The position numbers and the translations under genes were made by a program. DNA of 64,000 bases. Origin: Candidatus Margulisiibacteriota bacterium (GTDB lineage: Bacteria; Margulisbacteria; Marinamargulisbacteria; JBFWNS01). The stretch is from the NCBI GenBank assembly GCA_050250935.1, contig JBFWNS010000002.1, forward strand, positions 134,433 through 198,432, in the 5' to 3' direction. Positions 1 through 64,000 of the stretch are shown one piece after another; positions within the stretch are counted from its first letter, which is position 1, and each line of letters begins with the position of its first letter. The notes under the pieces were generated by a model. The model was given only the letters and a program-made list of their open reading frames with translations, was not told the origin of the DNA and ran no database searches.

Positions 1-338
1 GCAATTTTTGCACTTGTAACAGCACCCGTCGTTAAGTCCCCGGCAACGATGGCATTGGACAAGTTCAATTTGCTATACGCAATTGCAGCCGCGCTGTTGA
101 TGTCTGCATTCGTGATGCTGTCATCCGCGATTTTAGCCGAAGTTACAGCACCGTCGGCCAAGTCAACTGCGACTATCGTTCCATCAGCAATTTTTGCACT
201 TGTAACAGCACCCGTCGTTAAGTCCCCGGCAACGATGGCATTGGACAAGTTCAATTTGCTATACGCAATTGCAGCCGCGCTGTTGATGTCTGCATTCGTG
301 ATGCTGTCATCCGCGATTTTAGCTGAAGTTACAGCACC
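1..338. repeat. Near-identical 186-nt (62-aa) coding tandem repeat in the fibre gene
   Basis: GCAATTTTTGCACTTGTAACAGCACCCGTC... starts at both 1 and 187 and stays nearly identical to about 152/338. Confidence 0.9.
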
Positions 339-3300
339 ATCCACGATTTTGGCCGTGCCAACTGTTCCGTCTGCAATTGAACTTGCCACCACACCCGTTA
401 AGCCGGCTCCACCACCCACAAAATTGGTAGCCGTTACAGTGCCATTGAAGTTTGAGGTCACTACCGTTGAATTAATTGAAAACGTTGTCCCAGTTAAGCT
501 TAAGCCTGTTCCATTGGTATAGGTGGTATCCACATCTGACGCTGGCGCCCACGCACTGCCATTCCATTTTAATGCCTGACCGGAGGTTGCAGATGCTTGG
601 GTAAGGGCTGAAGGGGCAATTGAAATTGCAGTAGAGGTTGCCGCTGTCAAACGTCCTTGGGCATCCACGGTTAATGCTGGCACAGTGGACGCTGATCCAT
701 AGCTCCCTGCTGTGACGGCGGTATTGGCCAATTTGGCTGCGGTTACAGCACCATCCACGATCTTGGCCGTGCTGACTGTTCCGTCTGCAATTGAACTCGC
801 CACCACACCTGTTAACCCTGCACCTCCACCCACAAAATTGGTAGCCGTTACAGTACCATTGAAGTTTGAGGTCACTACCGTTGAATCAATTGAAAAGGCT
901 GTGCCACTCAAACCAAGACCTGTACCTGCTGTATAGACATTTCCAGAATCTGCAGCAGGAGCCCACGCACTTCCATTCCATTTTAATACTTCACCAGAAG
1001 CTGCAGACGCTTGGGTAATGGCCGAAGGTGCAATTGAAATCGCGGTGTTGGTTACCCCCGTGATCTGACCTTGGGCATTCACACTAAAGGTAGGTACTGT
1101 CGCAGCCCCACCATAGCTACCCGCTGTAACACCCGATGCCGACAACGCTGCAGAGGCGGGTTCCCATTGGCTTGTGCTATTGTTCCATTGCAACACTTGG
1201 CCATTCGTTGGTGCCGTGCTGGCCACGGTTCGGCCTTGAAGGGTCGAGGCTGAAATTCCACCTGATAGCGTGTTGATGTTGGTTGAAGTAATCGCCAATT
1301 TTGAAAACGCAATCGAGGCTCCTGAAGCGATGTTCGTGTCGGTAATGGAAACAGGAACTAACGTTACACCCGTAATCTGACCTTGGGCATTCACACTAAA
1401 GGTGGGTACTGTCGCAGCCCCACCGTAGCTGCCGGCACTGACGCCAGCGCTGGCCAAGGAAAGAACACCACCAGCCAAACTTAGCCCAGTTCCCGCACTG
1501 AGGTTGGCGGTTGGTTCCCATTGGGCTGATGTCGCATTCCAATTGAGATACTGACCATTGGCCGGTGCAGCAGCCGAAATGGTTCTGCCTTGCAAGGTTG
1601 AGGCTGAAATCCCACCAGACAATCCATTGATGTTGGCAGAGGTGATGGCCAGTTTTGTAAAATCGATGGCTGCATTGCTGGCCACGTTGGCGTTGGTTAC
1701 AGCAATGGGGGTGTTGGTTACCGAGGTGACTTGACCTTGTTGATTAACCGCAAAAACGGGCACGCTTGTTGCCGATCCATAAATGGAAGGCGACAAACCG
1801 CTGATATCGGATATCGAAATGGCATTGGCACCGGAAATAGAAACCCCGGTTCCCGCAGTGTACGAAGTTCCTGCATCTGTTCCTGGCAACCAATTGCCGG
1901 CCGAACTATTCCATTTCAATACCTGACCATCGGTTGTACCGGATTGAATTCCCAATTTTCCGCTGGAAATGGTTAGCCCTGTTCCTTGAAGATCTGTAAC
2001 CGTTTTGCCAGACATTGCGATACCGCTAAGCAAAACGGTGCTGTTGATGGAAACCGTTGCACTTGAACCCACAACCAAATTGCCAGTCGACAGCGTGCTG
2101 CTGGCATCGGAACGCAGGAATGAAGACGAAGACAAACCGCCCACGGTACTGGCATCATTAACATTGGTTTGGGTGAAAACCAGTCCTGTACCCGTAGAGT
2201 TGACCTGCACATAGCTGTTGGCCACATAGGTTTTGTTTAGAACATCGGTTAAATTGATGAAGGACAACATGTTGTTGGTGGATGTAAATTCCAGTCGGGT
2301 TCCGGCAGAATTCACCCGAATAAAACCACCGGGATAGGTGCTTAACAAACCATTGTTGGGGGCATCGGTCAGACTCATAAAGGAGCTGGCGCCGCCATTA
2401 ACTTTGGCCCAAGATGTGGTGTCGATGTACTTTACAATCCCGCTGGAATCGACGGTCAACACTTTATTGTTGTCGGTTAAAGACACCAACGAATTGAGTC
2501 TGGATTCACCCGAAACCACCAGGGCACCATTGACATTTAAAGTAGAGCCCGCTGCTACACCCAAACTTGCTGCCGTTGATGCGCCCACAGTGGAATTGGC
2601 ATCGCTGCGCAATAAACTGGAAGCCGTTAGACCGGCCAAAGCGTTTGATTTATTCCAAGACGAGGTGTCGATATATTTAACAGTTCCATTTTCAACGGTC
2701 AGGACCCGATTGTTATCGGTCGAGCTAACCCCAGGATCGACATTGATGTTTCCTGAAACGTTCAATACCGTCAACGACCCCAATCCTGTGATGTTGGTAT
2801 AAGCGCCAGACACCATATTGGCACTGGTAATGGTGGTATTCGCAATTTGGGCGCCCGTGATCGAACCGGTTGCAATGCTGGAACTTGGAACAGATCCAGA
2901 AATTTTAGAAGCAGAAATGGGACCGACAATGTGACTGTCTTGAATAGCACCGGTGGCAATCATTCCCGAGGTAATAGATCCGGAGGCAATTTGCGATGCC
3001 GAAACCGTTCCAGACAAAGCACTGACAGCTGGCTTATTGGCAACATTGCTCCAATCTACGCTAAACGCTTGGTCGGAATAAGCCGATTTTAAAGCATATG
3101 GAACCGCCACAACTGGCACACGGACTTCTTGGTTGGTATCTAAAAAGGTAAACCCAAAATTTGCCGTGGGTTGATCCAACATCGTGGCATTAAAGGTGGT
3201 TGTTTTCCCCAATTCGGCCGTAAACGCACCATTGGTGAACTGCAGGCTTTGGGTTTCGGTCCAAAGCGCCACATTTGAAGAAGAGTACAGGGTAATTTTG

Positions 3301-3464
3301 ACCGATTTTAACCCGTTGATTAACCCGGTGTTACTGTCCGAGATGATGGCTTCGATTTTAACAGTCGAGGGCGTAGATGCCATAACCGCGTTGCCCAACA
3401 GCACAAAGCCCAGCAACGCCCCAATAATCCCCTTTACTACTGCCTTTTTCATCAAACTGGTCAT
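1..3464 (-). CDS. Giant secreted repeat-rich fibre/adhesin, phage tail-fibre-like (partial, runs off the left edge, >1150 aa)
   Basis: Absent from the ORF track because it has no stop in the window. AGGAG RBS then ATG at 3464 (MTSLMKKAVVKGIIGALLGFVLLGNAVMA, signal-peptide-like). The same frame reads sensibly at the window edge (...AAIAYSKLNLSNAIVAGDLTTGAVTSAKI). The N-terminal domain has LWTETQ..F.NGAF.AELG...RVPVVAVPYALKSA, followed by Ser/Thr/Ala/Gly-rich repeats. Confidence 0.85.
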   Translation of the reverse strand, partial: MTSLMKKAVVKGIIGALLGFVLLGNAVMASTPSTVKIEAIISDSNTGLINGLKSVKITLYSSSNVALWTETQSLQFTNGAFTAELGKTTTFNATMLDQPTANFGFTFLDTNQEVRVPVVAVPYALKSAYSDQAFSVDWSNVANKPAVSALSGTVSASQIASGSITSGMIATGAIQDSHIVGPISASKISGSVPSSSIATGSITGAQIANTTITSANMVSGAYTNITGLGSLTVLNVSGNINVDPGVSSTDNNRVLTVENGTVKYIDTSSWNKSNALAGLTASSLLRSDANSTVGASTAASLGVAAGSTLNVNGALVVSGESRLNSLVSLTDNNKVLTVDSSGIVKYIDTTSWAKVNGGASSFMSLTDAPNNGLLSTYPGGFIRVNSAGTRLEFTSTNNMLSFINLTDVLNKTYVANSYVQVNSTGTGLVFTQTNVNDASTVGGLSSSSFLRSDASSTLSTGNLVVGSSATVSINSTVLLSGIAMSGKTVTDLQGTGLTISSGKLGIQSGTTDGQVLKWNSSAGNWLPGTDAGTSYTAGTGVSISGANAISISDISGLSPSIYGSATSVPVFAVNQQGQVTSVTNTPIAVTNANVASNAAIDFTKLAITSANINGLSGGISASTLQGRTISAAAPANGQYLNWNATSAQWEPTANLSAGTGLSLAGGVLSLASAGVSAGSYGGAATVPTFSVNAQGQITGVTLVPVSITDTNIASGASIAFSKLAITSTNINTLSGGISASTLQGRTVASTAPTNGQVLQWNNSTSQWEPASAALSASGVTAGSYGGAATVPTFSVNAQGQITGVTNTAISIAPSAITQASAASGEVLKWNGSAWAPAADSGNVYTAGTGLGLSGTAFSIDSTVVTSNFNGTVTATNFVGGGAGLTGVVASSIADGTVSTAKIVDGAVTAAKLANTAVTAGSYGSASTVPALTVDAQGRLTAATSTAISIAPSALTQASATSGQALKWNGSAWAPASDVDTTYTNGTGLSLTGTTFSINSTVVTSNFNGTVTATNFVGGGAGLTGVVASSIADGTVGTAKIVDGAVTSAKIADDSITNADINSAAAIAYSKLNLSNAIVAGDLTTGAVTSAKIADGTIVAVDLADGAVTSAKIADDSITNADINSAAAIAYSKLNLSNAIVAGDLTTGAVTSAKI
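328..1430. repeat. Diverged 414-nt (138-aa) coding repeat plus a further partial copy in the fibre gene
   Basis: Matching anchors at 328/742, 547/961, 610/1024 and 655/1069. CCTTGGGCATTCACACTAAAGGT recurs at 1069 and 1381. Confidence 0.85.
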
Positions 3465-3501
3465 AACCGATCTCCTTTTGGTGTGTTTTATCTGTTTGAA
3501 C

Positions 3502-4425
3502 TTAGAAATTTAAGCTCATCGAAAAATAATTTTTATTGTCATACAACAAATGCTCACTTTTTTCGTAAGCATAGTTGAGCTGTAACATGTCCAACTTAAA
3601 GCCAAGACCCAAGGTTACATTACTTTTAATGTTGTTCAACGCCAAGAACTGTTTATACCCGGCCGTTAATTGAATATAAGGTAAGAATGACGGCGTATAG
3701 TTCACACCCGCTGCAAACAAGTTTTTGCCTTGTTTGAGGGAACACTGCCCCATCACAGCAACATCATTATAGGTGTATTTGACACCCCCAACCACTTGGG
3801 TTGGAAGGGTTTCTACGCCATCGTCGATTTGAATTTGTTGGCCAGAAAAAATATTTCGGGCAAACAACGAAAGTTCGATGGGGTTAAGATCGTAGGTTGC
3901 ACCCAGGTCCATGTTGGTGGCTTTTCCTGAAAAGGTATAAAAAGAAGTGCTGTATTGAACCAAAGAAGCCCCCACCGACAGATTCTTTGCTATCGTATTT
4001 TCGTACGAGATCTTGGTGATTTGATTTTTATAATCAAAGTTAAGGTTGGAATAGAATTGGCTGTTCCCCGTAGAAATTTCGGTGAAGGGGATATTTGAAA
4101 CCGCTGCTTCCATATAGCCAAAGCCAATTTTACCAATGGGCGTTGTGGTGGCCACAGCAATACTGGTATAGGTTAGTTCGTTCATGAAGGTTGTTGTGAA
4201 GACCGAAACAGAACCACGGTTAACCCTTTTGAGCGCCGCGGGGTTATCGAAAATGCTGTTGGCAGCACTGCCATACCCTTCGATATTGCCCATCCCAATC
4301 ATTTCGGCAGAAGAACCCACTTCCGAAATTAAAAAGTATTCGGCAGCCATGGGCTTGGAGGTCAAAAGCAAGACCCCGACAAACACACAGGATAAAAACG
4401 TAAGGCCGTGTTTTAGTTGTTTCAT
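3502..4425 (-). CDS. PorV/PorQ-like outer-membrane beta-barrel
   Basis: Signal peptide; N-terminal GSSAEMIGMG...ANSIFDNPAAL motif; amphipathic beta strands; C-terminal aromatic residue (YFSMSLNF). Confidence 0.7.
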   Translation of the reverse strand: MKQLKHGLTFLSCVFVGVLLLTSKPMAAEYFLISEVGSSAEMIGMGNIEGYGSAANSIFDNPAALKRVNRGSVSVFTTTFMNELTYTSIAVATTTPIGKIGFGYMEAAVSNIPFTEISTGNSQFYSNLNFDYKNQITKISYENTIAKNLSVGASLVQYSTSFYTFSGKATNMDLGATYDLNPIELSLFARNIFSGQQIQIDDGVETLPTQVVGGVKYTYNDVAVMGQCSLKQGKNLFAAGVNYTPSFLPYIQLTAGYKQFLALNNIKSNVTLGLGFKLDMLQLNYAYEKSEHLLYDNKNYFSMSLNF

Positions 4426-4979
4426 GGGCGCACCACAAACTTTCCTTTACCAATAACTTTGCCGTCATTGATGATCAGGAAGAAATACACACCGGAATAC
4501 AAATCAAAATTGTTAAAGTCGCTGCGGTTCAAGGGCACTGCGTTCCAGCCCAAGGCACCGCCATTGAGCTGACCAGCACTAAAGTTTTTTCGGTATATTT
4601 CGCTGGCCAACATGTCGTAGATTCGAATTTCGATGTTGGCAGGGAGTGTTAGGGTATATCCGATTTTGGGGACGTCAGACAATTTTGCGGGGTTGGGATA
4701 AACCAGAGGGGTTCCGGTTAGCTCGGCTCCGGCCACACTGGAACTGCCAATACTGCTCACTTGTACAGCATTCTCGTCGGCCAAAATTCCGTATCCAAAT
4801 TTATAAACAACAAGTGACGAACTACCAGTGTCTTGGTAGGCCGTAAAAAAGTCGTGAATGACGTACGAATAGGAGGTGTAGATCAAAGACGAGGATTGGG
4901 CAAAAACGGGCGCAGCCGCCAGCCCCAAACTCATCAGACACAGTAGAATCGCTTTTTTCATAATGGATTGAACTCTCAA
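4422..4979 (-). CDS. Small secreted protein consisting mostly of a T9SS type-A-like C-terminal sorting domain
   Basis: Signal peptide (MKKAILLCLMSLGLAAAPVFA); PLVYPNP...IRIYD...SGVYF...GKGKFVV pattern. The start may be the internal ATG. Confidence 0.7.
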   Translation of the reverse strand: MRVQSIMKKAILLCLMSLGLAAAPVFAQSSSLIYTSYSYVIHDFFTAYQDTGSSSLVVYKFGYGILADENAVQVSSIGSSSVAGAELTGTPLVYPNPAKLSDVPKIGYTLTLPANIEIRIYDMLASEIYRKNFSAGQLNGGALGWNAVPLNRSDFNNFDLYSGVYFFLIINDGKVIGKGKFVVRP

Positions 4980-5039
4980 CGTCTCTTTTGTCGGACTAGG
5001 ATCAGGAGGCGTTGATATTCGGCCCCCTTCGCCAAATAT

Positions 5040-5068
5040 TTATCGGTTCTACCAATACAAAATTGCAA
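5040..5068 (-). promoter_or_regulatory. Sigma-28 (FliA/SigD)-like promoter
   Basis: Minus strand reads TTGCAA-N15-ACCGATAA; the consensus is TAAA-N15-GCCGATAA. Confidence 0.5.
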
Positions 5069-5149
5069 CTTATTTTTAAAGATCAGAAAAATTCGATGTT
5101 TTACTGAGTCAAATAATTGGTAGTTATAGCTCCAAAAAATTTATCACAC

Positions 5150-5176
5150 TTATCGGGCCAAATCTATTGAAATTTA
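5150..5176 (-). promoter_or_regulatory. Sigma-28 (FliA/SigD)-like promoter
   Basis: Minus strand reads TAAA-N15-CCCGATAA, one mismatch to consensus, upstream of the CTD-barrel-fibre operon. Confidence 0.6.
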
Positions 5177-5254
5177 TTAATTGGATGTTTGAAACACATC
5201 GATAACGGGCAGATACAACACATAGAATCCAATCGCCTCGGGGGGGGACTAGAC

Positions 5255-6127
5255 GTGAAATGTATCGGTGTGTTGGTTATTATGATGTGTTTACTGGGAT
5301 CCGTAACCACCATTTCTGCAGTTGATTTTACAGATATGATTGGGGTCTCCAGCACTGCAAAAGGATTTGCAGTCACCGCTGAACAAAACAATATCGATGC
5401 CAGCTTAAAAAATCCCGCCGCCTTGGGCATCATGAGACGCATTCACTTCAAAACCAGCTATGGTAGCCTTTTTGATTCTGCCTATTACACCGCCAATTTA
5501 AGCATCGGAATTCCCATTAACACCAATTGGAGCGCGGCCCTTCAAGTGCCTACCAAAAGGATTCAAGACATTCCTTTGAGTGTGAATCAAGGGGGTCAAG
5601 GGGTGGCCATTGGGTCCTTTAACGATTCAGAAACCGTTGCCAATTTTACCCTTTCCCACCGAATCGGGATTCTGACTTTGGGCGCAGCTGCAAACTATCG
5701 CAGCCGAGAATTGTACACCGCCACTGCCCAAGGCGTTGGGTTTGATGGGGGGTTGATGCTCGCAACCGGTCCACTTACCGTAGGGGCCAGCATTCGCAAC
5801 ATTGGCAAAACAACCCTAACCTGGAGCACTGGCACCACCGAAACCATTCAAGAACAATACAATGTCGGCATCGCCTACCAGCTGATGCCCATGGTAAAAC
5901 TATTGGCGGACACAACCTTGGGCACCACAACCGAAACCAACTTGGGCACGGTTTTTAGCCTGAACCCCTCGTTGAGATTTTTGGCCGGCATCCACGATGT
6001 GACCTCGAGTAAACAACTTGCCTTGGGGACAGAATTGGAATTGGACAGACTGACCGTTTCCTTTTCCTATCAAACCCATGACGAATTGGGAACCAGCTAC
6101 AAAGTGGGAGTTTCATATGCATACTAA
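5255..6127 (+). CDS. PorV/PorQ-like outer-membrane beta-barrel
   Basis: GTG at 5255 after a G-rich RBS gives a clean signal peptide; IGVSSTAKGFA...DASLKNPAAL motif; ends LGTSYKVGVSYAY. Confidence 0.7.
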   Translation: MKCIGVLVIMMCLLGSVTTISAVDFTDMIGVSSTAKGFAVTAEQNNIDASLKNPAALGIMRRIHFKTSYGSLFDSAYYTANLSIGIPINTNWSAALQVPTKRIQDIPLSVNQGGQGVAIGSFNDSETVANFTLSHRIGILTLGAAANYRSRELYTATAQGVGFDGGLMLATGPLTVGASIRNIGKTTLTWSTGTTETIQEQYNVGIAYQLMPMVKLLADTTLGTTTETNLGTVFSLNPSLRFLAGIHDVTSSKQLALGTELELDRLTVSFSYQTHDELGTSYKVGVSYAY

Positions 6128-7670
6128 GTTGAGAATGGTGTTGTGGATTGTTGCTGTGTTGGTTGTGCCAACGCTTGTTTTTGGCGAAGACGGTATTCCA
6201 GGTATGGTTGTGTTTGAAACCAAAGGGTCTCAAACCCAAATTGCATCGGTATCGTCCAACGGCTCGGTTTGGCGCAAGGCCAAACGGGTTGGGCAGTATG
6301 CTAAAAAAAGATCTGGTAAAACAGTTGCAGATGTTTCTTCGGAAGGCACCACTTATGTTATCGAACTGGAAAATGCTGCAGACACAACCGATGTACTGCA
6401 ACAACTTAAAGCAGATCCCACGATTCGCTATGCAGAACCCGTCTATCCCGTAACGGTATCTGGAATTCCCAATGACCCCTATTTCCATAACCAAACCTAT
6501 TTGCAACAACCCTCGCTAGAGCCGTTGTTGTTGGCTACGGGTTCGGCTTCGATTGTGGTGGCAGTCGTGGATACCGGCGTGGACACGAGCCATGTCGACT
6601 TACAAGGCGAAATTCAAGATGGGGGCTACAATTTTTATGGCTCTATTTGGGGGCTACAAAACGACGATTATATGGATTATCACGGCCATGGCACCCATTT
6701 GTCGGGTATTATTGCCGCCGACCAAAACAATGGCATTGGCATTAGTGGGATAAATAACACGGTCAAAATTCTGCCCGTTCGGTTTTTGGACAGTGGCGGA
6801 CGGGGCAATCAGCTCGATGCGGCTGCTGCCATTCGGTATGCGGTGGATCACAACGCTCGCATTATTAACTGCAGTTGGGGATTTACGGCTTTTAATCAGG
6901 CTTTAAAAGATGCCTTTGATTATGCGGCCCAAAATGGGGTTATCGTTTTTGCAGCTGCTGGCAACTCCAATACAGCCATTACCGAGTACCCAGCCGGATT
7001 CGACAGCGTCATTTCGGTGGCCTCGGTGGATACCTCGTTGTCTCGGTCTTATTTTTCGAGCTATGGGGCCAAAGTTTTGTTTTCGGCCTTTGGGAACAGC
7101 ATTTTCTCTTTGGCGCCACACAACCAATATGCCTATATGAGTGGGACGTCTCAAAGCACAGCGGTGATGAGTGGGATTGCCGCCAAGGCCCTTTCGATTA
7201 AACCCAGCCTAACCAAAGCCCAGTTGATCGACAGCTTTATTCAATCCGCAAGCAACACCACACGCAACGATTCGACAGGTTATGGCGTCGTACAAGGGAC
7301 ATCGTTGTTAAGCAGCCTCACCGGCAGCACGCCAGAGACCATCGAGCAGCACTATTCAGTTAGCACTGCCCTTTCCGAACCCAGCATTGAGAACGTCTTG
7401 AATTTTCCCAACCCTGTACCCGCCAGTGGCACAACCTTTGGGTTTTCAGCCAACAGTACCGGAACCCTCGAGCTGCTGATTTTTGACACCCGCGGCACCC
7501 AAGTGAAGCGTTTGAACGGCGTTGTCCTGGCCACCTACAATACCTATGCTTGGGACGGAAAATCCGAAAGTGGCGAGGTTCTTCCCAATGGCACCTACTT
7601 TTATGTGGTTAAAGCAGATCTGGGAACCAAAACCCTTAAAGCCAAAGGCAAGCTGGCGATTCTGCGCTAG
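6117..7670 (+). CDS. S8 (subtilisin-like) serine peptidase with a C-terminal T9SS/FlgD-Ig-like sorting domain
   Basis: VAVVDTG, HGHGTH, AAAGN and SGTS catalytic motifs; C-terminal NFPNP...IFD..G..VK...WDGK...LPNGTYFY...KGKLAILR. Confidence 0.9.
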   Translation: MHTKLRMVLWIVAVLVVPTLVFGEDGIPGMVVFETKGSQTQIASVSSNGSVWRKAKRVGQYAKKRSGKTVADVSSEGTTYVIELENAADTTDVLQQLKADPTIRYAEPVYPVTVSGIPNDPYFHNQTYLQQPSLEPLLLATGSASIVVAVVDTGVDTSHVDLQGEIQDGGYNFYGSIWGLQNDDYMDYHGHGTHLSGIIAADQNNGIGISGINNTVKILPVRFLDSGGRGNQLDAAAAIRYAVDHNARIINCSWGFTAFNQALKDAFDYAAQNGVIVFAAAGNSNTAITEYPAGFDSVISVASVDTSLSRSYFSSYGAKVLFSAFGNSIFSLAPHNQYAYMSGTSQSTAVMSGIAAKALSIKPSLTKAQLIDSFIQSASNTTRNDSTGYGVVQGTSLLSSLTGSTPETIEQHYSVSTALSEPSIENVLNFPNPVPASGTTFGFSANSTGTLELLIFDTRGTQVKRLNGVVLATYNTYAWDGKSESGEVLPNGTYFYVVKADLGTKTLKAKGKLAILR

Positions 7671-7671
7671 C

Positions 7672-9660
7672 CTACTCGACTTTAACCGGCAGGATAACAA
7701 ACGGGATACCCCGTCTGTACAGGTTGCGTTGAATCGACAACACCATGGAATTGTGGAGCCACTGGGTTAAGAAGGTATCTTCTGGAAAAACCAATTTTCC
7801 GCCAAAGAAAACCGCATTGGGAAACCGCTTGATGATGTGATCGGAGATCTTTGTCATTTCGTCGGCCACATCCACGGCCATCACGCTGATGCCTTCTGCA
7901 TAGTACCCAAACTGCTGGGACAATTCGACATAGCGGTTGACTTCTTTGCCAGATTTGGTTTGGAGGCGTTCCAGTTCTTCGAATCCTTTGAACACCCCAG
8001 CATCAATCAAACTCACCTGAACAAAAATAATATTTTTGAACACCCCACTAAACAAATTGCCAATGCTTCGAAGTGTGTAGAGCCCTAGGCCGGAAAATCC
8101 ATTCACAAACAACACTGCCGTTTTGGCTTGGGTATCGCAAGGCAAAGGAGCACCAACATTCACGGTTGGAATAAAATCGGGCAAATTCGAAGCTGCGATT
8201 ACCTTATCCAGTTTCTTAAGCAATAAAGCAGTGCCCAAATAGTGGCGTTTAATCAGCAACACAAACACAATTAAAAGTCCGGTTACAAACAGGGTAATCC
8301 AGCCCCCATCATGGAACTTAAGAACAATCATGGAAACCAAAATAAAACTGGAAAGGATTAAGCCAACACCACTCAGCAGAATCTTGGATTTCCAGCGTTT
8401 CACTTTAAACCGGCTCTCCCACCAGTGTTTGGTCATCCCTCCCAAAGACAAGACAAAGGTTAAAAACACATTGATGCTATACAAGACCACCAAAAAGCCG
8501 ACTTCGCCACGGGTTAAAAACATCGTCACGATGGCGGCGGCGCCCATAATCAGGATGCCGTTTTGGGTGATGAGTCGGTCGCTGAGCATGGCAAACTTGG
8601 TGGGAAACCAGCGGTCGATGGCCATGTTTGCAATAACCCGAGGACCGTCGATAAAACCCGTTTGGGCGGCCACGAACAAAATGGCAACTTCAGAAACCAG
8701 TGTGGTTAAGAAAAAGGCATAGCCCCAATGGGCCGGCCACCCTTGGGTGACGTTTTCCAACAAAATGGCGTTGAGGGTTTTTCCATAAGCCGGGGAGACA
8801 TTGAAAAAGATGTAGGCCAACAACAGTCCCATCACCATAAACGACAGAGAGGCAGCCATATATTGCATGGTTCTACGGGCTGTTTTGACCCGGGGCTCGC
8901 GAAGAATCGACACCCCATTGCTGACGGCTTCGATTCCGGTATAAGTTCCAGCACCCATGCTGTAGGCTTTTAACAACATCAAGAAGGTTCCCAACAAGCC
9001 CACCGAAGCCCGGGTTGCCGATACATCGGCGGCTGTGGCATGCACCATGGCCGGAATGTTACCCAAATGCCCAAACAGGGCGTAAAGAATCACAAACGTG
9101 TGGGTCAGTACAAAGACAATAAAAACTGGCACCAAAGGTACTACCGATTCTTTGGCCCCTCTTAAGTTCAGAATCGAGAGCAGCAACACCCCAAAAACAG
9201 CAAAAGCCAGCTTGTAGTGATACAAATGCGCCGGCAAAAAGCTAAAAACCGCATCGGCACCACTGGCCACCGAAATGGTGATGGTTAGCACATAGTCGAT
9301 AATCAGGGCGCACCCAGAAATCATGCCCATGGTTGGGGACAAGAGTCGGCTGGCTACCAGATACCCACCGCCGCCCGAGGGAAAGAGCTCGATGATTTGG
9401 TTGTAGCAAGAACTAATCACAAAAATGGTCAAGACAGAAGCTAGGCCCACAAAAATGGCCAGATAGGGATGTTGATGCAAGGTCATGAAGGCCTCTGCAG
9501 GACCGTATACCGAGGAAGACAATCCATCGGCACCTAGCCCAACCCAGGCAAAAAAGGCAATCAAAGACAGATGGTGAAAGGTTTGTTGATCGAAAGGATT
9601 ACGGGCTTTGCCGACAACCAAACGCTTCAGAGCTTGAAAAAAACGTGTCATAACTTCCAT
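7672..9660 (-). CDS. APC-superfamily permease, KimA-like (possible K+ or amino-acid transporter)
   Basis: About 12 TM segments; ADGLSSSVYG, PSGGGGY and TGIEAVSNG motifs; soluble C-terminal domain. Confidence 0.8.
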   Translation of the reverse strand: MEVMTRFFQALKRLVVGKARNPFDQQTFHHLSLIAFFAWVGLGADGLSSSVYGPAEAFMTLHQHPYLAIFVGLASVLTIFVISSCYNQIIELFPSGGGGYLVASRLLSPTMGMISGCALIIDYVLTITISVASGADAVFSFLPAHLYHYKLAFAVFGVLLLSILNLRGAKESVVPLVPVFIVFVLTHTFVILYALFGHLGNIPAMVHATAADVSATRASVGLLGTFLMLLKAYSMGAGTYTGIEAVSNGVSILREPRVKTARRTMQYMAASLSFMVMGLLLAYIFFNVSPAYGKTLNAILLENVTQGWPAHWGYAFFLTTLVSEVAILFVAAQTGFIDGPRVIANMAIDRWFPTKFAMLSDRLITQNGILIMGAAAIVTMFLTRGEVGFLVVLYSINVFLTFVLSLGGMTKHWWESRFKVKRWKSKILLSGVGLILSSFILVSMIVLKFHDGGWITLFVTGLLIVFVLLIKRHYLGTALLLKKLDKVIAASNLPDFIPTVNVGAPLPCDTQAKTAVLFVNGFSGLGLYTLRSIGNLFSGVFKNIIFVQVSLIDAGVFKGFEELERLQTKSGKEVNRYVELSQQFGYYAEGISVMAVDVADEMTKISDHIIKRFPNAVFFGGKLVFPEDTFLTQWLHNSMVLSIQRNLYRRGIPFVILPVKVE

Positions 9661-9872
9661 AATGGTTTTAGTCTGATGAGTTTACTAGGAAGGAAAGAGC
9701 ATGTCCAATCCGAAAAAACAGCCCTTGTACGCCATCAAGATCGAAGGGATTCGGGCCAGAATCCACGAAGAATTGGGACAAGTGAACCTAGCCGAATGGG
9801 ATCAGACGCTAAAACAAAGCGCCCACTGGAACACAGCGGTAAAGGGAAGTTTATTGGCCTCGAAACCCAGCA

Positions 9873-10121
9873 CTACAACAGGCGATAGATCAGGGTTTCC
9901 AGCAGATTTAGCGCAATAAAAGCAAAAATAGGCGACAAGTCCAAGCCCCCTACTTTTTCGGGACGAATGATGTTTCGAAAGGGGCTTAGTAGCGGTTCTG
10001 TAACTGTTTCAATGAACTCGGTGACGGGGTTATAGCGGTTGTGGGGAATCCAAGACAAAACCACCCGAATCACCAGGGCCAGATTTAAAATTTGAAAAAC
10101 AACATCGATGAATCGGTAAAT
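9873..10121 (-). CDS. yggT: YggT/YlmG family membrane protein (probable ATT start)
   Basis: IRVVLSW...TEPLLSPFR.II...GGLDLSPI motif. The frame extends upstream to an ATT located 6 nt after AGGAG. Confidence 0.85.
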   Translation of the reverse strand: MYRFIDVVFQILNLALVIRVVLSWIPHNRYNPVTEFIETVTEPLLSPFRNIIRPEKVGGLDLSPIFAFIALNLLETLIYRLL

Positions 10122-10152
10122 GAGACTCTCCTAGAAAATAATGGGCGTTAGC

Positions 10153-10920
10153 CTAAGATAAAGTAGACAGCTCTTGAGCTCGCCGGCATGCATTCACTAT
10201 AACAGCTTGAAAGTCTGGGTCAATATTGCGGTCGGCAAAGGTATTGAGACCGGCTTCTGTGGTTCCGCCAGGAGAAGCCACCTCGGCAACCAGGGCTTTT
10301 GGCGATGTTTCGCGGTTCAGCAAAACTGTTCCAGCCCCCACCATCGCTTGGGCAAAAAGGCGTCTGGCATCGGCTTCGGACAGCCCCATTTGGCACCCAG
10401 CTTGAATCGCAGATTCGGCCAAGCGATATAAAAAAGCAGGACCACTGCCCGACAAGGCGGTTACGGCATTCAATTCGTTTTCCGAAACGGTTACCACCTG
10501 CCCCACCCCCGAAAACAGCGCTGCTGCAACCGCTAAGGCTTGGGGACTGTCCCCAACCAGGCCCGTCATGCCTTGGCCATAGACCATGGGCAGATTGGGC
10601 ATGGCCCGAACAACCGCTTCGTGACCCTGCAAATCGTCACGCAGCCGCGAAAGGGGCAAGCCCGCCATCACACTGATGACCACGGTGTTTGCAGACACCT
10701 TTGGTTTTTGGGCAAGGCCCACCCATTGCTGGGGTTTGACGGCCAAGACCAAGGTCTCGCAAGCCAGGACTTGGTCTAGGGGTTTTAGCACGACACCAGC
10801 AGGCGCATCCACCAGGGGGCTGCGTTTGAAGACCCAAACAGGTCTGTCATCGCCAGCCATGCGGAGCCCCTGGACCAGGGCCCGGGCTATGTTTCCGAAT
10901 CCGAAAAAACCCAGGGCCAT
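10153..10920 (-). CDS. proC: Pyrroline-5-carboxylate reductase
   Basis: GFFGFGNIA, LAVKPQ, RAMPN, TALSGSGPAF and SPGGTT motifs; start set at ATG 10920. Confidence 0.95.
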   Translation of the reverse strand: MALGFFGFGNIARALVQGLRMAGDDRPVWVFKRSPLVDAPAGVVLKPLDQVLACETLVLAVKPQQWVGLAQKPKVSANTVVISVMAGLPLSRLRDDLQGHEAVVRAMPNLPMVYGQGMTGLVGDSPQALAVAAALFSGVGQVVTVSENELNAVTALSGSGPAFLYRLAESAIQAGCQMGLSEADARRLFAQAMVGAGTVLLNRETSPKALVAEVASPGGTTEAGLNTFADRNIDPDFQAVIVNACRRAQELSTLS

Positions 10921-10924
10921 TTGA

Positions 10925-11509
10925 TTAATTGGAAAAATCGACTTTAGGCGCTTCGGTGGCCGAGGATTCGGCTTTAAAAAATTCTTTGGGCTTAAATCCG
11001 CTAAACGATGCCACATAGTTTTTGGGAACTTGCCTTATCGTGGCATTGTAGAGCTCAACATTGTCGTTATAGCGCTTGCGTTCGACGGCAATACGATTTT
11101 CGGCACCGGCCAACTCGTCCATCAATCGGATAAATTGGGTATCGGCTTTAAGGTTGGGATAGTTTTCGGAAATCACCAGCAACCGAGAAATGGCAGAATC
11201 CAACCCTCGAGACGCGCGTACTTTGTCGTCTGTGGTTCTGGCGCCGGCCAATTTGGCCCGGGCTTCGGCAACGTTGCTAAACACCTTGTCTTCGTGCTTC
11301 GCATAGCCTTTGACGGTGTTCACCAAGTTGGGGATCAGGTCATAGCGGCGTTGCAATTGGTTTTCAACTTGGGCCCAGGAGGCATCCACACTGGTTTCCA
11401 TGGTGATGAAACTGTTTTTGACCGATACATACCACATGCCACCGACCACAATAAGGGCCAAAAGGGACAGCCCAAACACTTTTACAGGGTTAAACGGTTT
11501 TTTATCCAT
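10925..11509 (-). CDS. lemA: LemA family protein
   Basis: WAQVENQLQRRYDLIPNLV, ENYPNLKA and ENRIAVERKRYN motifs. Confidence 0.95.
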   Translation of the reverse strand: MDKKPFNPVKVFGLSLLALIVVGGMWYVSVKNSFITMETSVDASWAQVENQLQRRYDLIPNLVNTVKGYAKHEDKVFSNVAEARAKLAGARTTDDKVRASRGLDSAISRLLVISENYPNLKADTQFIRLMDELAGAENRIAVERKRYNDNVELYNATIRQVPKNYVASFSGFKPKEFFKAESSATEAPKVDFSN

Positions 11510-11575
11510 GACTTTTATTTCTCCTTTGAAAATGCGCTGATTTAGATCTGTTATTATTTCAATGTCGGTCTAAAA

Positions 11576-12319
11576 TTACCAGCCCCCGCTGGCCCCTCCC
11601 CCACCGGAACGACCCCCACCAAAGCCACCAAATCCACCGCCATCCGAGTCGGATCGGCTGGATCCTCGTCCCAGGCCAGACATCAGTAAAAACAAAGGCA
11701 GGCTTGGGAATCGCCAACACAAAAAAACAAAGGCAATGACGCCCAAAACAATCAAGATCTGGCCGCCAAGACCCATCGGTTCTTGAGCCTTCCCTTTTGG
11801 GTGAACCACCTGGGTTGTCTGAACCGACAGCGAAACCCCGTTGGCTTTGGCCAACACTTGGGTCAAACTTGCATGGCCATTCAAAACCCCTTCGGAAAAT
11901 CGCCCGGCCTTTAGGTAGGGGTTGACTTGATCCCGCAAAATATCCCCGGCTTTGGCATCGTTGAGAATCCCTTCCAGGCCATAGCCCACTTCGATGCGGT
12001 CTTTTCGTTCCTTAACAGCAATCAAAAAGAGAATGCCATTGTCTTTGCCCTTTTGGCCCATTTTATACTGCTCGAAAATCCGAATGGCGGCCTCTTCGAT
12101 GCTGTCTTCGCCCAGACTTGGAATGACAACCGTGGCCACCTGAATGCCAGTTTTGGCTTCCAACTGGGTGGATAAACTTTCCATGATGGCTTTGTCTTTG
12201 GCCCCCACCAACCCGGTTAGGTCGGTGACATAGCCTTGGGGAACCGGGAGTTTTGGTGTGGCCAAGACACTGGATCCAACACACAACACAGTCAGTAGGA
12301 TTAGAAGATATTTTTTCAT
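11576..12319 (-). CDS. TPM domain protein (YgcG-like)
   Basis: GQKGKDNGILFLIA..ERKDRIEVGYGLEG; Gly-rich tail GGFGGGRSGGGGASGGW; adjacent to lemA. Confidence 0.92.
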   Translation of the reverse strand: MKKYLLILLTVLCVGSSVLATPKLPVPQGYVTDLTGLVGAKDKAIMESLSTQLEAKTGIQVATVVIPSLGEDSIEEAAIRIFEQYKMGQKGKDNGILFLIAVKERKDRIEVGYGLEGILNDAKAGDILRDQVNPYLKAGRFSEGVLNGHASLTQVLAKANGVSLSVQTTQVVHPKGKAQEPMGLGGQILIVLGVIAFVFLCWRFPSLPLFLLMSGLGRGSSRSDSDGGGFGGFGGGRSGGGGASGGW

Positions 12320-12331
12320 ATACTTTAGCGT

Positions 12332-12502
12332 CTAGGACCGTCGCAACGTGGGATTCCAATGCGTAAACCCGCCCACATCGGGTTTGTTGTCGCACTCGCA
12401 AACGCCGCCCCGGGCGAGGCGGTCGCTGTATTTGGATCGGTTTTCGTAAGGGTTGCCGCAGGTGGGGCAAACACGGTCGTCTGAACTGGAAGAACCTCGC
12501 AT
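12332..12502 (-). CDS. Possible small Cys-motif protein (56 aa)
   Basis: ATG 4 nt after the agmatinase stop; fills the gap to the TPM gene; CPTC and CEC motifs. Confidence 0.35.
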   Translation of the reverse strand: MRGSSSSDDRVCPTCGNPYENRSKYSDRLARGGVCECDNKPDVGGFTHWNPTLRRS

Positions 12503-12506
12503 CGCT

Positions 12507-13553
12507 TTAGCCTTTGTTGGATAAAAGTTGATAGCCGCACAAGGCGTACAAAACCCGGGCGCCGACATTGGCATCCCAAGGGTCTTGTCCGGGGCTGACC
12601 TCGACCAGGTCGAAGCCAATGAATTGTCGATTGGATTGGACAATTTGTTGCAACAAATAGGTGATTTCTTCGAGCTGGAAGCCGCCAGGAACTGGGGTTC
12701 CGGTGTTGGGACACAAAGCAGGGTGCAGGCCATCAATATCAAAACTGATGTAGATTTTTTGAGGCAGGGTGGCGATGATGTCTTGGCAAAGTTGGTGCCA
12801 AGATTTTCCTTTAAATTGGGCTTCTTTGAGGGCTTTATCGGTGAAAACTTGGACCCTGGAATCGGTGTTGGCCAGTTCCAATTCGGCTTCGCAATAGTCG
12901 CGAATTCCCACTTGAACCAAGCGGGTGATGGCTGAGATCTTGAGGGCGTTGGTCATGATAGAGGCATGGGAATAGGTGAAGCCTTCGTAGGCATCCCGCA
13001 GGTCCATGTGGGCATCGATTTGGAGAATGCCAAAATCGTTATGACGATCGGCCAAGGCTTCCAAAAAGCCCAAGGAAACACTGTGGTCTCCGCCCAACAA
13101 GCCCACCAACTTGCCTTTGGCCAACCACAATTCGGCCTCTTCTTTGACCCCGGCATGCAAGGCGGCACAAGCTTGGTTGATTTGGTCCAATTGCTCGGCC
13201 AATTCGGGGCTTTCGGCGATGATCTCGCCATCGACTTGGGCTTGGATGAGGCGTTCGGCAATGGGACGCAGTCGATCGGAATTGGCCCGCCATTCGGCTG
13301 GGGGATCGATCCAGGCAATACCAGACTGCCAGGCAGTTGGGAAATCGGGATGATACAAATCGACTTGCAAGGACGCTTCGGCCACGACCTCGGGGCCATT
13401 GGCTGTGCCGCCGCCATAGCTGGTGGTGACTTCCCAGGGTACGGGAATGACCACCATTTGGGCTTCTTCGGGGGTAAAAGGAAGACCAAAAAGCCCGTTA
13501 TCGGCCTGCCCCACACTGTTCGGATCAAAGTTGGTTATTTTTTCATTTGTCAT
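12507..13553 (-). CDS. speB: Agmatinase/arginase family ureohydrolase
   Basis: GGDHS, DAHMD, SFDIDGL and TGTPVPGG metal-binding motifs. Confidence 0.9.
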   Translation of the reverse strand: MTNEKITNFDPNSVGQADNGLFGLPFTPEEAQMVVIPVPWEVTTSYGGGTANGPEVVAEASLQVDLYHPDFPTAWQSGIAWIDPPAEWRANSDRLRPIAERLIQAQVDGEIIAESPELAEQLDQINQACAALHAGVKEEAELWLAKGKLVGLLGGDHSVSLGFLEALADRHNDFGILQIDAHMDLRDAYEGFTYSHASIMTNALKISAITRLVQVGIRDYCEAELELANTDSRVQVFTDKALKEAQFKGKSWHQLCQDIIATLPQKIYISFDIDGLHPALCPNTGTPVPGGFQLEEITYLLQQIVQSNRQFIGFDLVEVSPGQDPWDANVGARVLYALCGYQLLSNKG

Positions 13554-13575
13554 AAGTGTGGAATAATACCAGACC

Positions 13576-14898
13576 ATGATGAACACTGCAAAAATACGCG
13601 ATATTGGAATTCACGGCGAAGGCATCGGCGATTGGGAGGGGTTGACGGTGTTTATTCCGGGGGCTTTACCCGGCGAAACCGTGGCTTTTTCCCCCAAGGT
13701 AAAAAAAACCAAGTATGCCACCGGAACCCTAAAAACAGTAATAGAACCTTCTGCCGACCGCCGCGAGCCGCTTTGCGACTTGTTTGGGCGTTGTGGGGGG
13801 TGTCAGTTACAACATTTGGCCGATCCTGCCCAAGCGGCCTGGAAAACCAACCACGTTAAAGCCGCTTTAGAACGAATTGGGGGATTTGAAGCCCCTGTGG
13901 TTCATCCGATTTTAACCGGATCGCCCTGGCACTATCGCAACAAGGCCCAAATTCCAGTTTATTCGACGGGCATGGGCTTTTTTGCAGCCAATAGCCACAG
14001 CGTGGTGGACATGACCACCTGCCCCATTCAAAACGACACCATCAACACAACCTGGAAAGCCGTTCGGCGCGCCATTATTGACCACGCCATTCCGGTCTAC
14101 GACGAAGCCACCCACAAAGGGGTGTTGCGGCATGTGATTATCCGGGTGTCCCTGTCCAGCGGCGCGGTGATGGTGGGCTTTGTCGGCCTTTCCCCCACCC
14201 CACCCAAGGCCGTGACTTTAGCAGCCAAACAGGTGGCCAAGCAGGGCGTAACCTCGGTGATCTACAACCACAATCCCGCCAAAGGGAATACCATTTTGGG
14301 CCCCAGCAACCGGGTTTTGGTGGGCAGTCACACCTTGTCGGACGAGCTGCTGGGCATTGCCTATCAATTCGACTTACATTCGTTTGTTCAGGTCAACACC
14401 CCTCAGACCGAGGTGCTGTATCAAACGGTGCTTAAAGCGGCGGCCTTGTCAGGCACCGAAACCGTGTGGGATGTGTATTCTGGCATTGGGATTTTGACCT
14501 TGCTTCTGGCCAAAAACGCCAAGCAGGTGACCGGTATCGAATCGATTTCCCAAACCGTTGAAAACGCCAAGGCCAATGCGGCCTTAAATGGGGTCACGAC
14601 TGTGGATTTTCAAGCCGGGGCTGCCGAAAACCTGTTGCCAGAACTGCCCGGCACCGTGGATGTGATTGTGGTCGATCCCCCGCGAAAAGGCTGTGAAGCG
14701 CCGGTTCTGGAGGCCATTGGCCGCAGCACTGCCCATACCCTGGTCTATGTATCTTGCGACCCCGGCACCTTGGCCCGAGACCTTAAACAGCTGAGAACCC
14801 ATGGGTTTGTCTTGGAATGGGTTCAGCCCATCGATTTGTTTGCCCAGACCATTCATGTGGAAAGCGTATGCAAACTCTCCCGACCAAAGCCGATTTAA
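13576..14898 (+). CDS. rlmD: 23S rRNA m5U1939 methyltransferase
   Basis: TRAM domain; CGGCQLQH Fe-S motif; FVQVN, VDPPRKG, YVSCDPGTLARD and HVE motifs. Confidence 0.93.
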   Translation: MMNTAKIRDIGIHGEGIGDWEGLTVFIPGALPGETVAFSPKVKKTKYATGTLKTVIEPSADRREPLCDLFGRCGGCQLQHLADPAQAAWKTNHVKAALERIGGFEAPVVHPILTGSPWHYRNKAQIPVYSTGMGFFAANSHSVVDMTTCPIQNDTINTTWKAVRRAIIDHAIPVYDEATHKGVLRHVIIRVSLSSGAVMVGFVGLSPTPPKAVTLAAKQVAKQGVTSVIYNHNPAKGNTILGPSNRVLVGSHTLSDELLGIAYQFDLHSFVQVNTPQTEVLYQTVLKAAALSGTETVWDVYSGIGILTLLLAKNAKQVTGIESISQTVENAKANAALNGVTTVDFQAGAAENLLPELPGTVDVIVVDPPRKGCEAPVLEAIGRSTAHTLVYVSCDPGTLARDLKQLRTHGFVLEWVQPIDLFAQTIHVESVCKLSRPKPI

Positions 14899-15428
14899 GA
14901 CGCCAATTTCGGCAAAAACGACGCCAAATGACACCCGCCGATGTTCAAGCTGGGTCTGCACGATTATGTGCCCAGTTGGCCGCTTATGTTGACGCCGCAA
15001 CCGTGATTGCAGGTTATTTGCCTTTTGACAACGAGCCCGACTTGACGCCTTTGCTTAAACAAGCTCTTGCAGCAGGAAAAACCCTGCTTTTACCCCGACA
15101 CGTTGGTGAATGGTATGATCTGGTTCAACTTCATACCTTTGAAAGCGACATCGAAATGGGCCCTTTTGGGATTCCCCACCCCAAAACAACAACGCTGGCA
15201 ACCCAAACCCCAGATTTGTGGCTGGTGCCTGGATTAGCCTTTGATGCAAACGGCTATCGTCTGGGATTGGGCAAAGGGGTTTATGACCGGCTTTTACACA
15301 ACGCCCCAGGCTTGAAAGTGGGAGTTGCTTATGAGTGGCAACGGGTTCCCGCCCTCCCCCACGATGACTGGGATGTGACGCTAGACCAGGTTGCGCCTTT
15401 CCTATGCCGCAGAAACACAGTTATTTGA
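14868..15428 (+). CDS. 5-formyltetrahydrofolate cyclo-ligase
   Basis: KADLRR start; VPGLAFD..GYRLGLGKGVYDR and PHDDWDV motifs. Confidence 0.92.
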   Translation: MQTLPTKADLRRQFRQKRRQMTPADVQAGSARLCAQLAAYVDAATVIAGYLPFDNEPDLTPLLKQALAAGKTLLLPRHVGEWYDLVQLHTFESDIEMGPFGIPHPKTTTLATQTPDLWLVPGLAFDANGYRLGLGKGVYDRLLHNAPGLKVGVAYEWQRVPALPHDDWDVTLDQVAPFLCRRNTVI

Positions 15429-15989
15429 ATAAACTGCTAAAAGGGCTTGTACCATTTGATTTTGAGCAAGAACTTGTCTTTGTAAGCTTGGTGTACCTTT
15501 GTCGTCCATAAACTGAACGACCTTAGCGGCAATGTGTTCCCACACACCTTCTTGGGTTACAGTTGCTAACCGTTGCAGGAATCCTCTTTGTTCTTGACCT
15601 AAATCACAATAGCGGAATAGGCCATCAATTAGGGTTTGTGCCGTGGTACTAGGCAGGGCATTTAACAGGGCTACAAACCGATTAGCTGGATCAGCCTGCT
15701 TGCTCATAACGTACTGTTTCAAAAGCGCCTGAACAGTGGGGGTGTTTGCCAATGTTTCTTTTTGAGCCTGGGTGGTGGTGTCCGCTTGCATAAAGGCTAT
15801 TAACTGGGGAGTAACCTGTTGCAAAACAAAAGGGTGGTCTATTTCAGAAAAATTCTGAAAAGCCTTGGTTTTTTCATCGCCATTAAAGTTCCTTAAAAAA
15901 TAAGACCAATCAAAACTGAGATACAGTGGACTGCCAAAACCCGGAACTTCATTTAAGGTTTTTTTAAGTGGAATATATTTTTTATGCAT
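15402..15989 (-). CDS. Hypothetical protein, paralogue of the helical repeat in 16010-17842
   Basis: Shares AQTLIDG...LA.VTQ.GVWEHIAAK and VQALLK.Y with the neighbouring ORF. Confidence 0.75.
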   Translation of the reverse strand: MHKKYIPLKKTLNEVPGFGSPLYLSFDWSYFLRNFNGDEKTKAFQNFSEIDHPFVLQQVTPQLIAFMQADTTTQAQKETLANTPTVQALLKQYVMSKQADPANRFVALLNALPSTTAQTLIDGLFRYCDLGQEQRGFLQRLATVTQEGVWEHIAAKVVQFMDDKGTPSLQRQVLAQNQMVQALLAVYSNNCVSAA

Positions 15990-16009
15990 GGTTTTGAATC
16001 TGTGTATTA

Positions 16010-17842
16010 TTAATCATCATCGATATCACTATCACTGGAAGCGGCATCATAGGTGCCGTAATCATCAGCGGCATCATCGACAGTGTCATCATCAGCGACA
16101 TCTGCGGCATCATAGGTGCCGTAATCATCAGCGGCATCATCGGCAGTGTCATCATCTTCCAATAGGTGTTGTTGTAATTCAGTTTTTAAACGTCTGTCTT
16201 CTCTGAGTTCTATTGTTCTGGAATAGCCCGTACCATGATTTTGTTTCCTGATATGGTCTCTGCCTCTAGGCCCAACATGATGTTGTGTTGCCTCTTTAAC
16301 AAATCCAATAGCCCTATCATCACCCAACTCGTTTAATAAACTTAGAACATCTGGAAAGCCTTGCAAGATGTGCATTATTCTGAGTCGGTCCCTACTTGGT
16401 AGATCCTGAACGACCTCACAAAGGAATAACCGAATTAAACGATCAACAACACGGTTGTAACCATACATTTGTGCTAGTTCCAGTGGCGACTTGTTTTCTA
16501 TATAAATTTCTAAAACAGTCCGAATTGCACCTTGTTCATTATTATCCCTACAAGCATACACCATGCCGTCAATCAAAGCTTGGGCAACGGCAGGATCAAG
16601 ACCATTTAAAAGTTCTACCACATTTTCTGCAGCATCATCACTGCTCAGTGCGTAGTCTTTTAAAAGTTTCTGCACCTCTCTATTTTGGGCGAGGCTCACT
16701 TTGGCATCCGCATTGGTCTCATCTTGCACAAAGGCTATTAATTTGTCCGCAATGTGCTCCCATACACCCACTTGGGTGACTTGGGCCAAAACTAAGAATA
16801 GATTGGCTTTCTGGGCATCCTCCCCACAAGCACCCACCATACCGTCAATCAAAGTTTGGGCAACAGCAGGGTCAAGACCATTTAAAAGTTCTACCACATT
16901 TTCTGCAGCATCATCACTGCTCAGTGTGTAGTCTTTTAAAAGAGTTTGCACATTATTATCTTGGGCAAGTGCTGCTTTGTGAGCACCCGTGGTACTAGTA
17001 GCTTGCATAAAGGCTATTAACTTTGCCGCTATGTGCTGCCATACACCACCTTGGGTGACCTTGGCCAAAACTTGGATCAGCCGAACTTTTTGATCCCCAT
17101 CATCCCCACAAACATCCACCATGCCGTCAATCAAAGTTTGGGCAACTGCAACTTCAACCTTGTTTAAATGCGCTACCACTGTTTCAGCAGCATCATCGCC
17201 ACTCAACGTGTAGTCTTTTAAAGGGGCGCCGTTCACAGCCCCTGCTTTTACAAGAGCCCGTCGAATTTTTAGAGCAAGGGCTTCTAGGTCTGTAAAACTG
17301 TTTACTGGGATTTTACGTGCAAAAGCCTCATGGGCCGCAAATTGGTCCACAACGGCTTGGGGTTCTCGGGCGAGGAAGGCTTTAATCCAATCTACGTTTT
17401 TTTCGGCCAAAACTTTTTGGATCAATGCGGCGTCTATAACAAGTTCTTTATACATTTTGTGCAAACCCTCTTCCACGGTGCGAGGGGTTTGTTGGCTAGC
17501 AGCTTCGTACCAAAGCGAATCTTGGGGCAAAACACACATAAGATAGGATGCGGCACCAAAGGCATTGAAGGCAGAATGGACTACTTGGCTACAGCGTTCT
17601 ATCTCTTTTTGAACGGATTCAAGTTTAAGCCTAGCTTCTCCTAAGTCTCTACCTCTCTTAACCGCTGCCATGGTACTTTCATTCTTAGGTTTCACCTTGA
17701 GCTCTTCGACCCTAGCTTCGCATTGGGTTCTGTCTTCCAAAAGTTTACGCCATTGCATTGCGGTTTTTATAATTACTGGTGGGGACAAAGTGGGAGGGCT
17801 TGACGGATAATGTGGCTTTGATTTTGCAATAATTTTTTTCAT
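16010..17842 (-). CDS. Hypothetical protein with an N-terminal coiled coil, three 92-94 aa repeats and an Asp-rich tail
   Basis: 610-aa ORF with RBS AAGGA; repeats LKDY.LS.DDAAE.VV..LN.....VAQ.LIDGMV. Confidence 0.85.
   Translation of the reverse strand: MKKIIAKSKPHYPSSPPTLSPPVIIKTAMQWRKLLEDRTQCEARVEELKVKPKNESTMAAVKRGRDLGEARLKLESVQKEIERCSQVVHSAFNAFGAASYLMCVLPQDSLWYEAASQQTPRTVEEGLHKMYKELVIDAALIQKVLAEKNVDWIKAFLAREPQAVVDQFAAHEAFARKIPVNSFTDLEALALKIRRALVKAGAVNGAPLKDYTLSGDDAAETVVAHLNKVEVAVAQTLIDGMVDVCGDDGDQKVRLIQVLAKVTQGGVWQHIAAKLIAFMQATSTTGAHKAALAQDNNVQTLLKDYTLSSDDAAENVVELLNGLDPAVAQTLIDGMVGACGEDAQKANLFLVLAQVTQVGVWEHIADKLIAFVQDETNADAKVSLAQNREVQKLLKDYALSSDDAAENVVELLNGLDPAVAQALIDGMVYACRDNNEQGAIRTVLEIYIENKSPLELAQMYGYNRVVDRLIRLFLCEVVQDLPSRDRLRIMHILQGFPDVLSLLNELGDDRAIGFVKEATQHHVGPRGRDHIRKQNHGTGYSRTIELREDRRLKTELQQHLLEDDDTADDAADDYGTYDAADVADDDTVDDAADDYGTYDAASSDSDIDDD
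16041..16156. repeat. 63-nt coding duplication (DDTxDDAADDYGTYDAA)
   Basis: GCGGCATCATAGGTGCCGTAATCATCAGCGGCATCATCG at 16041 and 16104. Confidence 0.9.
16561..17222. repeat. Three coding repeats with 276-nt and 282-nt spacing
   Basis: CCAT(G/A)CCGTCAATCAAAG anchor at 16561, 16837 and 17119. Confidence 0.9.
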
Positions 17843-17853
17843 GGGAGGTTCCT

Positions 17854-20800
17854 TTAACTTTCGGTCGAGGAGTCAGTTCTAGCATCGTCGTTATCTGCAT
17901 CAGACCTATCATCGGCGGCTGAATTAGATCGGTCTAAAACCACCACGCTACTAGCTGAAACGCGCAATGCAGCAGAGGCATGGCTAGGTGTTCGAGTTCG
18001 GGCCGTTGTAGCAGCTGTAGCAGAACCGGGCTCAGCGGCGGCAGCCATTGTCGAGGCACGTTTACGACACGCAAGCTCGAACACGTCCGGATTGTCCCTT
18101 TGAATTTGTTCTAGATACGCTATTAAACGATCCTGCTGGGCTGCGTCTAGAACACCCATTGCGTATTTCACCAGCTCTGTTGTCCATAGTTTGGGATGTT
18201 GGCGGATGTAGGTTGTAATGCTGGACTCTTGGTGAGGGGTAGTGGGCCGAGAGTGCAAGGCAGCTGAAGACACGGGGGCTATTGGTAGAAAAGGTCCTGT
18301 AGATGCCGCTACCGCAGCTTGGATTGCAACAATGGGTGTAAAGCTTATAGGGCTTGCTGGAGATGTTGATGAAGGCCTAAGCACCTGCGCCGATTGAGGA
18401 GATTGGACGAGTTGCGCTAACAATTGGGTTTGATCATTCAGAGCTAAAGGCGACACTCTCCCGGCAGAGGTAGCTGGGAGATCGGTCCTTGCTGGGAGAG
18501 CTTTAACCAAAATATTCAAGACTCTCTCATTATGCAGACCAAAAATAAAGGCTTTGTTATTTTCGGTCAGTAATTCAAGCCAATCTTTAAGCGTGAAGCT
18601 CAACTCTATGCTTGCAGGACGGGTGTCGGTAGTACTTTCTACTTCCGGCATAAGAAGTGGCCAACTCACGTATTCTTGCATTAATTTTAAAATCTGAATG
18701 CGTTCTATCAAATTAAAATCGCGGGTTAATCCTACTCGACTGAGATGCTCATCGCTATAAAAACTTGGACATTTTCCCAGGACACTGATCAAATCCATTT
18801 CCAGCCGACCCAAGCACTCAATAACCGCTGGTTCGAAACGGATATCAACCCCCACAGCAACCCAGTCTTTCACTACCTGCACCGCTTGTTCTTCTGGAGA
18901 AGTTTTATCATGAGGTACACAAAGCGCGTCCAAAGTTTGATCTAGAACCGTTAACCCTTCAGAAGCCATCACCACTGCAGCGGAGGCTACCAAGGTATGA
19001 AGGGGGTTACGATCTAAAGCCTCTCGTATCCGATCACACGTCTGAGAATCCGCGCCAGTCGTTTCCACAAAACCATCCTCAAGCCATTGGTCAACATCGA
19101 AGCTATGAAATTTAACAAAAAAAAAGTCGCCTATTACTTGACTGGTTTGTTCACTCTCCTCTCTGGAAAAAGCTTTTTGAAGTAGCAAGGAAAGATGTTG
19201 AGCGTACAGCATGCTGGCGCCTTGTGTTTGGCGAAGTAAGTTCAAGCCGTCGGCCAAGGATTGTCCAATCTCTGCAAGTCGCTCTATTTGGGTGATCACT
19301 GTTGTACGGGTTTCAACCCATTCTTCGAACTCGCAAAGCCATACTTTAACTCGTTGGGCTCTGACTGCAGGTGGTTTTTTCTGAAAGGCAGGACTAAGTA
19401 ACTCGTTTCGGGTTGTTTGAAGTTTGTTAAAAGTTTCTTCAAACGTCCCAACCACTTCTGCAAGATGACGCTGTTGACCCGGATAGGCCACTGTAATGGC
19501 GCCTTGCATATCCATCATTGAAACCAGATGTTGTTCGGACGGCCTCACCCTGTCTGGGGTGGCTCGTAATACACGATGTGGCGTTACGTTTACTGCAGTG
19601 GCGGGGAATTCGGTGGCAGACAAAGACAGTGGCGTTGAATGTTGAGGAACCAATCTCGAAGCCATTGGAGTCAAATCTAAACCAACTCCGGCAGCAGTAC
19701 TATCCCCTACATCTGAATCTGAAACAGATGATAAACTTCTACTTAATCTTGATGTCATCGACGCAGAGAAATCCATCCTATGGGTGCTGGATTCAAATTG
19801 TAAGTGAGATTCTACTGTAGTTAAACGATCAAAAGCAGGGGAAGCAGCCGGAGTTCTAACACCATGTCGCAAAGCTGTAGCAGCACGCACGACCGTTACA
19901 GCTACATTGAGCCTTTCAACAGGACCTCGACGATGAAACAGAGATAGCCCCCAAGCCCTTACCTCCCTGACTAATGCGTTACCACTGTCCTCTTTTCTTT
20001 GTAATTCCCACTTATTGGTTGATAACCCTTGTGCAAGCGTTTCGCCATGGCGGGCTAAGAAATCAGAAACTTTCTGACCCAGTGTTTGGCATAGCGTCTC
20101 CAGTGCATCTACGCAATCCTGAAGAGAAACCTGGGAAAGCAGTTTATCTTTCTCAATAAATTGAACAATCTCCAAGTCATTACCGGCTATAATTAGACCC
20201 GCTAAAATTTTAAGGGCGAGTTGAACATTTTGTTGGGGGGAAACGAGTTCAGAATTAACAATCAAACGCCACCGATGGCATTGGTCTAGGTTAAAGTCAG
20301 GCCCGTCCAATGCGCGTTGGATATTCGAGACAGATCGTGTATGCCTCAAAAGGGCGATTGCGTGTAACCAATAGGGTTCAGAAGGCGATTCGACAAGCGT
20401 TTGCAGGCCATCGGAAACCAACCGTTGAGCAGTTTCCTGCCAAAGCCACTCCGCATGGTTCATATCAATTGAGGTGTGATGCAACAGGGCTTCAACACCT
20501 CTGTACAGGCTTTCAAATTGGGTAGGCCCAAACCTTAATTGTTCAAAACCAGGTTTATTTTGAGCTAAACCAAGAATAATGAATGGGGCTAGTCGCGTAA
20601 ACACTTCTCCTGTGGCATAGCGCGCACTATCAACAATAACTGTGCAGGTGTTCGCTAAAAGTTCGTTAAGTAGCTTTTTTCCTTCAGAACACGTTTGCAA
20701 ACTCCCTACAATGCGAACAACCGCTTCTTCCTTGACCCCCTTACCTTCGACACAATGCATTAGAAATTTTTCTTGGAATGTTCGCGCTCTCACCCCCGTT

Positions 20801-21381
20801 GTCCCCTCGTTAGCCTTGGTTATTAGCGCAGTTACAACCACGTCGAGTTTTTCTGGAGACACCAACTGTGTAACCGTTTCCAAAATAGCAAAGAATCTTT
20901 TTGCGCTGATTTCCTTGCCATCACTGGTTTTGCAAAACACCATCAACCTGGCCAACGCCCCGACTGCATTGTCATCGTTTTGTATTGCGGCTCGATACTC
21001 CATCAACTGGGCTGCAGGTAATAGGGCTGCAACAGCTTGTTTTTTAAATTGGAATTTGGCTGTAATCTTTCCCCAGAATCCATTGCGATCACCAGAAACA
21101 TCCAACTGAAGCACCCGAACACAAGCAAAAAGATCCGATAGTGAAAGATGTTTGTTATCTAAAAACTTCCCTAGCAATATCTTTTTTTGAGAATCTGGGG
21201 TGGTTTCCGGAATGGATTGTTGATCTTGTCTCCGAATGGCTGCTAGAAGGGTTCTAGGATTCATGGCGTCAAGTTCAATCAAAACTTCATGCTCTCGACC
21301 AAAACTATCCATTAGACGCACTGAATCGGCAGATCGCGCAAAAGGCATTCTTGCCGCTACTATCTTTTTTAACCCCACCAT
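17854..21381 (-). CDS. Large orphan hypothetical protein (1175 aa)
   Basis: Long ORF with strong RBS (AAGGAG); helical regions separated by Ser/Thr/Pro/Ala-rich low-complexity segments; acidic C-terminus; no signal peptide and no motif recognised. Confidence 0.85.
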   Translation of the reverse strand: MVGLKKIVAARMPFARSADSVRLMDSFGREHEVLIELDAMNPRTLLAAIRRQDQQSIPETTPDSQKKILLGKFLDNKHLSLSDLFACVRVLQLDVSGDRNGFWGKITAKFQFKKQAVAALLPAAQLMEYRAAIQNDDNAVGALARLMVFCKTSDGKEISAKRFFAILETVTQLVSPEKLDVVVTALITKANEGTTGVRARTFQEKFLMHCVEGKGVKEEAVVRIVGSLQTCSEGKKLLNELLANTCTVIVDSARYATGEVFTRLAPFIILGLAQNKPGFEQLRFGPTQFESLYRGVEALLHHTSIDMNHAEWLWQETAQRLVSDGLQTLVESPSEPYWLHAIALLRHTRSVSNIQRALDGPDFNLDQCHRWRLIVNSELVSPQQNVQLALKILAGLIIAGNDLEIVQFIEKDKLLSQVSLQDCVDALETLCQTLGQKVSDFLARHGETLAQGLSTNKWELQRKEDSGNALVREVRAWGLSLFHRRGPVERLNVAVTVVRAATALRHGVRTPAASPAFDRLTTVESHLQFESSTHRMDFSASMTSRLSRSLSSVSDSDVGDSTAAGVGLDLTPMASRLVPQHSTPLSLSATEFPATAVNVTPHRVLRATPDRVRPSEQHLVSMMDMQGAITVAYPGQQRHLAEVVGTFEETFNKLQTTRNELLSPAFQKKPPAVRAQRVKVWLCEFEEWVETRTTVITQIERLAEIGQSLADGLNLLRQTQGASMLYAQHLSLLLQKAFSREESEQTSQVIGDFFFVKFHSFDVDQWLEDGFVETTGADSQTCDRIREALDRNPLHTLVASAAVVMASEGLTVLDQTLDALCVPHDKTSPEEQAVQVVKDWVAVGVDIRFEPAVIECLGRLEMDLISVLGKCPSFYSDEHLSRVGLTRDFNLIERIQILKLMQEYVSWPLLMPEVESTTDTRPASIELSFTLKDWLELLTENNKAFIFGLHNERVLNILVKALPARTDLPATSAGRVSPLALNDQTQLLAQLVQSPQSAQVLRPSSTSPASPISFTPIVAIQAAVAASTGPFLPIAPVSSAALHSRPTTPHQESSITTYIRQHPKLWTTELVKYAMGVLDAAQQDRLIAYLEQIQRDNPDVFELACRKRASTMAAAAEPGSATAATTARTRTPSHASAALRVSASSVVVLDRSNSAADDRSDADNDDARTDSSTES

Positions 21382-21469
21382 ACCCCTATCTCCTTCTGAT
21401 TCGACGCAGCGACTGGCTGCACGGGTTTAACACATGTTTGATTCTAAGGCCCAATACTGGGTCTTTAAT

Positions 21470-21498
21470 TTGTCGGTGAATTCTTGAAAAAATTGCAA
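21470..21498 (-). promoter_or_regulatory. Sigma-28-like promoter for the orphan gene cluster
   Basis: Minus strand TTGCAATTTT-N11-ACCGACAA, the same layout as 5040-5068. Confidence 0.45.
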
Positions 21499-21531
21499 AA
21501 AAAACCGGTCATGGCGTAGACTGAAGGGCCT

Positions 21532-24279
21532 ATGAGCATTTTGGTGATTGATGGACATTCGTTGGCGTATCGGGCTTTTTTTGCGTTTCCGCCCAATTTA
21601 ACCTTGCCTGATGGGCAGCCCATTAATGCGGTTTTTGGGTTTTTTACGCTGTTGTTAAAAGCCTACGACGAGCTAAATCCTAGTCATTTTATCATTTGCT
21701 TTGACCGAAAAGAACCCACTTTTCGGCATGATTTATACACCGCCTACAAAGCCCATCGTCCCCCAGCCCCCGAAGAATTTCGGTCGCAGATGACACTTTT
21801 AAAGCAGGCCTTGGGCGAGGTTGGCATTCCCATTTTGGAATCGCCAGGTTTCGAAGCCGACGACATTATGGGGACTTTATCGGCCTTATCCCATACCTGG
21901 AAAACCCCCTGCTTTTTAATGACGGGCGACACCGACTGCCTGCAATTGGTCGACACCCAAACCTCGGTGGTATTAAGCAAGGCCAGAAGCGACGAATTGC
22001 ACATTATGGACTCAGCCGCCGTTCAGGATCGCTATGGGTTAAGCCCAGCCCAGTTGATCGATTTTAAAGCCCTTAAAGGCGACCCCTCGGACAATATTCC
22101 GGGCGTTGCTGGCATTGGCGAAAAAACGGCCACCAATCTGTTGCAAACCTATGCCACCCTCGAGGGCATCTACGAGAACCTAGACGCCATCACCGGCGCC
22201 ACGCACACGAAGCTTCAAACCGGCCGCGAAATGGCCTTTTTGTCTCAAACCTTGGTTCGGATTGTCACCGATGTGCCCATCAACCCCGATTTGTCTGCCT
22301 ATGCCTATAGCCCCAACTGGGCGGCTTTGTTTGGGATTTTCGAGCGGTTTAAATTTAATTTGTTAATGCGCAAATATGCCAAGTTTCGGCCTGGGACTTC
22401 TGAATCTGTTGCTGGGGCTGCCGAAATACCCTCAGCCCTTTCGGCGCCCGAGGCAACCCCAACGGCCCCCAGCGGAACCTATGCCCTTGTGGACGCAACA
22501 ACCCTCGATGCCCTGCTGCCCAAACTGCAAGCCGGATTTGCCTTGGATTTGGAAACCGATTCGGCCACCGCAGTGTCGGCCACTATTTTGGGGCTGTCGT
22601 TTTCGGTATCGCCTGGGGAAGCCTACTATGTGCCTCTTCCGGCGCCCAAACCCCAGCTGGCTTTGTTTTCTAGCCCAGAGCCTACCCCGACCTTGCCCGA
22701 AGCCTTGCTGAAACTGAAACCCATCTTGGAAAACCCCACCATTCCAAAAATAACCCACAACGGTAAGTTTGAATTAACCGTGCTTCGCCACGCCGGCATT
22801 CACCTGCGCGGTATTGGGTTTGATACCATGATTGCCGCCTTTTTATTGTTTCCCCTAGAAACAGTGGGTCTTAAAGACCTGGCCGCCCGCCATTTAAATG
22901 TGGCCATGACAGCCTTCGAAACCCTGACCCAAAAAGGGAAAATTCCTTTTGCCGATATTCCCCTCGAACAAGCCGCTGCCTATGCCGGAGCCGACGCCGA
23001 TATGACCCTTCAGCTCAAACTCAAGTTTGATCCTTTGCTTAAAGCCAAAGGGTTGGAATCGTTGTTTTCCACCATCGAGATGCCACTTCAAGCGGTTTTG
23101 GCCGACATGGAAACCACTGGCGTTTGTTTGGATACTGCCTATTTGAATCAGCTCGAAAGCACCTTTGATGGAGAATTAAATACCTTGTCCAAATCGATTT
23201 TTGAAGCGGCAGGCATGCCCTTTAACATTAATTCACCCAAACAATTGGGTAGCGTTTTATTCGACACCCTTCAATTGCCGGTGATTAAAACCACCAAAAC
23301 CGGGAGATCCACCGATGTGTCGGTTTTGGAAGCCTTGAAAACCCAGCATCCGATTGTGCCCCATTTGTTGCGGTTTCGAACCCTCGAAAAATTGCAATCC
23401 ACCTATGTACGTGCCCTGCCCTCTTTGATTAACCCCGAAACCGGTCGGGTTCATGCCTCGTTTAACCAAACCATTGCGGTAACGGGACGGCTCTCGTCCT
23501 CGAATCCCAATTTGCAAAACATTCCCATTCGCACCGAAGAGGGTCGAAAATTGCGTCGCGCCTTTATTCCCTCGGCCAAAAACCGTTTGATTCTTTCGGC
23601 CGACTATTCCCAAATCGAGCTGCGCATTCTGGCCCACTTGGCCCAAGACAAAGCCATGATTGCAGCGTTTAAGGCCGGCGAAGACATTCATACGTCCACG
23701 GCTGCCGAGGTCTTTGGCGTGCCCAAATCCGAGGTCACCAAAGACCAGCGCTACAAAGCCAAGGCCGTGAATTTTGGCATTATTTATGGCCAATCGTCCT
23801 ATGGACTTTCGGACACCTTGGGCATTTCCATGAAAGAAGCCAAAGCCATCATCGACCACTATTTCGAGATTTTTCCCACCATCAAAACTTTTATGAACAC
23901 CACCATTGCCTTTGCCCAAGACAATGGCTTTGTGCGTACCGAATTTGGTCGCATTCGACCGATTCCAGACATTTCCAGCGGCAACCGCAGCCTTCGCCAA
24001 TTTGCCGAACGCACCGCTGTGAATACCCGGGTTCAGGGCACAGCGGCCGACATCATCAAAATTGCCATGAACCGAATTTTTACCCAACTAGAAACCGAAA
24101 AACTAGCCTCGAAATTGATGATTCAAGTCCACGACGAGTTGGTGTTTGATGTGGTGGATTCCGAACTTGAAACGGTTCAAGCCCTGGTTAAAACCCACAT
24201 GGAGGGTGCGGCCAGCTTTAGCGTGCCTTTGTCGGTGGATTCGGTGGTTGGGCCTTCTTGGGAGGAATTGGAAGGGTAA
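21532..24279 (+). CDS. polA: DNA polymerase I
   Basis: IDGHSLAYRAF 5'-nuclease start; TGRLSSSNPNLQNIP, ADYSQIELR, KAVNFGIIYG and QVHDEL motifs. Confidence 0.98.
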   Translation: MSILVIDGHSLAYRAFFAFPPNLTLPDGQPINAVFGFFTLLLKAYDELNPSHFIICFDRKEPTFRHDLYTAYKAHRPPAPEEFRSQMTLLKQALGEVGIPILESPGFEADDIMGTLSALSHTWKTPCFLMTGDTDCLQLVDTQTSVVLSKARSDELHIMDSAAVQDRYGLSPAQLIDFKALKGDPSDNIPGVAGIGEKTATNLLQTYATLEGIYENLDAITGATHTKLQTGREMAFLSQTLVRIVTDVPINPDLSAYAYSPNWAALFGIFERFKFNLLMRKYAKFRPGTSESVAGAAEIPSALSAPEATPTAPSGTYALVDATTLDALLPKLQAGFALDLETDSATAVSATILGLSFSVSPGEAYYVPLPAPKPQLALFSSPEPTPTLPEALLKLKPILENPTIPKITHNGKFELTVLRHAGIHLRGIGFDTMIAAFLLFPLETVGLKDLAARHLNVAMTAFETLTQKGKIPFADIPLEQAAAYAGADADMTLQLKLKFDPLLKAKGLESLFSTIEMPLQAVLADMETTGVCLDTAYLNQLESTFDGELNTLSKSIFEAAGMPFNINSPKQLGSVLFDTLQLPVIKTTKTGRSTDVSVLEALKTQHPIVPHLLRFRTLEKLQSTYVRALPSLINPETGRVHASFNQTIAVTGRLSSSNPNLQNIPIRTEEGRKLRRAFIPSAKNRLILSADYSQIELRILAHLAQDKAMIAAFKAGEDIHTSTAAEVFGVPKSEVTKDQRYKAKAVNFGIIYGQSSYGLSDTLGISMKEAKAIIDHYFEIFPTIKTFMNTTIAFAQDNGFVRTEFGRIRPIPDISSGNRSLRQFAERTAVNTRVQGTAADIIKIAMNRIFTQLETEKLASKLMIQVHDELVFDVVDSELETVQALVKTHMEGAASFSVPLSVDSVVGPSWEELEG

Positions 24280-26040
24280 TTACGCCTCTGCTTGCTCTTG
24301 CAGGGCCAGCCACTGTTCTTCCAAGGTTTCCAGCTCGTCTGAGAGTTCAGACAACCGCAGTTGGCGGCCCACATCGATGGTTGTGGGATTGTTGGAAAAA
24401 AAGAGGTGGATTTGCTGCTTCTCTTTTTCCAAAGTCTCGATGGCCGTTGAGATTTTTTTGATCTGCGATTGAACATCTTTCCCGGCTTTGGACTTGGCGT
24501 TTTTGGATTTTCCCGATTTGGCATTGCTGCTTTTGCTGTCGCCGGAATCAGAATCGAACAGGCTTTCACGAAGGTGATACACATACTCATCGTAGGTGCC
24601 CGGATAGCCCATCACATTGCCGTCTTTGACCTCGATAATTTGGGTGGCGGCCAAGTGCACAAAGGTGCGGTCGTGGCTGATAAAAAACAAGGTCCCCTGA
24701 TAGTTTTTGAGGGCATCGCCCAAGGCTTCGACGGTTTCGAAATCCAAATGGTTGGTGGGTTCATCCAACAAAAACACGTCGCTGCCAGACAGCAACAAGC
24801 CGGCCAAACACATCCGTGCCCGCTCTCCCCCACTCAGCACACGAATTTTCTTTTTCACCTCATCACCTGGAAACAGAAAACTTCCGGCCATGTCCAAGAT
24901 GGCTTGCCGGGGCGTGGTGTCCAAGGCTTGGGATTCCAAATATTCAAAGACCGTATCGCTTTCGTCCATTTCGCCGTACACATGCTGGGCGTAATAGGCC
25001 ACCTTCATGTCGTAGCCCCATTCGATGGAGCCGGATTTTTTTTCGAGGAACCCGGCAATGGTTTTCAAAAAGGTACTTTTGCCTTGGCCGTTGTCCCCCA
25101 AAACCGCCACGTGGGCCCCTCTTGGAATTTCCAAATTAATGCCAGAAGCAATGGTTTTGTCGGGATAGCCAATGGTTAAATTGTGGGCCGCCATGCCCAA
25201 GCCTTTTTTGACAGGAACTTGGGGCAACCGGATGCTGACACTGGACAAGGGCTGGTCGATATCGATGGTTTTGAGTTTGGCCAATTGCTTCATCTTGGAC
25301 TGGGCTGCGGAGGCTTTGGAGGCCTTGGCCTTGAATCGGTCAACGAAGGTTTGCAATTGCTGCTGCTTTTTTTCGATGGTTTTGTTGTAGCGTTCGGCGT
25401 GGGCTACTTTTTCTTGTTTGTATTGAAAATAGGCTTCCACATCGCCTTCGTAAAAGGTGACTTCCCCACGCTCGACTTCCAGAGTTTGATCGCAGGTTCT
25501 TTTTAAAAATTCCCGGTCATGGGAAATCACCAAAAAACCACCTTCGAATTCTTGCAAAAAAGTTTCCAATAACAACAGCGTACTCAAATCCAAATAGTTG
25601 GTGGGCTCGTCTAGCATCAAAAAATTGGGCTCTTTTAACAACATCGCCGTCAGCTTGACCCGCATTTGATAACCGCCAGACAAGGCCGTCACCGGCAACC
25701 ACAATTTTTCATAATCCAACTGAAACTGACCCGCCAATTTGGCACATTCCCATTCTTCTCTTCCCGTGTCTCGGGTTAAAAAGTCCATGGCTACTTCGTC
25801 TTTTAAAAAGGGGTCATGTTGTTGCAAATAGCTGAGTCGCAACGCCGAAGACGGCGAAAAGGTTCCCCCATCGGCTTCTTCTTGACCAGTTAAAATTTTA
25901 AACAGGGTCGATTTTCCAGCCCCATTGCGGCCGATGACGCCAATTTTCTGGCCGTCTTGAAACGAGCCTGTGGCACCTTCGAGCACTGTTCGGGTGCCAT
26001 AGGACTTGGTCAAATTGGAAAAACTAAGCAAGGTTGGCAT
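24280..26040 (-). CDS. ABC-F family ATP-binding protein
   Basis: Two ABC domains (GRNGAGKST, LSGG, LDEPTN; GDNGQGKST, LSGGE, LDEPTNHLD), no TM segments, C-terminal coiled coil. Confidence 0.95.
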   Translation of the reverse strand: MPTLLSFSNLTKSYGTRTVLEGATGSFQDGQKIGVIGRNGAGKSTLFKILTGQEEADGGTFSPSSALRLSYLQQHDPFLKDEVAMDFLTRDTGREEWECAKLAGQFQLDYEKLWLPVTALSGGYQMRVKLTAMLLKEPNFLMLDEPTNYLDLSTLLLLETFLQEFEGGFLVISHDREFLKRTCDQTLEVERGEVTFYEGDVEAYFQYKQEKVAHAERYNKTIEKKQQQLQTFVDRFKAKASKASAAQSKMKQLAKLKTIDIDQPLSSVSIRLPQVPVKKGLGMAAHNLTIGYPDKTIASGINLEIPRGAHVAVLGDNGQGKSTFLKTIAGFLEKKSGSIEWGYDMKVAYYAQHVYGEMDESDTVFEYLESQALDTTPRQAILDMAGSFLFPGDEVKKKIRVLSGGERARMCLAGLLLSGSDVFLLDEPTNHLDFETVEALGDALKNYQGTLFFISHDRTFVHLAATQIIEVKDGNVMGYPGTYDEYVYHLRESLFDSDSGDSKSSNAKSGKSKNAKSKAGKDVQSQIKKISTAIETLEKEKQQIHLFFSNNPTTIDVGRQLRLSELSDELETLEEQWLALQEQAEA

Positions 26041-26183
26041 AGGGAGGGGCATGATAGTGGACAGACACAAGGCTAGTCCAGAGCTAGCCTTATTGCCTTA
26101 CTTAAGAGACGTCATGGTTTTAATGAAATAAATCGTGCCTCAAAATCGATAACTGTAAAAGTAGGATTAAAGCCAGAGATTAT

Positions 26184-27632
26184 ATGCCCAATTACAAATT
26201 TATTTCTATCCTAGTACAACTACCAGAAACACCAAAAGAACGTGTTTTTGAAACAACCATTCCCCAAAACCTTAATTTACACAGGGGTTTAAAGCCGTTT
26301 ATTAAAGCCCTAACTCAAACCGCTGCACAAAACACGCTAGATTGTTTAAGGGGCGCCACTTCCCCTGCCCACCACGACACCGTCTGCCAGGCTCTAGAAA
26401 GAAGTCAGTCTGCTCATCTTCATGACTTTGAAGCCAAGCTAAAACAACCCGAAGTACTTTTTGCCCATTCAAAGTCTTTAAGGGGATTAACACGGCACGG
26501 CACTCATCTTGAAGGCAGTAACAGCATTTTTATGCTGATTGCCCGTGGACAACAACTCTTCTTACATGCCCAAAGGGCACCGTCTTCAAGCTTAAACAGA
26601 TCGTGTCAACGGTTAGCCGACGCCTTGATAGAAGCCGCACTTTGGACCCTTCAAATAGCCTTCACAAAAGCCGTTTTTACAAATGTGCCAGAAATTTTTC
26701 CACCTGATACAGAAAAAACCGTACTTGGGACACTTCTTAAGGCAAGATTCGAAAGTGCAAAGGCCAGCTGCCAAACCCCCATTCTTATTCCAATAAGTAA
26801 TGACACACACCAAATTTACTTTGGGGTAAAAATCAGTGATGCCAACGAAATAGAGGTTACTTATTATGAACTTGCCGGCAAAAAATATCCGCCAGACACC
26901 CCTGATGCCGCTACCTTAAAAGGCTCAAAAACAAAATTACAACGCTTGATTTTTCACCCTCAAAGCCCCGAATGGGCGATCTTTTTAAGGCAGGCAACAC
27001 TACTTATCGCACAAGCGTCTAGCTCTTTTGATGCATTTCAAACCTATCTTGATACCTTACCCCCTTCAAACCAAAGCTTAACCAACCGTACTTTTAATGT
27101 TCAAACCGTCGGAAATTGCGCATTTAAAGGTCTCTCGGCAGTCATTCATGAGGCCCTTGGTGACGGGTATAAAGGCTTTCGAAAAGCCGAACACGATCAC
27201 TACCAAAATCAACTATCCCGATCGCAAAAGCGTTATTATGGCAGAGAAAAATTTACGGTCCGTACTCAATTTCTTATTTTTGCAGGCCTAGGTGTTCCTT
27301 GCGACATATTGGAAAGTCAATATCATCGGCGCATTTCACCAGAAAGTGCACAACGCTTGGTTAGACTTCGCCACCCAAAATGGAAAGACAGGATGGCCGC
27401 CTACTTAACCCGTTATTGTAAAAGCTTACTCGATGGCTCCGGCCAAAATTATCCTACATATTTAAACCTGTTAGGGCTTCAAAATCTCGAAAAACTTACC
27501 TCTAAAACGATCAATCGTCATGTAAGGGAAGCACAGAATGCCTTTATTATTTTAAAACTCGCCCCTATTCCATTGCGGATTTTATATACAAACCCAGATG
27601 AAGCGATAAAGTACTATGAGTGTGATGATTAG
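26184..27632 (+). CDS. Orphan hypothetical protein, candidate cysteine protease (His...Glu...QxxGNC)
   Basis: 482-aa ORF, visibly AT-rich; THQIYFGV, YYELAG and VQTVGNCAFK motifs. Confidence 0.7.
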   Translation: MPNYKFISILVQLPETPKERVFETTIPQNLNLHRGLKPFIKALTQTAAQNTLDCLRGATSPAHHDTVCQALERSQSAHLHDFEAKLKQPEVLFAHSKSLRGLTRHGTHLEGSNSIFMLIARGQQLFLHAQRAPSSSLNRSCQRLADALIEAALWTLQIAFTKAVFTNVPEIFPPDTEKTVLGTLLKARFESAKASCQTPILIPISNDTHQIYFGVKISDANEIEVTYYELAGKKYPPDTPDAATLKGSKTKLQRLIFHPQSPEWAIFLRQATLLIAQASSSFDAFQTYLDTLPPSNQSLTNRTFNVQTVGNCAFKGLSAVIHEALGDGYKGFRKAEHDHYQNQLSRSQKRYYGREKFTVRTQFLIFAGLGVPCDILESQYHRRISPESAQRLVRLRHPKWKDRMAAYLTRYCKSLLDGSGQNYPTYLNLLGLQNLEKLTSKTINRHVREAQNAFIILKLAPIPLRILYTNPDEAIKYYECDD

Positions 27633-27653
27633 CCAGCTGTTTTATTGCCAACA

Positions 27654-27682
27654 TTGCCAAAATGTTAAAAAAAACGTAAGCT
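27654..27682 (+). promoter_or_regulatory. Sigma-70-type promoter of sucCD
   Basis: TTGCCA-N17-TAAGCT, ending 9 nt before the ATG. Confidence 0.6.
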
Positions 27683-27691
27683 ATCCACCCT

Positions 27692-28873
27692 ATGAAAATC
27701 CATGAATACCAAGCCAAAGTGCTTCTCAAATCGTTCGGTGTTCCGATCCAAGACGGCCATGTCGTCGAAAATCAGTCCGATATCGCAGCCACACTCGACA
27801 AGGTGTACGCTGACTTCAACACGAATCAAGTTGTCATCAAAGCTCAAATCCACGCAGGGGGCCGCGGCAAAGGCGGCGGGGTAAAATTCTCGCCAACCAA
27901 AGAAAAAGCCCTTGAAAATGCCAACAACATTCTTGGCATGACCCTGATTACCCACCAAACCAGCCCACAAGGTCAGTTGGTGCGCAAAATCATGATTGCC
28001 GAAGCCATTGATATTGCCAAAGAATATTATGTGGCCATCACCCTGGACCGCGCCAAAGGCCAAAACGTCTTTATGGTGTCAACCGAAGGCGGCATGGAAA
28101 TCGAAGAAGTGGCTGCAACGCATCCCGAAAAAATCATCAAAGAGTGGATTGATCCTGGATTTGGGTTGTTGGCTTTCCAAGCCCGCAAATTGGCCTATGG
28201 CCTGGGCCTTGAAGGTGACATTTTCAAACAAGCCGTAACGCTGTTCCAAAATCTGTACAATTGCTACGTCAAATTGGATGCTTCGATTGTGGAAGTGAAT
28301 CCCTTGGTGGTCACCGATCAAGGTAAATTGTTGGCCCTGGATGGCAAGTTCAACTTCGATTCCAATGCCCTGTACCGCCACAAAGACATTGTGGCCATGC
28401 GCGATGTTCACGAAGAAGACCCTACCGAAGTAGAAGCAGGCAACTTTAACCTGAACTATATTAAGCTCGACGGAAACGTGGGCTGTATGGTTAACGGCGC
28501 TGGTTTGGCCATGGCGACGATGGACATCATCAAGCTTAAAGGCGGCGAACCTGCGAACTTCTTGGACGTGGGTGGTGGTGCCAACGTCGAAACCGTCAAA
28601 AACGGGTTTCGTATTATTTTGTCCGACCCCAATGTTAAAGCCGTTTTGATTAACATTTTTGGCGGTATCGTTCGCTGCGACCGCGTGGCCAATGGGATTA
28701 TTCAAGCCGTTAGCGAGCTTGGTTTAACCGTGCCTGTGGTGGTTCGTTTGGAAGGTACCAATGCCGACTTGGCCAAAGAACTCTTAAGCAATTCCGGTGT
28801 CAGCATCATTGCTGCCGGCAGTTTATCCGATGCAGCCGAAAAAGTGGTTGCCGCTGCAACGGGAGGAAAATAA
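27692..28873 (+). CDS. sucC: Succinyl-CoA ligase beta subunit
   Basis: [33 protein letters not shown] and [10 protein letters not shown] motifs. Confidence 0.98.
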
Positions 28874-29751
28874 TGTCTATTCTGATTGATAAAAAGTCTA
28901 AAATTATTGTTCAAGGAATTACCGGATCTGAAGGGTCCTTTCACGCCAGCCAATGTTTGGAATACGGCGGAAACGTCGTAGGCGGGGTTACCCCAGGTAA
29001 AGGTGGCCAAACCGCTTTGGAAGGCAAAGTGCCTGTTTTTAATTCTTGTGTGGAAGCCCGTGCAAAAGTGGGTGCCAATGTCAGCTTAATCTTTGTTCCC
29101 CCAGCCTTCGCTGCCGATGCCATTATGGAAGCGGCCGATGCGGGTATTGAACTGATTGTGTGTATCACCGAAGGGATTCCCGTCGACGACATGGTAAATG
29201 TGTATGCCTACCTCAAAAACAAAAACTCTCGGTTAATTGGCCCCAACTGTCCAGGTCTTTTGACCCCAGACGAAGCCAAAGTGGGCATTATGCCTGGCTT
29301 TATCGCGAAAAAAGGCACCATCGGGGTTATCTCAAAATCAGGCACCCTAACCTATGAAGCGGTTCACCAATTGGTGGCTGTTGGTTTGGGGCAATCCACC
29401 TGCGTGGGCATTGGTGGCGACCCCATCATTGGTACCAAAATGATCGACCTGTTGGATCTGTTCCAAAACGATCCTGAAACCGAAGCCATCGTCATGATCG
29501 GCGAAATCGGTGGGTCTATGGAAATTGAAGCCGCTCATCACATTAAAACCAATATCACCAAACCGGTTGTTGGGTTTATCGCGGGTCAAACCGCACCTCC
29601 TGGACGCCGCATGGGTCACGCCGGGGCCATTGTATCGGGTGCCGATGAATCCGCCGCTGCCAAAAAGAAAATCATGGCCAGTTGTGGTATTCATGTGGTG
29701 GACTCCCCTGCCGATATCGGCGTTACAGTTAAAAAAGCCCTGGGTCGCTAG
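28873..29751 (+). CDS. sucD: Succinyl-CoA ligase alpha subunit
   Basis: VQGITG, IGPNCPG, SGTLTYE and RMGHAGA motifs. Confidence 0.98.
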
Positions 29752-29804
29752 ATATTCAATTTCTGACTGACATTTTTCGCGAAACGCGTCTACTTTGCTG
29801 GACG

Positions 29805-30692
29805 TTGTTTCGCATCATGTTTCCAATATCTTTGGGGGTCTACCTTCTGAAAACATCAGGATGGCTAGACCCCCTTTCTGTTTTTTTAGAGCCCCTAATG
29901 CGTTTGGTTGGGCTACCCGGATCAATGGCCATTGTGTGGTTTTCCACCATTTTGACCGGTCTTTATGGGGGAATTATCAGCTTAGCTTCCGTTGGGACAC
30001 CCCTATCCCAAGCTCAGGTAACGGTTCTAGGGATCTTAATGCTGATGGCCCATTCTTTACCCGTTGAAGTTCGCCTCACACAAATGGCGGGGCTTTCAGC
30101 TTTGTATATGCTGTTACTGCGATTTTTAGGAGCTTTGCTTTTTGGGGGCATTCTTCACCTTTTATTGAGCTATACCGGCTGGCTGTCTGGCCCAGCTTAT
30201 TCGTTTTGGCACGGCGAGCCCGTCGCCTCATGGTCGGCCTGGCTTACCCAAGAGTTATGGACCTACCTTAAAATTTTTGGGGTCATTTTTGGGCTGCTGG
30301 CTTTTATTAAATTTTTACATCGGTTTCATTTGGACACCCTGTTTAACACATTATTAGCCCCTGTTTTAAAACCCCTTAACCTTAGCCCTGCCATCAGTCC
30401 TGCCATGACGGTGGGACTATTATTGGGGTTAAGCTATGGGGGTGGTCTCATTTTGAAAGACGCTCAATCAGGACAATTATCCAGGCGCGATATTCTGGTG
30501 GGGCTATCCTTTATCGCGCTTTGCCACTGTTTAATTGAAGATACCTTGTTAACCCTATCCATCGGCGGCCATATTGGGGCTTTGCTTTGGGGACGGATTA
30601 TCTTTTCTTACATGGTTGTCTGGACCCTATCCAAAACGCTAAACTATATCCCTCATGAAAAAAGTCTTCGTAGCCGCTACGCGTCAGAATGA
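29805..30692 (+). CDS. Membrane protein with nucleoside-recognition (Gate) domains
   Basis: Multiple TM segments; PLMRLVGLPG, AHSLPVE, GLSYGGGLI and CHCLIEDT. The start may lie upstream (ATT 29754). Confidence 0.75.
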   Translation: MFRIMFPISLGVYLLKTSGWLDPLSVFLEPLMRLVGLPGSMAIVWFSTILTGLYGGIISLASVGTPLSQAQVTVLGILMLMAHSLPVEVRLTQMAGLSALYMLLLRFLGALLFGGILHLLLSYTGWLSGPAYSFWHGEPVASWSAWLTQELWTYLKIFGVIFGLLAFIKFLHRFHLDTLFNTLLAPVLKPLNLSPAISPAMTVGLLLGLSYGGGLILKDAQSGQLSRRDILVGLSFIALCHCLIEDTLLTLSIGGHIGALLWGRIIFSYMVVWTLSKTLNYIPHEKSLRSRYASE

Positions 30693-31743
30693 CGGTAAAA
30701 CCTTAACCTCGGTCGGGCTTTTCCATGCCTTGTCCCAACGCTTTGCCAAAACCGCCTATATGAAGCCCGTGGGCCAGCAATATTTGGTCATCGACGGCAA
30801 AAAAATCGATAAAGATGTGGTCCTATTCCAAAAAATTTATGGACTCACCCACCCTTTGGCCGACATGAGCCCGATTGCCGTTCCAAAAGGGTTTACCGAA
30901 AATTATATCCTGAACCCAAACCGCGAGCATTTGGTTCAAAAAATTAAAACGGGTTACCAGAATTTGGCCGAACACCATGACTGTCTTTTGATTGAAGGCA
31001 CAGGCCATGCAGGGGTTGGATCTGTGTTTGATTTGTCCAACGCCGATGTGGCCGAACTATTGGGAGCTAAAGTGATTTTGGTGTCTTTGGGTGGCCTTGG
31101 CAAAAGCATTGATGAAATTTTACTAAACAAAGCCCTGTTTGATTTAAAAGGCATCGAATTGGTTGGGGTGATTGTGAACAAAATTCATCCTGAAAAATAC
31201 GATAAAATTGTCCCCTTGGTCCGCCAAGGGTTGGAACGTCATGGCATTCGGTTGCTGGGTGCATTACCCATGGTGAATATGTTGTCGAAGCCCTCGGTTG
31301 CCGAATTGTGCGAAGACCTGAATGCCACCTTACTTTGCGGTGAAGTCGGCCTGAACAACCCCATCAAACGGTTTGTAATTGGCGACATGCTGCCCCACGA
31401 TGCCTTGGATACCTTTAGCCCCAACACCATCCTGATTGTCCCGGCCAACAGCGAGGGCCTGATTATGACGGCCCTGTACGGTAATTTATTGGAAAGCGAT
31501 AGTTCCTCTTTTGTATCGGCCATTATTTTTACGGGGAAAGCCGATCCCCACGAGAAAATTTTGTCGGTCATTCGCCATTCCAAAATCCCCGTCATGCAAG
31601 TACGGGACGATTCTTTTACGGTGGCCACCAAAATCAACAACATGATTGTTAAATTGCGGGCCGAAGAAACCGAAAAAATCAAAACAGCCCAAGCGCTGAT
31701 CGAACAATACGTGGATATTGAAACCGTCTACAACCATCTTTAG
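30655..31743 (+). CDS. BioD-like/DRTGG protein (phosphotransacetylase N-terminal-like, AAA_26 family)
   Basis: ATRQNDGKT P-loop, YMKPVG and LIEGTGHAGVGS; DRTGG-like C-terminal half; no Pta catalytic domain. Confidence 0.85.
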   Translation: MKKVFVAATRQNDGKTLTSVGLFHALSQRFAKTAYMKPVGQQYLVIDGKKIDKDVVLFQKIYGLTHPLADMSPIAVPKGFTENYILNPNREHLVQKIKTGYQNLAEHHDCLLIEGTGHAGVGSVFDLSNADVAELLGAKVILVSLGGLGKSIDEILLNKALFDLKGIELVGVIVNKIHPEKYDKIVPLVRQGLERHGIRLLGALPMVNMLSKPSVAELCEDLNATLLCGEVGLNNPIKRFVIGDMLPHDALDTFSPNTILIVPANSEGLIMTALYGNLLESDSSSFVSAIIFTGKADPHEKILSVIRHSKIPVMQVRDDSFTVATKINNMIVKLRAEETEKIKTAQALIEQYVDIETVYNHL

Positions 31744-31751
31744 GAGACCCC

Positions 31752-32756
31752 ATGTCCAGCGATTTAAAACAACTGTTTAAACCCATTACCGCCGATATGG
31801 ACGCGGTTTCTGTTCTAATTAATCAATCGGTGCGTCAGGCTTCGACATCGCCAGCGGTTCGGCAAGTCTTGGACGATATTTTAGAAGTCCCTGGTAAACG
31901 GCTTCGCCCTGCATTGGCTTTGTTTGCTTATTATTCCCTGCGAAAAAACAACAAAAACGACCGCAATAGCATTCGTCTGGCCGCCGCCATCGAACTGATT
32001 CACATGGCCTCGCTGATTCACGACGACATGATTGACCACGCCGAAACCCGCCACAACAAACCAGCCGTTCATGCCCGGTGGGGCCAAGATATTGCCATTC
32101 CGGCTGGGGTTTTTCTGTATTCGATTGCCCTGTCGTTAATCAGCGAAATTCAAAATCAAGGGGTGTTGCGGTGTATCAGCCACACAGTTAAGCAGTTGTG
32201 CGAAGGCGAGATTCGCCAGGTGTTTAAACGAAACGGCGATCTGATTTCGATTCCCCATTATTTGCTGGTTTTAAAAAAGAAAACGGGGGTCTTGTTTTCG
32301 GCTGCCAGCACTTGTGGGGCCTATCTGGCTTTGGACACCCCCGTAAGAACCGAATCGGTTCTAGCTCTAAAACAGTTCGGCAAAAACCTGGGTGTTGTGT
32401 TCCAGATTGCCGATGATTATTTGGATGTAAAAGGCAACAGCGAAGCCCTGGGCAAAAAAGCCGGACAGGACTTTTTGGAAGGCGATGTAACCCTACCCTT
32501 GTTGTATTTAATCGACAACACCCCAGAGCCACAAAAAACGGCGCTTTTGGCGCACATGCAAGCCCGAACCTTGGACGGGTTTTCGGTGGTTCAACGCGCC
32601 CTTTTGGACTGCAAACCGGCCAAAGACAACACCAAGACCATGGCCTTTCATTTTCTAGAAAAAGCCAAAACCGAACTGGGACAGCTGCCCAAATCGGTTT
32701 TCAAAACGGCCTTGGAGCAGCTGACGGCTGTGATTCAAAAACGGGGTTTCGACTAG
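31752..32756 (+). CDS. Polyprenyl diphosphate synthase
   Basis: GKRLRP, LIHDDMID, KKKTG, FQIADDYLD and GK..GQD motifs. Confidence 0.95.
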   Translation: MSSDLKQLFKPITADMDAVSVLINQSVRQASTSPAVRQVLDDILEVPGKRLRPALALFAYYSLRKNNKNDRNSIRLAAAIELIHMASLIHDDMIDHAETRHNKPAVHARWGQDIAIPAGVFLYSIALSLISEIQNQGVLRCISHTVKQLCEGEIRQVFKRNGDLISIPHYLLVLKKKTGVLFSAASTCGAYLALDTPVRTESVLALKQFGKNLGVVFQIADDYLDVKGNSEALGKKAGQDFLEGDVTLPLLYLIDNTPEPQKTALLAHMQARTLDGFSVVQRALLDCKPAKDNTKTMAFHFLEKAKTELGQLPKSVFKTALEQLTAVIQKRGFD

Positions 32757-34810
32757 ACCGCCACCAACGGCGGCGTGGCGGCAACCCACTGGCGCAATTG
32801 CGACACAAAGGTTTCGTCTAGTGTTTTGACCAAGGCCAAACTGAACTCTCGAATGATGTCGTCGGCATCCTCGCATCCCAAAGACAGGCGAATTCCAAAC
32901 TCGGCTATGCCATCCCTACGTCTTTCGTCGGGGCTCATTCCAGAATGGACTTGCTTACTGGAAATTTCGAACAAGGTATAGGGTTTTCCCAGGCTAACCG
33001 CCAGTCTTATAAACGATTGTTGGGCCAGGGTATTCACAAAATCCACCACCTGTTCGTCGGTAAACAACTCTGGGTTTAATTCAAAAAACAAGACGGTTCC
33101 AAAATGCCCCTGTTTAAGTTGCGCTTCGGCCAAAGTTCTGGCAGTGCCAACGCCTGGAAAATTAATTTGGCTAAACAAGCGATGGCCTCGAATTTCAAAC
33201 TGGTTTAAGGCCACTAAAAACTCAGCAAAACGATTGGCGTTTTGGTGTTGAATCTCCACATGGGTATCGTATTTTGAAAGGCTTTCCTCGAACACTAGCT
33301 CTGCAGTGGATATGGCCATTTCGACCCCTTCAGCTTTGATTTTTTTCTCGATGGCCAAGGCATGACCTCTGTCGTTGACTGTAAGACAGCCCCAGGTATC
33401 GCCTGTGACCCCCATGTCTTTGTGTTTGGTGGCGCTATACACCACCTGCACCATCTGACGATATGCTCTGTACGCTGAAGGACTCTCACCGAAAGCCTTT
33501 TGGAGCAACGCATTCATGTTTAAAGAATGATCGGTCAAAAAGGTGTTGTCGATGATGACGCGCTCTACCCCGGCATCTTTGGCCGCTCGTAAAATCGCAA
33601 TTATATCCACCATTTCGCAGGTGGGATTGGCCACGGGTTCGAAAAACACCACCTTGGGCTTTTCGCGTTGAATGGCCGCAATAAATGCATCTGTGGCACT
33701 GAATCGGTGGGAAACGGTTTGAATGCCCAAGGTCGGGTATTTTTCGTCAAACAGTTTTACGGTACAGCCATAAACCGGGGTCAGGTAAAGCAGTTTCCCC
33801 CCCTGTGGTAGGGCCGATCGAATGGCCACATCGATGGCTGCCATTCCCGATGTGGTGACAAACGCAGCATCTGCAGACTCTGTTCTTGCAATGTGCAGAG
33901 CCAGCGCTTTGCGGAGGTCTACCTGGATTTGAGGCATTTTTTCGAGATCGAGCTGCTCGCCAATATATGTCAGATCAACCGTATCTACACCTTTGGCAAC
34001 AACTCCAGACATGTTTTTTCCAAAATCTTTTAAACAGCAGAGCATGGGGGTGTACTCGCCTTTTCGAATTCCGATCCATCCCCAGGTATTTCCCGGTTGG
34101 TACCCCGGCTGGTGTTCTGCAACGGTGCTTAAAACAGGACGAATGTTTGCCTTGCTGGATTCTGGTATTTCCCTAAAAAGACGCGGTGGATAATTGGCTA
34201 AAATTAGCTCATGGGATACTGGTTCAGTTTGGGTTTGAAGCTGGCGAAGAGCGGCTTCAATTTTGGGTCTATCTTCGATTTTTTCATAATCCAAAACCTC
34301 GATGGTTTGTACCCCATGGGTTTTGGCAAAAAGTTCGGCCAATGTTAGAGCGGCTTGGCCAGAAGACACCACAAATCCCCCTGCCCTGCCCAGCCCGTAT
34401 GCGAGATTCATTTGTTCTGCAAGTCTGGCTGTGTCTGGTGTTCCCAATCGGTTGTACAGGTACAGCGCCCCAGCCGGAAACTCGCTATTATCGTCTGGAA
34501 CTTTTCCCAAACTGGCAAAGGCCTCGGCAGCATTGGCCAGGGTTGGATATTCGGCGCTTACAGATCCATCGGGCTTACAAAATCGTGCCTGCATCCCATC
34601 GGGCCAATCCCTTTTAGTTGTGCCAATCCAAGAAGACTCCCGATGGGGATGTTGACGCTTTGTGCCTTCTTGAAGGGGTTGTTGTTGAAGCGCCCCAAAA
34701 GCTTCTCGTCGATCGGATAGCATTCCGACTTTGAACGCTTCATTCACCAAGGACAAACACGCTTCGTAAGTACCCCCAGGAGTTGAAACAGCCAGAATCT
34801 TGTACGGCAT
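32753..34810 (-). CDS. Extended Cys/Met-metabolism PLP-dependent lyase-like protein (685 aa)
   Basis: TSGMAAI, VYGCT, FFEPVANP, IIDNTF, YSATKH (PLP lysine), LAVSLG and IRLSLGCED motifs, plus about 300 extra N-terminal residues. Confidence 0.8.
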   Translation of the reverse strand: MPYKILAVSTPGGTYEACLSLVNEAFKVGMLSDRREAFGALQQQPLQEGTKRQHPHRESSWIGTTKRDWPDGMQARFCKPDGSVSAEYPTLANAAEAFASLGKVPDDNSEFPAGALYLYNRLGTPDTARLAEQMNLAYGLGRAGGFVVSSGQAALTLAELFAKTHGVQTIEVLDYEKIEDRPKIEAALRQLQTQTEPVSHELILANYPPRLFREIPESSKANIRPVLSTVAEHQPGYQPGNTWGWIGIRKGEYTPMLCCLKDFGKNMSGVVAKGVDTVDLTYIGEQLDLEKMPQIQVDLRKALALHIARTESADAAFVTTSGMAAIDVAIRSALPQGGKLLYLTPVYGCTVKLFDEKYPTLGIQTVSHRFSATDAFIAAIQREKPKVVFFEPVANPTCEMVDIIAILRAAKDAGVERVIIDNTFLTDHSLNMNALLQKAFGESPSAYRAYRQMVQVVYSATKHKDMGVTGDTWGCLTVNDRGHALAIEKKIKAEGVEMAISTAELVFEESLSKYDTHVEIQHQNANRFAEFLVALNQFEIRGHRLFSQINFPGVGTARTLAEAQLKQGHFGTVLFFELNPELFTDEQVVDFVNTLAQQSFIRLAVSLGKPYTLFEISSKQVHSGMSPDERRRDGIAEFGIRLSLGCEDADDIIREFSLALVKTLDETFVSQLRQWVAATPPLVAV

Positions 34811-34930
34811 GGTGATGACCCTTTGTTGAGCTTGCTATTGGGAATGGGAAGTTCCAAAAAGCCTACTAAACAAAAAGCATCGACGTCAATTTGTTAGTTA
34901 TTTTAAAAAAATTCCATACACCACTTTTGG

Positions 34931-35983
34931 CTAGAGCGAGGTTTCTCGCTTGGAAATGCTGGCGCTCACCAGATCCAACAACGCTGGATCTTCCAAAATT
35001 TGTCCCGTTCCGATGGCCACACAAGATAACGGATCTTCGGCCATGCGAATGGGAATGTTGGTTTCTTCGGTGATTAGACGTCCCAATCCTTGCAAAAAAG
35101 AGCCGCCACCCGTCATCAAGATGCCCCGTTCCATGATGTCCGAAGACAGCTCTGGAGGTGTTTTTTCTAGGGTGATTCTGACGGTGTCGATGATGGCCGA
35201 CACACATTCGGACAAGGCGTCTCGGATTTCCATGGACGAAACTGTAAAGGTTCTGGGCAAGCCGGTTAGCAAATCCCGGCCTCGAATTTCCATGGTTTGC
35301 TCTTCTTTGAGGGGATAGGCAGAGCCAATTTCCATTTTAACTTGCTCGGCCATGCGTTCGCCGATCAACAGGTTATAGTTTTTGCGGCAATGCGAAATAA
35401 TGGCATCGTCAAACTCGTTACCGGCGATGCGGATGGATTTACACACCACAATACCGCCCAACGAAATCACGGCCACCTCGGTGGTTCCACCGCCAATGTC
35501 GATAATCATATTGCCTTGGGCTTCGGCAACAGCAATGCCTGCCCCAACGGCTGCGGCCATGGGCTCTTCGATGAGCAGGGTTTCTTTGGCACCCGCTTGC
35601 AAGGCTGCATCCAAAACAGCACGTTTTTCCACTTCGGTGATGCCCCAAGGCACCCCAACCAAGACCCGCGGCTTAATGAATCCGTTGTTGGAGTTGGCTT
35701 TTTGCACAAAGGCGCGGATCATTTTTTCGGTGATATCAAAATCGGCGATGACCCCATCTTTCATGGGTCGAACGGCAATGATGTCGCCTGGGGTTCGGCC
35801 AACCATCAAATAGGCTTCACTGCCAATGGCCATAACCCGTTTGCTACCCTTTTCGATGGCCACAACCGAAGGCTCCCGAACCACGATGCCCTCGCCACGC
35901 ACATAAACAACGGTATTGGCGGTTCCCAAATCGATGCCAATATCCCGAGAAAACCGATTCATCACCGCATCAAAAAAACCCAT
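34931..35983 (-). CDS. mreB: Rod shape-determining protein MreB
   Basis: [29 protein letters not shown] and [10 protein letters not shown] motifs. Confidence 0.98.
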
Positions 35984-36023
35984 TCCGATTAACCTCTGGC
36001 ATTTCTGTAAAATAAGATCAAAA

Positions 36024-36599
36024 TTAGCGGACCATGATACCACGCTTTTTTAAGATCGGGTATAAGGTCTTCGTCGGCAAGCCAATGACCGTATCCAGGC
36101 TTCCCGAGACCCTGGCCACAAAGCGATTCCCCACCTCTTGCAGGCCATAGCTGCCAGCTTTGTCCAGAGGGTTAAAAGTCGTGCAATACCAATCGATATC
36201 GGTCGGTGAAAGCATTTTAAAGGTTACCGTTGTGGTTTCGGTTCTAGAGACGCTTTTACCCGATGTGGTGTCCAACAGACAAAATGCAGAGATCACCCGA
36301 TGGGTTTCTCCCGATAAACTGGCCAACATCGCTTTGGCATCGTCCATGGTTTCGGGTTTTCCCAAAATACGTTTGCCCAGTACCACAACGGTGTCGACCC
36401 CCAACACAAGGCCTTGATAGTCGGCTTTAGAGGCCCAGGCTTTCTGCTTGGCCAGTCGGCGTAAATCGGCCCGAATATCGGCAGAAACCTTGGGCAACGC
36501 TTCTTCCAACAGCAGGTTTGGAATTTGTTCGAAAGCGATTCCGGCCTGGCGGAGCAGATCCACCCGGCGCGGAGAAGCCGAAGCCAAAAACAAAGTCAT
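36024..36599 (-). CDS. maf: Maf family nucleotide pyrophosphatase
   Basis: [12 protein letters not shown]...ILGKP and DKAGSYG motifs. Confidence 0.95.
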
Positions 36600-36602
36600 G
36601 GG

Positions 36603-37406
36603 CTAGCGATTAAGCAAATAGGCGTCTGAAAAACCCCAAGCTTTGACTCTGGCCAAATCGCCGGCCGCTGCTTGAGAAGACGGGTATGCCCCGGCTTGGA
36701 CCCGATAGACCGTGACCCCATTGACGGTATCTTTCCAGACATAGGGAACTCGGCCATGGGCTTGGAGCTGTTTTGTTACGGCGTCTGCATTGGCAGGGTT
36801 GGCAAAGGTGCCCACGATCAATTTATACGTTAAGGGCTGAGTGGCAACCGGACGAGGCGTAGGGGCTACGGATCGTGGAGCGACCACTGTTGCCTTGGGC
36901 TTATAACTGATGTTTACGCCTGCCTGATGAACTGGTTTTTCGGCCTTAACGTCTGCCTTATCAACCGATTTTGCTTTGAGGTCTGGCTTGGGTTGCTCGG
37001 CTTTGGCCACAGGTTTTACACCTTGTTTTTCGGGTTTAGACGTTTGTTTTTCTGCCGCTTTAATTTCTGGCTTAGGCGTTGTTTTTTCGATTTTTGTTTC
37101 TTGAATTTGAGTTTCTTGAGTCGGTTGAACCTCTTCGGTGATGGCTTCTTGAGCAATTTCGGTATTTTCGCTGACTTCTTTGGTGATATCCACAAATTCA
37201 ACCGTGGTTTCTTTGGGCTTAAAGACTTTTTTGCTGAGGTTAAAACCAAGAACCAGTAACACAAAAATGACCAACAAAATCAGAATCAAAGACAGGGATG
37301 CCTTTTTTAGGCTAAATTCGTGGGTTTCTCGCTCTCGCAACAGATCGCCCAGGCCATCGTTAAATTCTAAATCGTCACGGTCAAAAGGGTGCTTATCCAA
37401 GGCCAT
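36603..37406 (-). CDS. SPOR domain cell-division protein
   Basis: Single TM segment, Lys/Glu/Pro-rich linker, C-terminal VGTF...NA...YRVQAGAY SPOR motif. Confidence 0.85.
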   Translation of the reverse strand: MALDKHPFDRDDLEFNDGLGDLLRERETHEFSLKKASLSLILILLVIFVLLVLGFNLSKKVFKPKETTVEFVDITKEVSENTEIAQEAITEEVQPTQETQIQETKIEKTTPKPEIKAAEKQTSKPEKQGVKPVAKAEQPKPDLKAKSVDKADVKAEKPVHQAGVNISYKPKATVVAPRSVAPTPRPVATQPLTYKLIVGTFANPANADAVTKQLQAHGRVPYVWKDTVNGVTVYRVQAGAYPSSQAAAGDLARVKAWGFSDAYLLNR

Positions 37407-37506
37407 GCCTCCATAGGGGGAATTGGGGGTATCATACCAAAAGTCCTTGCCCACGTAAAAGCAAATCTCGACAAGGCTGGGTTGGGTATCGTTAAATAGA
37501 GGCATC

Positions 37507-38811
37507 ATGATACTGTTTAAAGGCGTTACCCTTGTTTTGCCCGAGGGCATTCGCAATGGCGATTTGCTGGTTGAAAACGGCAAAATCAAGGCCATTGGTC
37601 CCAGCTTGCCCGAGCATGCCCAAACCATCATTAAAGACAAAGGGTTGACCTTAATGGCTGGGGTGATTGATCCCCACGTTCATTTTCGCGATCCTGGAGC
37701 CCCGCATAAAGAAGATCTGGAATCGGGGTCCATGGCCGCAGCAGCTGGCGGTGTCACCAGTTTTTTTGACATGCCCAACACCAATCCTCCGGCAGTAACC
37801 ACTGCTACCATTGCTCAAAAAAAAGCCATTGCTGCTCAAAAATCGTTGGTGAATTACAATTTTTATATCGGGGCCACCCAAGATAATTTGGAGGACCTGC
37901 TTCAGACCCCCAATGTGCCAGGCATTAAGTTGTTTGTTGGATCAACAACGGGGAATATGTTGGTGGATGATCCCGACATTTTGGACCGAATTTTCAGAAC
38001 TGGCTCCAGGCTGATCGCGGTTCACAGCGAAGACGAACCCACAGTCTTGGCCAACAAAGCCCGATACGAAGGCTCGACCAACCCCGCCGATCACGCCAAC
38101 ATTCGAAGCCCAGAAGCCGCCCTGATTTGCACCCAAAAACTGGTTGCTTTGGCCGAAAAATACCAGCGCCGCCTGCACATTTGCCACCTGACCACCGAAG
38201 AAGAAGCCCGGTATTTGGCCCAACACAAACCGCCTTTTGTGACCACAGAATTGTGCTTGCAACACGGTTTTTTACACGGACCCGAGATTTATGAAAAATA
38301 TGGTTGTTTTGCCCAGATTAATCCCCCACTTCGGGACAAGCGACACGGCGAAACCTTGTGGCAGGCGTTGGTCAACGGCGTCATCGACTGTGTGGCCACC
38401 GACCATGCCCCCCATACGATCGAAGAAAAGCAAAAACCGTTTGGCCAAGCGCCTTCTGGCATGCCAGGCGTGGAAACCTCGTTACCCTTGTTGTTAACCC
38501 AAGTTGCCCAACACCGGTGCAGCTTGGAACAGGCGTCAAGGTGGTTGTCGGCAAAGCCAGCCGAGCTGTTTAAGATTCATAACAAAGGCGAATTGCGGGT
38601 GGGTTTTGATGCAGACCTGGCCCTGGTGGATCTGAACGCCACCTACAAAATCGAGGCCAAAAATCTCCACTCCAAATGCGGATGGACAGCCTTTGAAGAT
38701 TGGACTGTCACCGGAAAACCCATTGCCACCGTGGTGAATGGACATTTTGTTTACCGCGAAGGCGACTTTTTTAAGGACCAAAAAGGCCAAGAAATCATCA
38801 TTAAGGAGTAA
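37507..38811 (+). CDS. pyrC: Dihydroorotase (multifunctional-complex type)
   Basis: [24 protein letters not shown] and ATDHAPH motifs. Confidence 0.92.
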
Positions 38812-38815
38812 GGGT

Positions 38816-40813
38816 ATGAGCATTGAAACCTTGTCGCATGAAAACCGTGTTTTTGAGGCATCGGCAACGTTTAAAGCTCAGGCCAACCTCCAAGATGGGG
38901 CGCTTTATAACCAAGCCAAAACCGACCGATTGGGATTTTGGGAAGACCGGGCCAAAGAATTGCGCTGGATGCAGCCTTGGCACACGGTTTTAGACTGGCA
39001 ACGCCCCTACGCCAAATGGTTTGTGGGTGGAAAACTCAATGCCTCGGCCAATTGTTTGGATGTGCATTTGGAAAGCCGTGCCACCAAACCCGCCCTGGTC
39101 TGGGAAGGCGAACCCGGCGACACCCAAACCCTGACCTATGCCGAACTTCACCAGCAGGTAACTGAGCTAAGCTATCAGCTGAAGCATCGGTTTGGTGTTC
39201 AAAAAGGCCATCGGGTAACGTTGTACCTGCCCCTGGTTCCCGAATTGGTGGTTGCCGTTTTGGCCTGTGCCCGAATTGGTGCCATTCACAGCGTGGTGTT
39301 TGGGGGATTCAGCGCCCAATCGCTTAAAGACCGCATTCTGGACTCCGGCTCTGAACTTTTGATTACGGCCGATGGCGGCTACAGGCGCGGCGGCATTGTG
39401 AATTTAAAAGAGATTGCCGACGCTGCTTTGGACAAAAACGATACGCCTGTCAAAAACGTTTTGGTGCTCAATCGTGTTCAAAAACGAGACGCCAATTTTT
39501 CTATAAACTGGATTAACGGCCGAGACCACGACTATGGCACGGTGATGGCTGAAGCTTTAGGAAAACAGTGCGAACCCGAAGCCATGGACAGCGAAGACAC
39601 CCTTTTTATTTTGTACACGTCTGGTACCACCGGAAAACCCAAAGGCATCATGCACAGCACGGGTGGCTATTTAACCCATGCCCACTACTCCACCAAAGCC
39701 GTTTTCGACCTCAAAGACAGCGATGTCTATTGGTGCACAGCCGATGTGGGTTGGATTACGGGGCACAGTTATGTGGTGTATGGTCCTTTGTCGAATGGGG
39801 CCACGGTATTTTTGTATGAAGGCGCCCCCGATTTTCCCGATAAAGATCGGTTTTGGGAGCTGATTGCCAAATACAAGATCAGCATTTTTTACACGGCCCC
39901 AACGGCCATTCGGGCCTTTATGAAATGGGGAACCGAGCTGCCGGCCCGTCATAATTTAAGTTCTTTGCGGCTGTTGGGAACGGTGGGAGAACCGATTAAC
40001 CCCGAGGCCTGGGTTTGGTATCACCAACACATTGGCGGGGGCCGTTGCCCGATTGTGGACACCTGGTGGCAAACCGAAACCGGCGGCATTATGATTTCCA
40101 ATTTGCCCGCGTTAAATCCCATGAAACCTGGTTATGCAGGGCTTCCTTTGCCCGGGATATCGGCTCAGATTTTAGAAACAGATGGGCGTCCGTTAAGTAC
40201 AGGCGGTGGGCTTCTATCTCTGACTGAACCGTGGCCGTCGATGCTGAGGGGCATTTGGGGAGACCCTGCCCGCTATGAAGACGTGTATTGGAGCCAATTC
40301 GAGACTTACTTTGCCGGCGACGGCGCCACCGTGGACGAAGATGGCTATTTTATGGTCTTGGGCCGGGTCGACGATGTCTTAAACGTGGCCGGACACCGCA
40401 TAGGCACCATGGAAGTGGAAAGCGCCTTGGTCGATCATGCCAGCGTGGCCGAAGCTGCCGTTGTGGGACGGGCAGATGATCTTAAGGGCCAAGCCATTGT
40501 GGCTTTTGTGATTTTAAAAGAATCGGCCATTTCTTCGCCAGCGCTCAAAAAAGAACTCATCGCCCATGTTGGGACTGTGATTGGGGCCATCGCCAAACCC
40601 GCCGATGTGGTATTCACCCCAGAACTGCCCAAAACCCGTAGTGGCAAAATCATGCGCCGGTTGCTTAAAGACATTGTTGCGGGCAACCCTTTGGGGGACA
40701 CCACGACCTTGGCCAACCCAGCTATTGTTTCAGAGATTGCAGACCTGTATCGGACAGGGTGTTTGGAGCGGGAAAAGGGACTCGAACCCTCGACATCAAG
40801 CTTGGAAGGCTAG
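38816..40813 (+). CDS. acs: Acetate--CoA ligase
   Basis: [30 protein letters not shown] and [12 protein letters not shown] motifs; start ATG 38816. Confidence 0.97.
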
Positions 40814-40839
40814 CGCTCTACCAACTGAGCTATTCCCGC
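40764..40839 (-). tRNA. tRNA-Gly (TCC)
   Basis: GCGGGAATAGCTCAGTTGGTAGAGCGCTAGCCTTCCAAGCTTGATGTCGAGGGTTCGAGTCCCTTTTCCCGCTCCA: 76 nt, D and T arms, anticodon TCC, encoded CCA. Confidence 0.95.
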
Positions 40840-40929
40840 TCGTAAGTGCGGTCAATCCTAGCAAAGAACGGGGAACAAAACAAGGCTCCGGCCTTCAAAA
40901 ATACGGCCAATTGGGCTATCCTAGAGGCC

Positions 40930-41685
40930 ATGTATCCAGAGCTCAACGGAAAAGTTGCCTTAATTACCGGCGCCAGTCGCGGGTTTGGCCGTGCGATTGC
41001 GTTGCGATTGGTTCAAGAAGGCTGCCACATCGTGGTGAACTACCGTCGCTCTAAAACCGAAGCCGAAGGGGTTTATGCCGAGATTTTGGCCATGGGTGGA
41101 ACCGCTACTTTGGTGCGGGCCGACATGGGTGATGAGGATAAAATCAAGGCCATGTTTGAACAAATTAAGGCCGAGGTTGGCCGCGTTGATATTGTGGTTC
41201 CCAATGCCTCGTTTGGGATTCCCGGGCAGGCCATGAATGCCACCACCCGCTATTGGGATGTCACCATGGATGCCACCGCCAAATCGCTGTTGGTGTTGGC
41301 CCAGCAAGCTGTGCCATTGATGCAAAATTGGGGCCGAATCATCACCGTGACCAGCTATGGGGGTCAGCGGGTGTTGGACGGGTATGGGGTCGTTGGACCT
41401 GCCAAGGCTGCTGTTGAAGGACTCACCCGAACCTTGGCTGTGGAACTGGCCCCAAAAAATATTATTGTTAACGGTGTTATGCCTGGATTGGCGGACACCA
41501 AATCGTTTCGCGCCATTCCAGGTGCCGACGAAGCCTTGGCCCGTGTGGCTAGCAATACCCCCGCAGGTCGGGTGGTTTCGCCCGAAGAAGTGGCCAATAC
41601 CGTGGCCTTTTTGGCCTCCGATCAAGCCGCCATGATCGTGGGACAATTTATTATTATCGATGGCGGCGCATTTATTGTTGGTTAA
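40930..41685 (+). CDS. SDR oxidoreductase, FabL-like enoyl-ACP reductase
   Basis: TGASRGFG; Y-x6-K motif (YGVVGPAK); LAVELAP. Confidence 0.8.
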   Translation: MYPELNGKVALITGASRGFGRAIALRLVQEGCHIVVNYRRSKTEAEGVYAEILAMGGTATLVRADMGDEDKIKAMFEQIKAEVGRVDIVVPNASFGIPGQAMNATTRYWDVTMDATAKSLLVLAQQAVPLMQNWGRIITVTSYGGQRVLDGYGVVGPAKAAVEGLTRTLAVELAPKNIIVNGVMPGLADTKSFRAIPGADEALARVASNTPAGRVVSPEEVANTVAFLASDQAAMIVGQFIIIDGGAFIVG

Positions 41686-41700
41686 CAAAGGAGAACAACC

Positions 41701-42081
41701 ATGATTCCAGCTCAATTATATTACACCGAAGACCACGAATGGGTTCGGGTTGAAGGCGACATCGCCACCGTTGGTATTACCGATCACGCTGTTAAAGAAC
41801 TCGGCGATATTGTGTTTGTCGATCTTCCCGAAGTCGGCAGCCAAATCGAGCAAATGGCCGAGTTTGGATCTGTGGAATCGGTTAAAACCGTTTCTGGCCT
41901 TTTCTTGCCCGTCAGCGGAGAAGTGGTTGCGGTGAACGCCGATGCCCTGTCTGAACCTGCTGTTTTAAACGATTCTCCTTACGAAGATGGTTGGTTGATT
42001 CAGGTTCGCATGGCCGATCCCAAAGAGCTTGAAGATCTGCTCTCGGCTGCCGATTACAAAACCCACCTCGAATCCCTTTAA
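41701..42081 (+). CDS. gcvH: Glycine cleavage system H protein
   Basis: YTEDHEW, VGITDHA and VESVKTV (lipoyl lysine). Confidence 0.97.
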   Translation: MIPAQLYYTEDHEWVRVEGDIATVGITDHAVKELGDIVFVDLPEVGSQIEQMAEFGSVESVKTVSGLFLPVSGEVVAVNADALSEPAVLNDSPYEDGWLIQVRMADPKELEDLLSAADYKTHLESL

Positions 42082-42095
42082 TCCGGAGTACTTTT

Positions 42096-44933
42096 ATGAT
42101 TCCTTTCTCTTCCCGTCATATCGGCCCCGATGCGGCCGAACAAGCCGTTATGCTGTCTGCCTTGGGCGTTTCTTCTCTGGATGAATTGATTACCCAAACA
42201 GTTCCGAACGACATTCGACTCAACCACCCTTTAAACCTTCATCACCCCGAAACCGAAGCCTCGATGTTGAAAAAACTTCATCAGATTGCGGCTCAAAACA
42301 AACAAACCTTGACCGTAATTGGACAAGGCTATTACGGCACCCACACCCCCTCTGTGATTTTGCGAAATGTCTTGGAAAACCCAGGCTGGTATACCCAATA
42401 TACCCCCTACCAAGCCGAAATTTCTCAAGGTCGCTTGGAAGCTCTGCTGAATTTCCAAACCATGGTATCGGATTTAACCGGATTGCCCGTGGCCAACGCC
42501 TCGTTGTTGGACGAAGGGACAGCAGCCGCAGAAGCCATGACGGTTTTTTGGCGGTCTAAACCCAAATCCAAAAGCGGTGCCACCCATTTTTTTGTTTCCG
42601 AAACCTGCTTTGAACAAACCAAAGCCGTGCTACAAGGTCGGGCCGAACCGCTTGGCATTACCTTGGTGGTTGGGAATCCCAACACCTTTGTGCCAGACGC
42701 CTCGTTTTTTGGGGCTTTGATTCAATATCCCGATGCCACAGGCGATTGCCAAGACTGGCAAGCCTGGACCAGCCGCTGCCACGAAGCCGAAATTTTTGTG
42801 GCCGTTGCCACCGATTTAATGGCCTTGGCCCTGTTAACACCACCCGGCGAATGGGGAGCAGACATTGCCTTTGGGAATTCCCAACGGTTTGGGGTTCCGC
42901 TTGGATTTGGTGGGCCTCATGCTGCTTTTTTTGCCGTTAAAGAAACCTTTCAACGCCAAATCCCAGGTCGCATTATCGGTCTTTCCAAAGACCGATTTGG
43001 CAACCCCGCCTATCGCATGGCCCTTCAGACCCGGGAACAACACATTCGTCGGGAAAAAGCGACTTCGAACATTTGTACAGCCCAAGCCCTTTTGGCCATT
43101 ATGGCGGGGATGTATGCGGTGTATCACGGACCTGTGGGTATTAAGGCCATTGCGTCGGCCATTCATGAGCGGGCTCGGGCTGTTGCTGCGGTTGCCCAAG
43201 GCCTGGGATACATCCGGGTGAACACCCATGCGTTTGATACGGTCACGCTTGAACTCGCCTCTCAACCCCAACGGTTGGCCCGCCTGCAAGCCCTTCAAGG
43301 CCCCATGGGCATTACCCTGGGCCAAGCTGGAACCCGGATTTGGATTTCCGTCGACGAGACCACGGACGAAGCCGATTTGGCGGCCCTGGAATCGATTTTG
43401 ACCCGAGCTACAGACACCTCCAAAACCCCAACCGACTTGCCCACCCTGCTGCCAACCGCCCTGGCCCGGACCAGCGCCTTTTTAACCCACCCTGCCTTTA
43501 CATCCCACCACAGCGAAACCGAAATGATGCGCTACATTAAAAATTTGGAACGCAAAGATTTGTCCCTAACCTCGGCCATGATCCCCCTTGGATCTTGTAC
43601 CATGAAACTCAACGCCGCCACAGAACTGCTGCCCTTAAGTTGGCCAGCCTTTTCAACCTTGCATCCTTTTGTTCCAGCCGCTTTGGCCGGTGGCTATCAC
43701 ACCCTGATTCGTGAACTGGAACAAGCGCTGGGTGCCATCACCGGACTGCCTGGGGTTTCCCTACAACCCAACTCGGGTGCACAAGGCGAGTACGCAGGCT
43801 TAATGGTCATTCGGGCCTATCATCGCCATCACGGACAACCCGAACGTACCGTTGTTTTAATTCCCGCCTCGGCCCACGGTACCAATCCCGCCAGTGCAGC
43901 CTTGGCCGGTATGGACATCGTTGTGGTTGCCTGTCTGGAACATGGGGATGTGGATATGGCCGATCTGGACGCCAAAATTGCCCAACACCGGTCCCGTCTG
44001 GCAGCGCTGATGATTACCTACCCTTCCACCCACGGCGTCTTTGAACCCGGTATTCAAAGCATTTGTAAGCGTATTCATGATGCCGGCGGCTTGGTGTATA
44101 TGGACGGGGCCAACATGAATGCCCAAGTGGGACTCACCTCTCCGGCTTCGATTGGTGCCGATGTCTGTCATTTGAACCTGCATAAAACGTTTGCCATTCC
44201 CCACGGGGGGGGCGGCCCGGGCATGGGCCCGATTTGTGTCCGCGCCGATTTGACACCGTTTTTGCCGTCTCATCCGTTCGCGGACACAAACGAAACCGGC
44301 GTGGCGCCGGTTTCGGCCGCCCCCTGGGGTAGCGCCAGTATCCTGCTCATCTCTTATGTCTATATTTCTCTGATGGGATCCGAGGGACTGACCTTGGCCA
44401 CGCAAACCGCCATTTTAAATGCGAACTACATCAAAACCCGCCTCGAGGCTCACTATCCAGTGCTGTTTGTCGGCGAACAAGGTCGCGTGGCCCACGAACT
44501 GATTTTGGATTTTAGAGACCTTAAAAAACAATCGGGTATCGATGTCGAAGACGTGGCCAAACGGTTGATGGACTATGGCTTCCACGCCCCCACCATGTCT
44601 TTTCCGGTGGCCGGCACACTGATGATCGAGCCCACCGAAAGCGAAAGCCTGGCAGAAATCGACCGCTTTTGCGCAGCCATGATTGCCATTCGGGCCGAAA
44701 TTCAAGCCGTTATCGATGCCCCAGCAACCCGGGACACCTGCCCCCTAAAAATGGCCCCCCACCCCACCACCGATTTGCTAAATTGGACCCATCCCTACAC
44801 CCAAGCCCAAGCCTTTTTTCCTTTGGGGACTTTGGCAGATAAATTTTGGCCGTCTGTGGGGCGCATCGACAATGCCCACGGCGACCGAAACCTGATCTGT
44901 ACCTGCCCACCGGTTTCGGCGTATACGGCTTAG
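42096..44933 (+). CDS. gcvP: Glycine dehydrogenase (decarboxylating), single-chain
   Basis: YTPYQAEISQGRLE, EQHIRREKATSNICT and HLNLHKTF.IPHGGGGPG motifs. Confidence 0.98.
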   Translation: MIPFSSRHIGPDAAEQAVMLSALGVSSLDELITQTVPNDIRLNHPLNLHHPETEASMLKKLHQIAAQNKQTLTVIGQGYYGTHTPSVILRNVLENPGWYTQYTPYQAEISQGRLEALLNFQTMVSDLTGLPVANASLLDEGTAAAEAMTVFWRSKPKSKSGATHFFVSETCFEQTKAVLQGRAEPLGITLVVGNPNTFVPDASFFGALIQYPDATGDCQDWQAWTSRCHEAEIFVAVATDLMALALLTPPGEWGADIAFGNSQRFGVPLGFGGPHAAFFAVKETFQRQIPGRIIGLSKDRFGNPAYRMALQTREQHIRREKATSNICTAQALLAIMAGMYAVYHGPVGIKAIASAIHERARAVAAVAQGLGYIRVNTHAFDTVTLELASQPQRLARLQALQGPMGITLGQAGTRIWISVDETTDEADLAALESILTRATDTSKTPTDLPTLLPTALARTSAFLTHPAFTSHHSETEMMRYIKNLERKDLSLTSAMIPLGSCTMKLNAATELLPLSWPAFSTLHPFVPAALAGGYHTLIRELEQALGAITGLPGVSLQPNSGAQGEYAGLMVIRAYHRHHGQPERTVVLIPASAHGTNPASAALAGMDIVVVACLEHGDVDMADLDAKIAQHRSRLAALMITYPSTHGVFEPGIQSICKRIHDAGGLVYMDGANMNAQVGLTSPASIGADVCHLNLHKTFAIPHGGGGPGMGPICVRADLTPFLPSHPFADTNETGVAPVSAAPWGSASILLISYVYISLMGSEGLTLATQTAILNANYIKTRLEAHYPVLFVGEQGRVAHELILDFRDLKKQSGIDVEDVAKRLMDYGFHAPTMSFPVAGTLMIEPTESESLAEIDRFCAAMIAIRAEIQAVIDAPATRDTCPLKMAPHPTTDLLNWTHPYTQAQAFFPLGTLADKFWPSVGRIDNAHGDRNLICTCPPVSAYTA

Positions 44934-44963
44934 GGCCCTTGCATTTTGGTGTCCGATTGCTAG

Positions 44964-44990
44964 AATATGTATAAATAAACTATACATATT
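44964..44990. promoter_or_regulatory. Perfect inverted repeat, likely TA-operon operator
   Basis: AATATGTATA-N7-TATACATATT immediately upstream of the antitoxin RBS. Confidence 0.7.
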
Positions 44991-45002
44991 TAGGAGTTTT
45001 TC

Positions 45003-45248
45003 ATGCAAGCCTCCGTTGTAGAACTTAGAACCAAAATGAAAGACATTACACGGGCCCTGGAGCGCCACGAAACCGTTACCATTCTTAGCCATGGAAAACC
45101 CATTGGCCAATTAGAACCCTTTTCTGGTTCCGTTCAAAAAACCAATCAGAAAGTGGCAAGCCACTCCTATTTTGGATCCCTTGCCCAAACAACAGATTCC
45201 GTAGAGGCCATTATGGATAGGCTTCGTGGCAGCCGTTATGCTCTTTGA
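45003..45248 (+). CDS. Phd/YefM-family antitoxin
   Basis: ASVVELR...I..ALE..ETVTI..HGKP; overlaps the downstream PIN toxin. Confidence 0.85.
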   Translation: MQASVVELRTKMKDITRALERHETVTILSHGKPIGQLEPFSGSVQKTNQKVASHSYFGSLAQTTDSVEAIMDRLRGSRYAL

Positions 45249-45621
45249 TACGGACATTCTCATTTGGATTCAACGGGGTCACCTTGGGGCTGCTCGCTTG
45301 GTCGATAACGCTGAACACAGGTTCATTTCTATACAAACCTATATGGAACTGCTTCAATGTGCCCCTTCCAAAAAACACCTGCTGATCACAAAACAATTTT
45401 TGGCAGATTTTGAGTTTAAAATTCTGCCACTTACCGAAAATATTGGGCATCGGGCAGCCGTTTATATCGAAGAATACAGCCACAAGGCTGGGCTAAGAGC
45501 TGGAGACGCATTGATTGCGGCAACTGCTGTAGAAAATAATGTGATTCTTGCAACCAGCAATGCCAAACATTTTAGCCCAATTAAGCCGTTGTCTCTTGAA
45601 CTACTGCGGGTAGCTCCTTAA
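45238..45621 (+). CDS. vapC: VapC (PIN-domain) toxin
   Basis: LFDTDILI, MEL, DALIAATA and TSNAKHF motifs. Confidence 0.92.
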   Translation: MLFDTDILIWIQRGHLGAARLVDNAEHRFISIQTYMELLQCAPSKKHLLITKQFLADFEFKILPLTENIGHRAAVYIEEYSHKAGLRAGDALIAATAVENNVILATSNAKHFSPIKPLSLELLRVAP

Positions 45622-45869
45622 CTTTCTACCGGCAACCGCCGATGTGTCCCATCGCAAAACGGGGCATTGGCGGTGTGTTTGCAGTTGCACAAATACACCG
45701 ATTGGCGATCTTCAACAACAAATTTTTTGGGGACAAACGAGGTCCCAGCATGAGCGCCATCGCAAAATGGCTGTTTGGCGCTGCGCCCACAGCGGCAATA
45801 ATAGTAGGTACCTGGCTCTAAATTTACAGACACCGGACGGCGATCAAAAATAATGGGTTCTTCGCTCAT
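45618..45869 (-). CDS. CDGSH iron-sulfur domain protein (two motifs)
   Basis: CRCGRSAKQPFCDGAH and CNCKHTANAPFCDGTH. Confidence 0.93.
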   Translation of the reverse strand: MSEEPIIFDRRPVSVNLEPGTYYYCRCGRSAKQPFCDGAHAGTSFVPKKFVVEDRQSVYLCNCKHTANAPFCDGTHRRLPVES

Positions 45870-45917
45870 AAATATCCTTTTTTTCTGTCTCATGCTTTTC
45901 TCCAACAACCGCGCAGC

Positions 45918-45973
45918 GGGACCCCTTTGAACTTGCTTCAAAGGGGGTCCCCACAACGGCTCCGCCCGTTGTG
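45918..45973. other. Two adjacent GC-rich hairpins between phoU and the CDGSH gene
   Basis: GGGACCCCTTTGAA/TTCAAAGGGGGTCCC (45918-45951) and CACAACGG/CCGTTGTG (45952-45973). Confidence 0.7.
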
Positions 45974-45976
45974 ATT

Positions 45977-46630
45977 CTAATGACTAGAATGCCGAATGAT
46001 CTCGCCTTCTGCCATATAAATGACATCTTCTGCAACGTTGGTGGCGTGGTCGGCAATCCGTTCGAGATGGCGAGAAATGGACAACCAGTTCAGGTAGGTT
46101 TCGACTTTTTCGGGGTTCTTTTTAATCGCCAAAACCAGTTTTTCGCGACAATCGCTTTTGAGGTTATCGATTTCTTTATCCATCACACAAATGTTGCGGG
46201 CCAATTGGGTGTCGAGTTGAACCAAAGAATCCAAACTGAGCTTCAACATCCCTTTTACTTTTTCAATCATGATGGGAAAAAGTTGGGCTTCGGGAACAGG
46301 ATCTGTTACCAAAAAGGGGATTTTTTTGGCGATGTTAATGGCCAAATCCGAAATACGTTCCAAGTCGTTGGTGATTTTTAATACCGCAACAATAAAGCGC
46401 AGGTTAACGGCCACGGGCTGATACAGGGCCAGAATTTTCAAACATTCTTCTTCAACCGCAATTTCCATCATGTCCACTTCGTCGTCGGCTTTGATGACTT
46501 GATCGGCCAACTCGTTGTCCATGGTGGCCAAGGCTTTGGCCGACAATTGTAAATTTTCTTCAACCAAGGTGCTTAACACCAAAAACTTCTTTTTTAATTC
46601 TTCGATTTCACGTTCAAAATGGTTTCGCAT
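45977..46630 (-). CDS. phoU: Phosphate signalling protein PhoU
   Basis: LALYQPVA..LR, DLERISD and LERIADHATNVAE motifs. Confidence 0.96.
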   Translation of the reverse strand: MRNHFEREIEELKKKFLVLSTLVEENLQLSAKALATMDNELADQVIKADDEVDMMEIAVEEECLKILALYQPVAVNLRFIVAVLKITNDLERISDLAINIAKKIPFLVTDPVPEAQLFPIMIEKVKGMLKLSLDSLVQLDTQLARNICVMDKEIDNLKSDCREKLVLAIKKNPEKVETYLNWLSISRHLERIADHATNVAEDVIYMAEGEIIRHSSH

Positions 46631-46654
46631 AACCAACTCCTTCGGTCTGAATTT

Positions 46655-48388
46655 CTAGGGCAGATTCACTGTAAACTGAGAGCCTTTTCCAACCTCGCTT
46701 TTGACCTCAATAGATCCATTATGGGCTTGAACAATATGCTTGACAATAGCCAAGCCCAAACCGGTACCGCCTACCGCCCTGTTCCGAGATTTGTCGATCC
46801 GATAAAACCGTTCAAACAAATGGGGCAAGTGCTCGGATTCGATGCCTGCACCCTGGTCTTGAACCGTCACAGAAACCCCACCATCGGGCAATGATTCTGC
46901 TTTGAGTTGGACATCGGCCTCGCTGTATTTGAGGGCATTGTCCAGTAAATTAATGATGGCCTGTTCAAACAAACGGGCATTTAAAGCTGCTTCGAGATGG
47001 TCTTCGCAAGACAGTGTCAGGATCCGATTTTGCTGTTGGGCCAGTGGCAAATTCGCTTCTAGGGCGGCTTTTAGAATGGGGGCTAGTTTTTGGGGCTCCA
47101 GAACCATGGCTTCTTTTTCGTTTTCGATGGCAGCAAGGGCCAACAAATCGTCCACAATAGCGCCCAATCGGTCGGTGTGACGTTGGGCCATGGTCAGGAA
47201 TTTGACGCGGTCTGCATCGGAGGGGGCATCGTGAAGGGTTTCGAGAGCCCCTTTAATGGCCGTGATGGGGGTTTTGAGTTCATGGGATACATTGGCCACA
47301 AATTGGCGTCTGGCAGCTTCAAGCTGCTTAAGGCGGGTGACATCATGCAGAATCACCACCACACCGGCCAAGTGGTTATGTTTTGAAAAAACCGTGGCTG
47401 TGGCCGAATAATGGGTTTGGCTATCTGGACCCAACAACTCCACCGCTCCCGTGTTGCCACTGGCCAGAACCCCTTCAACCAAGCGAATAACATCAAATTG
47501 TCGAAAAACCTCTTGCAAGGATTTTCCAATGGCCTTATCCACCTCGAAGCGAAGCCAAGGCGCCACCCAATCGTTGGCGTAAATCAGGGTCTGATCCAAG
47601 CCCACCAACACAATCCCGCTGCCCACGCTATCCAAAACGGCTGCCAGATCTTGGGTGGATTGAAGTCGAACCCGAAATTGTTCCAACAAGGTGTTCATGG
47701 TGTCGCCTAGCAAATAGAGCTCTTCTGCAGCCCCTTCTAGGGGAGGAATCTGGCCACTATTGCCTGCCGACACCTGCTCGGCATGGTGCCGAAGTTTTTC
47801 CATGGGTTTTCCAATGCGGTGGGCGATGGCCAAACTGACAATAATGGCCAACATCACCAAAATCAGGCTCCCTGGCACCAGATGCAAATAGACATCCCGA
47901 AAGGTCGCTTCGATCACGGTAATCGGCAGGGACATCATCACCACACCCCGAATACGATCATTGTCGGTAATCGGGACGGCAACATCCATCATCATTTCAG
48001 CGCGCTTGGCGTTATATTGCACTTGAAATTGTTTGGGCCATTTTAAAGCCATTTGAAGGTCTGTGGGGTTCAGCGCAACCTCGCGATACACCCCTTTGTT
48101 GGTGTCGGCCACCACGGCCCCACCCGGCACAATAATGCGCACCGTTGCCCCCGATTTGATGGCCAGATCTTCGGCCACCCATTGCAGGGATCTATAGTTC
48201 TGGGCCTCGAGCCTGCGGGCAATTTGCGATTTGACAGGTTCGACTTTGGCCTTTAAGCCGGAGGCGGTGTTTTCATCATAAAATTTTCGAAAAGACAGGG
48301 TGGCATACCCCAAAACCAATACAAAGGACACCATGGCCAAGATCAAATAAGACGGAAAAAGCTGCCAAAGCAAAGGACGACGTTTCAT
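46655..48388 (-). CDS. phoR: Phosphate regulon sensor histidine kinase
   Basis: Two TM segments, HAMP/PAS, FVANVSHELKTP, NLLDNALKY and GGTGLGLAI; inside the pst operon. Confidence 0.9.
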   Translation of the reverse strand: MKRRPLLWQLFPSYLILAMVSFVLVLGYATLSFRKFYDENTASGLKAKVEPVKSQIARRLEAQNYRSLQWVAEDLAIKSGATVRIIVPGGAVVADTNKGVYREVALNPTDLQMALKWPKQFQVQYNAKRAEMMMDVAVPITDNDRIRGVVMMSLPITVIEATFRDVYLHLVPGSLILVMLAIIVSLAIAHRIGKPMEKLRHHAEQVSAGNSGQIPPLEGAAEELYLLGDTMNTLLEQFRVRLQSTQDLAAVLDSVGSGIVLVGLDQTLIYANDWVAPWLRFEVDKAIGKSLQEVFRQFDVIRLVEGVLASGNTGAVELLGPDSQTHYSATATVFSKHNHLAGVVVILHDVTRLKQLEAARRQFVANVSHELKTPITAIKGALETLHDAPSDADRVKFLTMAQRHTDRLGAIVDDLLALAAIENEKEAMVLEPQKLAPILKAALEANLPLAQQQNRILTLSCEDHLEAALNARLFEQAIINLLDNALKYSEADVQLKAESLPDGGVSVTVQDQGAGIESEHLPHLFERFYRIDKSRNRAVGGTGLGLAIVKHIVQAHNGSIEVKSEVGKGSQFTVNLP

Positions 48389-49077
48389 GATTTTTCTTCT
48401 TTAAAGCGGTATCCGACCCCGCGGATGGTTTCGATCCAATCGGCGGCAGATCCTAGTTTTTTGCGTAATTTTACCATCAATACGTCCACGGTTCGATCGG
48501 TTACCACATGGTCTTCCCCCCGAACCGCTTCTACAATTTGATAGCGACTGAACACCCATCCCGGTTTTTCGGACAAAAATTGCAGCACTTTAAACTCGGA
48601 GGCTGTTAATTCTATGCGTTGATTATCGACGGTAACCGATACCCGACCGGGATCAATACAAAGACTTCCAAAGCGCCGAAGTGACTGTGGCATTGGCTGC
48701 CCTGTTTCTGACCTGCGAAAGATGGCCCGAATTCTGGCGATGAGCACCTTAAAACTAAAGGGTTTGGCCAAATAGTCATCAGCGCCCAGTTCCAAACCCA
48801 ACACCACGTCCACCTCTTCGGACTTGGCCGTTAGCATGATGATGGGCATGTGGGCCGTTTTGGGGTTGGCTTTGATCTGGCGGCAAATATCCAGACCATT
48901 GGTCACGGGTAACATCACATCCAACACCACCAAATCGGGGGCTGCGGAGAGGGCTGTTTCCAACCCCTTTTCGCCGGAACCCGCGGTGAGAACCTCATAC
49001 CCTTCTTTGGCGAGGTGGTAGCGAATGAGCTCTAGAACATCGGCTTCATCCTCGACCACCAAAATGGTTTTGGCCAT
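48385..49077 (-). CDS. phoB: OmpR-family response regulator (PhoB/PhoP)
   Basis: ILVVEDE, LDVMLP, GADDYLAKPF, RTVDV and IETIRGVGY motifs; start ATG 49077. Confidence 0.9.
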   Translation of the reverse strand: MAKTILVVEDEADVLELIRYHLAKEGYEVLTAGSGEKGLETALSAAPDLVVLDVMLPVTNGLDICRQIKANPKTAHMPIIMLTAKSEEVDVVLGLELGADDYLAKPFSFKVLIARIRAIFRRSETGQPMPQSLRRFGSLCIDPGRVSVTVDNQRIELTASEFKVLQFLSEKPGWVFSRYQIVEAVRGEDHVVTDRTVDVLMVKLRKKLGSAADWIETIRGVGYRFKEEKS

Positions 49078-49835
49078 TACCCAAATTTTCCAGTCAGATA
49101 TTCTTCGGTACGTTTGTCTTCGGGCACCGTAAAGAGCTTTTTGGTTTCGCCAAATTCCACCAATTCTCCCAAATACATAAAGGCCGTATAGTCGGAAATT
49201 CGAGACGCCTGAGCTGTGTTGTGGGTAACCATAATGATGGTGATGGTGTTTTTGAGTTCGAACAGCAGTTCTTCGATGTGGGCGGTGGCCTTGGGATCCA
49301 AAGCCGAGGTCGGCTCGTCCAACAGCAAAATTCTGGGATTCATGGCCAAGGCCCTGGCAATACACAACCGTTGCTGTTGCCCACCAGATAAAAACGTACC
49401 CGTGCGGTGCAGGTTGTCTTTAACCTCGTCCCACAAGGCCGCTTTGCGAAGCGATTCTTCGACAATTTTTTCTTTTTCGGCTTTGGACAAGCGAATGCCG
49501 TTCAGTTGATAACCAGCAATGACGTTGCCAAAAATACTCATGGTCGGAAAAGGATTGGGGCGTTGAAACACCATGCCAATTTTCCGCCTTAACAAAATGG
49601 GGCTGATGGCAAAAATATCCCGGCCATACAGCAGAATTTTGCCTTCGGTTTTGCCGTTGGGAACCAGCTCGTGCATGCGGTTAATACAGCGAATCATCGA
49701 GGTTTTTCCGCAGCCGGAAGGCCCCATGATGGCCGTTAGTTTTTTGCGTTCAAACCGCAAATGAACCCCTTTGAGAATCTCTTGATCGCCGATGCTGTAT
49801 TTTAAGTTTTGAATGTCTAAAACGGCTTCTTTCAT
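49077..49835 (-). CDS. pstB: Phosphate ABC transporter ATPase
   Basis: GPSGCGKT, VFQRPNPFP, LSGGQQQRLCIAR and YLTGKFG motifs. Confidence 0.97.
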   Translation of the reverse strand: MKEAVLDIQNLKYSIGDQEILKGVHLRFERKKLTAIMGPSGCGKTSMIRCINRMHELVPNGKTEGKILLYGRDIFAISPILLRRKIGMVFQRPNPFPTMSIFGNVIAGYQLNGIRLSKAEKEKIVEESLRKAALWDEVKDNLHRTGTFLSGGQQQRLCIARALAMNPRILLLDEPTSALDPKATAHIEELLFELKNTITIIMVTHNTAQASRISDYTAFMYLGELVEFGETKKLFTVPEDKRTEEYLTGKFG

Positions 49836-49841
49836 GGTGAC

Positions 49842-50681
49842 CTACTTTCTGGATACAAAAAACTTGGTGGAGACGTTTAACACAAAAATAACCGATACCA
49901 ACACAAGGGCCGCCCCCCAGGCCATCGTGTGCCAATCCTCGTATGGACTGGTGGCATAATTAAAAATAATCAGAGGCAGCGAACTGATGGGTTTAAACAC
50001 ATTAAAGCTGACAAAAGGGCTTCCAAAGGCCGTAAACAACAAGGGGGCTGTTTCGCCGGCTACCCGGGCAACGCTTAATAGAATACCGGATACTATCCCT
50101 ACCCGGGCCGAAGGAACAACGACCTTTAAAAGGGTTCGGTAATACGGAACACCCAAGCCCAAAGAGGCTTCTTTTAGGGTTTGCGGAATCAATTTAAGGG
50201 TTTCTTCGGAGGTTCTAATGATGACGGGCAACATCATCAGGGCCAAGGCGACGCTACCGGCAAAGGCGGAAAATTTTCCCATGGGCAAGACCACCCACAC
50301 ATAGGCCACCACGCCCACCACAATAGAGGGGGTTCCTTGCAAGACTTCCACACAAACCCGAACCCAATAGGCCAAAGCACTGTTTTTGTATTCAGCCAAA
50401 TAAATCCCCACAAAAATGCCGGTTGGAACTGCCAAAACCGAGGCCAAAAACACCAAGCCAGCAGACCCAATCAGGGCATTCAAAATTCCCCCACCAGGCT
50501 CCCCAACTGGGGCTGGAACATGGACAAAAAAGCTGGGGTGTATGGCTTTGGCCCCACTTGCCACCACATGCCACAACACCAAGGCCAAAGGAACCAACAA
50601 GGCAATCGACAACAACCAAACCAAGCCCTTAAACACGTGGTGTTTAAACAGCCGGATTTGAAGCGTTTCTGCCCCCCTCAT
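49842..50681 (-). CDS. pstA: Phosphate ABC transporter permease
   Basis: GIYLAEY, PSIVVG and ARVAGETAPL motifs. Confidence 0.95.
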   Translation of the reverse strand: MRGAETLQIRLFKHHVFKGLVWLLSIALLVPLALVLWHVVASGAKAIHPSFFVHVPAPVGEPGGGILNALIGSAGLVFLASVLAVPTGIFVGIYLAEYKNSALAYWVRVCVEVLQGTPSIVVGVVAYVWVVLPMGKFSAFAGSVALALMMLPVIIRTSEETLKLIPQTLKEASLGLGVPYYRTLLKVVVPSARVGIVSGILLSVARVAGETAPLLFTAFGSPFVSFNVFKPISSLPLIIFNYATSPYEDWHTMAWGAALVLVSVIFVLNVSTKFFVSRK

Positions 50682-51586
50682 CGTAGACTCAATCGGTTGA
50701 TGATCAACCGCCCAATCATGCTAATAACTGTGGTGACAATAAAGAGCAACAACCCAATTTCGATCAGGCTCGACAAATACAATTGCCCCGTTGCTTCGGC
50801 AAATTCGTTCGCGATAACCGTGGCCATGGTGGTGGAAGGGCTAAAAATGCTGGTGGGTAAAATGTTGGCGTTGCCAATAACCATGGTTACGGCCATGGTT
50901 TCACCCAAAGCTCGGCCCAGGGCCAACAATTGACCGGCAAAAATCCCGGACCGGGCATAGGGCAAAATCACTTTCCACATCACTTCGGTTGGGGTTGCCC
51001 CCAAGGACAGGGCTGCTTCTTTTAAATCTTGGGGCACCAGCTGAATCACTTCTTTGGCCAAGGAGGCACCGTAAGGCACAATCATGATGGCCAATATCAG
51101 GGCCGCTGTAAAAATGCCCACACCATAAGGGATAATGCCCAGCCCAATTTCAAGCTGTCGAACAAAGGGAACCACCACGAACAGACCCCAAAATCCGTAA
51201 ATCACAGAGGGGATACTGGCCAGAACATCCACGGCACTGCCCAAGAAAAAGGCGATTTTACCGTGGCGAAAATACTCGCCCAAAAAAATCGCTATGGCCA
51301 AAGAAAAAGGCAAGGCAATCACACAAGCCAAAAAAGAGGTCAGCAAGGTTCCCAGCAAAAAGGAGAGTCCGCCAAATTCCCCGAATACCGGATCCCAGTT
51401 TTCTTTGTAAAAGAATCCAAATCCATGGTGAACAATGGCCGGCCAGGATTCCACCACCAAGGTCCCCAAAATCCCCAAAAGAATCAGAATCATCACCACC
51501 CCAGAGGCAACCAGGGCTTTCTGAAACACAAATTCTTTCAGATCAAACAGGGCAGAACTGTCTTGGATGACCTCTAGATCCGACAT
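50678..51586 (-). CDS. pstC: Phosphate ABC transporter permease
   Basis: WDP, IPSVIYGFWG and GRALGETMAV motifs. Confidence 0.95.
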   Translation of the reverse strand: MSDLEVIQDSSALFDLKEFVFQKALVASGVVMILILLGILGTLVVESWPAIVHHGFGFFYKENWDPVFGEFGGLSFLLGTLLTSFLACVIALPFSLAIAIFLGEYFRHGKIAFFLGSAVDVLASIPSVIYGFWGLFVVVPFVRQLEIGLGIIPYGVGIFTAALILAIMIVPYGASLAKEVIQLVPQDLKEAALSLGATPTEVMWKVILPYARSGIFAGQLLALGRALGETMAVTMVIGNANILPTSIFSPSTTMATVIANEFAEATGQLYLSSLIEIGLLLFIVTTVISMIGRLIINRLSLR

Positions 51587-51587
51587 G

Positions 51588-52625
51588 CTAGCGCACGGGC
51601 CTCCCGAAATAGGTTAAGGAACTGGCCAAGGTTTCGGCTTGTTTTTGAACATTTTTAGGCAGTGGCGCATAGTCCAAAGGTTTGGCATAGCGCTGGCCAT
51701 CTCGAATGATCCATTTTAAAAGGCCAGAAAGGGTTTCTGCAGTTTGAAGTTTGCGGTTGTTGTAGTTTTGCTCTTTGTACACAATCAACCAGGTAAAACT
51801 GCTGATGGGATACCCCGTTTTGGCAGCAGTATCGGTGATCGACACCCGGGTGTGAGACGGAATGGGAATGGTGGCTGAGGCCGAAATGGCATCGAGTGTT
51901 GGGGCCACATAGGCGCCGCTTTTGTTGCGAATGGCCGCATAGGTCAGCTTGTTTTGCAGCACATAGGCCAATTCGCTATAGCCCACACTGCCTGGTGTCA
52001 GCTTTAACATGCCAGCCACCCCTTCGTTGCCTTTGGCACCCAAACCCAAGGGCCATTTTACAGAGGTTCCTTGGCCCACTTTTTTGAGCCAAGCGGGGCT
52101 GACTTTACACAGATAGTCGGTAAACACAAAGGTGGTCCCACTGCCATCGGAACGGTGAATCACCACCACAGGCAAAGCCGGAATGGCCACGCCGGGGTTG
52201 ACGGCCTTAATTTTGGGATCATTCCATTTTTTAATGGTTCCCATAAAAAGACCCGACACGATTTCTGGGGTGAGTTTTAGGGTTTTAACCCCTGGCAAAT
52301 TAAACACAACGGCAACAGCCCCCATGCAGGTGGGAATATGAAGCAGTTCTCCTGGGGCTTTTTTAAGTTCTGCATCGCTCATGAAGCCATCGGTGGCCCC
52401 AAAATCGACGGTTTTGTTTAAGATTTGGCGAATGCCGCCCCCAGACCCAATGGACTGATAGTTCACCTGAACCTTTTTTTGTTTGGCATACTCGCTAAAA
52501 AGTTTGGAATAAAAAGGATAGGGAAAGGTTGCCCCCGCCCCCAACAACTGTGCAGCCTGGGCTGGAAAAGACATCAACACCGCAACCAAAAGGGACAACA
52601 CCAATTGCAATCGCAAACGCTTCAT
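51588..52625 (-). CDS. pstS: Phosphate-binding protein
   Basis: GAGATFP, YQSIGSGGG, RSDGSGTT and YPISSFT motifs. Confidence 0.97.
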   Translation of the reverse strand: MKRLRLQLVLSLLVAVLMSFPAQAAQLLGAGATFPYPFYSKLFSEYAKQKKVQVNYQSIGSGGGIRQILNKTVDFGATDGFMSDAELKKAPGELLHIPTCMGAVAVVFNLPGVKTLKLTPEIVSGLFMGTIKKWNDPKIKAVNPGVAIPALPVVVIHRSDGSGTTFVFTDYLCKVSPAWLKKVGQGTSVKWPLGLGAKGNEGVAGMLKLTPGSVGYSELAYVLQNKLTYAAIRNKSGAYVAPTLDAISASATIPIPSHTRVSITDTAAKTGYPISSFTWLIVYKEQNYNNRKLQTAETLSGLLKWIIRDGQRYAKPLDYAPLPKNVQKQAETLASSLTYFGRPVR

Positions 52626-52667
52626 CAGGGATCTCCAAAATCTAAGTTTTGAGCTTAGTTAATCAGA

Positions 52668-52689
52668 ACAGTGTTAAGATTGCATTAAC
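52668..52689 (-). promoter_or_regulatory. Putative Pho box
   Basis: Minus strand GTTAATGCAAT CTTAACACTGT: two TTAA(T/C) half-sites with an 11-bp period, about 45-65 nt upstream of pstS. Confidence 0.55.
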
Positions 52690-52738
52690 TTTTGAGGAAA
52701 CCGCTATAGTTTACCCTTCCCCCCCTTTTTTTGAAACC

Positions 52739-53695
52739 CTACAAACTCAAACTCATCCCAGTCTTGAATTGAAGATCGGGGGTGATTTGAATGACATTGA
52801 CGTCCCGAAAAGCTGTCCAAGATAGAGCCGCAAACGTTTGAAGTGCTGGGGTGATGTTCCAGCGAACCCCAGGGGTGATGAACACATAGCGCCCACCTGT
52901 GTTTTCGGTCTTTTCGGTCTTGGCGCTGGCCCTATCCACAAACAGGGTTTGAACCTGAAACAAAGCCGAAAAAGACTTTACCAGTGGATATTCTGTACAC
53001 AACGCCAACAACAGCGACGAGCCTTGGCGATATCCGTCTGTCCCCACACCCGTTAATTTGGATGAGGCTGAAAAAGACAGGGGAACCTCGGCATACAACC
53101 CATCCATCATTTGCACAGTGGCCACTGGCGCACTGAACTCGGTGCCAATCAAAACGTCTGTAGACCCCGACCCAGGTTGTATGGGCGATTCGGCCACACC
53201 CGAGCTGCTGCCTTGATCGGTTTTCCCGGTGGGCAGTTTAACCCCCAAATCCAAGCGCCAGTTAAGGCCGTTTTGGGCATCGGCCTTTTTCAATTTCCAT
53301 TGGGTAACCACAGAAATATCCCCCAATCCTGTAAAATCCCAGGAATCGAAAATTTTCTCGCCATGATGATTGTGAATATGGCTATGCTGGCGGCTGACCA
53401 TGGGTGTGTCCACCCGCAACCCCAACCAATCGGTTAGGCCATATTGAACAAATACGGTAGTCATGCGGTTTAGGGTTTGAATTTCGTCGTGGTGTTCTGG
53501 AACAAATCCCACTGAAGACCGCGAGGACCCCACATACACCGCACTTTGATCGATATACTCGAAATTGACCCCGACTTGAAAGCGATTTTTTGCCATTGAA
53601 GGCCGGATATCAACAGGACAACTTAAAGATCCACAGTTGGCAAACACATACGATGCAGACACAGCCAGTGCCAGCACCACCACAATATATTTCAT
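52739..53695 (-). CDS. Outer-membrane beta-barrel transporter with His/Cys-rich loops (putative metal uptake)
   Basis: Signal peptide then CGSLSC; EHHDE and QHSHIHNHH; GLGDI...LGVKLPTG...QPGSGSTD motifs typical of MetA-pathway/'transporter' barrels. Confidence 0.75.
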   Translation of the reverse strand: MKYIVVVLALAVSASYVFANCGSLSCPVDIRPSMAKNRFQVGVNFEYIDQSAVYVGSSRSSVGFVPEHHDEIQTLNRMTTVFVQYGLTDWLGLRVDTPMVSRQHSHIHNHHGEKIFDSWDFTGLGDISVVTQWKLKKADAQNGLNWRLDLGVKLPTGKTDQGSSSGVAESPIQPGSGSTDVLIGTEFSAPVATVQMMDGLYAEVPLSFSASSKLTGVGTDGYRQGSSLLLALCTEYPLVKSFSALFQVQTLFVDRASAKTEKTENTGGRYVFITPGVRWNITPALQTFAALSWTAFRDVNVIQITPDLQFKTGMSLSL

Positions 53696-53702
53696 GAATG
53701 GA

Positions 53703-53751
53703 CTACTTTCTTAAATTAAAATTAGAGATACAATACGTTTTAAGAAAGCAG
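53703..53751 (-). promoter_or_regulatory. 13-bp stem-loop pairing the leader ORF 3' end with the transporter RBS
   Basis: Minus strand CTGCTTTCTTAAA (53751-53739, includes the leader stop) pairs with TTTAAGAAAGTAG (53715-53703, 7 nt before the ATG), with one G-U pair. Confidence 0.75.
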
Positions 53752-54108
53752 GCTTTTCGGAGGCCTCAACAAGGCTGTAATTGCCGGCATTTTAGGCCAA
53801 AATTGAGCCTCTGGGTTTGGTTCTATAAAATCGGCAGTGGGCCCCAACACAATATCAGGTGCAGCCACCAATTCTTTGGCAAAAACGAATTTAACCAGTT
53901 TTTGTTGAACGTCGTTACAGCCTACCCCTAAGAGTTGCTCGCCATCGGCCAATGGCAGGTGATGGGACGCACAAGTACAGGCCTTCGGCGCACAACAACA
54001 CGAATTTACAGCCTGGCACACCGATTGTTTGGGCGGAGCAACCACAACAGCGGCCTGGAGCAGAAGGGTCATAACCATGAGCAACAGAAGCATCAAACAG
54101 ATTTTCAC
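53740..54108 (-). CDS. Cys/His-rich exported leader protein with C-terminal RPP (DUF2946/CruR/CutF-like)
   Basis: Hydrophobic N-terminus; CQAVNSCCCAPKACTCASHH; Pro-rich linker; ends ALLRPPKSLLS. Confidence 0.65.
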   Translation of the reverse strand: MKICLMLLLLMVMTLLLQAAVVVAPPKQSVCQAVNSCCCAPKACTCASHHLPLADGEQLLGVGCNDVQQKLVKFVFAKELVAAPDIVLGPTADFIEPNPEAQFWPKMPAITALLRPPKSLLS

Positions 54109-54112
54109 AACC

Positions 54113-55267
54113 TTATTGCCCTGCCTTCAATTGCTGCAACAGGAATTGCATTTGGTTGCGCTGAACCGTGGGCAAACGGAAAAGAAGCACGTCTGCTGGT
54201 GGGCAAGTCAGGGCCTTTTCCCAAGCAGCTTGGGCTTCCTTTTTTCGGCCTGCCATGTAGGCATACAACCCGGCTCTGGCATAAAACAATTGGCAATTTG
54301 GGCGCTGGGCCAGCGCTTGTTTAATCTTGGCCATGGCCCCGTCCGTATCCCCATCCAAATAGTTTTGCAACGAATCGCAATAAATTTGATAGACCTGCCG
54401 ATCCGCCTCAGCGCTGACAGCCATGGCCTGCACCGATTCGGGGGATAAGGTTTGCATATACAGCATGCTTAGGTCGTAATAACTGGGTTCGGCTTGAATC
54501 TCGCTGGGACGTGGTGTTGCCATGGAAAATTCTCCCCAGTCCAGGGAAATTTGTTTTAACCCTGTCAAAGCAGATTTGGACCCTGCACCATTGCCTCCCA
54601 AGGGAAATTCAAAACAAGGGGCTAAAACCAGCTCGGAGCGTTTCCAAGACACCAAATTGCTAAGTCCAACCAAGGTAGAGCCAAAATCGAGGGTGATACT
54701 GGCATTAACCTGCCCGCGAACACATTCCAAAGAAAACCGGGGCTTGTCTTTCCCCCCCATATCAAACCCGGCAAAATAGCCCATGCTGCTGTTGGGCATA
54801 TCGTTGGCAAACCCCCGAGAACCCAAGCCTGCGTGCCAGCGACCTCCCAGAAAATCGACACTGGCAACCACATAGCCGGAACAATTGTCGCCAGGGGTAG
54901 TGGACACATTGGGAATCCGAAAATGGTCGTCGCTAGACAAATTTAATAGCCCGGCACCCAAGGCCAAATTACCAGCATTGGGGTCCAGTTGGAAAACGGT
55001 GGCATGGATACTGGTCATGAAGGTCGTTGTGGTATACCAGGTGGCACTGAGCATCAGTTGCGAGGTGACGGGATACAACACGGTTAAATCGAGATTATCC
55101 ACTTGGTCGTTGGTTAAAGAAAGCGTTGGACGAAGGGTAAAATGATCGGTGGAAAACAAGGCGGCCTTGGGCATCATCATGCCACCGGAGGGCAAATAAA
55201 ACCCACTGGCCAAAACCGAAGTCGATAGCCCCATCACCATCAAAACCGCCACCCAAACCTGCTTCAT
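54113..55267 (-). CDS. Secreted hypothetical protein: beta-rich N-terminal region plus C-terminal TPR-like helices
   Basis: Signal peptide; AMAKIKQALAQRPN...YARAG.Y...G....A..AWEKAL TPR pattern. Confidence 0.7.
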   Translation of the reverse strand: MKQVWVAVLMVMGLSTSVLASGFYLPSGGMMMPKAALFSTDHFTLRPTLSLTNDQVDNLDLTVLYPVTSQLMLSATWYTTTTFMTSIHATVFQLDPNAGNLALGAGLLNLSSDDHFRIPNVSTTPGDNCSGYVVASVDFLGGRWHAGLGSRGFANDMPNSSMGYFAGFDMGGKDKPRFSLECVRGQVNASITLDFGSTLVGLSNLVSWKRSELVLAPCFEFPLGGNGAGSKSALTGLKQISLDWGEFSMATPRPSEIQAEPSYYDLSMLYMQTLSPESVQAMAVSAEADRQVYQIYCDSLQNYLDGDTDGAMAKIKQALAQRPNCQLFYARAGLYAYMAGRKKEAQAAWEKALTCPPADVLLFRLPTVQRNQMQFLLQQLKAGQ

Positions 55268-55401
55268 GATTCATTGTCCTTAAAGGAGTTGGATAAAACT
55301 GATCACTATGCTCCCATATTTAACCCGGATTAAACACCCCCTTGAGCCACCCGGATTATGGCTTTAGAATGGTCGTCCTAGCTAACCAAGGAGAAACGAT
55401 T

Positions 55402-56223
55402 ATGACCCAACCCGCACTGCCGCTTATGCATGGAAAAAAAGGCATCATTTTTGGTGTCAGTAACAAGCGTGGTATTGCCCATGCCATCGCCGAGGCCCTA
55501 TTCGCCCAAGGCGCAGATATTGCCTTTACCTATGCCGGCGAAGTGATGGAAAGCCGGGTTCGCCCCATCGCCGAAGAAATGAATGCCAAACTGATTATGT
55601 CTTGCGATGTCACCAGCGACGACGACATTAAGGCTGTTTTTGAGGCCTATGGCAAAACCTATGATAGCCTCGACTTTATTATCCACGCTGTTGCCTTCGC
55701 CAATCGCGAAGATTTGGAAGGTGATTTTTCGGCGGTTACCAAAGAGGGGTGGAATTTGGCCTTGGGGGTTAGCGCCTATTCCTTGGTTGCCATCGCCAGA
55801 GAAGCCAAGCACCTGCTTAAAGAAGGTAGTTCGATTGTGACCCTAACCTATCTGGGCGGGGAACGTGCGGTCCCCAACTACAACATCATGGGTGTGGCCA
55901 AAGCGGCCTTGGAAGCCAGTGTTCGGTATTTGGCCCAAGAAATGGGTCCTGATGGCATTCGCGTCAATGCCTTGTCTGCTGGCCCCGTGAAAACCCTGGC
56001 TGCCAAGGGTATCGGTGGGTTTGATGTGTTGATGAAGGTCAATGCCAAACGGTCTCCCCTTCGACGCAACATCACCCTCGAAGAAGTGGGCAATGCTGGG
56101 TTGTATTTGGCCTCGCACTTGTCGTCTGGTGTTACTGGAGAAACCCACCATGTGGACAGTGGGTATCACGCCATTGCCACGTCCAAAGCCGATGCCTTGA
56201 TCATTGGCATTGATGCCGAGTAA
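55402..56223 (+). CDS. fabI: Enoyl-ACP reductase
   Basis: GVSNKRGIA, SAYSL, PNYNIMGVAKAALEASVRYLA and SAGPVKTLAA motifs. Confidence 0.96.
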   Translation: MTQPALPLMHGKKGIIFGVSNKRGIAHAIAEALFAQGADIAFTYAGEVMESRVRPIAEEMNAKLIMSCDVTSDDDIKAVFEAYGKTYDSLDFIIHAVAFANREDLEGDFSAVTKEGWNLALGVSAYSLVAIAREAKHLLKEGSSIVTLTYLGGERAVPNYNIMGVAKAALEASVRYLAQEMGPDGIRVNALSAGPVKTLAAKGIGGFDVLMKVNAKRSPLRRNITLEEVGNAGLYLASHLSSGVTGETHHVDSGYHAIATSKADALIIGIDAE

Positions 56224-57124
56224 AGAAAGCCTTTTTTCTTACGCCACCTCGGTTCTTGGATTCGACGATTGTAAATTTACCTCCCCGTTTTTAGGGGAGG
56301 AATTGGATGAATACCGTCAGTTGGTGGCCAACAAAGCCTTTGGGGATATGGGCTATTTGGAACGGCATCTGCCCTTCAAAGAAGATCCCAATTTATTGCT
56401 AGAAGGCGTTCAAACGGCCGTGGTGGTGATTAAAAACTACAAAAACACGTCCAAAACCCAATTGGATTTTCCCCTTAAAATTTCCCGTTACGCCACCTGC
56501 AAAGACTATCATGAGGTGATGGGACAGCAGCTGCAATTGCTGGCCGATTTTATAACCAAAAAGACCCCCACGGCCCGCTGTTACATCGGCGTGGACAGCC
56601 GCCCATTGGCAGAACGAAGCTTGGCCTTGAAAGCCGGCATTGGGTTTCGGGGTAAAAACACCATGGTAATCAAGCCCAAACTGGGGTCGTATTTTTTTAT
56701 TGGTGTGGTGTTAACAACGCTGGCGCTTGCACCAGACTCCCCTTTTCGCGGAACCTGCGGTACCTGTACCCGCTGCATCGATGCCTGCCCAACCCAGGCC
56801 ATCACCAAAACCGGTCAGCTGATACCCACCCAATGCATCAGCTATAAAACCATCGAGCAAAAAACCCCCATTACCCCCGACGAAGCCGAGCGCTTTAAAG
56901 GTTGGGCTTTTGGCTGCGATATTTGCCAAGAAGTTTGCCCCTTTAATCATCCCAAAACCCCTTTAACCGACTGGAACGATTTTAAACCTGAAAGCGGATT
57001 GGGCTTTGACGTTTTTAGGGATTCTGAAGTAAAAATACCCAGGTGGTCTGCCGCCTATAGATCCCGTCATCGATTGAAAGACAATGTCGCCATATTTAAA
57101 ACCAATACGTCGTTTGTGGGTTGA
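56213..57124 (+). CDS. queG: Epoxyqueuosine reductase
   Basis: ISRYA..DYH, VDS.PLAER, GKNT, CGTCTRCIDACPT and FGCDICQEVCP motifs. Confidence 0.93.
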   Translation: MPSKESLFSYATSVLGFDDCKFTSPFLGEELDEYRQLVANKAFGDMGYLERHLPFKEDPNLLLEGVQTAVVVIKNYKNTSKTQLDFPLKISRYATCKDYHEVMGQQLQLLADFITKKTPTARCYIGVDSRPLAERSLALKAGIGFRGKNTMVIKPKLGSYFFIGVVLTTLALAPDSPFRGTCGTCTRCIDACPTQAITKTGQLIPTQCISYKTIEQKTPITPDEAERFKGWAFGCDICQEVCPFNHPKTPLTDWNDFKPESGLGFDVFRDSEVKIPRWSAAYRSRHRLKDNVAIFKTNTSFVG

Positions 57125-57962
57125 TCGGTTTTGGGCCATCCTCGCCTTGCTGCTGTTTTTTCCAACCCTGGGAATGGCAGAAGATCTGAGCATCCGAAGT
57201 GCCTTTGTCAGTACCCCGTCTAAAGTTTCGGTAAAACTAAAAGCACAACCCAAATATTTGGTTTTGGCCCAACACGACATGGAACGGGTGTTGACCGAAA
57301 ACGTTAATCACTATTTGAATTCGGCAACCCAACAAAAGAACTACACCAAATTTTCAAACGGTGCCCTGCACAGCAAAGAAATTGCCATTACCTTCGACGA
57401 TGGTCCTTATCCCGACTATACCCCGCGATTGTTGGAGATTCTTAAACAATACAAGATTAAAGCCACTTTTTTTCCGGTGGGGAAAATGGCCGAAAAATAC
57501 CCCGAATTGATTCGCATGATGGAAGCCCAAGGCCATTTGGTGGGAAACCACACCTATTCGCATCATAATTTAAACACCCTATCTGTCGAGCACGTGGCCG
57601 TTGAAATTAAAGCCTGCGGCTATGTGATTCGCGATATCTTGGGCAAAGAGCCCTATGTCTTCCGCCCTCCTGGTGGCGATTATAACGACGATGTGGTCAA
57701 AATTGCGGGGGCCTTGGGGTATGCCACCATTTTGTGGACAGACAATCCAGGCGACTACATGGGCATTCCCTCGCGTAGCATCGCCCTTCGAACCCTTTCT
57801 CGCATTACCAATGGCGGCATTATTTTGCTGCATGATGGCACCCCGGCCACCCAAGAGGCGCTTCCCGAAATCTTCAAAACCCTTCAATCCAACGGCTATC
57901 GGTTTGTGACGGTTGATGAACTTCTGAAAATTAAAAACGTGGCCTCAAAACCCAAATCCTGA
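57084..57962 (+). CDS. Polysaccharide deacetylase (CE4)
   Basis: ITFDDGP, GNHTYSH, FRPPGG and ILLHDG motifs; N-terminal TM/signal segment. Confidence 0.93.
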   Translation: MSPYLKPIRRLWVDRFWAILALLLFFPTLGMAEDLSIRSAFVSTPSKVSVKLKAQPKYLVLAQHDMERVLTENVNHYLNSATQQKNYTKFSNGALHSKEIAITFDDGPYPDYTPRLLEILKQYKIKATFFPVGKMAEKYPELIRMMEAQGHLVGNHTYSHHNLNTLSVEHVAVEIKACGYVIRDILGKEPYVFRPPGGDYNDDVVKIAGALGYATILWTDNPGDYMGIPSRSIALRTLSRITNGGIILLHDGTPATQEALPEIFKTLQSNGYRFVTVDELLKIKNVASKPKS

Positions 57963-57978
57963 TATCATTCTCAGCCTT

Positions 57979-59256
57979 ATGAAATACACCTTACCCCGCG
58001 GTACCAAAGACATTTTGCCAGATGAAATGAGCTTTTGGCACTATATCGAATCGACCTCTCGAAGCTTGTTCGATCTTTACAATTACCAAGAAATTCGAAC
58101 CCCAGTTTTCGAATCCACCGACCTGTTTGTGCGGGGCCTAGGAACCGACACCGACATTGTGGACAAAGAAATGTACACCTTCACCGACAAGGGCGATCGC
58201 AGCCTAACCCTTCGCCCAGAAGGCACGGCACCGATTGTTCGTGCCTATATCCAAAACGCCCTCTTTAAACAATCCAAACAACAAAAAGTGTATTATTGCG
58301 GCCCCATGTTTCGCTACGAGCGACCCCAAGCGGGGCGATACCGACAATTCCATCAAATTGGGGTCGAAAATTTGGGCAATGCCCACCCTTTTTCGGATGC
58401 CGAGGTTATTTCGCTAGGAGTTCATTTGTTCGATGAATTGGGGCTTTCTGATTTGTCGGTGAACATTAACTCGGTGGGCTGTCCGGTGTGCCGGAAAGTC
58501 ATCGAAGAACGACTTAAGCAATTTATCGGCACCTATTTGGACCATTTGTGCGGGGATTGTCAGCGTCGATTCGACACCAAGCCCTTACGGATTTTGGATT
58601 GTAAAAAAGAGACTTGCAGCCACTATTTTTCTGGCTTACCCGATATTCGCAGTTCGCTGTGCCAAGAATGTAAAGACCATTTTAATGCGGTTACCGAATA
58701 TTTAGATTCTTTGGCCATTCCCTTTAACATCAACCCCCGTTTGGTTCGTGGTTTGGACTATTACACCCGAACCACCTTCGAAATTGTCTCGGACCACCTG
58801 GGTGCCCAAAATGCCATTTGTGGCGGTGGTCGCTACGACTATCTGATCGAAACCATGGGCGCCCCCCCCACCCCAGCCGTTGGCTTTGCCTTTGGTGTCG
58901 AGCGTGCTGTGATGGTGTTGCAGCAAATGTCGGATATCATCAAATCGAGGGAAATTCAGATTTATGTGGCACCGATAGGCTTTAACCAACAAACCCGGTG
59001 TTTCTACATTATGGATTCCCTGCGCCGCGCCGGATTCCAATGCGAAATGGACCATGCCAAAGAAGATTTGTCGGCCCAATTAAAACAGGCCAACAAACTT
59101 CGCGCCCGCTATACCCTAATTTACGGCGAAACCGAGGCCGAAAAAAACACCGTCATCCTCAAAAACATGGAAACCCGAGACCAAACGGAAATTCCCATCG
59201 ACGAGCTGATTCCCTATCTCGAAGGACAGGGGCTTCAGCACACCCATCACCACTAG
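57979..59256 (+). CDS. hisS: Histidine--tRNA ligase
   Basis: PRGTKD, LRPEGTA, FRYERPQAGRYRQFHQ, LVRGLDYY and GGGRYD motifs. Confidence 0.98.
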   Translation: MKYTLPRGTKDILPDEMSFWHYIESTSRSLFDLYNYQEIRTPVFESTDLFVRGLGTDTDIVDKEMYTFTDKGDRSLTLRPEGTAPIVRAYIQNALFKQSKQQKVYYCGPMFRYERPQAGRYRQFHQIGVENLGNAHPFSDAEVISLGVHLFDELGLSDLSVNINSVGCPVCRKVIEERLKQFIGTYLDHLCGDCQRRFDTKPLRILDCKKETCSHYFSGLPDIRSSLCQECKDHFNAVTEYLDSLAIPFNINPRLVRGLDYYTRTTFEIVSDHLGAQNAICGGGRYDYLIETMGAPPTPAVGFAFGVERAVMVLQQMSDIIKSREIQIYVAPIGFNQQTRCFYIMDSLRRAGFQCEMDHAKEDLSAQLKQANKLRARYTLIYGETEAEKNTVILKNMETRDQTEIPIDELIPYLEGQGLQHTHHH

Positions 59257-59268
59257 CGGTTCTGGGGC

Positions 59269-60198
59269 TTAGTATTTCATCGAAAACGAAATGTAGTGTT
59301 GGGATTCTTGTTGGAAGGCATCGGTGGTGTCGTAGCAATATTCCACGATTACCGGTTGCAGATCCAAGCTCAGCCCGATGGTGACAGAACCCCGGGTGGT
59401 GGTGCTGGTTTTGGGGATTTCTTTGTAGCCCAAACTCAGCCCAACCAATTTCGATTCCAGGGGATAAACTTTAAGACCCATTCCAGGCATGACTCGAGCC
59501 ACTGCCGAGCTGCGTTTGAGTTGTAAATACAGGTCGCCATTCATAAGGGGGAAGCTGTTGCTTTTGTAGCCAACACCCCATTCCGAGGCCAAACCTTCTT
59601 GGGCCCCATTGCTATAAAGCACTTTGTTGCCCAATACGTTTCGTCCAAATAATTGCCAATCGCCCACTGCACTGGTGTAGCGAATCCCCACCCCAAAATC
59701 GAACCCGTTTCCGGTGAGGGTTGCCAGGGTTCGGGCATAGTCGGTTACAGAGATACCAATGTTCAAATTGTCGCGTTGATAGTTCATTCCCGCCACATAT
59801 TGGGCACTGGAATAGGCAAAGGTTCCCACCGAAATGGCTTCGTTGCTGTTGTTTGTGGCGGTTGCATCAATGCCCCCTACCCCTTCGTAGACAACACCAA
59901 ACCCAAGGGTGATATCGGCTCTGGGTTTGATACTGACGGCACCCGTCATGTACGTGGTGTCGCCACCAAAATAGGTGGTATAGAAGGTGGACAAGCTGTT
60001 GCCAGCATAAGCTAGCCCCGTGGGACTTTCAAACACTACAGCCGCCGATTTGGTAAAACCCGAAACGTTGCCAATGCCAATCATGGCTGCAGAGGTTCCA
60101 ATTTCTGAAATATCTCTGAAATACTCTGCTTGAATCGAACCAGAAAGTCCGGCCAGTACGCCAATCAGAACCAGTGCTACTTTACTTTGTTTCAACAT
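59269..60198 (-). CDS. PorV/PorQ-like outer-membrane beta-barrel (paralogue of 3502-4425)
   Basis: AEYFRDISEIGTSAAMIGIGNV matches AEYFLISEVGSSAEMIGMGNI; ends HYISFSMKY. Confidence 0.7.
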   Translation of the reverse strand: MLKQSKVALVLIGVLAGLSGSIQAEYFRDISEIGTSAAMIGIGNVSGFTKSAAVVFESPTGLAYAGNSLSTFYTTYFGGDTTYMTGAVSIKPRADITLGFGVVYEGVGGIDATATNNSNEAISVGTFAYSSAQYVAGMNYQRDNLNIGISVTDYARTLATLTGNGFDFGVGIRYTSAVGDWQLFGRNVLGNKVLYSNGAQEGLASEWGVGYKSNSFPLMNGDLYLQLKRSSAVARVMPGMGLKVYPLESKLVGLSLGYKEIPKTSTTTRGSVTIGLSLDLQPVIVEYCYDTTDAFQQESQHYISFSMKY

Positions 60199-60264
60199 GG
60201 GAAAACCCTTTTTAACGTTGTGATGATGATGTGCATATACCCACTCTAAAACGACTTAAAACAT

Positions 60265-61533
60265 TTATTCTGGCAACACCGCAAATTTTCCCTTTCCCAG
60301 GACCTTGCCATTGTTCAACAGCACGTACATATAGACCCCGCTGGCCCAGCCTTCGCCAATAACGGCTTTGTTGATGACCACGCGGTTATAGCCCTGTTTT
60401 CCGCCTTCGTCCACCCCGCTTTTAAAGGTTTTTCGATAGATTTCGGTCCCCCAACTGGTGTAGACCCGCAGATCCATATCGGCCTCTTGGTTCAACCAAT
60501 AGCCAATAAAGGTTCCCGAGCTGAATTTAAAGGGATTGGGGACATTCAAGGGTCTACCGGCCGAGCCTTGAGCAGAAGCTCCTGTATCAAGGGTGACATT
60601 CAGTGTGGCCGGAGCCCCAATATGCCCCACGGTATCATAGGCAAATACGCTAAAATAGTAGGTATCATCAGGCAGGGTTGTGGCCACGGTCGCGGTCAGG
60701 CCATTCAGACTCACCCCAGTTCCTTGGGTGATGTCGATTGGAAAATCGGTGGTCGAACGCCGAACCACAATACCTTCCAAACTGAAATCTACGGGGGGAA
60801 CCCAGATCAGTTCTACGGAATTTCCAGATACAATGCTGATTAGGTTAGACACTTTGTCTGGCGCCGTGATGTCGATGGAAATATTAATGGTTGCGGGGGC
60901 CCCTATATTTCCTACCGTGTCATAGGCAAAAATGCTGTAATAATAGGTTCCATCTGGAACCGCTTCTTCCATAGTGGCGGTGGTGCCATTCAACGTAATC
61001 GATACGCCTTGGGTGGGGGTTGTCGGATAAACATCGTTGGCCCTGCGCACCACAATCCCCGAAAAATCGGGGTCCAAAGGCGGCACCCAAATCAGTTGAA
61101 CCACATTCCCCGACACAATCGAAAACAAACTAAAAACTTTGCCTGGAGCGGTTGTATCAACCGTGGCGCTTTGGGTAGCCGGTACACTGATATTTCCGGT
61201 GACATCGCTTGCAAAAATGGCATAGTAATACAACCCATCGGGAACCGAGCTCAGCGTGATGGACGTTCCAGTGATGTTTTGAGACACCACATTGCCCGAG
61301 GCGATGGTTTGGGGATAATTCGTGGTACTCACCCGAATGGTGGTGGAGGCAAAATCGTCGTCTGTAGGATTGGTCCAAGTTAAAACAACCGTGTTTCCGG
61401 AAGCCGTCGCCGTAAATTGAGTGGGTGGCCCTGGGGGCGTGGTGTCCGGTCCGGTTGCAAAAACAGACCCCATCAAACCCAAACTGAGCAGCACAGCAAA
61501 AAGACCGCTTCGCCCCCATTGTTTTAACAACAA
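60265..61533 (-). CDS. Secreted protein with three fibronectin-III-like repeats and a T9SS type-A-like C-terminal domain
   Basis: Three units D.T.P......GN.V.L.W..P.D...YY..FA.D..G; tail PLNVPNPF...SGVY.Y...GKVLGKGKFAVL. TTG 61533 follows the RBS AGGGGA. Confidence 0.8.
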   Translation of the reverse strand: MLLKQWGRSGLFAVLLSLGLMGSVFATGPDTTPPGPPTQFTATASGNTVVLTWTNPTDDDFASTTIRVSTTNYPQTIASGNVVSQNITGTSITLSSVPDGLYYYAIFASDVTGNISVPATQSATVDTTAPGKVFSLFSIVSGNVVQLIWVPPLDPDFSGIVVRRANDVYPTTPTQGVSITLNGTTATMEEAVPDGTYYYSIFAYDTVGNIGAPATINISIDITAPDKVSNLISIVSGNSVELIWVPPVDFSLEGIVVRRSTTDFPIDITQGTGVSLNGLTATVATTLPDDTYYFSVFAYDTVGHIGAPATLNVTLDTGASAQGSAGRPLNVPNPFKFSSGTFIGYWLNQEADMDLRVYTSWGTEIYRKTFKSGVDEGGKQGYNRVVINKAVIGEGWASGVYMYVLLNNGKVLGKGKFAVLPE

Positions 61534-61684
61534 AACAGTCCCCTTTAACAAAATTGTAGGATGAAAGCTGGACGTTTATACCCGTTAAGTAGGGTTTTCA
61601 AACATCCTTGGGCAGTACGGTTTAACTGGAATTTTGACAAGCCTACTAGAAGATCGCCCTAAAAGGAAGTATAGTTTTTCCTTC

Positions 61685-63445
61685 ATGAATCACTACAGAA
61701 GCCACAGCCTTTTAGCGTCTATTTCCCAGCCTCTCGGAACTTCTCTGACTCTGTCGGGGTGGGTGCACCGGGTTCGGGATCTGGGGCAACTGGTGTTTGT
61801 CGATTTACGGGATCGCAGTGGATTGGTGCAATTGGTCTTCGATTCCACCGAAAACCCAGAGCTTTTGGCCAAAGCCCAGCAAATTCGCCAAGAATGGGTT
61901 CTGCAGATTTCGGGAACATTGAGACACCGGTCGACGCCCAATCCCCAGTTAGCCACCGGGCTTTTCGAGGTTTTGGTCTCGTCTCTGACGGTGTTGAATC
62001 AGGCTTTACCGCCCATCATCAGCATTGCCGACGACACAGAAGCCGACGAACGCAATCGGTTGAAGTATCGCTATTTGGATCTTCGCCGTCCCGAAAACAG
62101 CCAGAAATTGGTGGCCAGACACCGCATTACCTCTGCCGTTCGCCGTTATTTGGACGAGGCGGGTTTTTTGGACATCGAAACCCCCATGTTAACCAAAAGC
62201 ACCCCAGAAGGGGCCCGCGACTATTTGGTGCCTTCTCGGGTTCAACCCGGCACTTTTTTTGCCCTTCCCCAATCCCCCCAATTGTTCAAACAGCTACTGA
62301 TGATGTCTGGGCTTGAAAAGTACTATCAACTTGTAAAATGTTTTCGGGACGAAGATTTGCGGGCCGACCGCCAACCCGAGTTTACCCAAATTGATATCGA
62401 AGCTTCTTTCGTAACCCAAGCCGACATTATTGAATTGGCCACAGGCTTGGTCAAAACCGCCTTCGACGCGGTTAATCTGCCCTTCCCCACCGACATTCCC
62501 ACCTTAACGTACCGCGAAGCCATGGACCGATACGGTTCAGACAAACCCGACCTGCGGTTCGGCTGCGAAATTGGGGATGTAACCGAAGCCGTTCGCAACT
62601 GCGACTTTGGCGTGTTTCGGGGTATCGCCGAATCGGGTGGCCGCATTCGTGGCTTTGCCATTCCCGGTGGGGCCAGCCAACTAAGCCGCAAACACTTCGA
62701 CGAGGCTTTAAGCGTGGTTGCTGGATTGGGCTTTAAAGGCGTGGCTTGGATGCAGCGCAAACCCGACGAGTTGCAATCGCCCATCGGCAAATTTTTTAAA
62801 CCCGAAGAACTAGAGGCCCTGTTCCACAGCCTGGGTGCCAACATCGGCGATTCGGTGGTGCTTTTGGCCCATACCCATACCGACTTGCTTTGCGAGGCTT
62901 TGGGCCGACTTCGCCTGCATTTTGCCGATCTTTTGAACCTAAAAAGCACCGAAAACAAATTGTTGTGGGTGGTGGCCTTCCCCTTGTTTGAAACCGATTT
63001 TGAAACCGGTGCCATTGCGGCCAAACATCATCCCTTTACCTCTCCCCATCCCGAAGATGTGGCTCTGCTAGACACGAAGCCAGCAGAAGTTCGCTCTCTG
63101 GCTTACGATTTTGTGTTGAACGGCACAGAACTGGGCGGCGGTAGCATTCGGATTCACGATTCTGCCCTTCAAAAGAAACTCTTTTCGCTTCTAAAACTCA
63201 GCGATGCGGATATTGCTCAAAAATTCGGATTTTTTGTGGAAGCCTTGCAATTTGGAACACCGCCCCACGGTGGTATTGCCCTGGGTTTGGACCGGTTGGT
63301 CATGTTGCTGACGGGCTCCAAGTCGATTCGAGACGTGATCGCTTTTCCCAAAACCCAAAACGCCAGCTGCTTGTTGTCCATGGCGCCAAGTGTCGTGGAT
63401 AAAGCCCAATTGGACGATCTGCACATCGGGGTTTTACCCGAATGA
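61685..63445 (+). CDS. aspS: Aspartate--tRNA ligase
   Basis: GWVHRVRDLG, RLKYRYLDLR, STPEGARDY, FRDEDLRADRQPEF and PPHGGIALG motifs. Confidence 0.98.
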   Translation: MNHYRSHSLLASISQPLGTSLTLSGWVHRVRDLGQLVFVDLRDRSGLVQLVFDSTENPELLAKAQQIRQEWVLQISGTLRHRSTPNPQLATGLFEVLVSSLTVLNQALPPIISIADDTEADERNRLKYRYLDLRRPENSQKLVARHRITSAVRRYLDEAGFLDIETPMLTKSTPEGARDYLVPSRVQPGTFFALPQSPQLFKQLLMMSGLEKYYQLVKCFRDEDLRADRQPEFTQIDIEASFVTQADIIELATGLVKTAFDAVNLPFPTDIPTLTYREAMDRYGSDKPDLRFGCEIGDVTEAVRNCDFGVFRGIAESGGRIRGFAIPGGASQLSRKHFDEALSVVAGLGFKGVAWMQRKPDELQSPIGKFFKPEELEALFHSLGANIGDSVVLLAHTHTDLLCEALGRLRLHFADLLNLKSTENKLLWVVAFPLFETDFETGAIAAKHHPFTSPHPEDVALLDTKPAEVRSLAYDFVLNGTELGGGSIRIHDSALQKKLFSLLKLSDADIAQKFGFFVEALQFGTPPHGGIALGLDRLVMLLTGSKSIRDVIAFPKTQNASCLLSMAPSVVDKAQLDDLHIGVLPE

Positions 63446-64000
63446 GTGGCTTTACGGTTATACCCGCCATCGATTTATTAAACGGCCAAGTGGTTCGCCT
63501 GACCCAAGGCGACTACAACCAAGTCGATCGCTATGACAAAAGCCCTGTAGAATGGGCCAAAGCCTTCGAAGCCGCCGGGGCCAAGCGCATTCACATTGTC
63601 GATTTGGACGGGGCAAAAGCCGGAAAACCGGTCAACCACGACACCATTTTGGCCATTCGCAAAGCCGTTTCCTGCGAGCTCGAAGTGGGGGGCGGTCTTC
63701 GCAGCCAAGACAGCCTGGCCTTTTACAAAGACGCCGGCATTAACTATCTGATCATTGGCTCCATGCTGATTAAACAGACCCAAACCGCCTTGGATTTGAT
63801 TCATGCCTTTCCCAATACCCTGATTGCCGGCGTGGATTGCAAAGGCGATTTTGTGGCTGTTGAAGGCTGGATTCAAAAAAGCAAAACCCCGCTTAAAGGC
63901 GTTTTAGACTTACTCAAAAACACCCCAACCGCTGGGGTGATCTACACCGACATCGCCAAAGACGGCATGATGCAAGGCCCCAACCTACCCGCCCTAAAAA
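63442..64000 (+). CDS. hisA: ProFAR isomerase (partial, runs off the right edge)
   Basis: ATG 63442: MSGFTVIPAIDLLNGQVVRLTQGDY...HIVDLDGA...EVGGG...YTDIAKDGMMQGPN. Confidence 0.95.
   Translation, partial: MSGFTVIPAIDLLNGQVVRLTQGDYNQVDRYDKSPVEWAKAFEAAGAKRIHIVDLDGAKAGKPVNHDTILAIRKAVSCELEVGGGLRSQDSLAFYKDAGINYLIIGSMLIKQTQTALDLIHAFPNTLIAGVDCKGDFVAVEGWIQKSKTPLKGVLDLLKNTPTAGVIYTDIAKDGMMQGPNLPALK

What the first reader, a model, noticed from the sequence alone, without database searches (positions are those of the whole stretch)
3464..4979. CTD-only protein, barrel and fibre in one operon: candidate fibre anchoring module
Seen: 4979-4422 overlaps 4425-3502 by 4 nt, and the fibre ATG follows 37 nt after the barrel stop. 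The first protein has only about 60 residues between its signal peptide and its CTD, so it carries almost no cargo. Inference: it may be an adaptor that docks on the barrel through its CTD and grips the conserved N-terminal domain of the fibre, which would explain how such fibres attach to the outer membrane.
Basis: inference. Interest (0 to 1): 0.7.

Follow-up and report, generated by a model that had tools for sequence, protein, structure and literature searches.

The report
Tiny adaptor tethering bacterial surface fibres
Three adjacent genes encode a phage-like fibre, an outer-membrane barrel and a tiny protein with a secretion tag, a set repeated across this uncultured bacterial group, and the tiny protein likely ties the fibre to the barrel, which would explain how a widespread class of surface fibres is held on the cell.

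Summary
Observation confirmed: a 179-185 aa protein (signal peptide, ~60-aa extension, T9SS type A CTD) overlaps a PorV-like barrel gene by 4 nt, and a CTD-less fibre gene follows 37 nt later. The triplet occurs three times in this Margulisbacteria genome. In its class, 67 of 108 small CTD genes adjoin a fibre gene, against 0 of 16 large CTD cargo genes. The fibre's N-domain links through relatives to the Bdellovibrio MAT N-domain, whose anchor is unknown. In other phyla the gene beside such fibres carries a 3x19-residue peptide fused to different surface anchors (T9SS CTD, PEP-CTERM, dockerin), as expected of an adaptor. Best reading (0.6): the small protein docks its CTD on its own barrel and grips the fibre base. 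Against: no binding was modelled, this extension does not match the 3x19 peptide, extension and fibre show no co-divergence, about half of the fibres are orphans, and no canonical T9SS motor or sortase was found. Ten literature searches found no description. The scan has noted this cassette on other DNA at least eight times.

The parts
4422..4979 (-). Small secreted CTD protein, candidate fibre adaptor (185 aa from TTG 4979; 179 aa from ATG 4961)
4716..4898 (-). N-terminal extension, residues 28-88: two strand-like segments (SLIYTSYSY, SLVVYKFGY) and a Ser-rich linker; proposed fibre-binding part
   Evidence: sequence; alignment of 67 fibre-adjacent homologues; boundaries by eye
4425..4703 (-). 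T9SS type A-like C-terminal domain, residues 93-185
   Evidence: TIGR04183 28.5 bits, above cut-off; PF18962 below cut-off
3502..4425 (-). PorV/PorQ-like outer-membrane beta-barrel, 307 aa, overlapping the CTD gene by 4 nt
   Evidence: NF033709 E 5.7e-13; AF2 pLDDT 93.8; best Foldseek hits are chains of T9SS translocon structures, TMq 0.71
3472..3477 (-). Shine-Dalgarno-like AAGGAG in the 37-nt gap before the fibre
   Evidence: sequence
3..3464 (-). Secreted tail-fibre-like protein (1154 aa in the window; continues past an N gap outside it to a Peptidase_G2 chaperone domain and coiled coil); no CTD
3093..3380 (-). Fibre N-terminal beta-sandwich domain ending in VPYA (residues 29-124); MAT-N-like through relatives

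Best explanation
The three genes form a conserved cassette in which the small protein likely acts as an adaptor that is exported by its T9SS-type CTD, stays bound by that CTD to its own PorV-like barrel, and would hold the base of a trimeric fibre that has no CTD of its own. Shown: the gene order, the domain identities, the barrel fold, the specific linkage of small (not large) CTD proteins to fibre genes, and CTD-barrel co-divergence. Inferred: (1) all three proteins cross the inner membrane by Sec; (2) the CTD is not cleaved, since no PorU catalytic region was found, and is retained on the barrel as PG1035 is on PorP; (3) the fibre trimerises with its C-terminal Peptidase_G2 chaperone; (4) the extension adds beta-strands to the fibre's N-terminal sandwich domains, probably one adaptor per trimer; (5) binding is not strictly cognate, so one adaptor-barrel pair could also serve orphan fibres; (6) export uses one of the three large outer-membrane proteins with weak SprA similarity.
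For: The triplet occurs 3 times among the genome's 5 fibre genes and 4 small CTD/barrel pairs. In the class, a fibre-N gene adjoins 67 of 108 evaluable small CTD genes (56 in CTD-barrel-fibre order, 30 genomes; 10 with the fibre directly after the CTD gene), against 0 of 16 large CTD cargo genes. A small CTD gene was listed in 36 of 38 fibre-positive class genomes and 4 of 9 fibre-negative ones. CTD and barrel similarities co-vary across 54 triplets (Spearman 0.67, partial 0.61). The barrel model's best matches are T9SS translocon chains. The fibres lack a CTD motif and the window's ends in PF11962 above cut-off. In other lineages the gene beside the same fibre domain carries a peptide with a 19-residue threefold period right after the signal peptide (137 of the top 150), fused to a T9SS CTD, PEP-CTERM, dockerin/EF-hand, TSP3 or other tails. 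In an independent Bacteroidota sample, 5 of 6 new peptide hits had a fibre-N gene adjacent. Precedent for CTD-on-cognate-barrel anchoring: PMC9143113 and PMC12618676 (abstracts). The MAT N-domain is expected to bind an unidentified surface element: PMC10769870 (passages).
Against: The window's extension and those of its class do not match the 3x19 peptide: hhalign probability 0.06, no match in G000, strand PSSMs at shuffle level, 0 of 67 above 5 bits with a 195-sequence profile. Only a phi-x-x-G-[FY] motif is enriched (17 of 66, 5.7 expected; kin are not independent). So the cross-phylum evidence is an analogy of position. Extension and fibre-N similarities do not co-vary (0.03; partial -0.05, 1667 of 2000 permutations as high), though the extension aligns poorly; fibre-barrel is only 0.16. 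55 of 105 listed fibre genes have no small CTD gene nearby, including all 17 in family f3, where the small CTD genes also have no adjacent barrel. 26 of 108 small CTD genes stand alone. CTD-plus-barrel pairs without a fibre are common in this genome (S8 protease, FN3 protein, a 1070-aa and a 273-aa protein). No GldK or GldM match and no full-length SprA were found.
Confidence: 0.6

Rival explanations
1. The small protein binds the fibre only in transit. It is a detachable export tag or assembly chaperone that lends its CTD to a CTD-less trimer; the barrel is a dedicated shuttle, and the fibre is then released or anchored otherwise.
For: The same linkage data. Fibres lack a CTD. Cognate barrels act as shuttles needed for secretion in F. 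johnsoniae (PMC12618676, abstract). Bacteroidota versions have a CTD and no barrel within 1.5 kb.
Against: In other phyla the fibre-adjacent peptide is fused to retention tags (PEP-CTERM, dockerin/EF-hand, TSP3), which suits lasting anchoring. No PorU catalytic region was found to remove the CTD.
Confidence: 0.17
2. The CTD protein and barrel are a generic surface-display pair, like the S8-protease/barrel pair next door. The fibre gene shares the operon for co-regulation and binds something else.
For: Most PorV-like barrels in the genome sit by a CTD protein. There is no extension-fibre co-divergence. About half of the fibres are orphans. The extension is poorly conserved.
Against: Large CTD cargo genes adjoin a fibre in 0 of 16 cases. 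In 10 loci the fibre follows the small gene directly. A protein with almost no cargo has little else to display.
Confidence: 0.14
3. The barrel itself grips the fibre N-domain (an Ig-like sandwich, like a CTD), and the small protein is a plug or chaperone of the barrel.
For: The barrel lies immediately before the fibre in 56 loci. Fibre-N is predicted as a beta-sandwich, with a T9SS CTD structure among many weak matches (Z 5.5, not above background). Extension similarity tracks the barrel (0.39) more than the fibre (0.03).
Against: Outside Margulisbacteria the fibre loci examined had the peptide gene but no PorV-like barrel. Fibre-barrel co-variation is weak (0.16).
Confidence: 0.09

Closest known systems
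Bdellovibrio bacteriovorus MAT (mosaic adhesive trimer) fibres (PMC10769870; NCBIfam NF053851 Bdello_MAT_N)
   Same: Signal peptide, conserved beta-rich N-domain of about 100-130 aa, long phage-like shaft, variable tips, several paralogues per genome. 29 of 35 aligned relatives of the window's N-domain match NF053851 at E<=0.05; two paralogues in this genome match at E 2-5e-4.
   Different: The window's own domain does not match the model directly and no copy passes the cut-off. The chaperone is Peptidase_G2 rather than S74. No anchor is described for MATs, whereas a CTD adaptor and barrel are encoded alongside here.
T9SS type B CTD cargo with cognate PorP/SprF barrel (PG1035-PorP, SprB-SprF; PMC9143113, PMC12618676)
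   Same: A CTD protein encoded beside its own barrel, proposed to stay on the surface by binding it, independent of PorU.
   Different: Here the CTD is type A-like and the barrel PorV/PorQ-like. The CTD protein has almost no cargo, and the displayed protein is a separate CTD-less fibre. The phylum lacks recognisable GldK, GldM and PorU.
PorQ-PorZ and PorV-PorU pairs of the Porphyromonas T9SS attachment complex
   Same: A type A CTD retained on a PorV/PorQ-family barrel.
   Different: PorZ and PorU are large enzymes of A-LPS conjugation; this protein is 160 aa when mature and is linked to fibre genes.
CPR Pam pilus tip protein PamT (PMC13278184; NF058579)
   Same: 95 of 142 proteins bearing the cross-phylum 3x19 peptide match the PamT model at E<=0.001; the paper notes a tail-fibre-like gene co-localised with pam operons.
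   Different: The paper treats PamT as a truncated-Ig tip pilin and does not link it to the fibre in the passages read. The window's extension matches neither PamT nor the peptide.

Membership tests
T9SS type A cargo | C-terminal type A sorting domain | tested here: met
   TIGR04183 28.5 bits, cut-off 23; Pfam PF18962 18.7 of 27, below cut-off
T9SS type A cargo | Sec signal peptide | tested here: inconclusive
   basic-hydrophobic-VFA pattern by eye; no predictor run
Canonical T9SS | SprA/Sov translocon | tested here: inconclusive
   TIGR04189 hits only a 30-100 aa segment in three 1007-1721 aa proteins, 19-26 bits of 200
Canonical T9SS | GldK/GldM (PorK/PorM) ring and motor | tested here: inconclusive
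   no match in a 96% complete genome; the GldM search rang in no control genome either; GldL and GldN not searched
Canonical T9SS | PorU sortase | tested here: not met
   NF033707 matches only at model positions 945-1094
PorV/PorQ family | Family HMM above cut-off | tested here: not met
   NF033709 49.1 of 90 bits
PorV/PorQ family | About 14-stranded barrel of PorV/FadL type | tested here: met
   AF2 pLDDT 93.8; top Foldseek hits 8gl6_F and 6h3i_F, TMq 0.70-0.71; that chain F is PorV is recalled
Type B CTD + PorP/SprF pair | Type B CTD and PorP/SprF barrel | tested here: not met
   no TIGR04131 match for the small protein and no PorP/SprF model for the barrel; PF13585 only E 0.024
MAT fibres | Conserved N-terminal domain (NF053851) | tested here: inconclusive
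   window protein: no match; 29 of 35 relatives match at E<=0.05; paralogues 20-21 of 60 bits
MAT fibres | Homotrimeric phage-like shaft | tested here: inconclusive
   PHROG tail-fibre matches and PF11962 chaperone; trimer not modelled
MAT fibres | Surface exposure and adhesion | not testable with these tools
   uncultured organism
Cross-phylum 3x19 fibre-adjacent peptide (PamT-N-like) | SxxYxL..GGG / TxGQ / YxLxxGF repeats | tested here: not met

The most novel reading that the evidence does not exclude
MAT-like trimeric fibres across many bacterial phyla are attached by one principle: a short strand-donating peptide, in its common form a 3x19 pseudo-threefold repeat, plugs into the fibre's N-domain trimer and is fused to whatever anchor the lineage owns (T9SS CTD, PEP-CTERM, dockerin, a CPR pilus tip). 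The window holds a diverged version, served by a private PorV-like barrel in a stripped-down T9SS-like pathway of a Cyanobacteria-related phylum.
Probability: 0.45. Interest if true: 0.85.

Novelty: new variant of a known kind. Interest (0 to 1): 0.66.

Why it matters
The MAT paper leaves the surface element that holds these fibres unidentified. This cassette names a testable candidate and a general rule: fibre N-domain plus small adjacent adaptor plus lineage-specific anchor. The families are large: 7,268 clusters for the peptide, and 2,211 of 7,997 scored candidates for the fibre domain. It would also show export or display of a CTD-less trimer through a CTD-bearing partner, and T9SS-like parts working in a phylum without the recognisable motor and sortase. 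A short peptide that captures a trimer could be a useful surface-display tag.

Tried and rejected
Complex prediction (fibre N-domain x3 with extension 28-90) was not available: the queue was full and nothing was folded, so there is no verdict. Fibre N-domain monomer model (pLDDT 82): no Foldseek match at E<=0.001, best VIA-align Z 6.9 (rmsd 3.5, 82 aligned), which is background; no sequence match in the PDB. Homology of the window's extension to the 3x19 peptide was tested four ways and not found. Co-divergence of extension and fibre was not found. The metagenome scan with a Bacteroidota fibre gave 1 locus, not analysed. The promoter/terminator scan gave no usable signal upstream of the operon. 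Phage origin was considered and set aside: the fibre has a signal-peptide-like start, and its neighbours are housekeeping genes. No Bdellovibrio name appeared among the listed, named hits. PMC12750041 and 10.1101/2023.11.21.568195 (passages) held nothing on this cassette. One of three supplementary files of PMC10769870 could not be read and might bear on the N-domain.

Full report
Observation. The minus strand carries three genes: 4979-4422, 4425-3502 and 3464 to the window edge. The first two overlap by 4 nt, and the third starts 37 nt later behind AAGGAG. The small protein has a type A CTD at residues 93-184 (TIGR04183 above cut-off) and about 60 residues between the by-eye signal peptide and the CTD. 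The second gene matches the PorV/PorQ family below cut-off. Its model is a confident beta-barrel (pLDDT 93.8) whose best structural matches are chains of T9SS translocon structures (TMq 0.71 and 0.70). The third is a tail-fibre-like protein. It continues across a 100-N assembly gap to a piece with a Peptidase_G2 chaperone domain and has no CTD motif at its end. The organism belongs to Margulisbacteria, going by the taxa of the nearest Atlas cluster and the titles of related records.

Own genome. There are five fibre genes with this N-domain (one has an internal stop) and four small CTD/barrel pairs, all with the 4-nt overlap. Three pairs are followed by a fibre. Other barrels pair with larger CTD proteins: an S8 protease, an FN3 protein, and 273-aa and 1070-aa proteins. 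So CTD-plus-private-barrel is a general habit here. GldK and GldM were not found, PorU matched only by its C-terminal part, and SprA matched only short segments of three large proteins.

Neighbourhood test in the class. A search of 55 genomes with the small-protein alignment listed 150 matches and left 52 weaker ones unlisted. I fetched 140 of the 144 non-self rows. Eight truncated or broken rows were set aside (three of them had a fibre hit), and eight more lacked enough downstream DNA. Of 108 small CTD genes in 46 genomes, 67 adjoin a fibre-N gene: 56 in CTD-barrel-fibre order in 30 genomes, 10 with the fibre directly after, one with the fibre before. 73 adjoin a barrel and 26 stand alone. 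Of 16 large CTD cargo genes in 12 genomes, none adjoins a fibre and 6 precede a barrel. Several 'no fibre' loci have, by eye, a diverged fibre-like gene after the barrel. Genomes are kin and the query was built from small proteins, so the Fisher p of 1e-6 overstates. From the fibre's side the link is looser. Of 105 listed fibre genes, 38 follow a small CTD gene directly, 9 lie within 20 kb downstream, 3 are at a contig edge and 55 are orphan or unknown, including all 17 of family f3. Still, 36 of 38 fibre-positive genomes list a small CTD gene, against 4 of 9 fibre-negative ones. Across 54 triplets, CTD and barrel similarities co-vary (0.67), fibre and barrel weakly (0.16), and extension and fibre not at all (0.03; the extension aligns poorly). 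The fibre domain was found in 93 of 121 genomes of the phylum.

Beyond the class. Of 25 loci from all GTDB species, 23 held the fibre domain and 15 also held a small gene with a conserved peptide after the signal peptide; 12 of these 15 helped build the profile. The peptide has a 19-residue threefold period (score peaks at -19, 0 and +19). It is fused to a T9SS CTD, PEP-CTERM, dockerin/EF-hand, TSP3 or short hydrophobic tails. Independent checks: among 80 further Bacteroidota genomes, 6 hits were found in 5 genomes, all 161-215 aa proteins, 5 with a fibre-N gene adjacent and none with a PorV-like barrel within 1.5 kb. In other Margulisbacteria classes, 24 of 30 fetched hits carry a CTD, 20 have a barrel in the locus, and at least 15 lie within 4 kb of a fibre (four were profile members). 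The peptide profile finds 7,268 clusters at 50% identity. The window's extension occupies the same position but does not match this peptide; its class shows two strand-like segments instead. I therefore treat it as an analogue or a very diverged form.

Mechanism. The best reading (0.6) is Sec export of all three proteins, CTD-directed delivery of the small protein to its own barrel, retention there without cleavage, and binding of the extension to the N-domains of the trimeric fibre. Only the genetics, the domain identities and the barrel fold are shown; no complex was modelled. The rivals are a transient export tag (0.17), a generic display pair with co-regulated fibre (0.14), and direct barrel-fibre binding (0.09).

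Comparison with what is known. PMC10769870 (passages; two of three supplementary files searched) describes a conserved ~130-aa beta-rich domain after the signal peptide of all 21 Bdellovibrio MATs and says the surface element it binds awaits identification. A 2025 review names no anchor in the one MAT passage read (PMC12428579). NCBIfam's Bdello_MAT_N model matches 29 of 35 aligned relatives and two paralogues weakly, but not the window's domain, so the fibre is MAT-like and membership is unproven. PMC9143113 and PMC12618676 (abstracts) give the precedent of CTD proteins bound to co-encoded barrels, for type B CTDs and PorP/SprF. PMC13278184 (abstract and passages) describes PamT, whose model matches 95 of 142 peptide proteins, without linking it to the nearby fibre gene. 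Ten full-text searches found no description of the cassette or the adaptor; the library lacks most subscription papers. Eight earlier AI notes of this scan describe the same kind of cassette in other genomes. I saw them after my notes, and they are not independent evidence.

Verdict. The feature is real and conserved, a new variant of known kinds (CTD-on-cognate-barrel display joined to MAT-like fibres), with a concrete test for a stated open question. Interest 0.66.

Noticed in passing
window 5189-7670 (+): A second PorV/PorQ-like barrel and an S8 protease with a CTD, divergent from the cassette: a CTD cargo with its own barrel.
   Followed up: partly
window 59269-61551 (-): FN3-repeat protein with the same CTD subtype plus a barrel of the cassette's subfamily, with no fibre gene after it.
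   Followed up: partly
G000 C6:45678-50843, C3:105172-108354, C9:31978-35001: Three large outer-membrane-like proteins with a short SprA-like segment, two near PorV-like barrels: candidate reduced T9SS translocons.
   Followed up: partly
G000 C2:80298-102560 and C9:36858-54134: Giant proteins (7420 and 5758 aa) ending in a CTD, with internal repeats that weakly match the PorU C-terminal region.
   Followed up: no
L005:1186-4317 (G000 C8:68185-71316): Orphan fibre gene interrupted by one TAA near the end of its N-domain; pseudogene or assembly error.
   Followed up: no
alignment A13 / NF058579: The cross-phylum 3x19 peptide matches the CPR pilus protein PamT model in 95 of 142 proteins; PMC13278184 notes a fibre gene near pam operons, so PamT might attach a fibre to the pilus tip.
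   Followed up: partly
L121, L150, L152, L155, L156, L166, L168, L170, L175, L180 (family f3): Small CTD genes sit beside housekeeping genes, without barrel or fibre, although these genomes hold 4-10 fibre genes each.
   Followed up: no
L241, L242, L250, L253: Peptide-bearing proteins of 360-451 aa without a detected CTD in other Margulisbacteria classes.
   Followed up: no
window 16010-21381 (-) and 26184-27632 (+): Large ORFs of no obvious family with low-complexity Asp- or Ser/Ala-rich tails, possibly host-directed proteins; not scanned.
   Followed up: no

What the first reader, a model, noticed from the sequence alone, without database searches (positions are those of the whole stretch)
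3502..7670. Repeated 'one barrel + one CTD cargo' cassettes: a modular T9SS-like surface-display system
Seen: three times in this window (3502-4979, 5255-7670, 59269-61533) a signal-peptide beta-barrel of about 300 aa is directly co-oriented with a secreted protein ending in a (Y/F/V)PNP...G.Y.....KGK domain. The barrels share an N-terminal G.SA..IG.G / NPAAL motif and a terminal aromatic residue. The cargoes differ completely (near-bare CTD, subtilase, FN3 repeats). The two most similar barrels (3502, 59269) pair with the two most similar CTDs (EIYRK.F...GKV.GKGKF.V), which suggests co-evolving cognate pairs. Known: in Bacteroidota, PorV binds type-A CTD substrates of the type IX secretion system, usually as a shared shuttle. 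Inference: this organism, which does not look like a Bacteroidota member, uses private barrel/CTD pairs, possibly as stand-alone anchors or two-partner exporters without the full T9SS.
Basis: partly seen in the sequence, partly recalled or inferred. Interest (0 to 1): 0.85.

Follow-up and report, generated by a model that had tools for sequence, protein, structure and literature searches.

The report
Motor-less type IX system, paired carriers
An uncultured bacterium, likely of the Margulisbacteria, carries many gene pairs of a PorV-like outer-membrane barrel and a protein with a type IX sorting tail, plus SprA-like giant pores but no detectable type IX motor, so it likely exports and anchors surface proteins with a stripped-down type IX secretion system in which each cargo would have its own carrier.

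Summary
The three cassettes are real. The barrels are PorV relatives (profile versus PorV E 2e-16 over the full length; 14-strand model) and the tails are type A CTDs. The genome has 11 of each, with 8 adjacent pairs. In 17 relatives 74 of 126 CTD hits abut a barrel (chance about 1-2), and barrels and CTDs co-diverge (rho 0.55). The stand-alone idea fails: the genome holds three SprA-like proteins, and SprA-like matches occur in 107 of 109 phylum genomes. No GldK, L, M, N or PorU was found in the class, with a positive control ringing. The near-bare CTD protein is probably its adaptor (weak complex support). Best reading: a reduced, motor-less T9SS with dedicated carrier-anchors. Cognate binding specificity and the energy source are untested. 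This scan found the same system before on other DNA (e1-356631, e1-4518036, e1-2551381); seven paper searches found no report of it.

The parts
3502..4425 (-). PorV-like 14-stranded barrel 1 (307 aa), predicted carrier and anchor of the near-bare CTD protein
   Evidence: NF033709 PorV_fam E 5.7e-13, below cut-off; profile hits PorV 6H3I_F E 2.3e-16; AlphaFold2 pLDDT 96.5, pTM 0.91, N-terminal helical plug plus 14 long strands
4422..4979 (-). Near-bare type A CTD protein (185 aa from TTG: signal-peptide-like start, about 60-aa segment, CTD); candidate adaptor for the fibre
   Evidence: TIGR04183 28.5 bits, over cut-off 23; family of 38 aligned; weak complex support with the fibre N-domain
1..3464 (-). 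Giant repeat fibre without CTD, third gene of cassette 1; runs off the window into a scaffold gap; conserved 110-aa N-terminal domain at 3048-3380
   Evidence: ORF; N gap at C2:134332-134432; the piece beyond the gap has a Peptidase_G2 chaperone domain, E 2.3e-8; N-domain family
5255..6127 (+). PorV/PorQ-like barrel 2 (open frame from 5189)
   Evidence: NF033711 E 9.6e-7 and NF052325 E 4.9e-6, below cut-offs; barrel-then-subtilase class found in 8 genomes
6078..7670 (+). Subtilase (S8) with C-terminal type A CTD; likely start ATG 6117
   Evidence: PF00082 E 2e-52, FlgD_ig, CHU_C; TIGR04183 24.4 bits over cut-off; start
59269..60198 (-). PorV-like barrel 3 (309 aa)
   Evidence: NF033711 E 0.009; member of the genome's barrel profile, E 3.9e-80
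60265..61551 (-). Three FN3-like repeats plus type A CTD (428 aa)
   Evidence: fn3 and Big_13; TIGR04183 23.3 bits over cut-off

Best explanation
Each cassette encodes a type A CTD cargo next to a PorV-like barrel that likely serves as its own carrier and permanent surface anchor, in a reduced type IX secretion system whose predicted pore is an SprA-like protein encoded elsewhere in the genome and for which no GldKLMN motor or PorU sortase is detectable. Shown: homology of barrels, tails and pore core; gene pairing; co-divergence; absence of motor and sortase matches. Inferred from the Flavobacterium mechanism: Sec export, entry of the folded CTD into the SprA-like pore, capture by the barrel's loops at the lateral opening, and exit as a barrel-cargo complex. 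With no sortase the CTD would stay uncleaved and bound, so one barrel is needed per displayed cargo, which would explain paired genes. In cassette 1 the cargo is little more than a CTD and likely works as an adaptor that binds the N-terminal domain of the CTD-less fibre encoded next. The energy source for release from the pore is unknown; high carrier-cargo affinity or a TonB/ExbBD-type motor are the candidates.
For: Barrel profile (93 sequences) matches PorV over positions 9-282, E 2.3e-16; FadL-type proteins match only the first 65 positions. Barrel 1 models as plug plus 14 strands. All three tails pass TIGR04183. SprA-like core profile hits F. johnsoniae SprA, E 1.5e-10, colinear with residues 161-268 and 686-781; the 1721-aa paralogue hits TIGR04189, E 1.6e-16; a model of the 1007-aa paralogue (pLDDT 84, pTM 0.57) aligns over 712-726 of 846 residues with SprA residues 131-2401, while other barrels align 248-404. 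SprA-like match in 107 of 109 phylum genomes. GldM 0 of 45 and GldN 0 of 45 over cut-off, C25 1 of 45 and 0 of 18 in the class, GldK 0 of 18 in the class, GldL 0 of 27 over cut-off; control genome G042 matched all five. 74 of 126 CTD hits abut a barrel. 77 pairs: rho 0.55 against 0.08 +/- 0.03 for within-genome shuffles. One pair class has the barrel fused to SLH domains, which suits an anchor. Adaptor: 22 of 76 fibre N-domain hits lie directly behind a small CTD gene, with or without a barrel between; none has its own CTD; 150-260-aa CTD proteins occur in 14 of 15 genomes with fibres and 0 of 3 without. Complex score 0.38, best control 0.00, runs agree in at least 49% of contacts, partner pLDDT at least 66; the mark was reached by 116 of 157 solved and 2 of 215 mismatched pairs, but at 0.60 or under by only 18 solved and both mismatches, so weak.
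Against: 50 of 126 CTD hits and 46 of 122 barrels have no adjacent partner, so some carriers must be shared or the assemblies break pairs. 52 of 76 fibres have neither a barrel nor a CTD gene directly upstream. The window's barrels score below every NCBIfam cut-off. SprA sequence homology covers only about 240 N-terminal residues; the small-paralogue alignment alone does not hit SprA; in the fold comparison SprA ranks 24th by Z (16.4, rmsd 8.1 A), within 1.3 Z of many unrelated barrels. The adaptor's N-segment barely co-varies with the fibre domain (rho 0.12, Mantel p 0.045) and less than the CTD does (rho 0.31). In F. johnsoniae substrates stay trapped without the motor (PMC10994853), so a motor-less version needs another explanation. 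The genome has a secretin, an alternative route for fibres.
Confidence: 0.68

Rival explanations
1. Same reduced T9SS, but barrels are interchangeable shuttles; the pairs reflect duplication and co-regulation of linked genes, not binding specificity.
For: Linked genes co-diverge without any interaction; 50 of 126 CTD hits have no neighbouring barrel; nearest-neighbour agreement of barrel and CTD is 527 of 930, not complete; within the small-CTD class fine branching differs between the trees.
Against: Distinct pair classes have persisted across 6 to 13 genomes of different families while cargo bodies changed; a single shared shuttle would not need 3-14 barrels per genome.
Confidence: 0.17
2. 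The system is energised by an undetected motor: a highly diverged GldLM/GldKN or a borrowed TonB-ExbBD/Tol system.
For: Energy is needed to extract substrate in F. johnsoniae; G000 has three MotA/ExbB-family genes; a homologue of one lies two genes after the large SprA-like gene in 1 of 33 loci and a neighbour of it in a second. Bacteroidota-trained HMMs may miss remote homologues.
Against: No GldK-like FGE-sulfatase match at all in 18 class genomes although the same search finds remote members elsewhere; no conserved motor-like neighbour of the SprA-like gene (queA in 24 of 33 loci).
Confidence: 0.3
3. One reading: each barrel-CTD pair is a stand-alone two-partner exporter or anchor that needs no translocon.
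For: Tight gene pairing; 2 of 109 phylum genomes have no SprA-like match.
Against: SprA-like proteins in this genome and 107 of 109 relatives; two of the three lie within two genes of a barrel; the barrel model has an N-terminal plug and only 14 strands, too small for a folded CTD by analogy with PorV (inference).
Confidence: 0.05
4. The barrels are FadL-type uptake channels encoded beside surface hydrolases or adhesins, and do not bind the CTD.
For: They share the FadL-family hatch motif (E 3e-6 to 3DWO); some cargos are proteases.
Against: Full-length match is to PorV, ten orders of magnitude better; barrels track the CTD sequence and occur beside cargos with no enzyme part; the genome has a separate true FadL (PF03349 E 3e-27).
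Confidence: 0.04

Closest known systems
Flavobacterium johnsoniae T9SS translocon SprA-PorV with type A CTD substrates (PDB 6H3I, 8GL6; PMC10994853, passages read)
   Same: PorV-like carrier, type A CTD, SprA-like giant barrel with the same colinear N-terminal core and about the same strand number in the model.
   Different: SprA-like proteins are 1000-1900 aa instead of 2403 and come in paralogues; about 3-14 PorV-like barrels per genome, most encoded beside one cargo; no GldK, L, M, N match.
Type B CTD cargo with cognate PorP/SprF carriers (PorP-PG1035, SprF-SprB; PMC9143113, abstract and Discussion read)
   Same: One 14-stranded carrier per cargo, encoded beside it, staying bound as surface anchor; cell-wall tether in some (PorE there, fused SLH domains here).
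   Different: Here the tails score as type A and the barrels as PorV/PorQ family; outside Bacteroidota; no motor.
PorQ-PorZ and PorV-PorU sub-complexes of Porphyromonas gingivalis (PMC5562754, passages read)
   Same: A PorV-family barrel anchors one protein with an uncleaved type A CTD.
   Different: There these pairs form the sortase complex for all other cargos; here no PorU sortase is found in the class and the pairing is the general rule.
Trimeric fibres with intramolecular chaperones (Peptidase_G2 / S74; phage tail fibres)
   Same: Long repeat shaft and C-terminal chaperone domain plus coiled coil.
   Different: Signal-peptide-like start and an unnamed 110-aa N-terminal domain with no PDB match; no barrel anchor or CTD of its own.

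Membership tests
PorV/PorQ family barrel | Full-length homology to PorV | tested here: met
   Profile E 2.3e-16, positions 9-282 to PorV 32-395; one paralogue passes the NF033709 cut-off, the window's three do not
PorV/PorQ family barrel | 14-stranded barrel with N-terminal plug | tested here: met
   Model pLDDT 96.5, 14 long strands after a 40-residue helical segment; the fold search of this model could not be run
PorV/PorQ family barrel | Binds a CTD through extracellular loops | not tested
T9SS type A CTD | C-terminal TIGR04183 domain on a protein with a signal peptide | tested here: met
   28.5, 24.4 and 23.3 bits against cut-off 23; signal peptides judged by eye only
Type IX secretion system | SprA/Sov translocon | tested here: inconclusive
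   Homologue present but far below the TIGR04189 cut-off (58.8 against 200 bits); lateral opening not examined
Type IX secretion system | GldL/GldM motor | tested here: not met
   GldL 0 of 27 and GldM 0 of 45 over cut-off; control G042 positive
Type IX secretion system | GldK/GldN ring | tested here: not met
   GldN 0 of 45; GldK 0 of 18 class genomes, only partial matches under 100 bits in 12 other phylum genomes, control 306 bits
Type IX secretion system | PorU sortase (C25 peptidase) | tested here: not met
   0 of 18 class genomes; 1 of 45 phylum genomes, in a 3856-aa frame
Type IX secretion system | SprE/PorW, SprT/PorT, Plug, PorD, SkpA | not tested
   No searches left for these
FadL/TodX transport channel | Full-length PF03349 match, about 420 aa | tested here: not met
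   No PF03349 hit for the window barrels; only the hatch motif matches FadL-type structures
Two-partner secretion (TpsB/TpsA) | Omp85 barrel with POTRA domains and N-terminal TPS signal | tested here: not met
   No such Pfam or NCBIfam match; barrels are 280 aa with 14 strands

The most novel reading that the evidence does not exclude
A whole phylum outside the Bacteroidota and their allies runs a type IX system with no motor and no sortase, in which every cargo class has its own PorV-like carrier-anchor, giant cargos have their own half-size SprA, and CTD-less trimeric fibres are exported and mounted by a small CTD adaptor that binds their N-terminal domain. This could be the ancestral core of type IX secretion.
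Probability: 0.33. Interest if true: 0.88.

Novelty: new variant of a known kind. Interest (0 to 1): 0.72.

Why it matters
The T9SS is described in the papers seen as confined to Bacteroidota or the FCB group (listings) and as needing the GldLM motor to pull substrate out of SprA (PMC10994853). A phylum-wide SprA-PorV-CTD core without motor or sortase would show that the outer-membrane module can work, and may have evolved, separately. It offers a three-component system and a 1000-aa SprA for reconstitution, and makes testable what the motor is really for. The adaptor would be a way to export proteins that carry no T9SS signal, which current substrate predictors would miss.

Tried and rejected
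Regex search for CTDs was too noisy and was replaced by iterated HMMs. Placing the organism with AspS in viral contigs found nothing; no marker-gene tree was built. First motor searches had no positive control and were repeated with one. The small-SprA alignment alone did not hit SprA. The fibre N-domain has no PDB match, few database relatives by word search (8) and only unnamed Atlas clusters. Adaptor-fibre co-divergence was weak. Rfam found only a tRNA in the window. Not obtained because queues were full: the deep representative search, Foldseek on either model, and any fold comparison for the barrel model. Cognate-versus-swapped barrel-CTD modelling could not be run with one complex job. 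Rejected: stand-alone exporter, FadL channel, complete Bacteroidota-type T9SS.
Full report
Observation. The six ORFs exist as described. Two cassettes face away from each other across 4980-5254, and a third lies at 59269-61551. The barrel motifs are only partly shared and the CTD motifs fully. A third gene follows barrel 1 after 37 nt: a 1154+ aa repeat protein that leaves the window at a scaffold gap; the piece beyond the gap carries a Peptidase_G2 chaperone domain, typical of trimeric fibres (established knowledge).

Identity of the parts. All three tails pass TIGR04183; the barrels give sub-cut-off PorV/PorQ matches. A profile of 93 barrels matches PorV over its whole length (E 2.3e-16) and FadL-type structures only at the N-terminal hatch. 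Barrel 1 models with pLDDT 96.5 as a plug plus 14 strands (strand count is mine from the DSSP list). No fold search of this model could be run.

Organism. The window lies in G000 (1.95 Mb, 95.85% complete). Of 33 named records with relatives of its large SprA-like core, 11 are titled Marinamargulisbacteria or Margulisiibacteriota, 19 only 'bacterium', and 3 carry other names. That the phylum lies near Cyanobacteria is recalled.

Genome census. Iterated HMMs find 11 CTD proteins and 11 strong barrels, plus 2 weaker barrel-like proteins. Eight CTD genes abut a barrel, one is one gene away, two are alone. In 17 relatives at least 90% complete (of 40 sampled), 125 barrel rows (122 after merging split hits) and 126 CTD rows were listed. 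61 CTD hits are followed and 13 preceded directly by a co-oriented barrel, 2 are one gene away, 50 have none. Chance gives 1-1.6. Fragmented assemblies may break some pairs.

Co-divergence. For 77 pairs with usable sequence, barrel identity and CTD identity correlate (rho 0.55; within-genome shuffles 0.08 +/- 0.03, maximum 0.28; nearest neighbours agree 527 of 930 times against 191 expected). Both trees show the same classes: small CTD then barrel (27 pairs, 11 genomes), barrel then subtilase (8), large CTD cargo then barrel fused to SLH domains (13), barrel then giant cargo (6), other (23) (SLH domains were scanned only in the G000 member). This shows long co-inheritance, not binding specificity; trees were FastTree without support testing.

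Translocon. TIGR04189 gave weak hits in three long ORFs: 1721, 1007 and about 970 aa. The largest scores E 1.6e-16. A 22-sequence core profile hits solved SprA at E 1.5e-10, colinear but without about 420 intervening residues. Large and small forms are homologous (HHalign 98.9%). The 846-residue model of the small form is all-beta with about 40 strands and aligns over 712-726 residues with the full span of SprA (Z 16.4, rmsd 8.1; Z 15.8, rmsd 7.4), whereas other barrels reach Z up to 17.7 over only 248-404 residues. This is moderate evidence; the small-form alignment alone misses SprA by sequence. Matches occur in 107 of 109 phylum genomes. The large form follows queA in 24 of 33 loci; small forms sit with a barrel, an NHL propeller and giant cargos in several loci.

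Motor and sortase. None in G000. With control genome G042 positive for each: GldL 0 of 27 over cut-off, GldM 0 of 45 (one weak E 1.8e-4), GldN 0 of 45, C25 1 of 45 and none in the class, GldK none in 18 class genomes and partial matches in 12 others. Remote homologues could be missed. G000 has three MotA/ExbB genes and a secretin.

Adaptor. Of 50 distinct CTD proteins of 300 aa or less in the fetched loci, 18 are followed by barrel then fibre and 4 directly by a fibre. From the fibre side, 76 N-domain hits lie in 15 of 18 genomes (77 rows, one split hit merged); 22 are in such cassettes, 2 follow a barrel only, 52 have neither, and none has a CTD in its own frame. So the earlier wording 'always after a barrel' (e1-4518036) does not hold for all fibres. 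150-260-aa CTD proteins occur in 14 of 15 fibre genomes and 0 of 3 others (kin are not independent). The complex prediction gave weak support: score 0.38, best control 0.00, at least 49% of contacts shared between runs, partner pLDDT at least 66; the mark was reached by 116 of 157 solved and 2 of 215 mismatched pairs, but at 0.60 or under by 18 solved and both mismatches. No interface was returned. N-segment co-divergence with the fibre is marginal. I put the adaptor role at about 0.45. I recall similar small-CTD plus fibre gene pairs in Flavobacteria; untested here.

Mechanism. By analogy with PMC10994853 (passages), cargo enters the SprA-like pore, binds the carrier's loops and leaves with it. 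Without sortase it would stay on its carrier, as PorZ does on PorQ (PMC5562754, passages) and type B cargos do on cognate PorP-like barrels (PMC9143113, abstract and Discussion). Export, binding and anchoring are all inferred.

Novelty. Cognate carriers are known; their use as the rule for type A tails, with a shortened SprA and no motor, outside the FCB group, was not found in seven searches (listings only, open-access library only, no supplements read). It fails the motor, ring and sortase membership tests, so it works like a T9SS core but is not a canonical T9SS. This scan noted the same system before, in this genome and in other phyla; my reading was stated before those look-ups. Verdict: new variant of a known kind, interest 0.72.

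Noticed in passing
L005:3979-12001 (G000:C9:31978-54134) and L007:2176-6889: Small SprA-like genes sit in modules with a barrel, an NHL propeller or coiled-coil protein, a 230-275-aa protein without Pfam match and, in several genomes, giant CTD cargos (5758 aa here, 10112 aa in G009): possibly dedicated translocons for giant cargo.
   Followed up: partly
L009:4910-7162 (G000:C6:35909-38164): PorV-like barrel fused to an Ig-like region and SLH domains, behind a 1070-aa CTD protein; a 740-815-aa barrel in this arrangement occurs in 13 genomes. A one-protein analogue of PorP-PorE.
   Followed up: partly
L011:2651-5203 (G000:C1:416647-419202): Barrel-like N-terminal half fused to what looks by eye like an SppA-type protease; about 800-aa matches recur in relatives.
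   Followed up: no
L033 (G006:C1:29436-30758): A 479-aa protein with both a barrel match and a CTD-like match, itself behind a CTD cargo.
   Followed up: no
L014-L015 (G000:C2:80298-110119): 7420-aa CTD protein with no PorV-like neighbour, in an operon with a 441-aa barrel-like protein without family match and two lipoprotein-like genes.
   Followed up: no
L179 / G042: A genome titled Chitinophagaceae holds a full GldKLMN set and also a contig-end fragment 52% identical to the Margulisbacteria-type SprA core; binning contamination is the simplest reading.
   Followed up: no
L004:4113-6111 and L090: A class of 266-273-aa Ig plus CTD proteins with barrel lies next to short fibre-like genes that lack the N-terminal domain.
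   Followed up: no
window 16010-21381 (-) and 26184-27632 (+): Three long ORFs (610, 1175, 482 aa) with no Pfam match.
   Followed up: no
window 40767-40839 (-): A tRNA gene.
   Followed up: no
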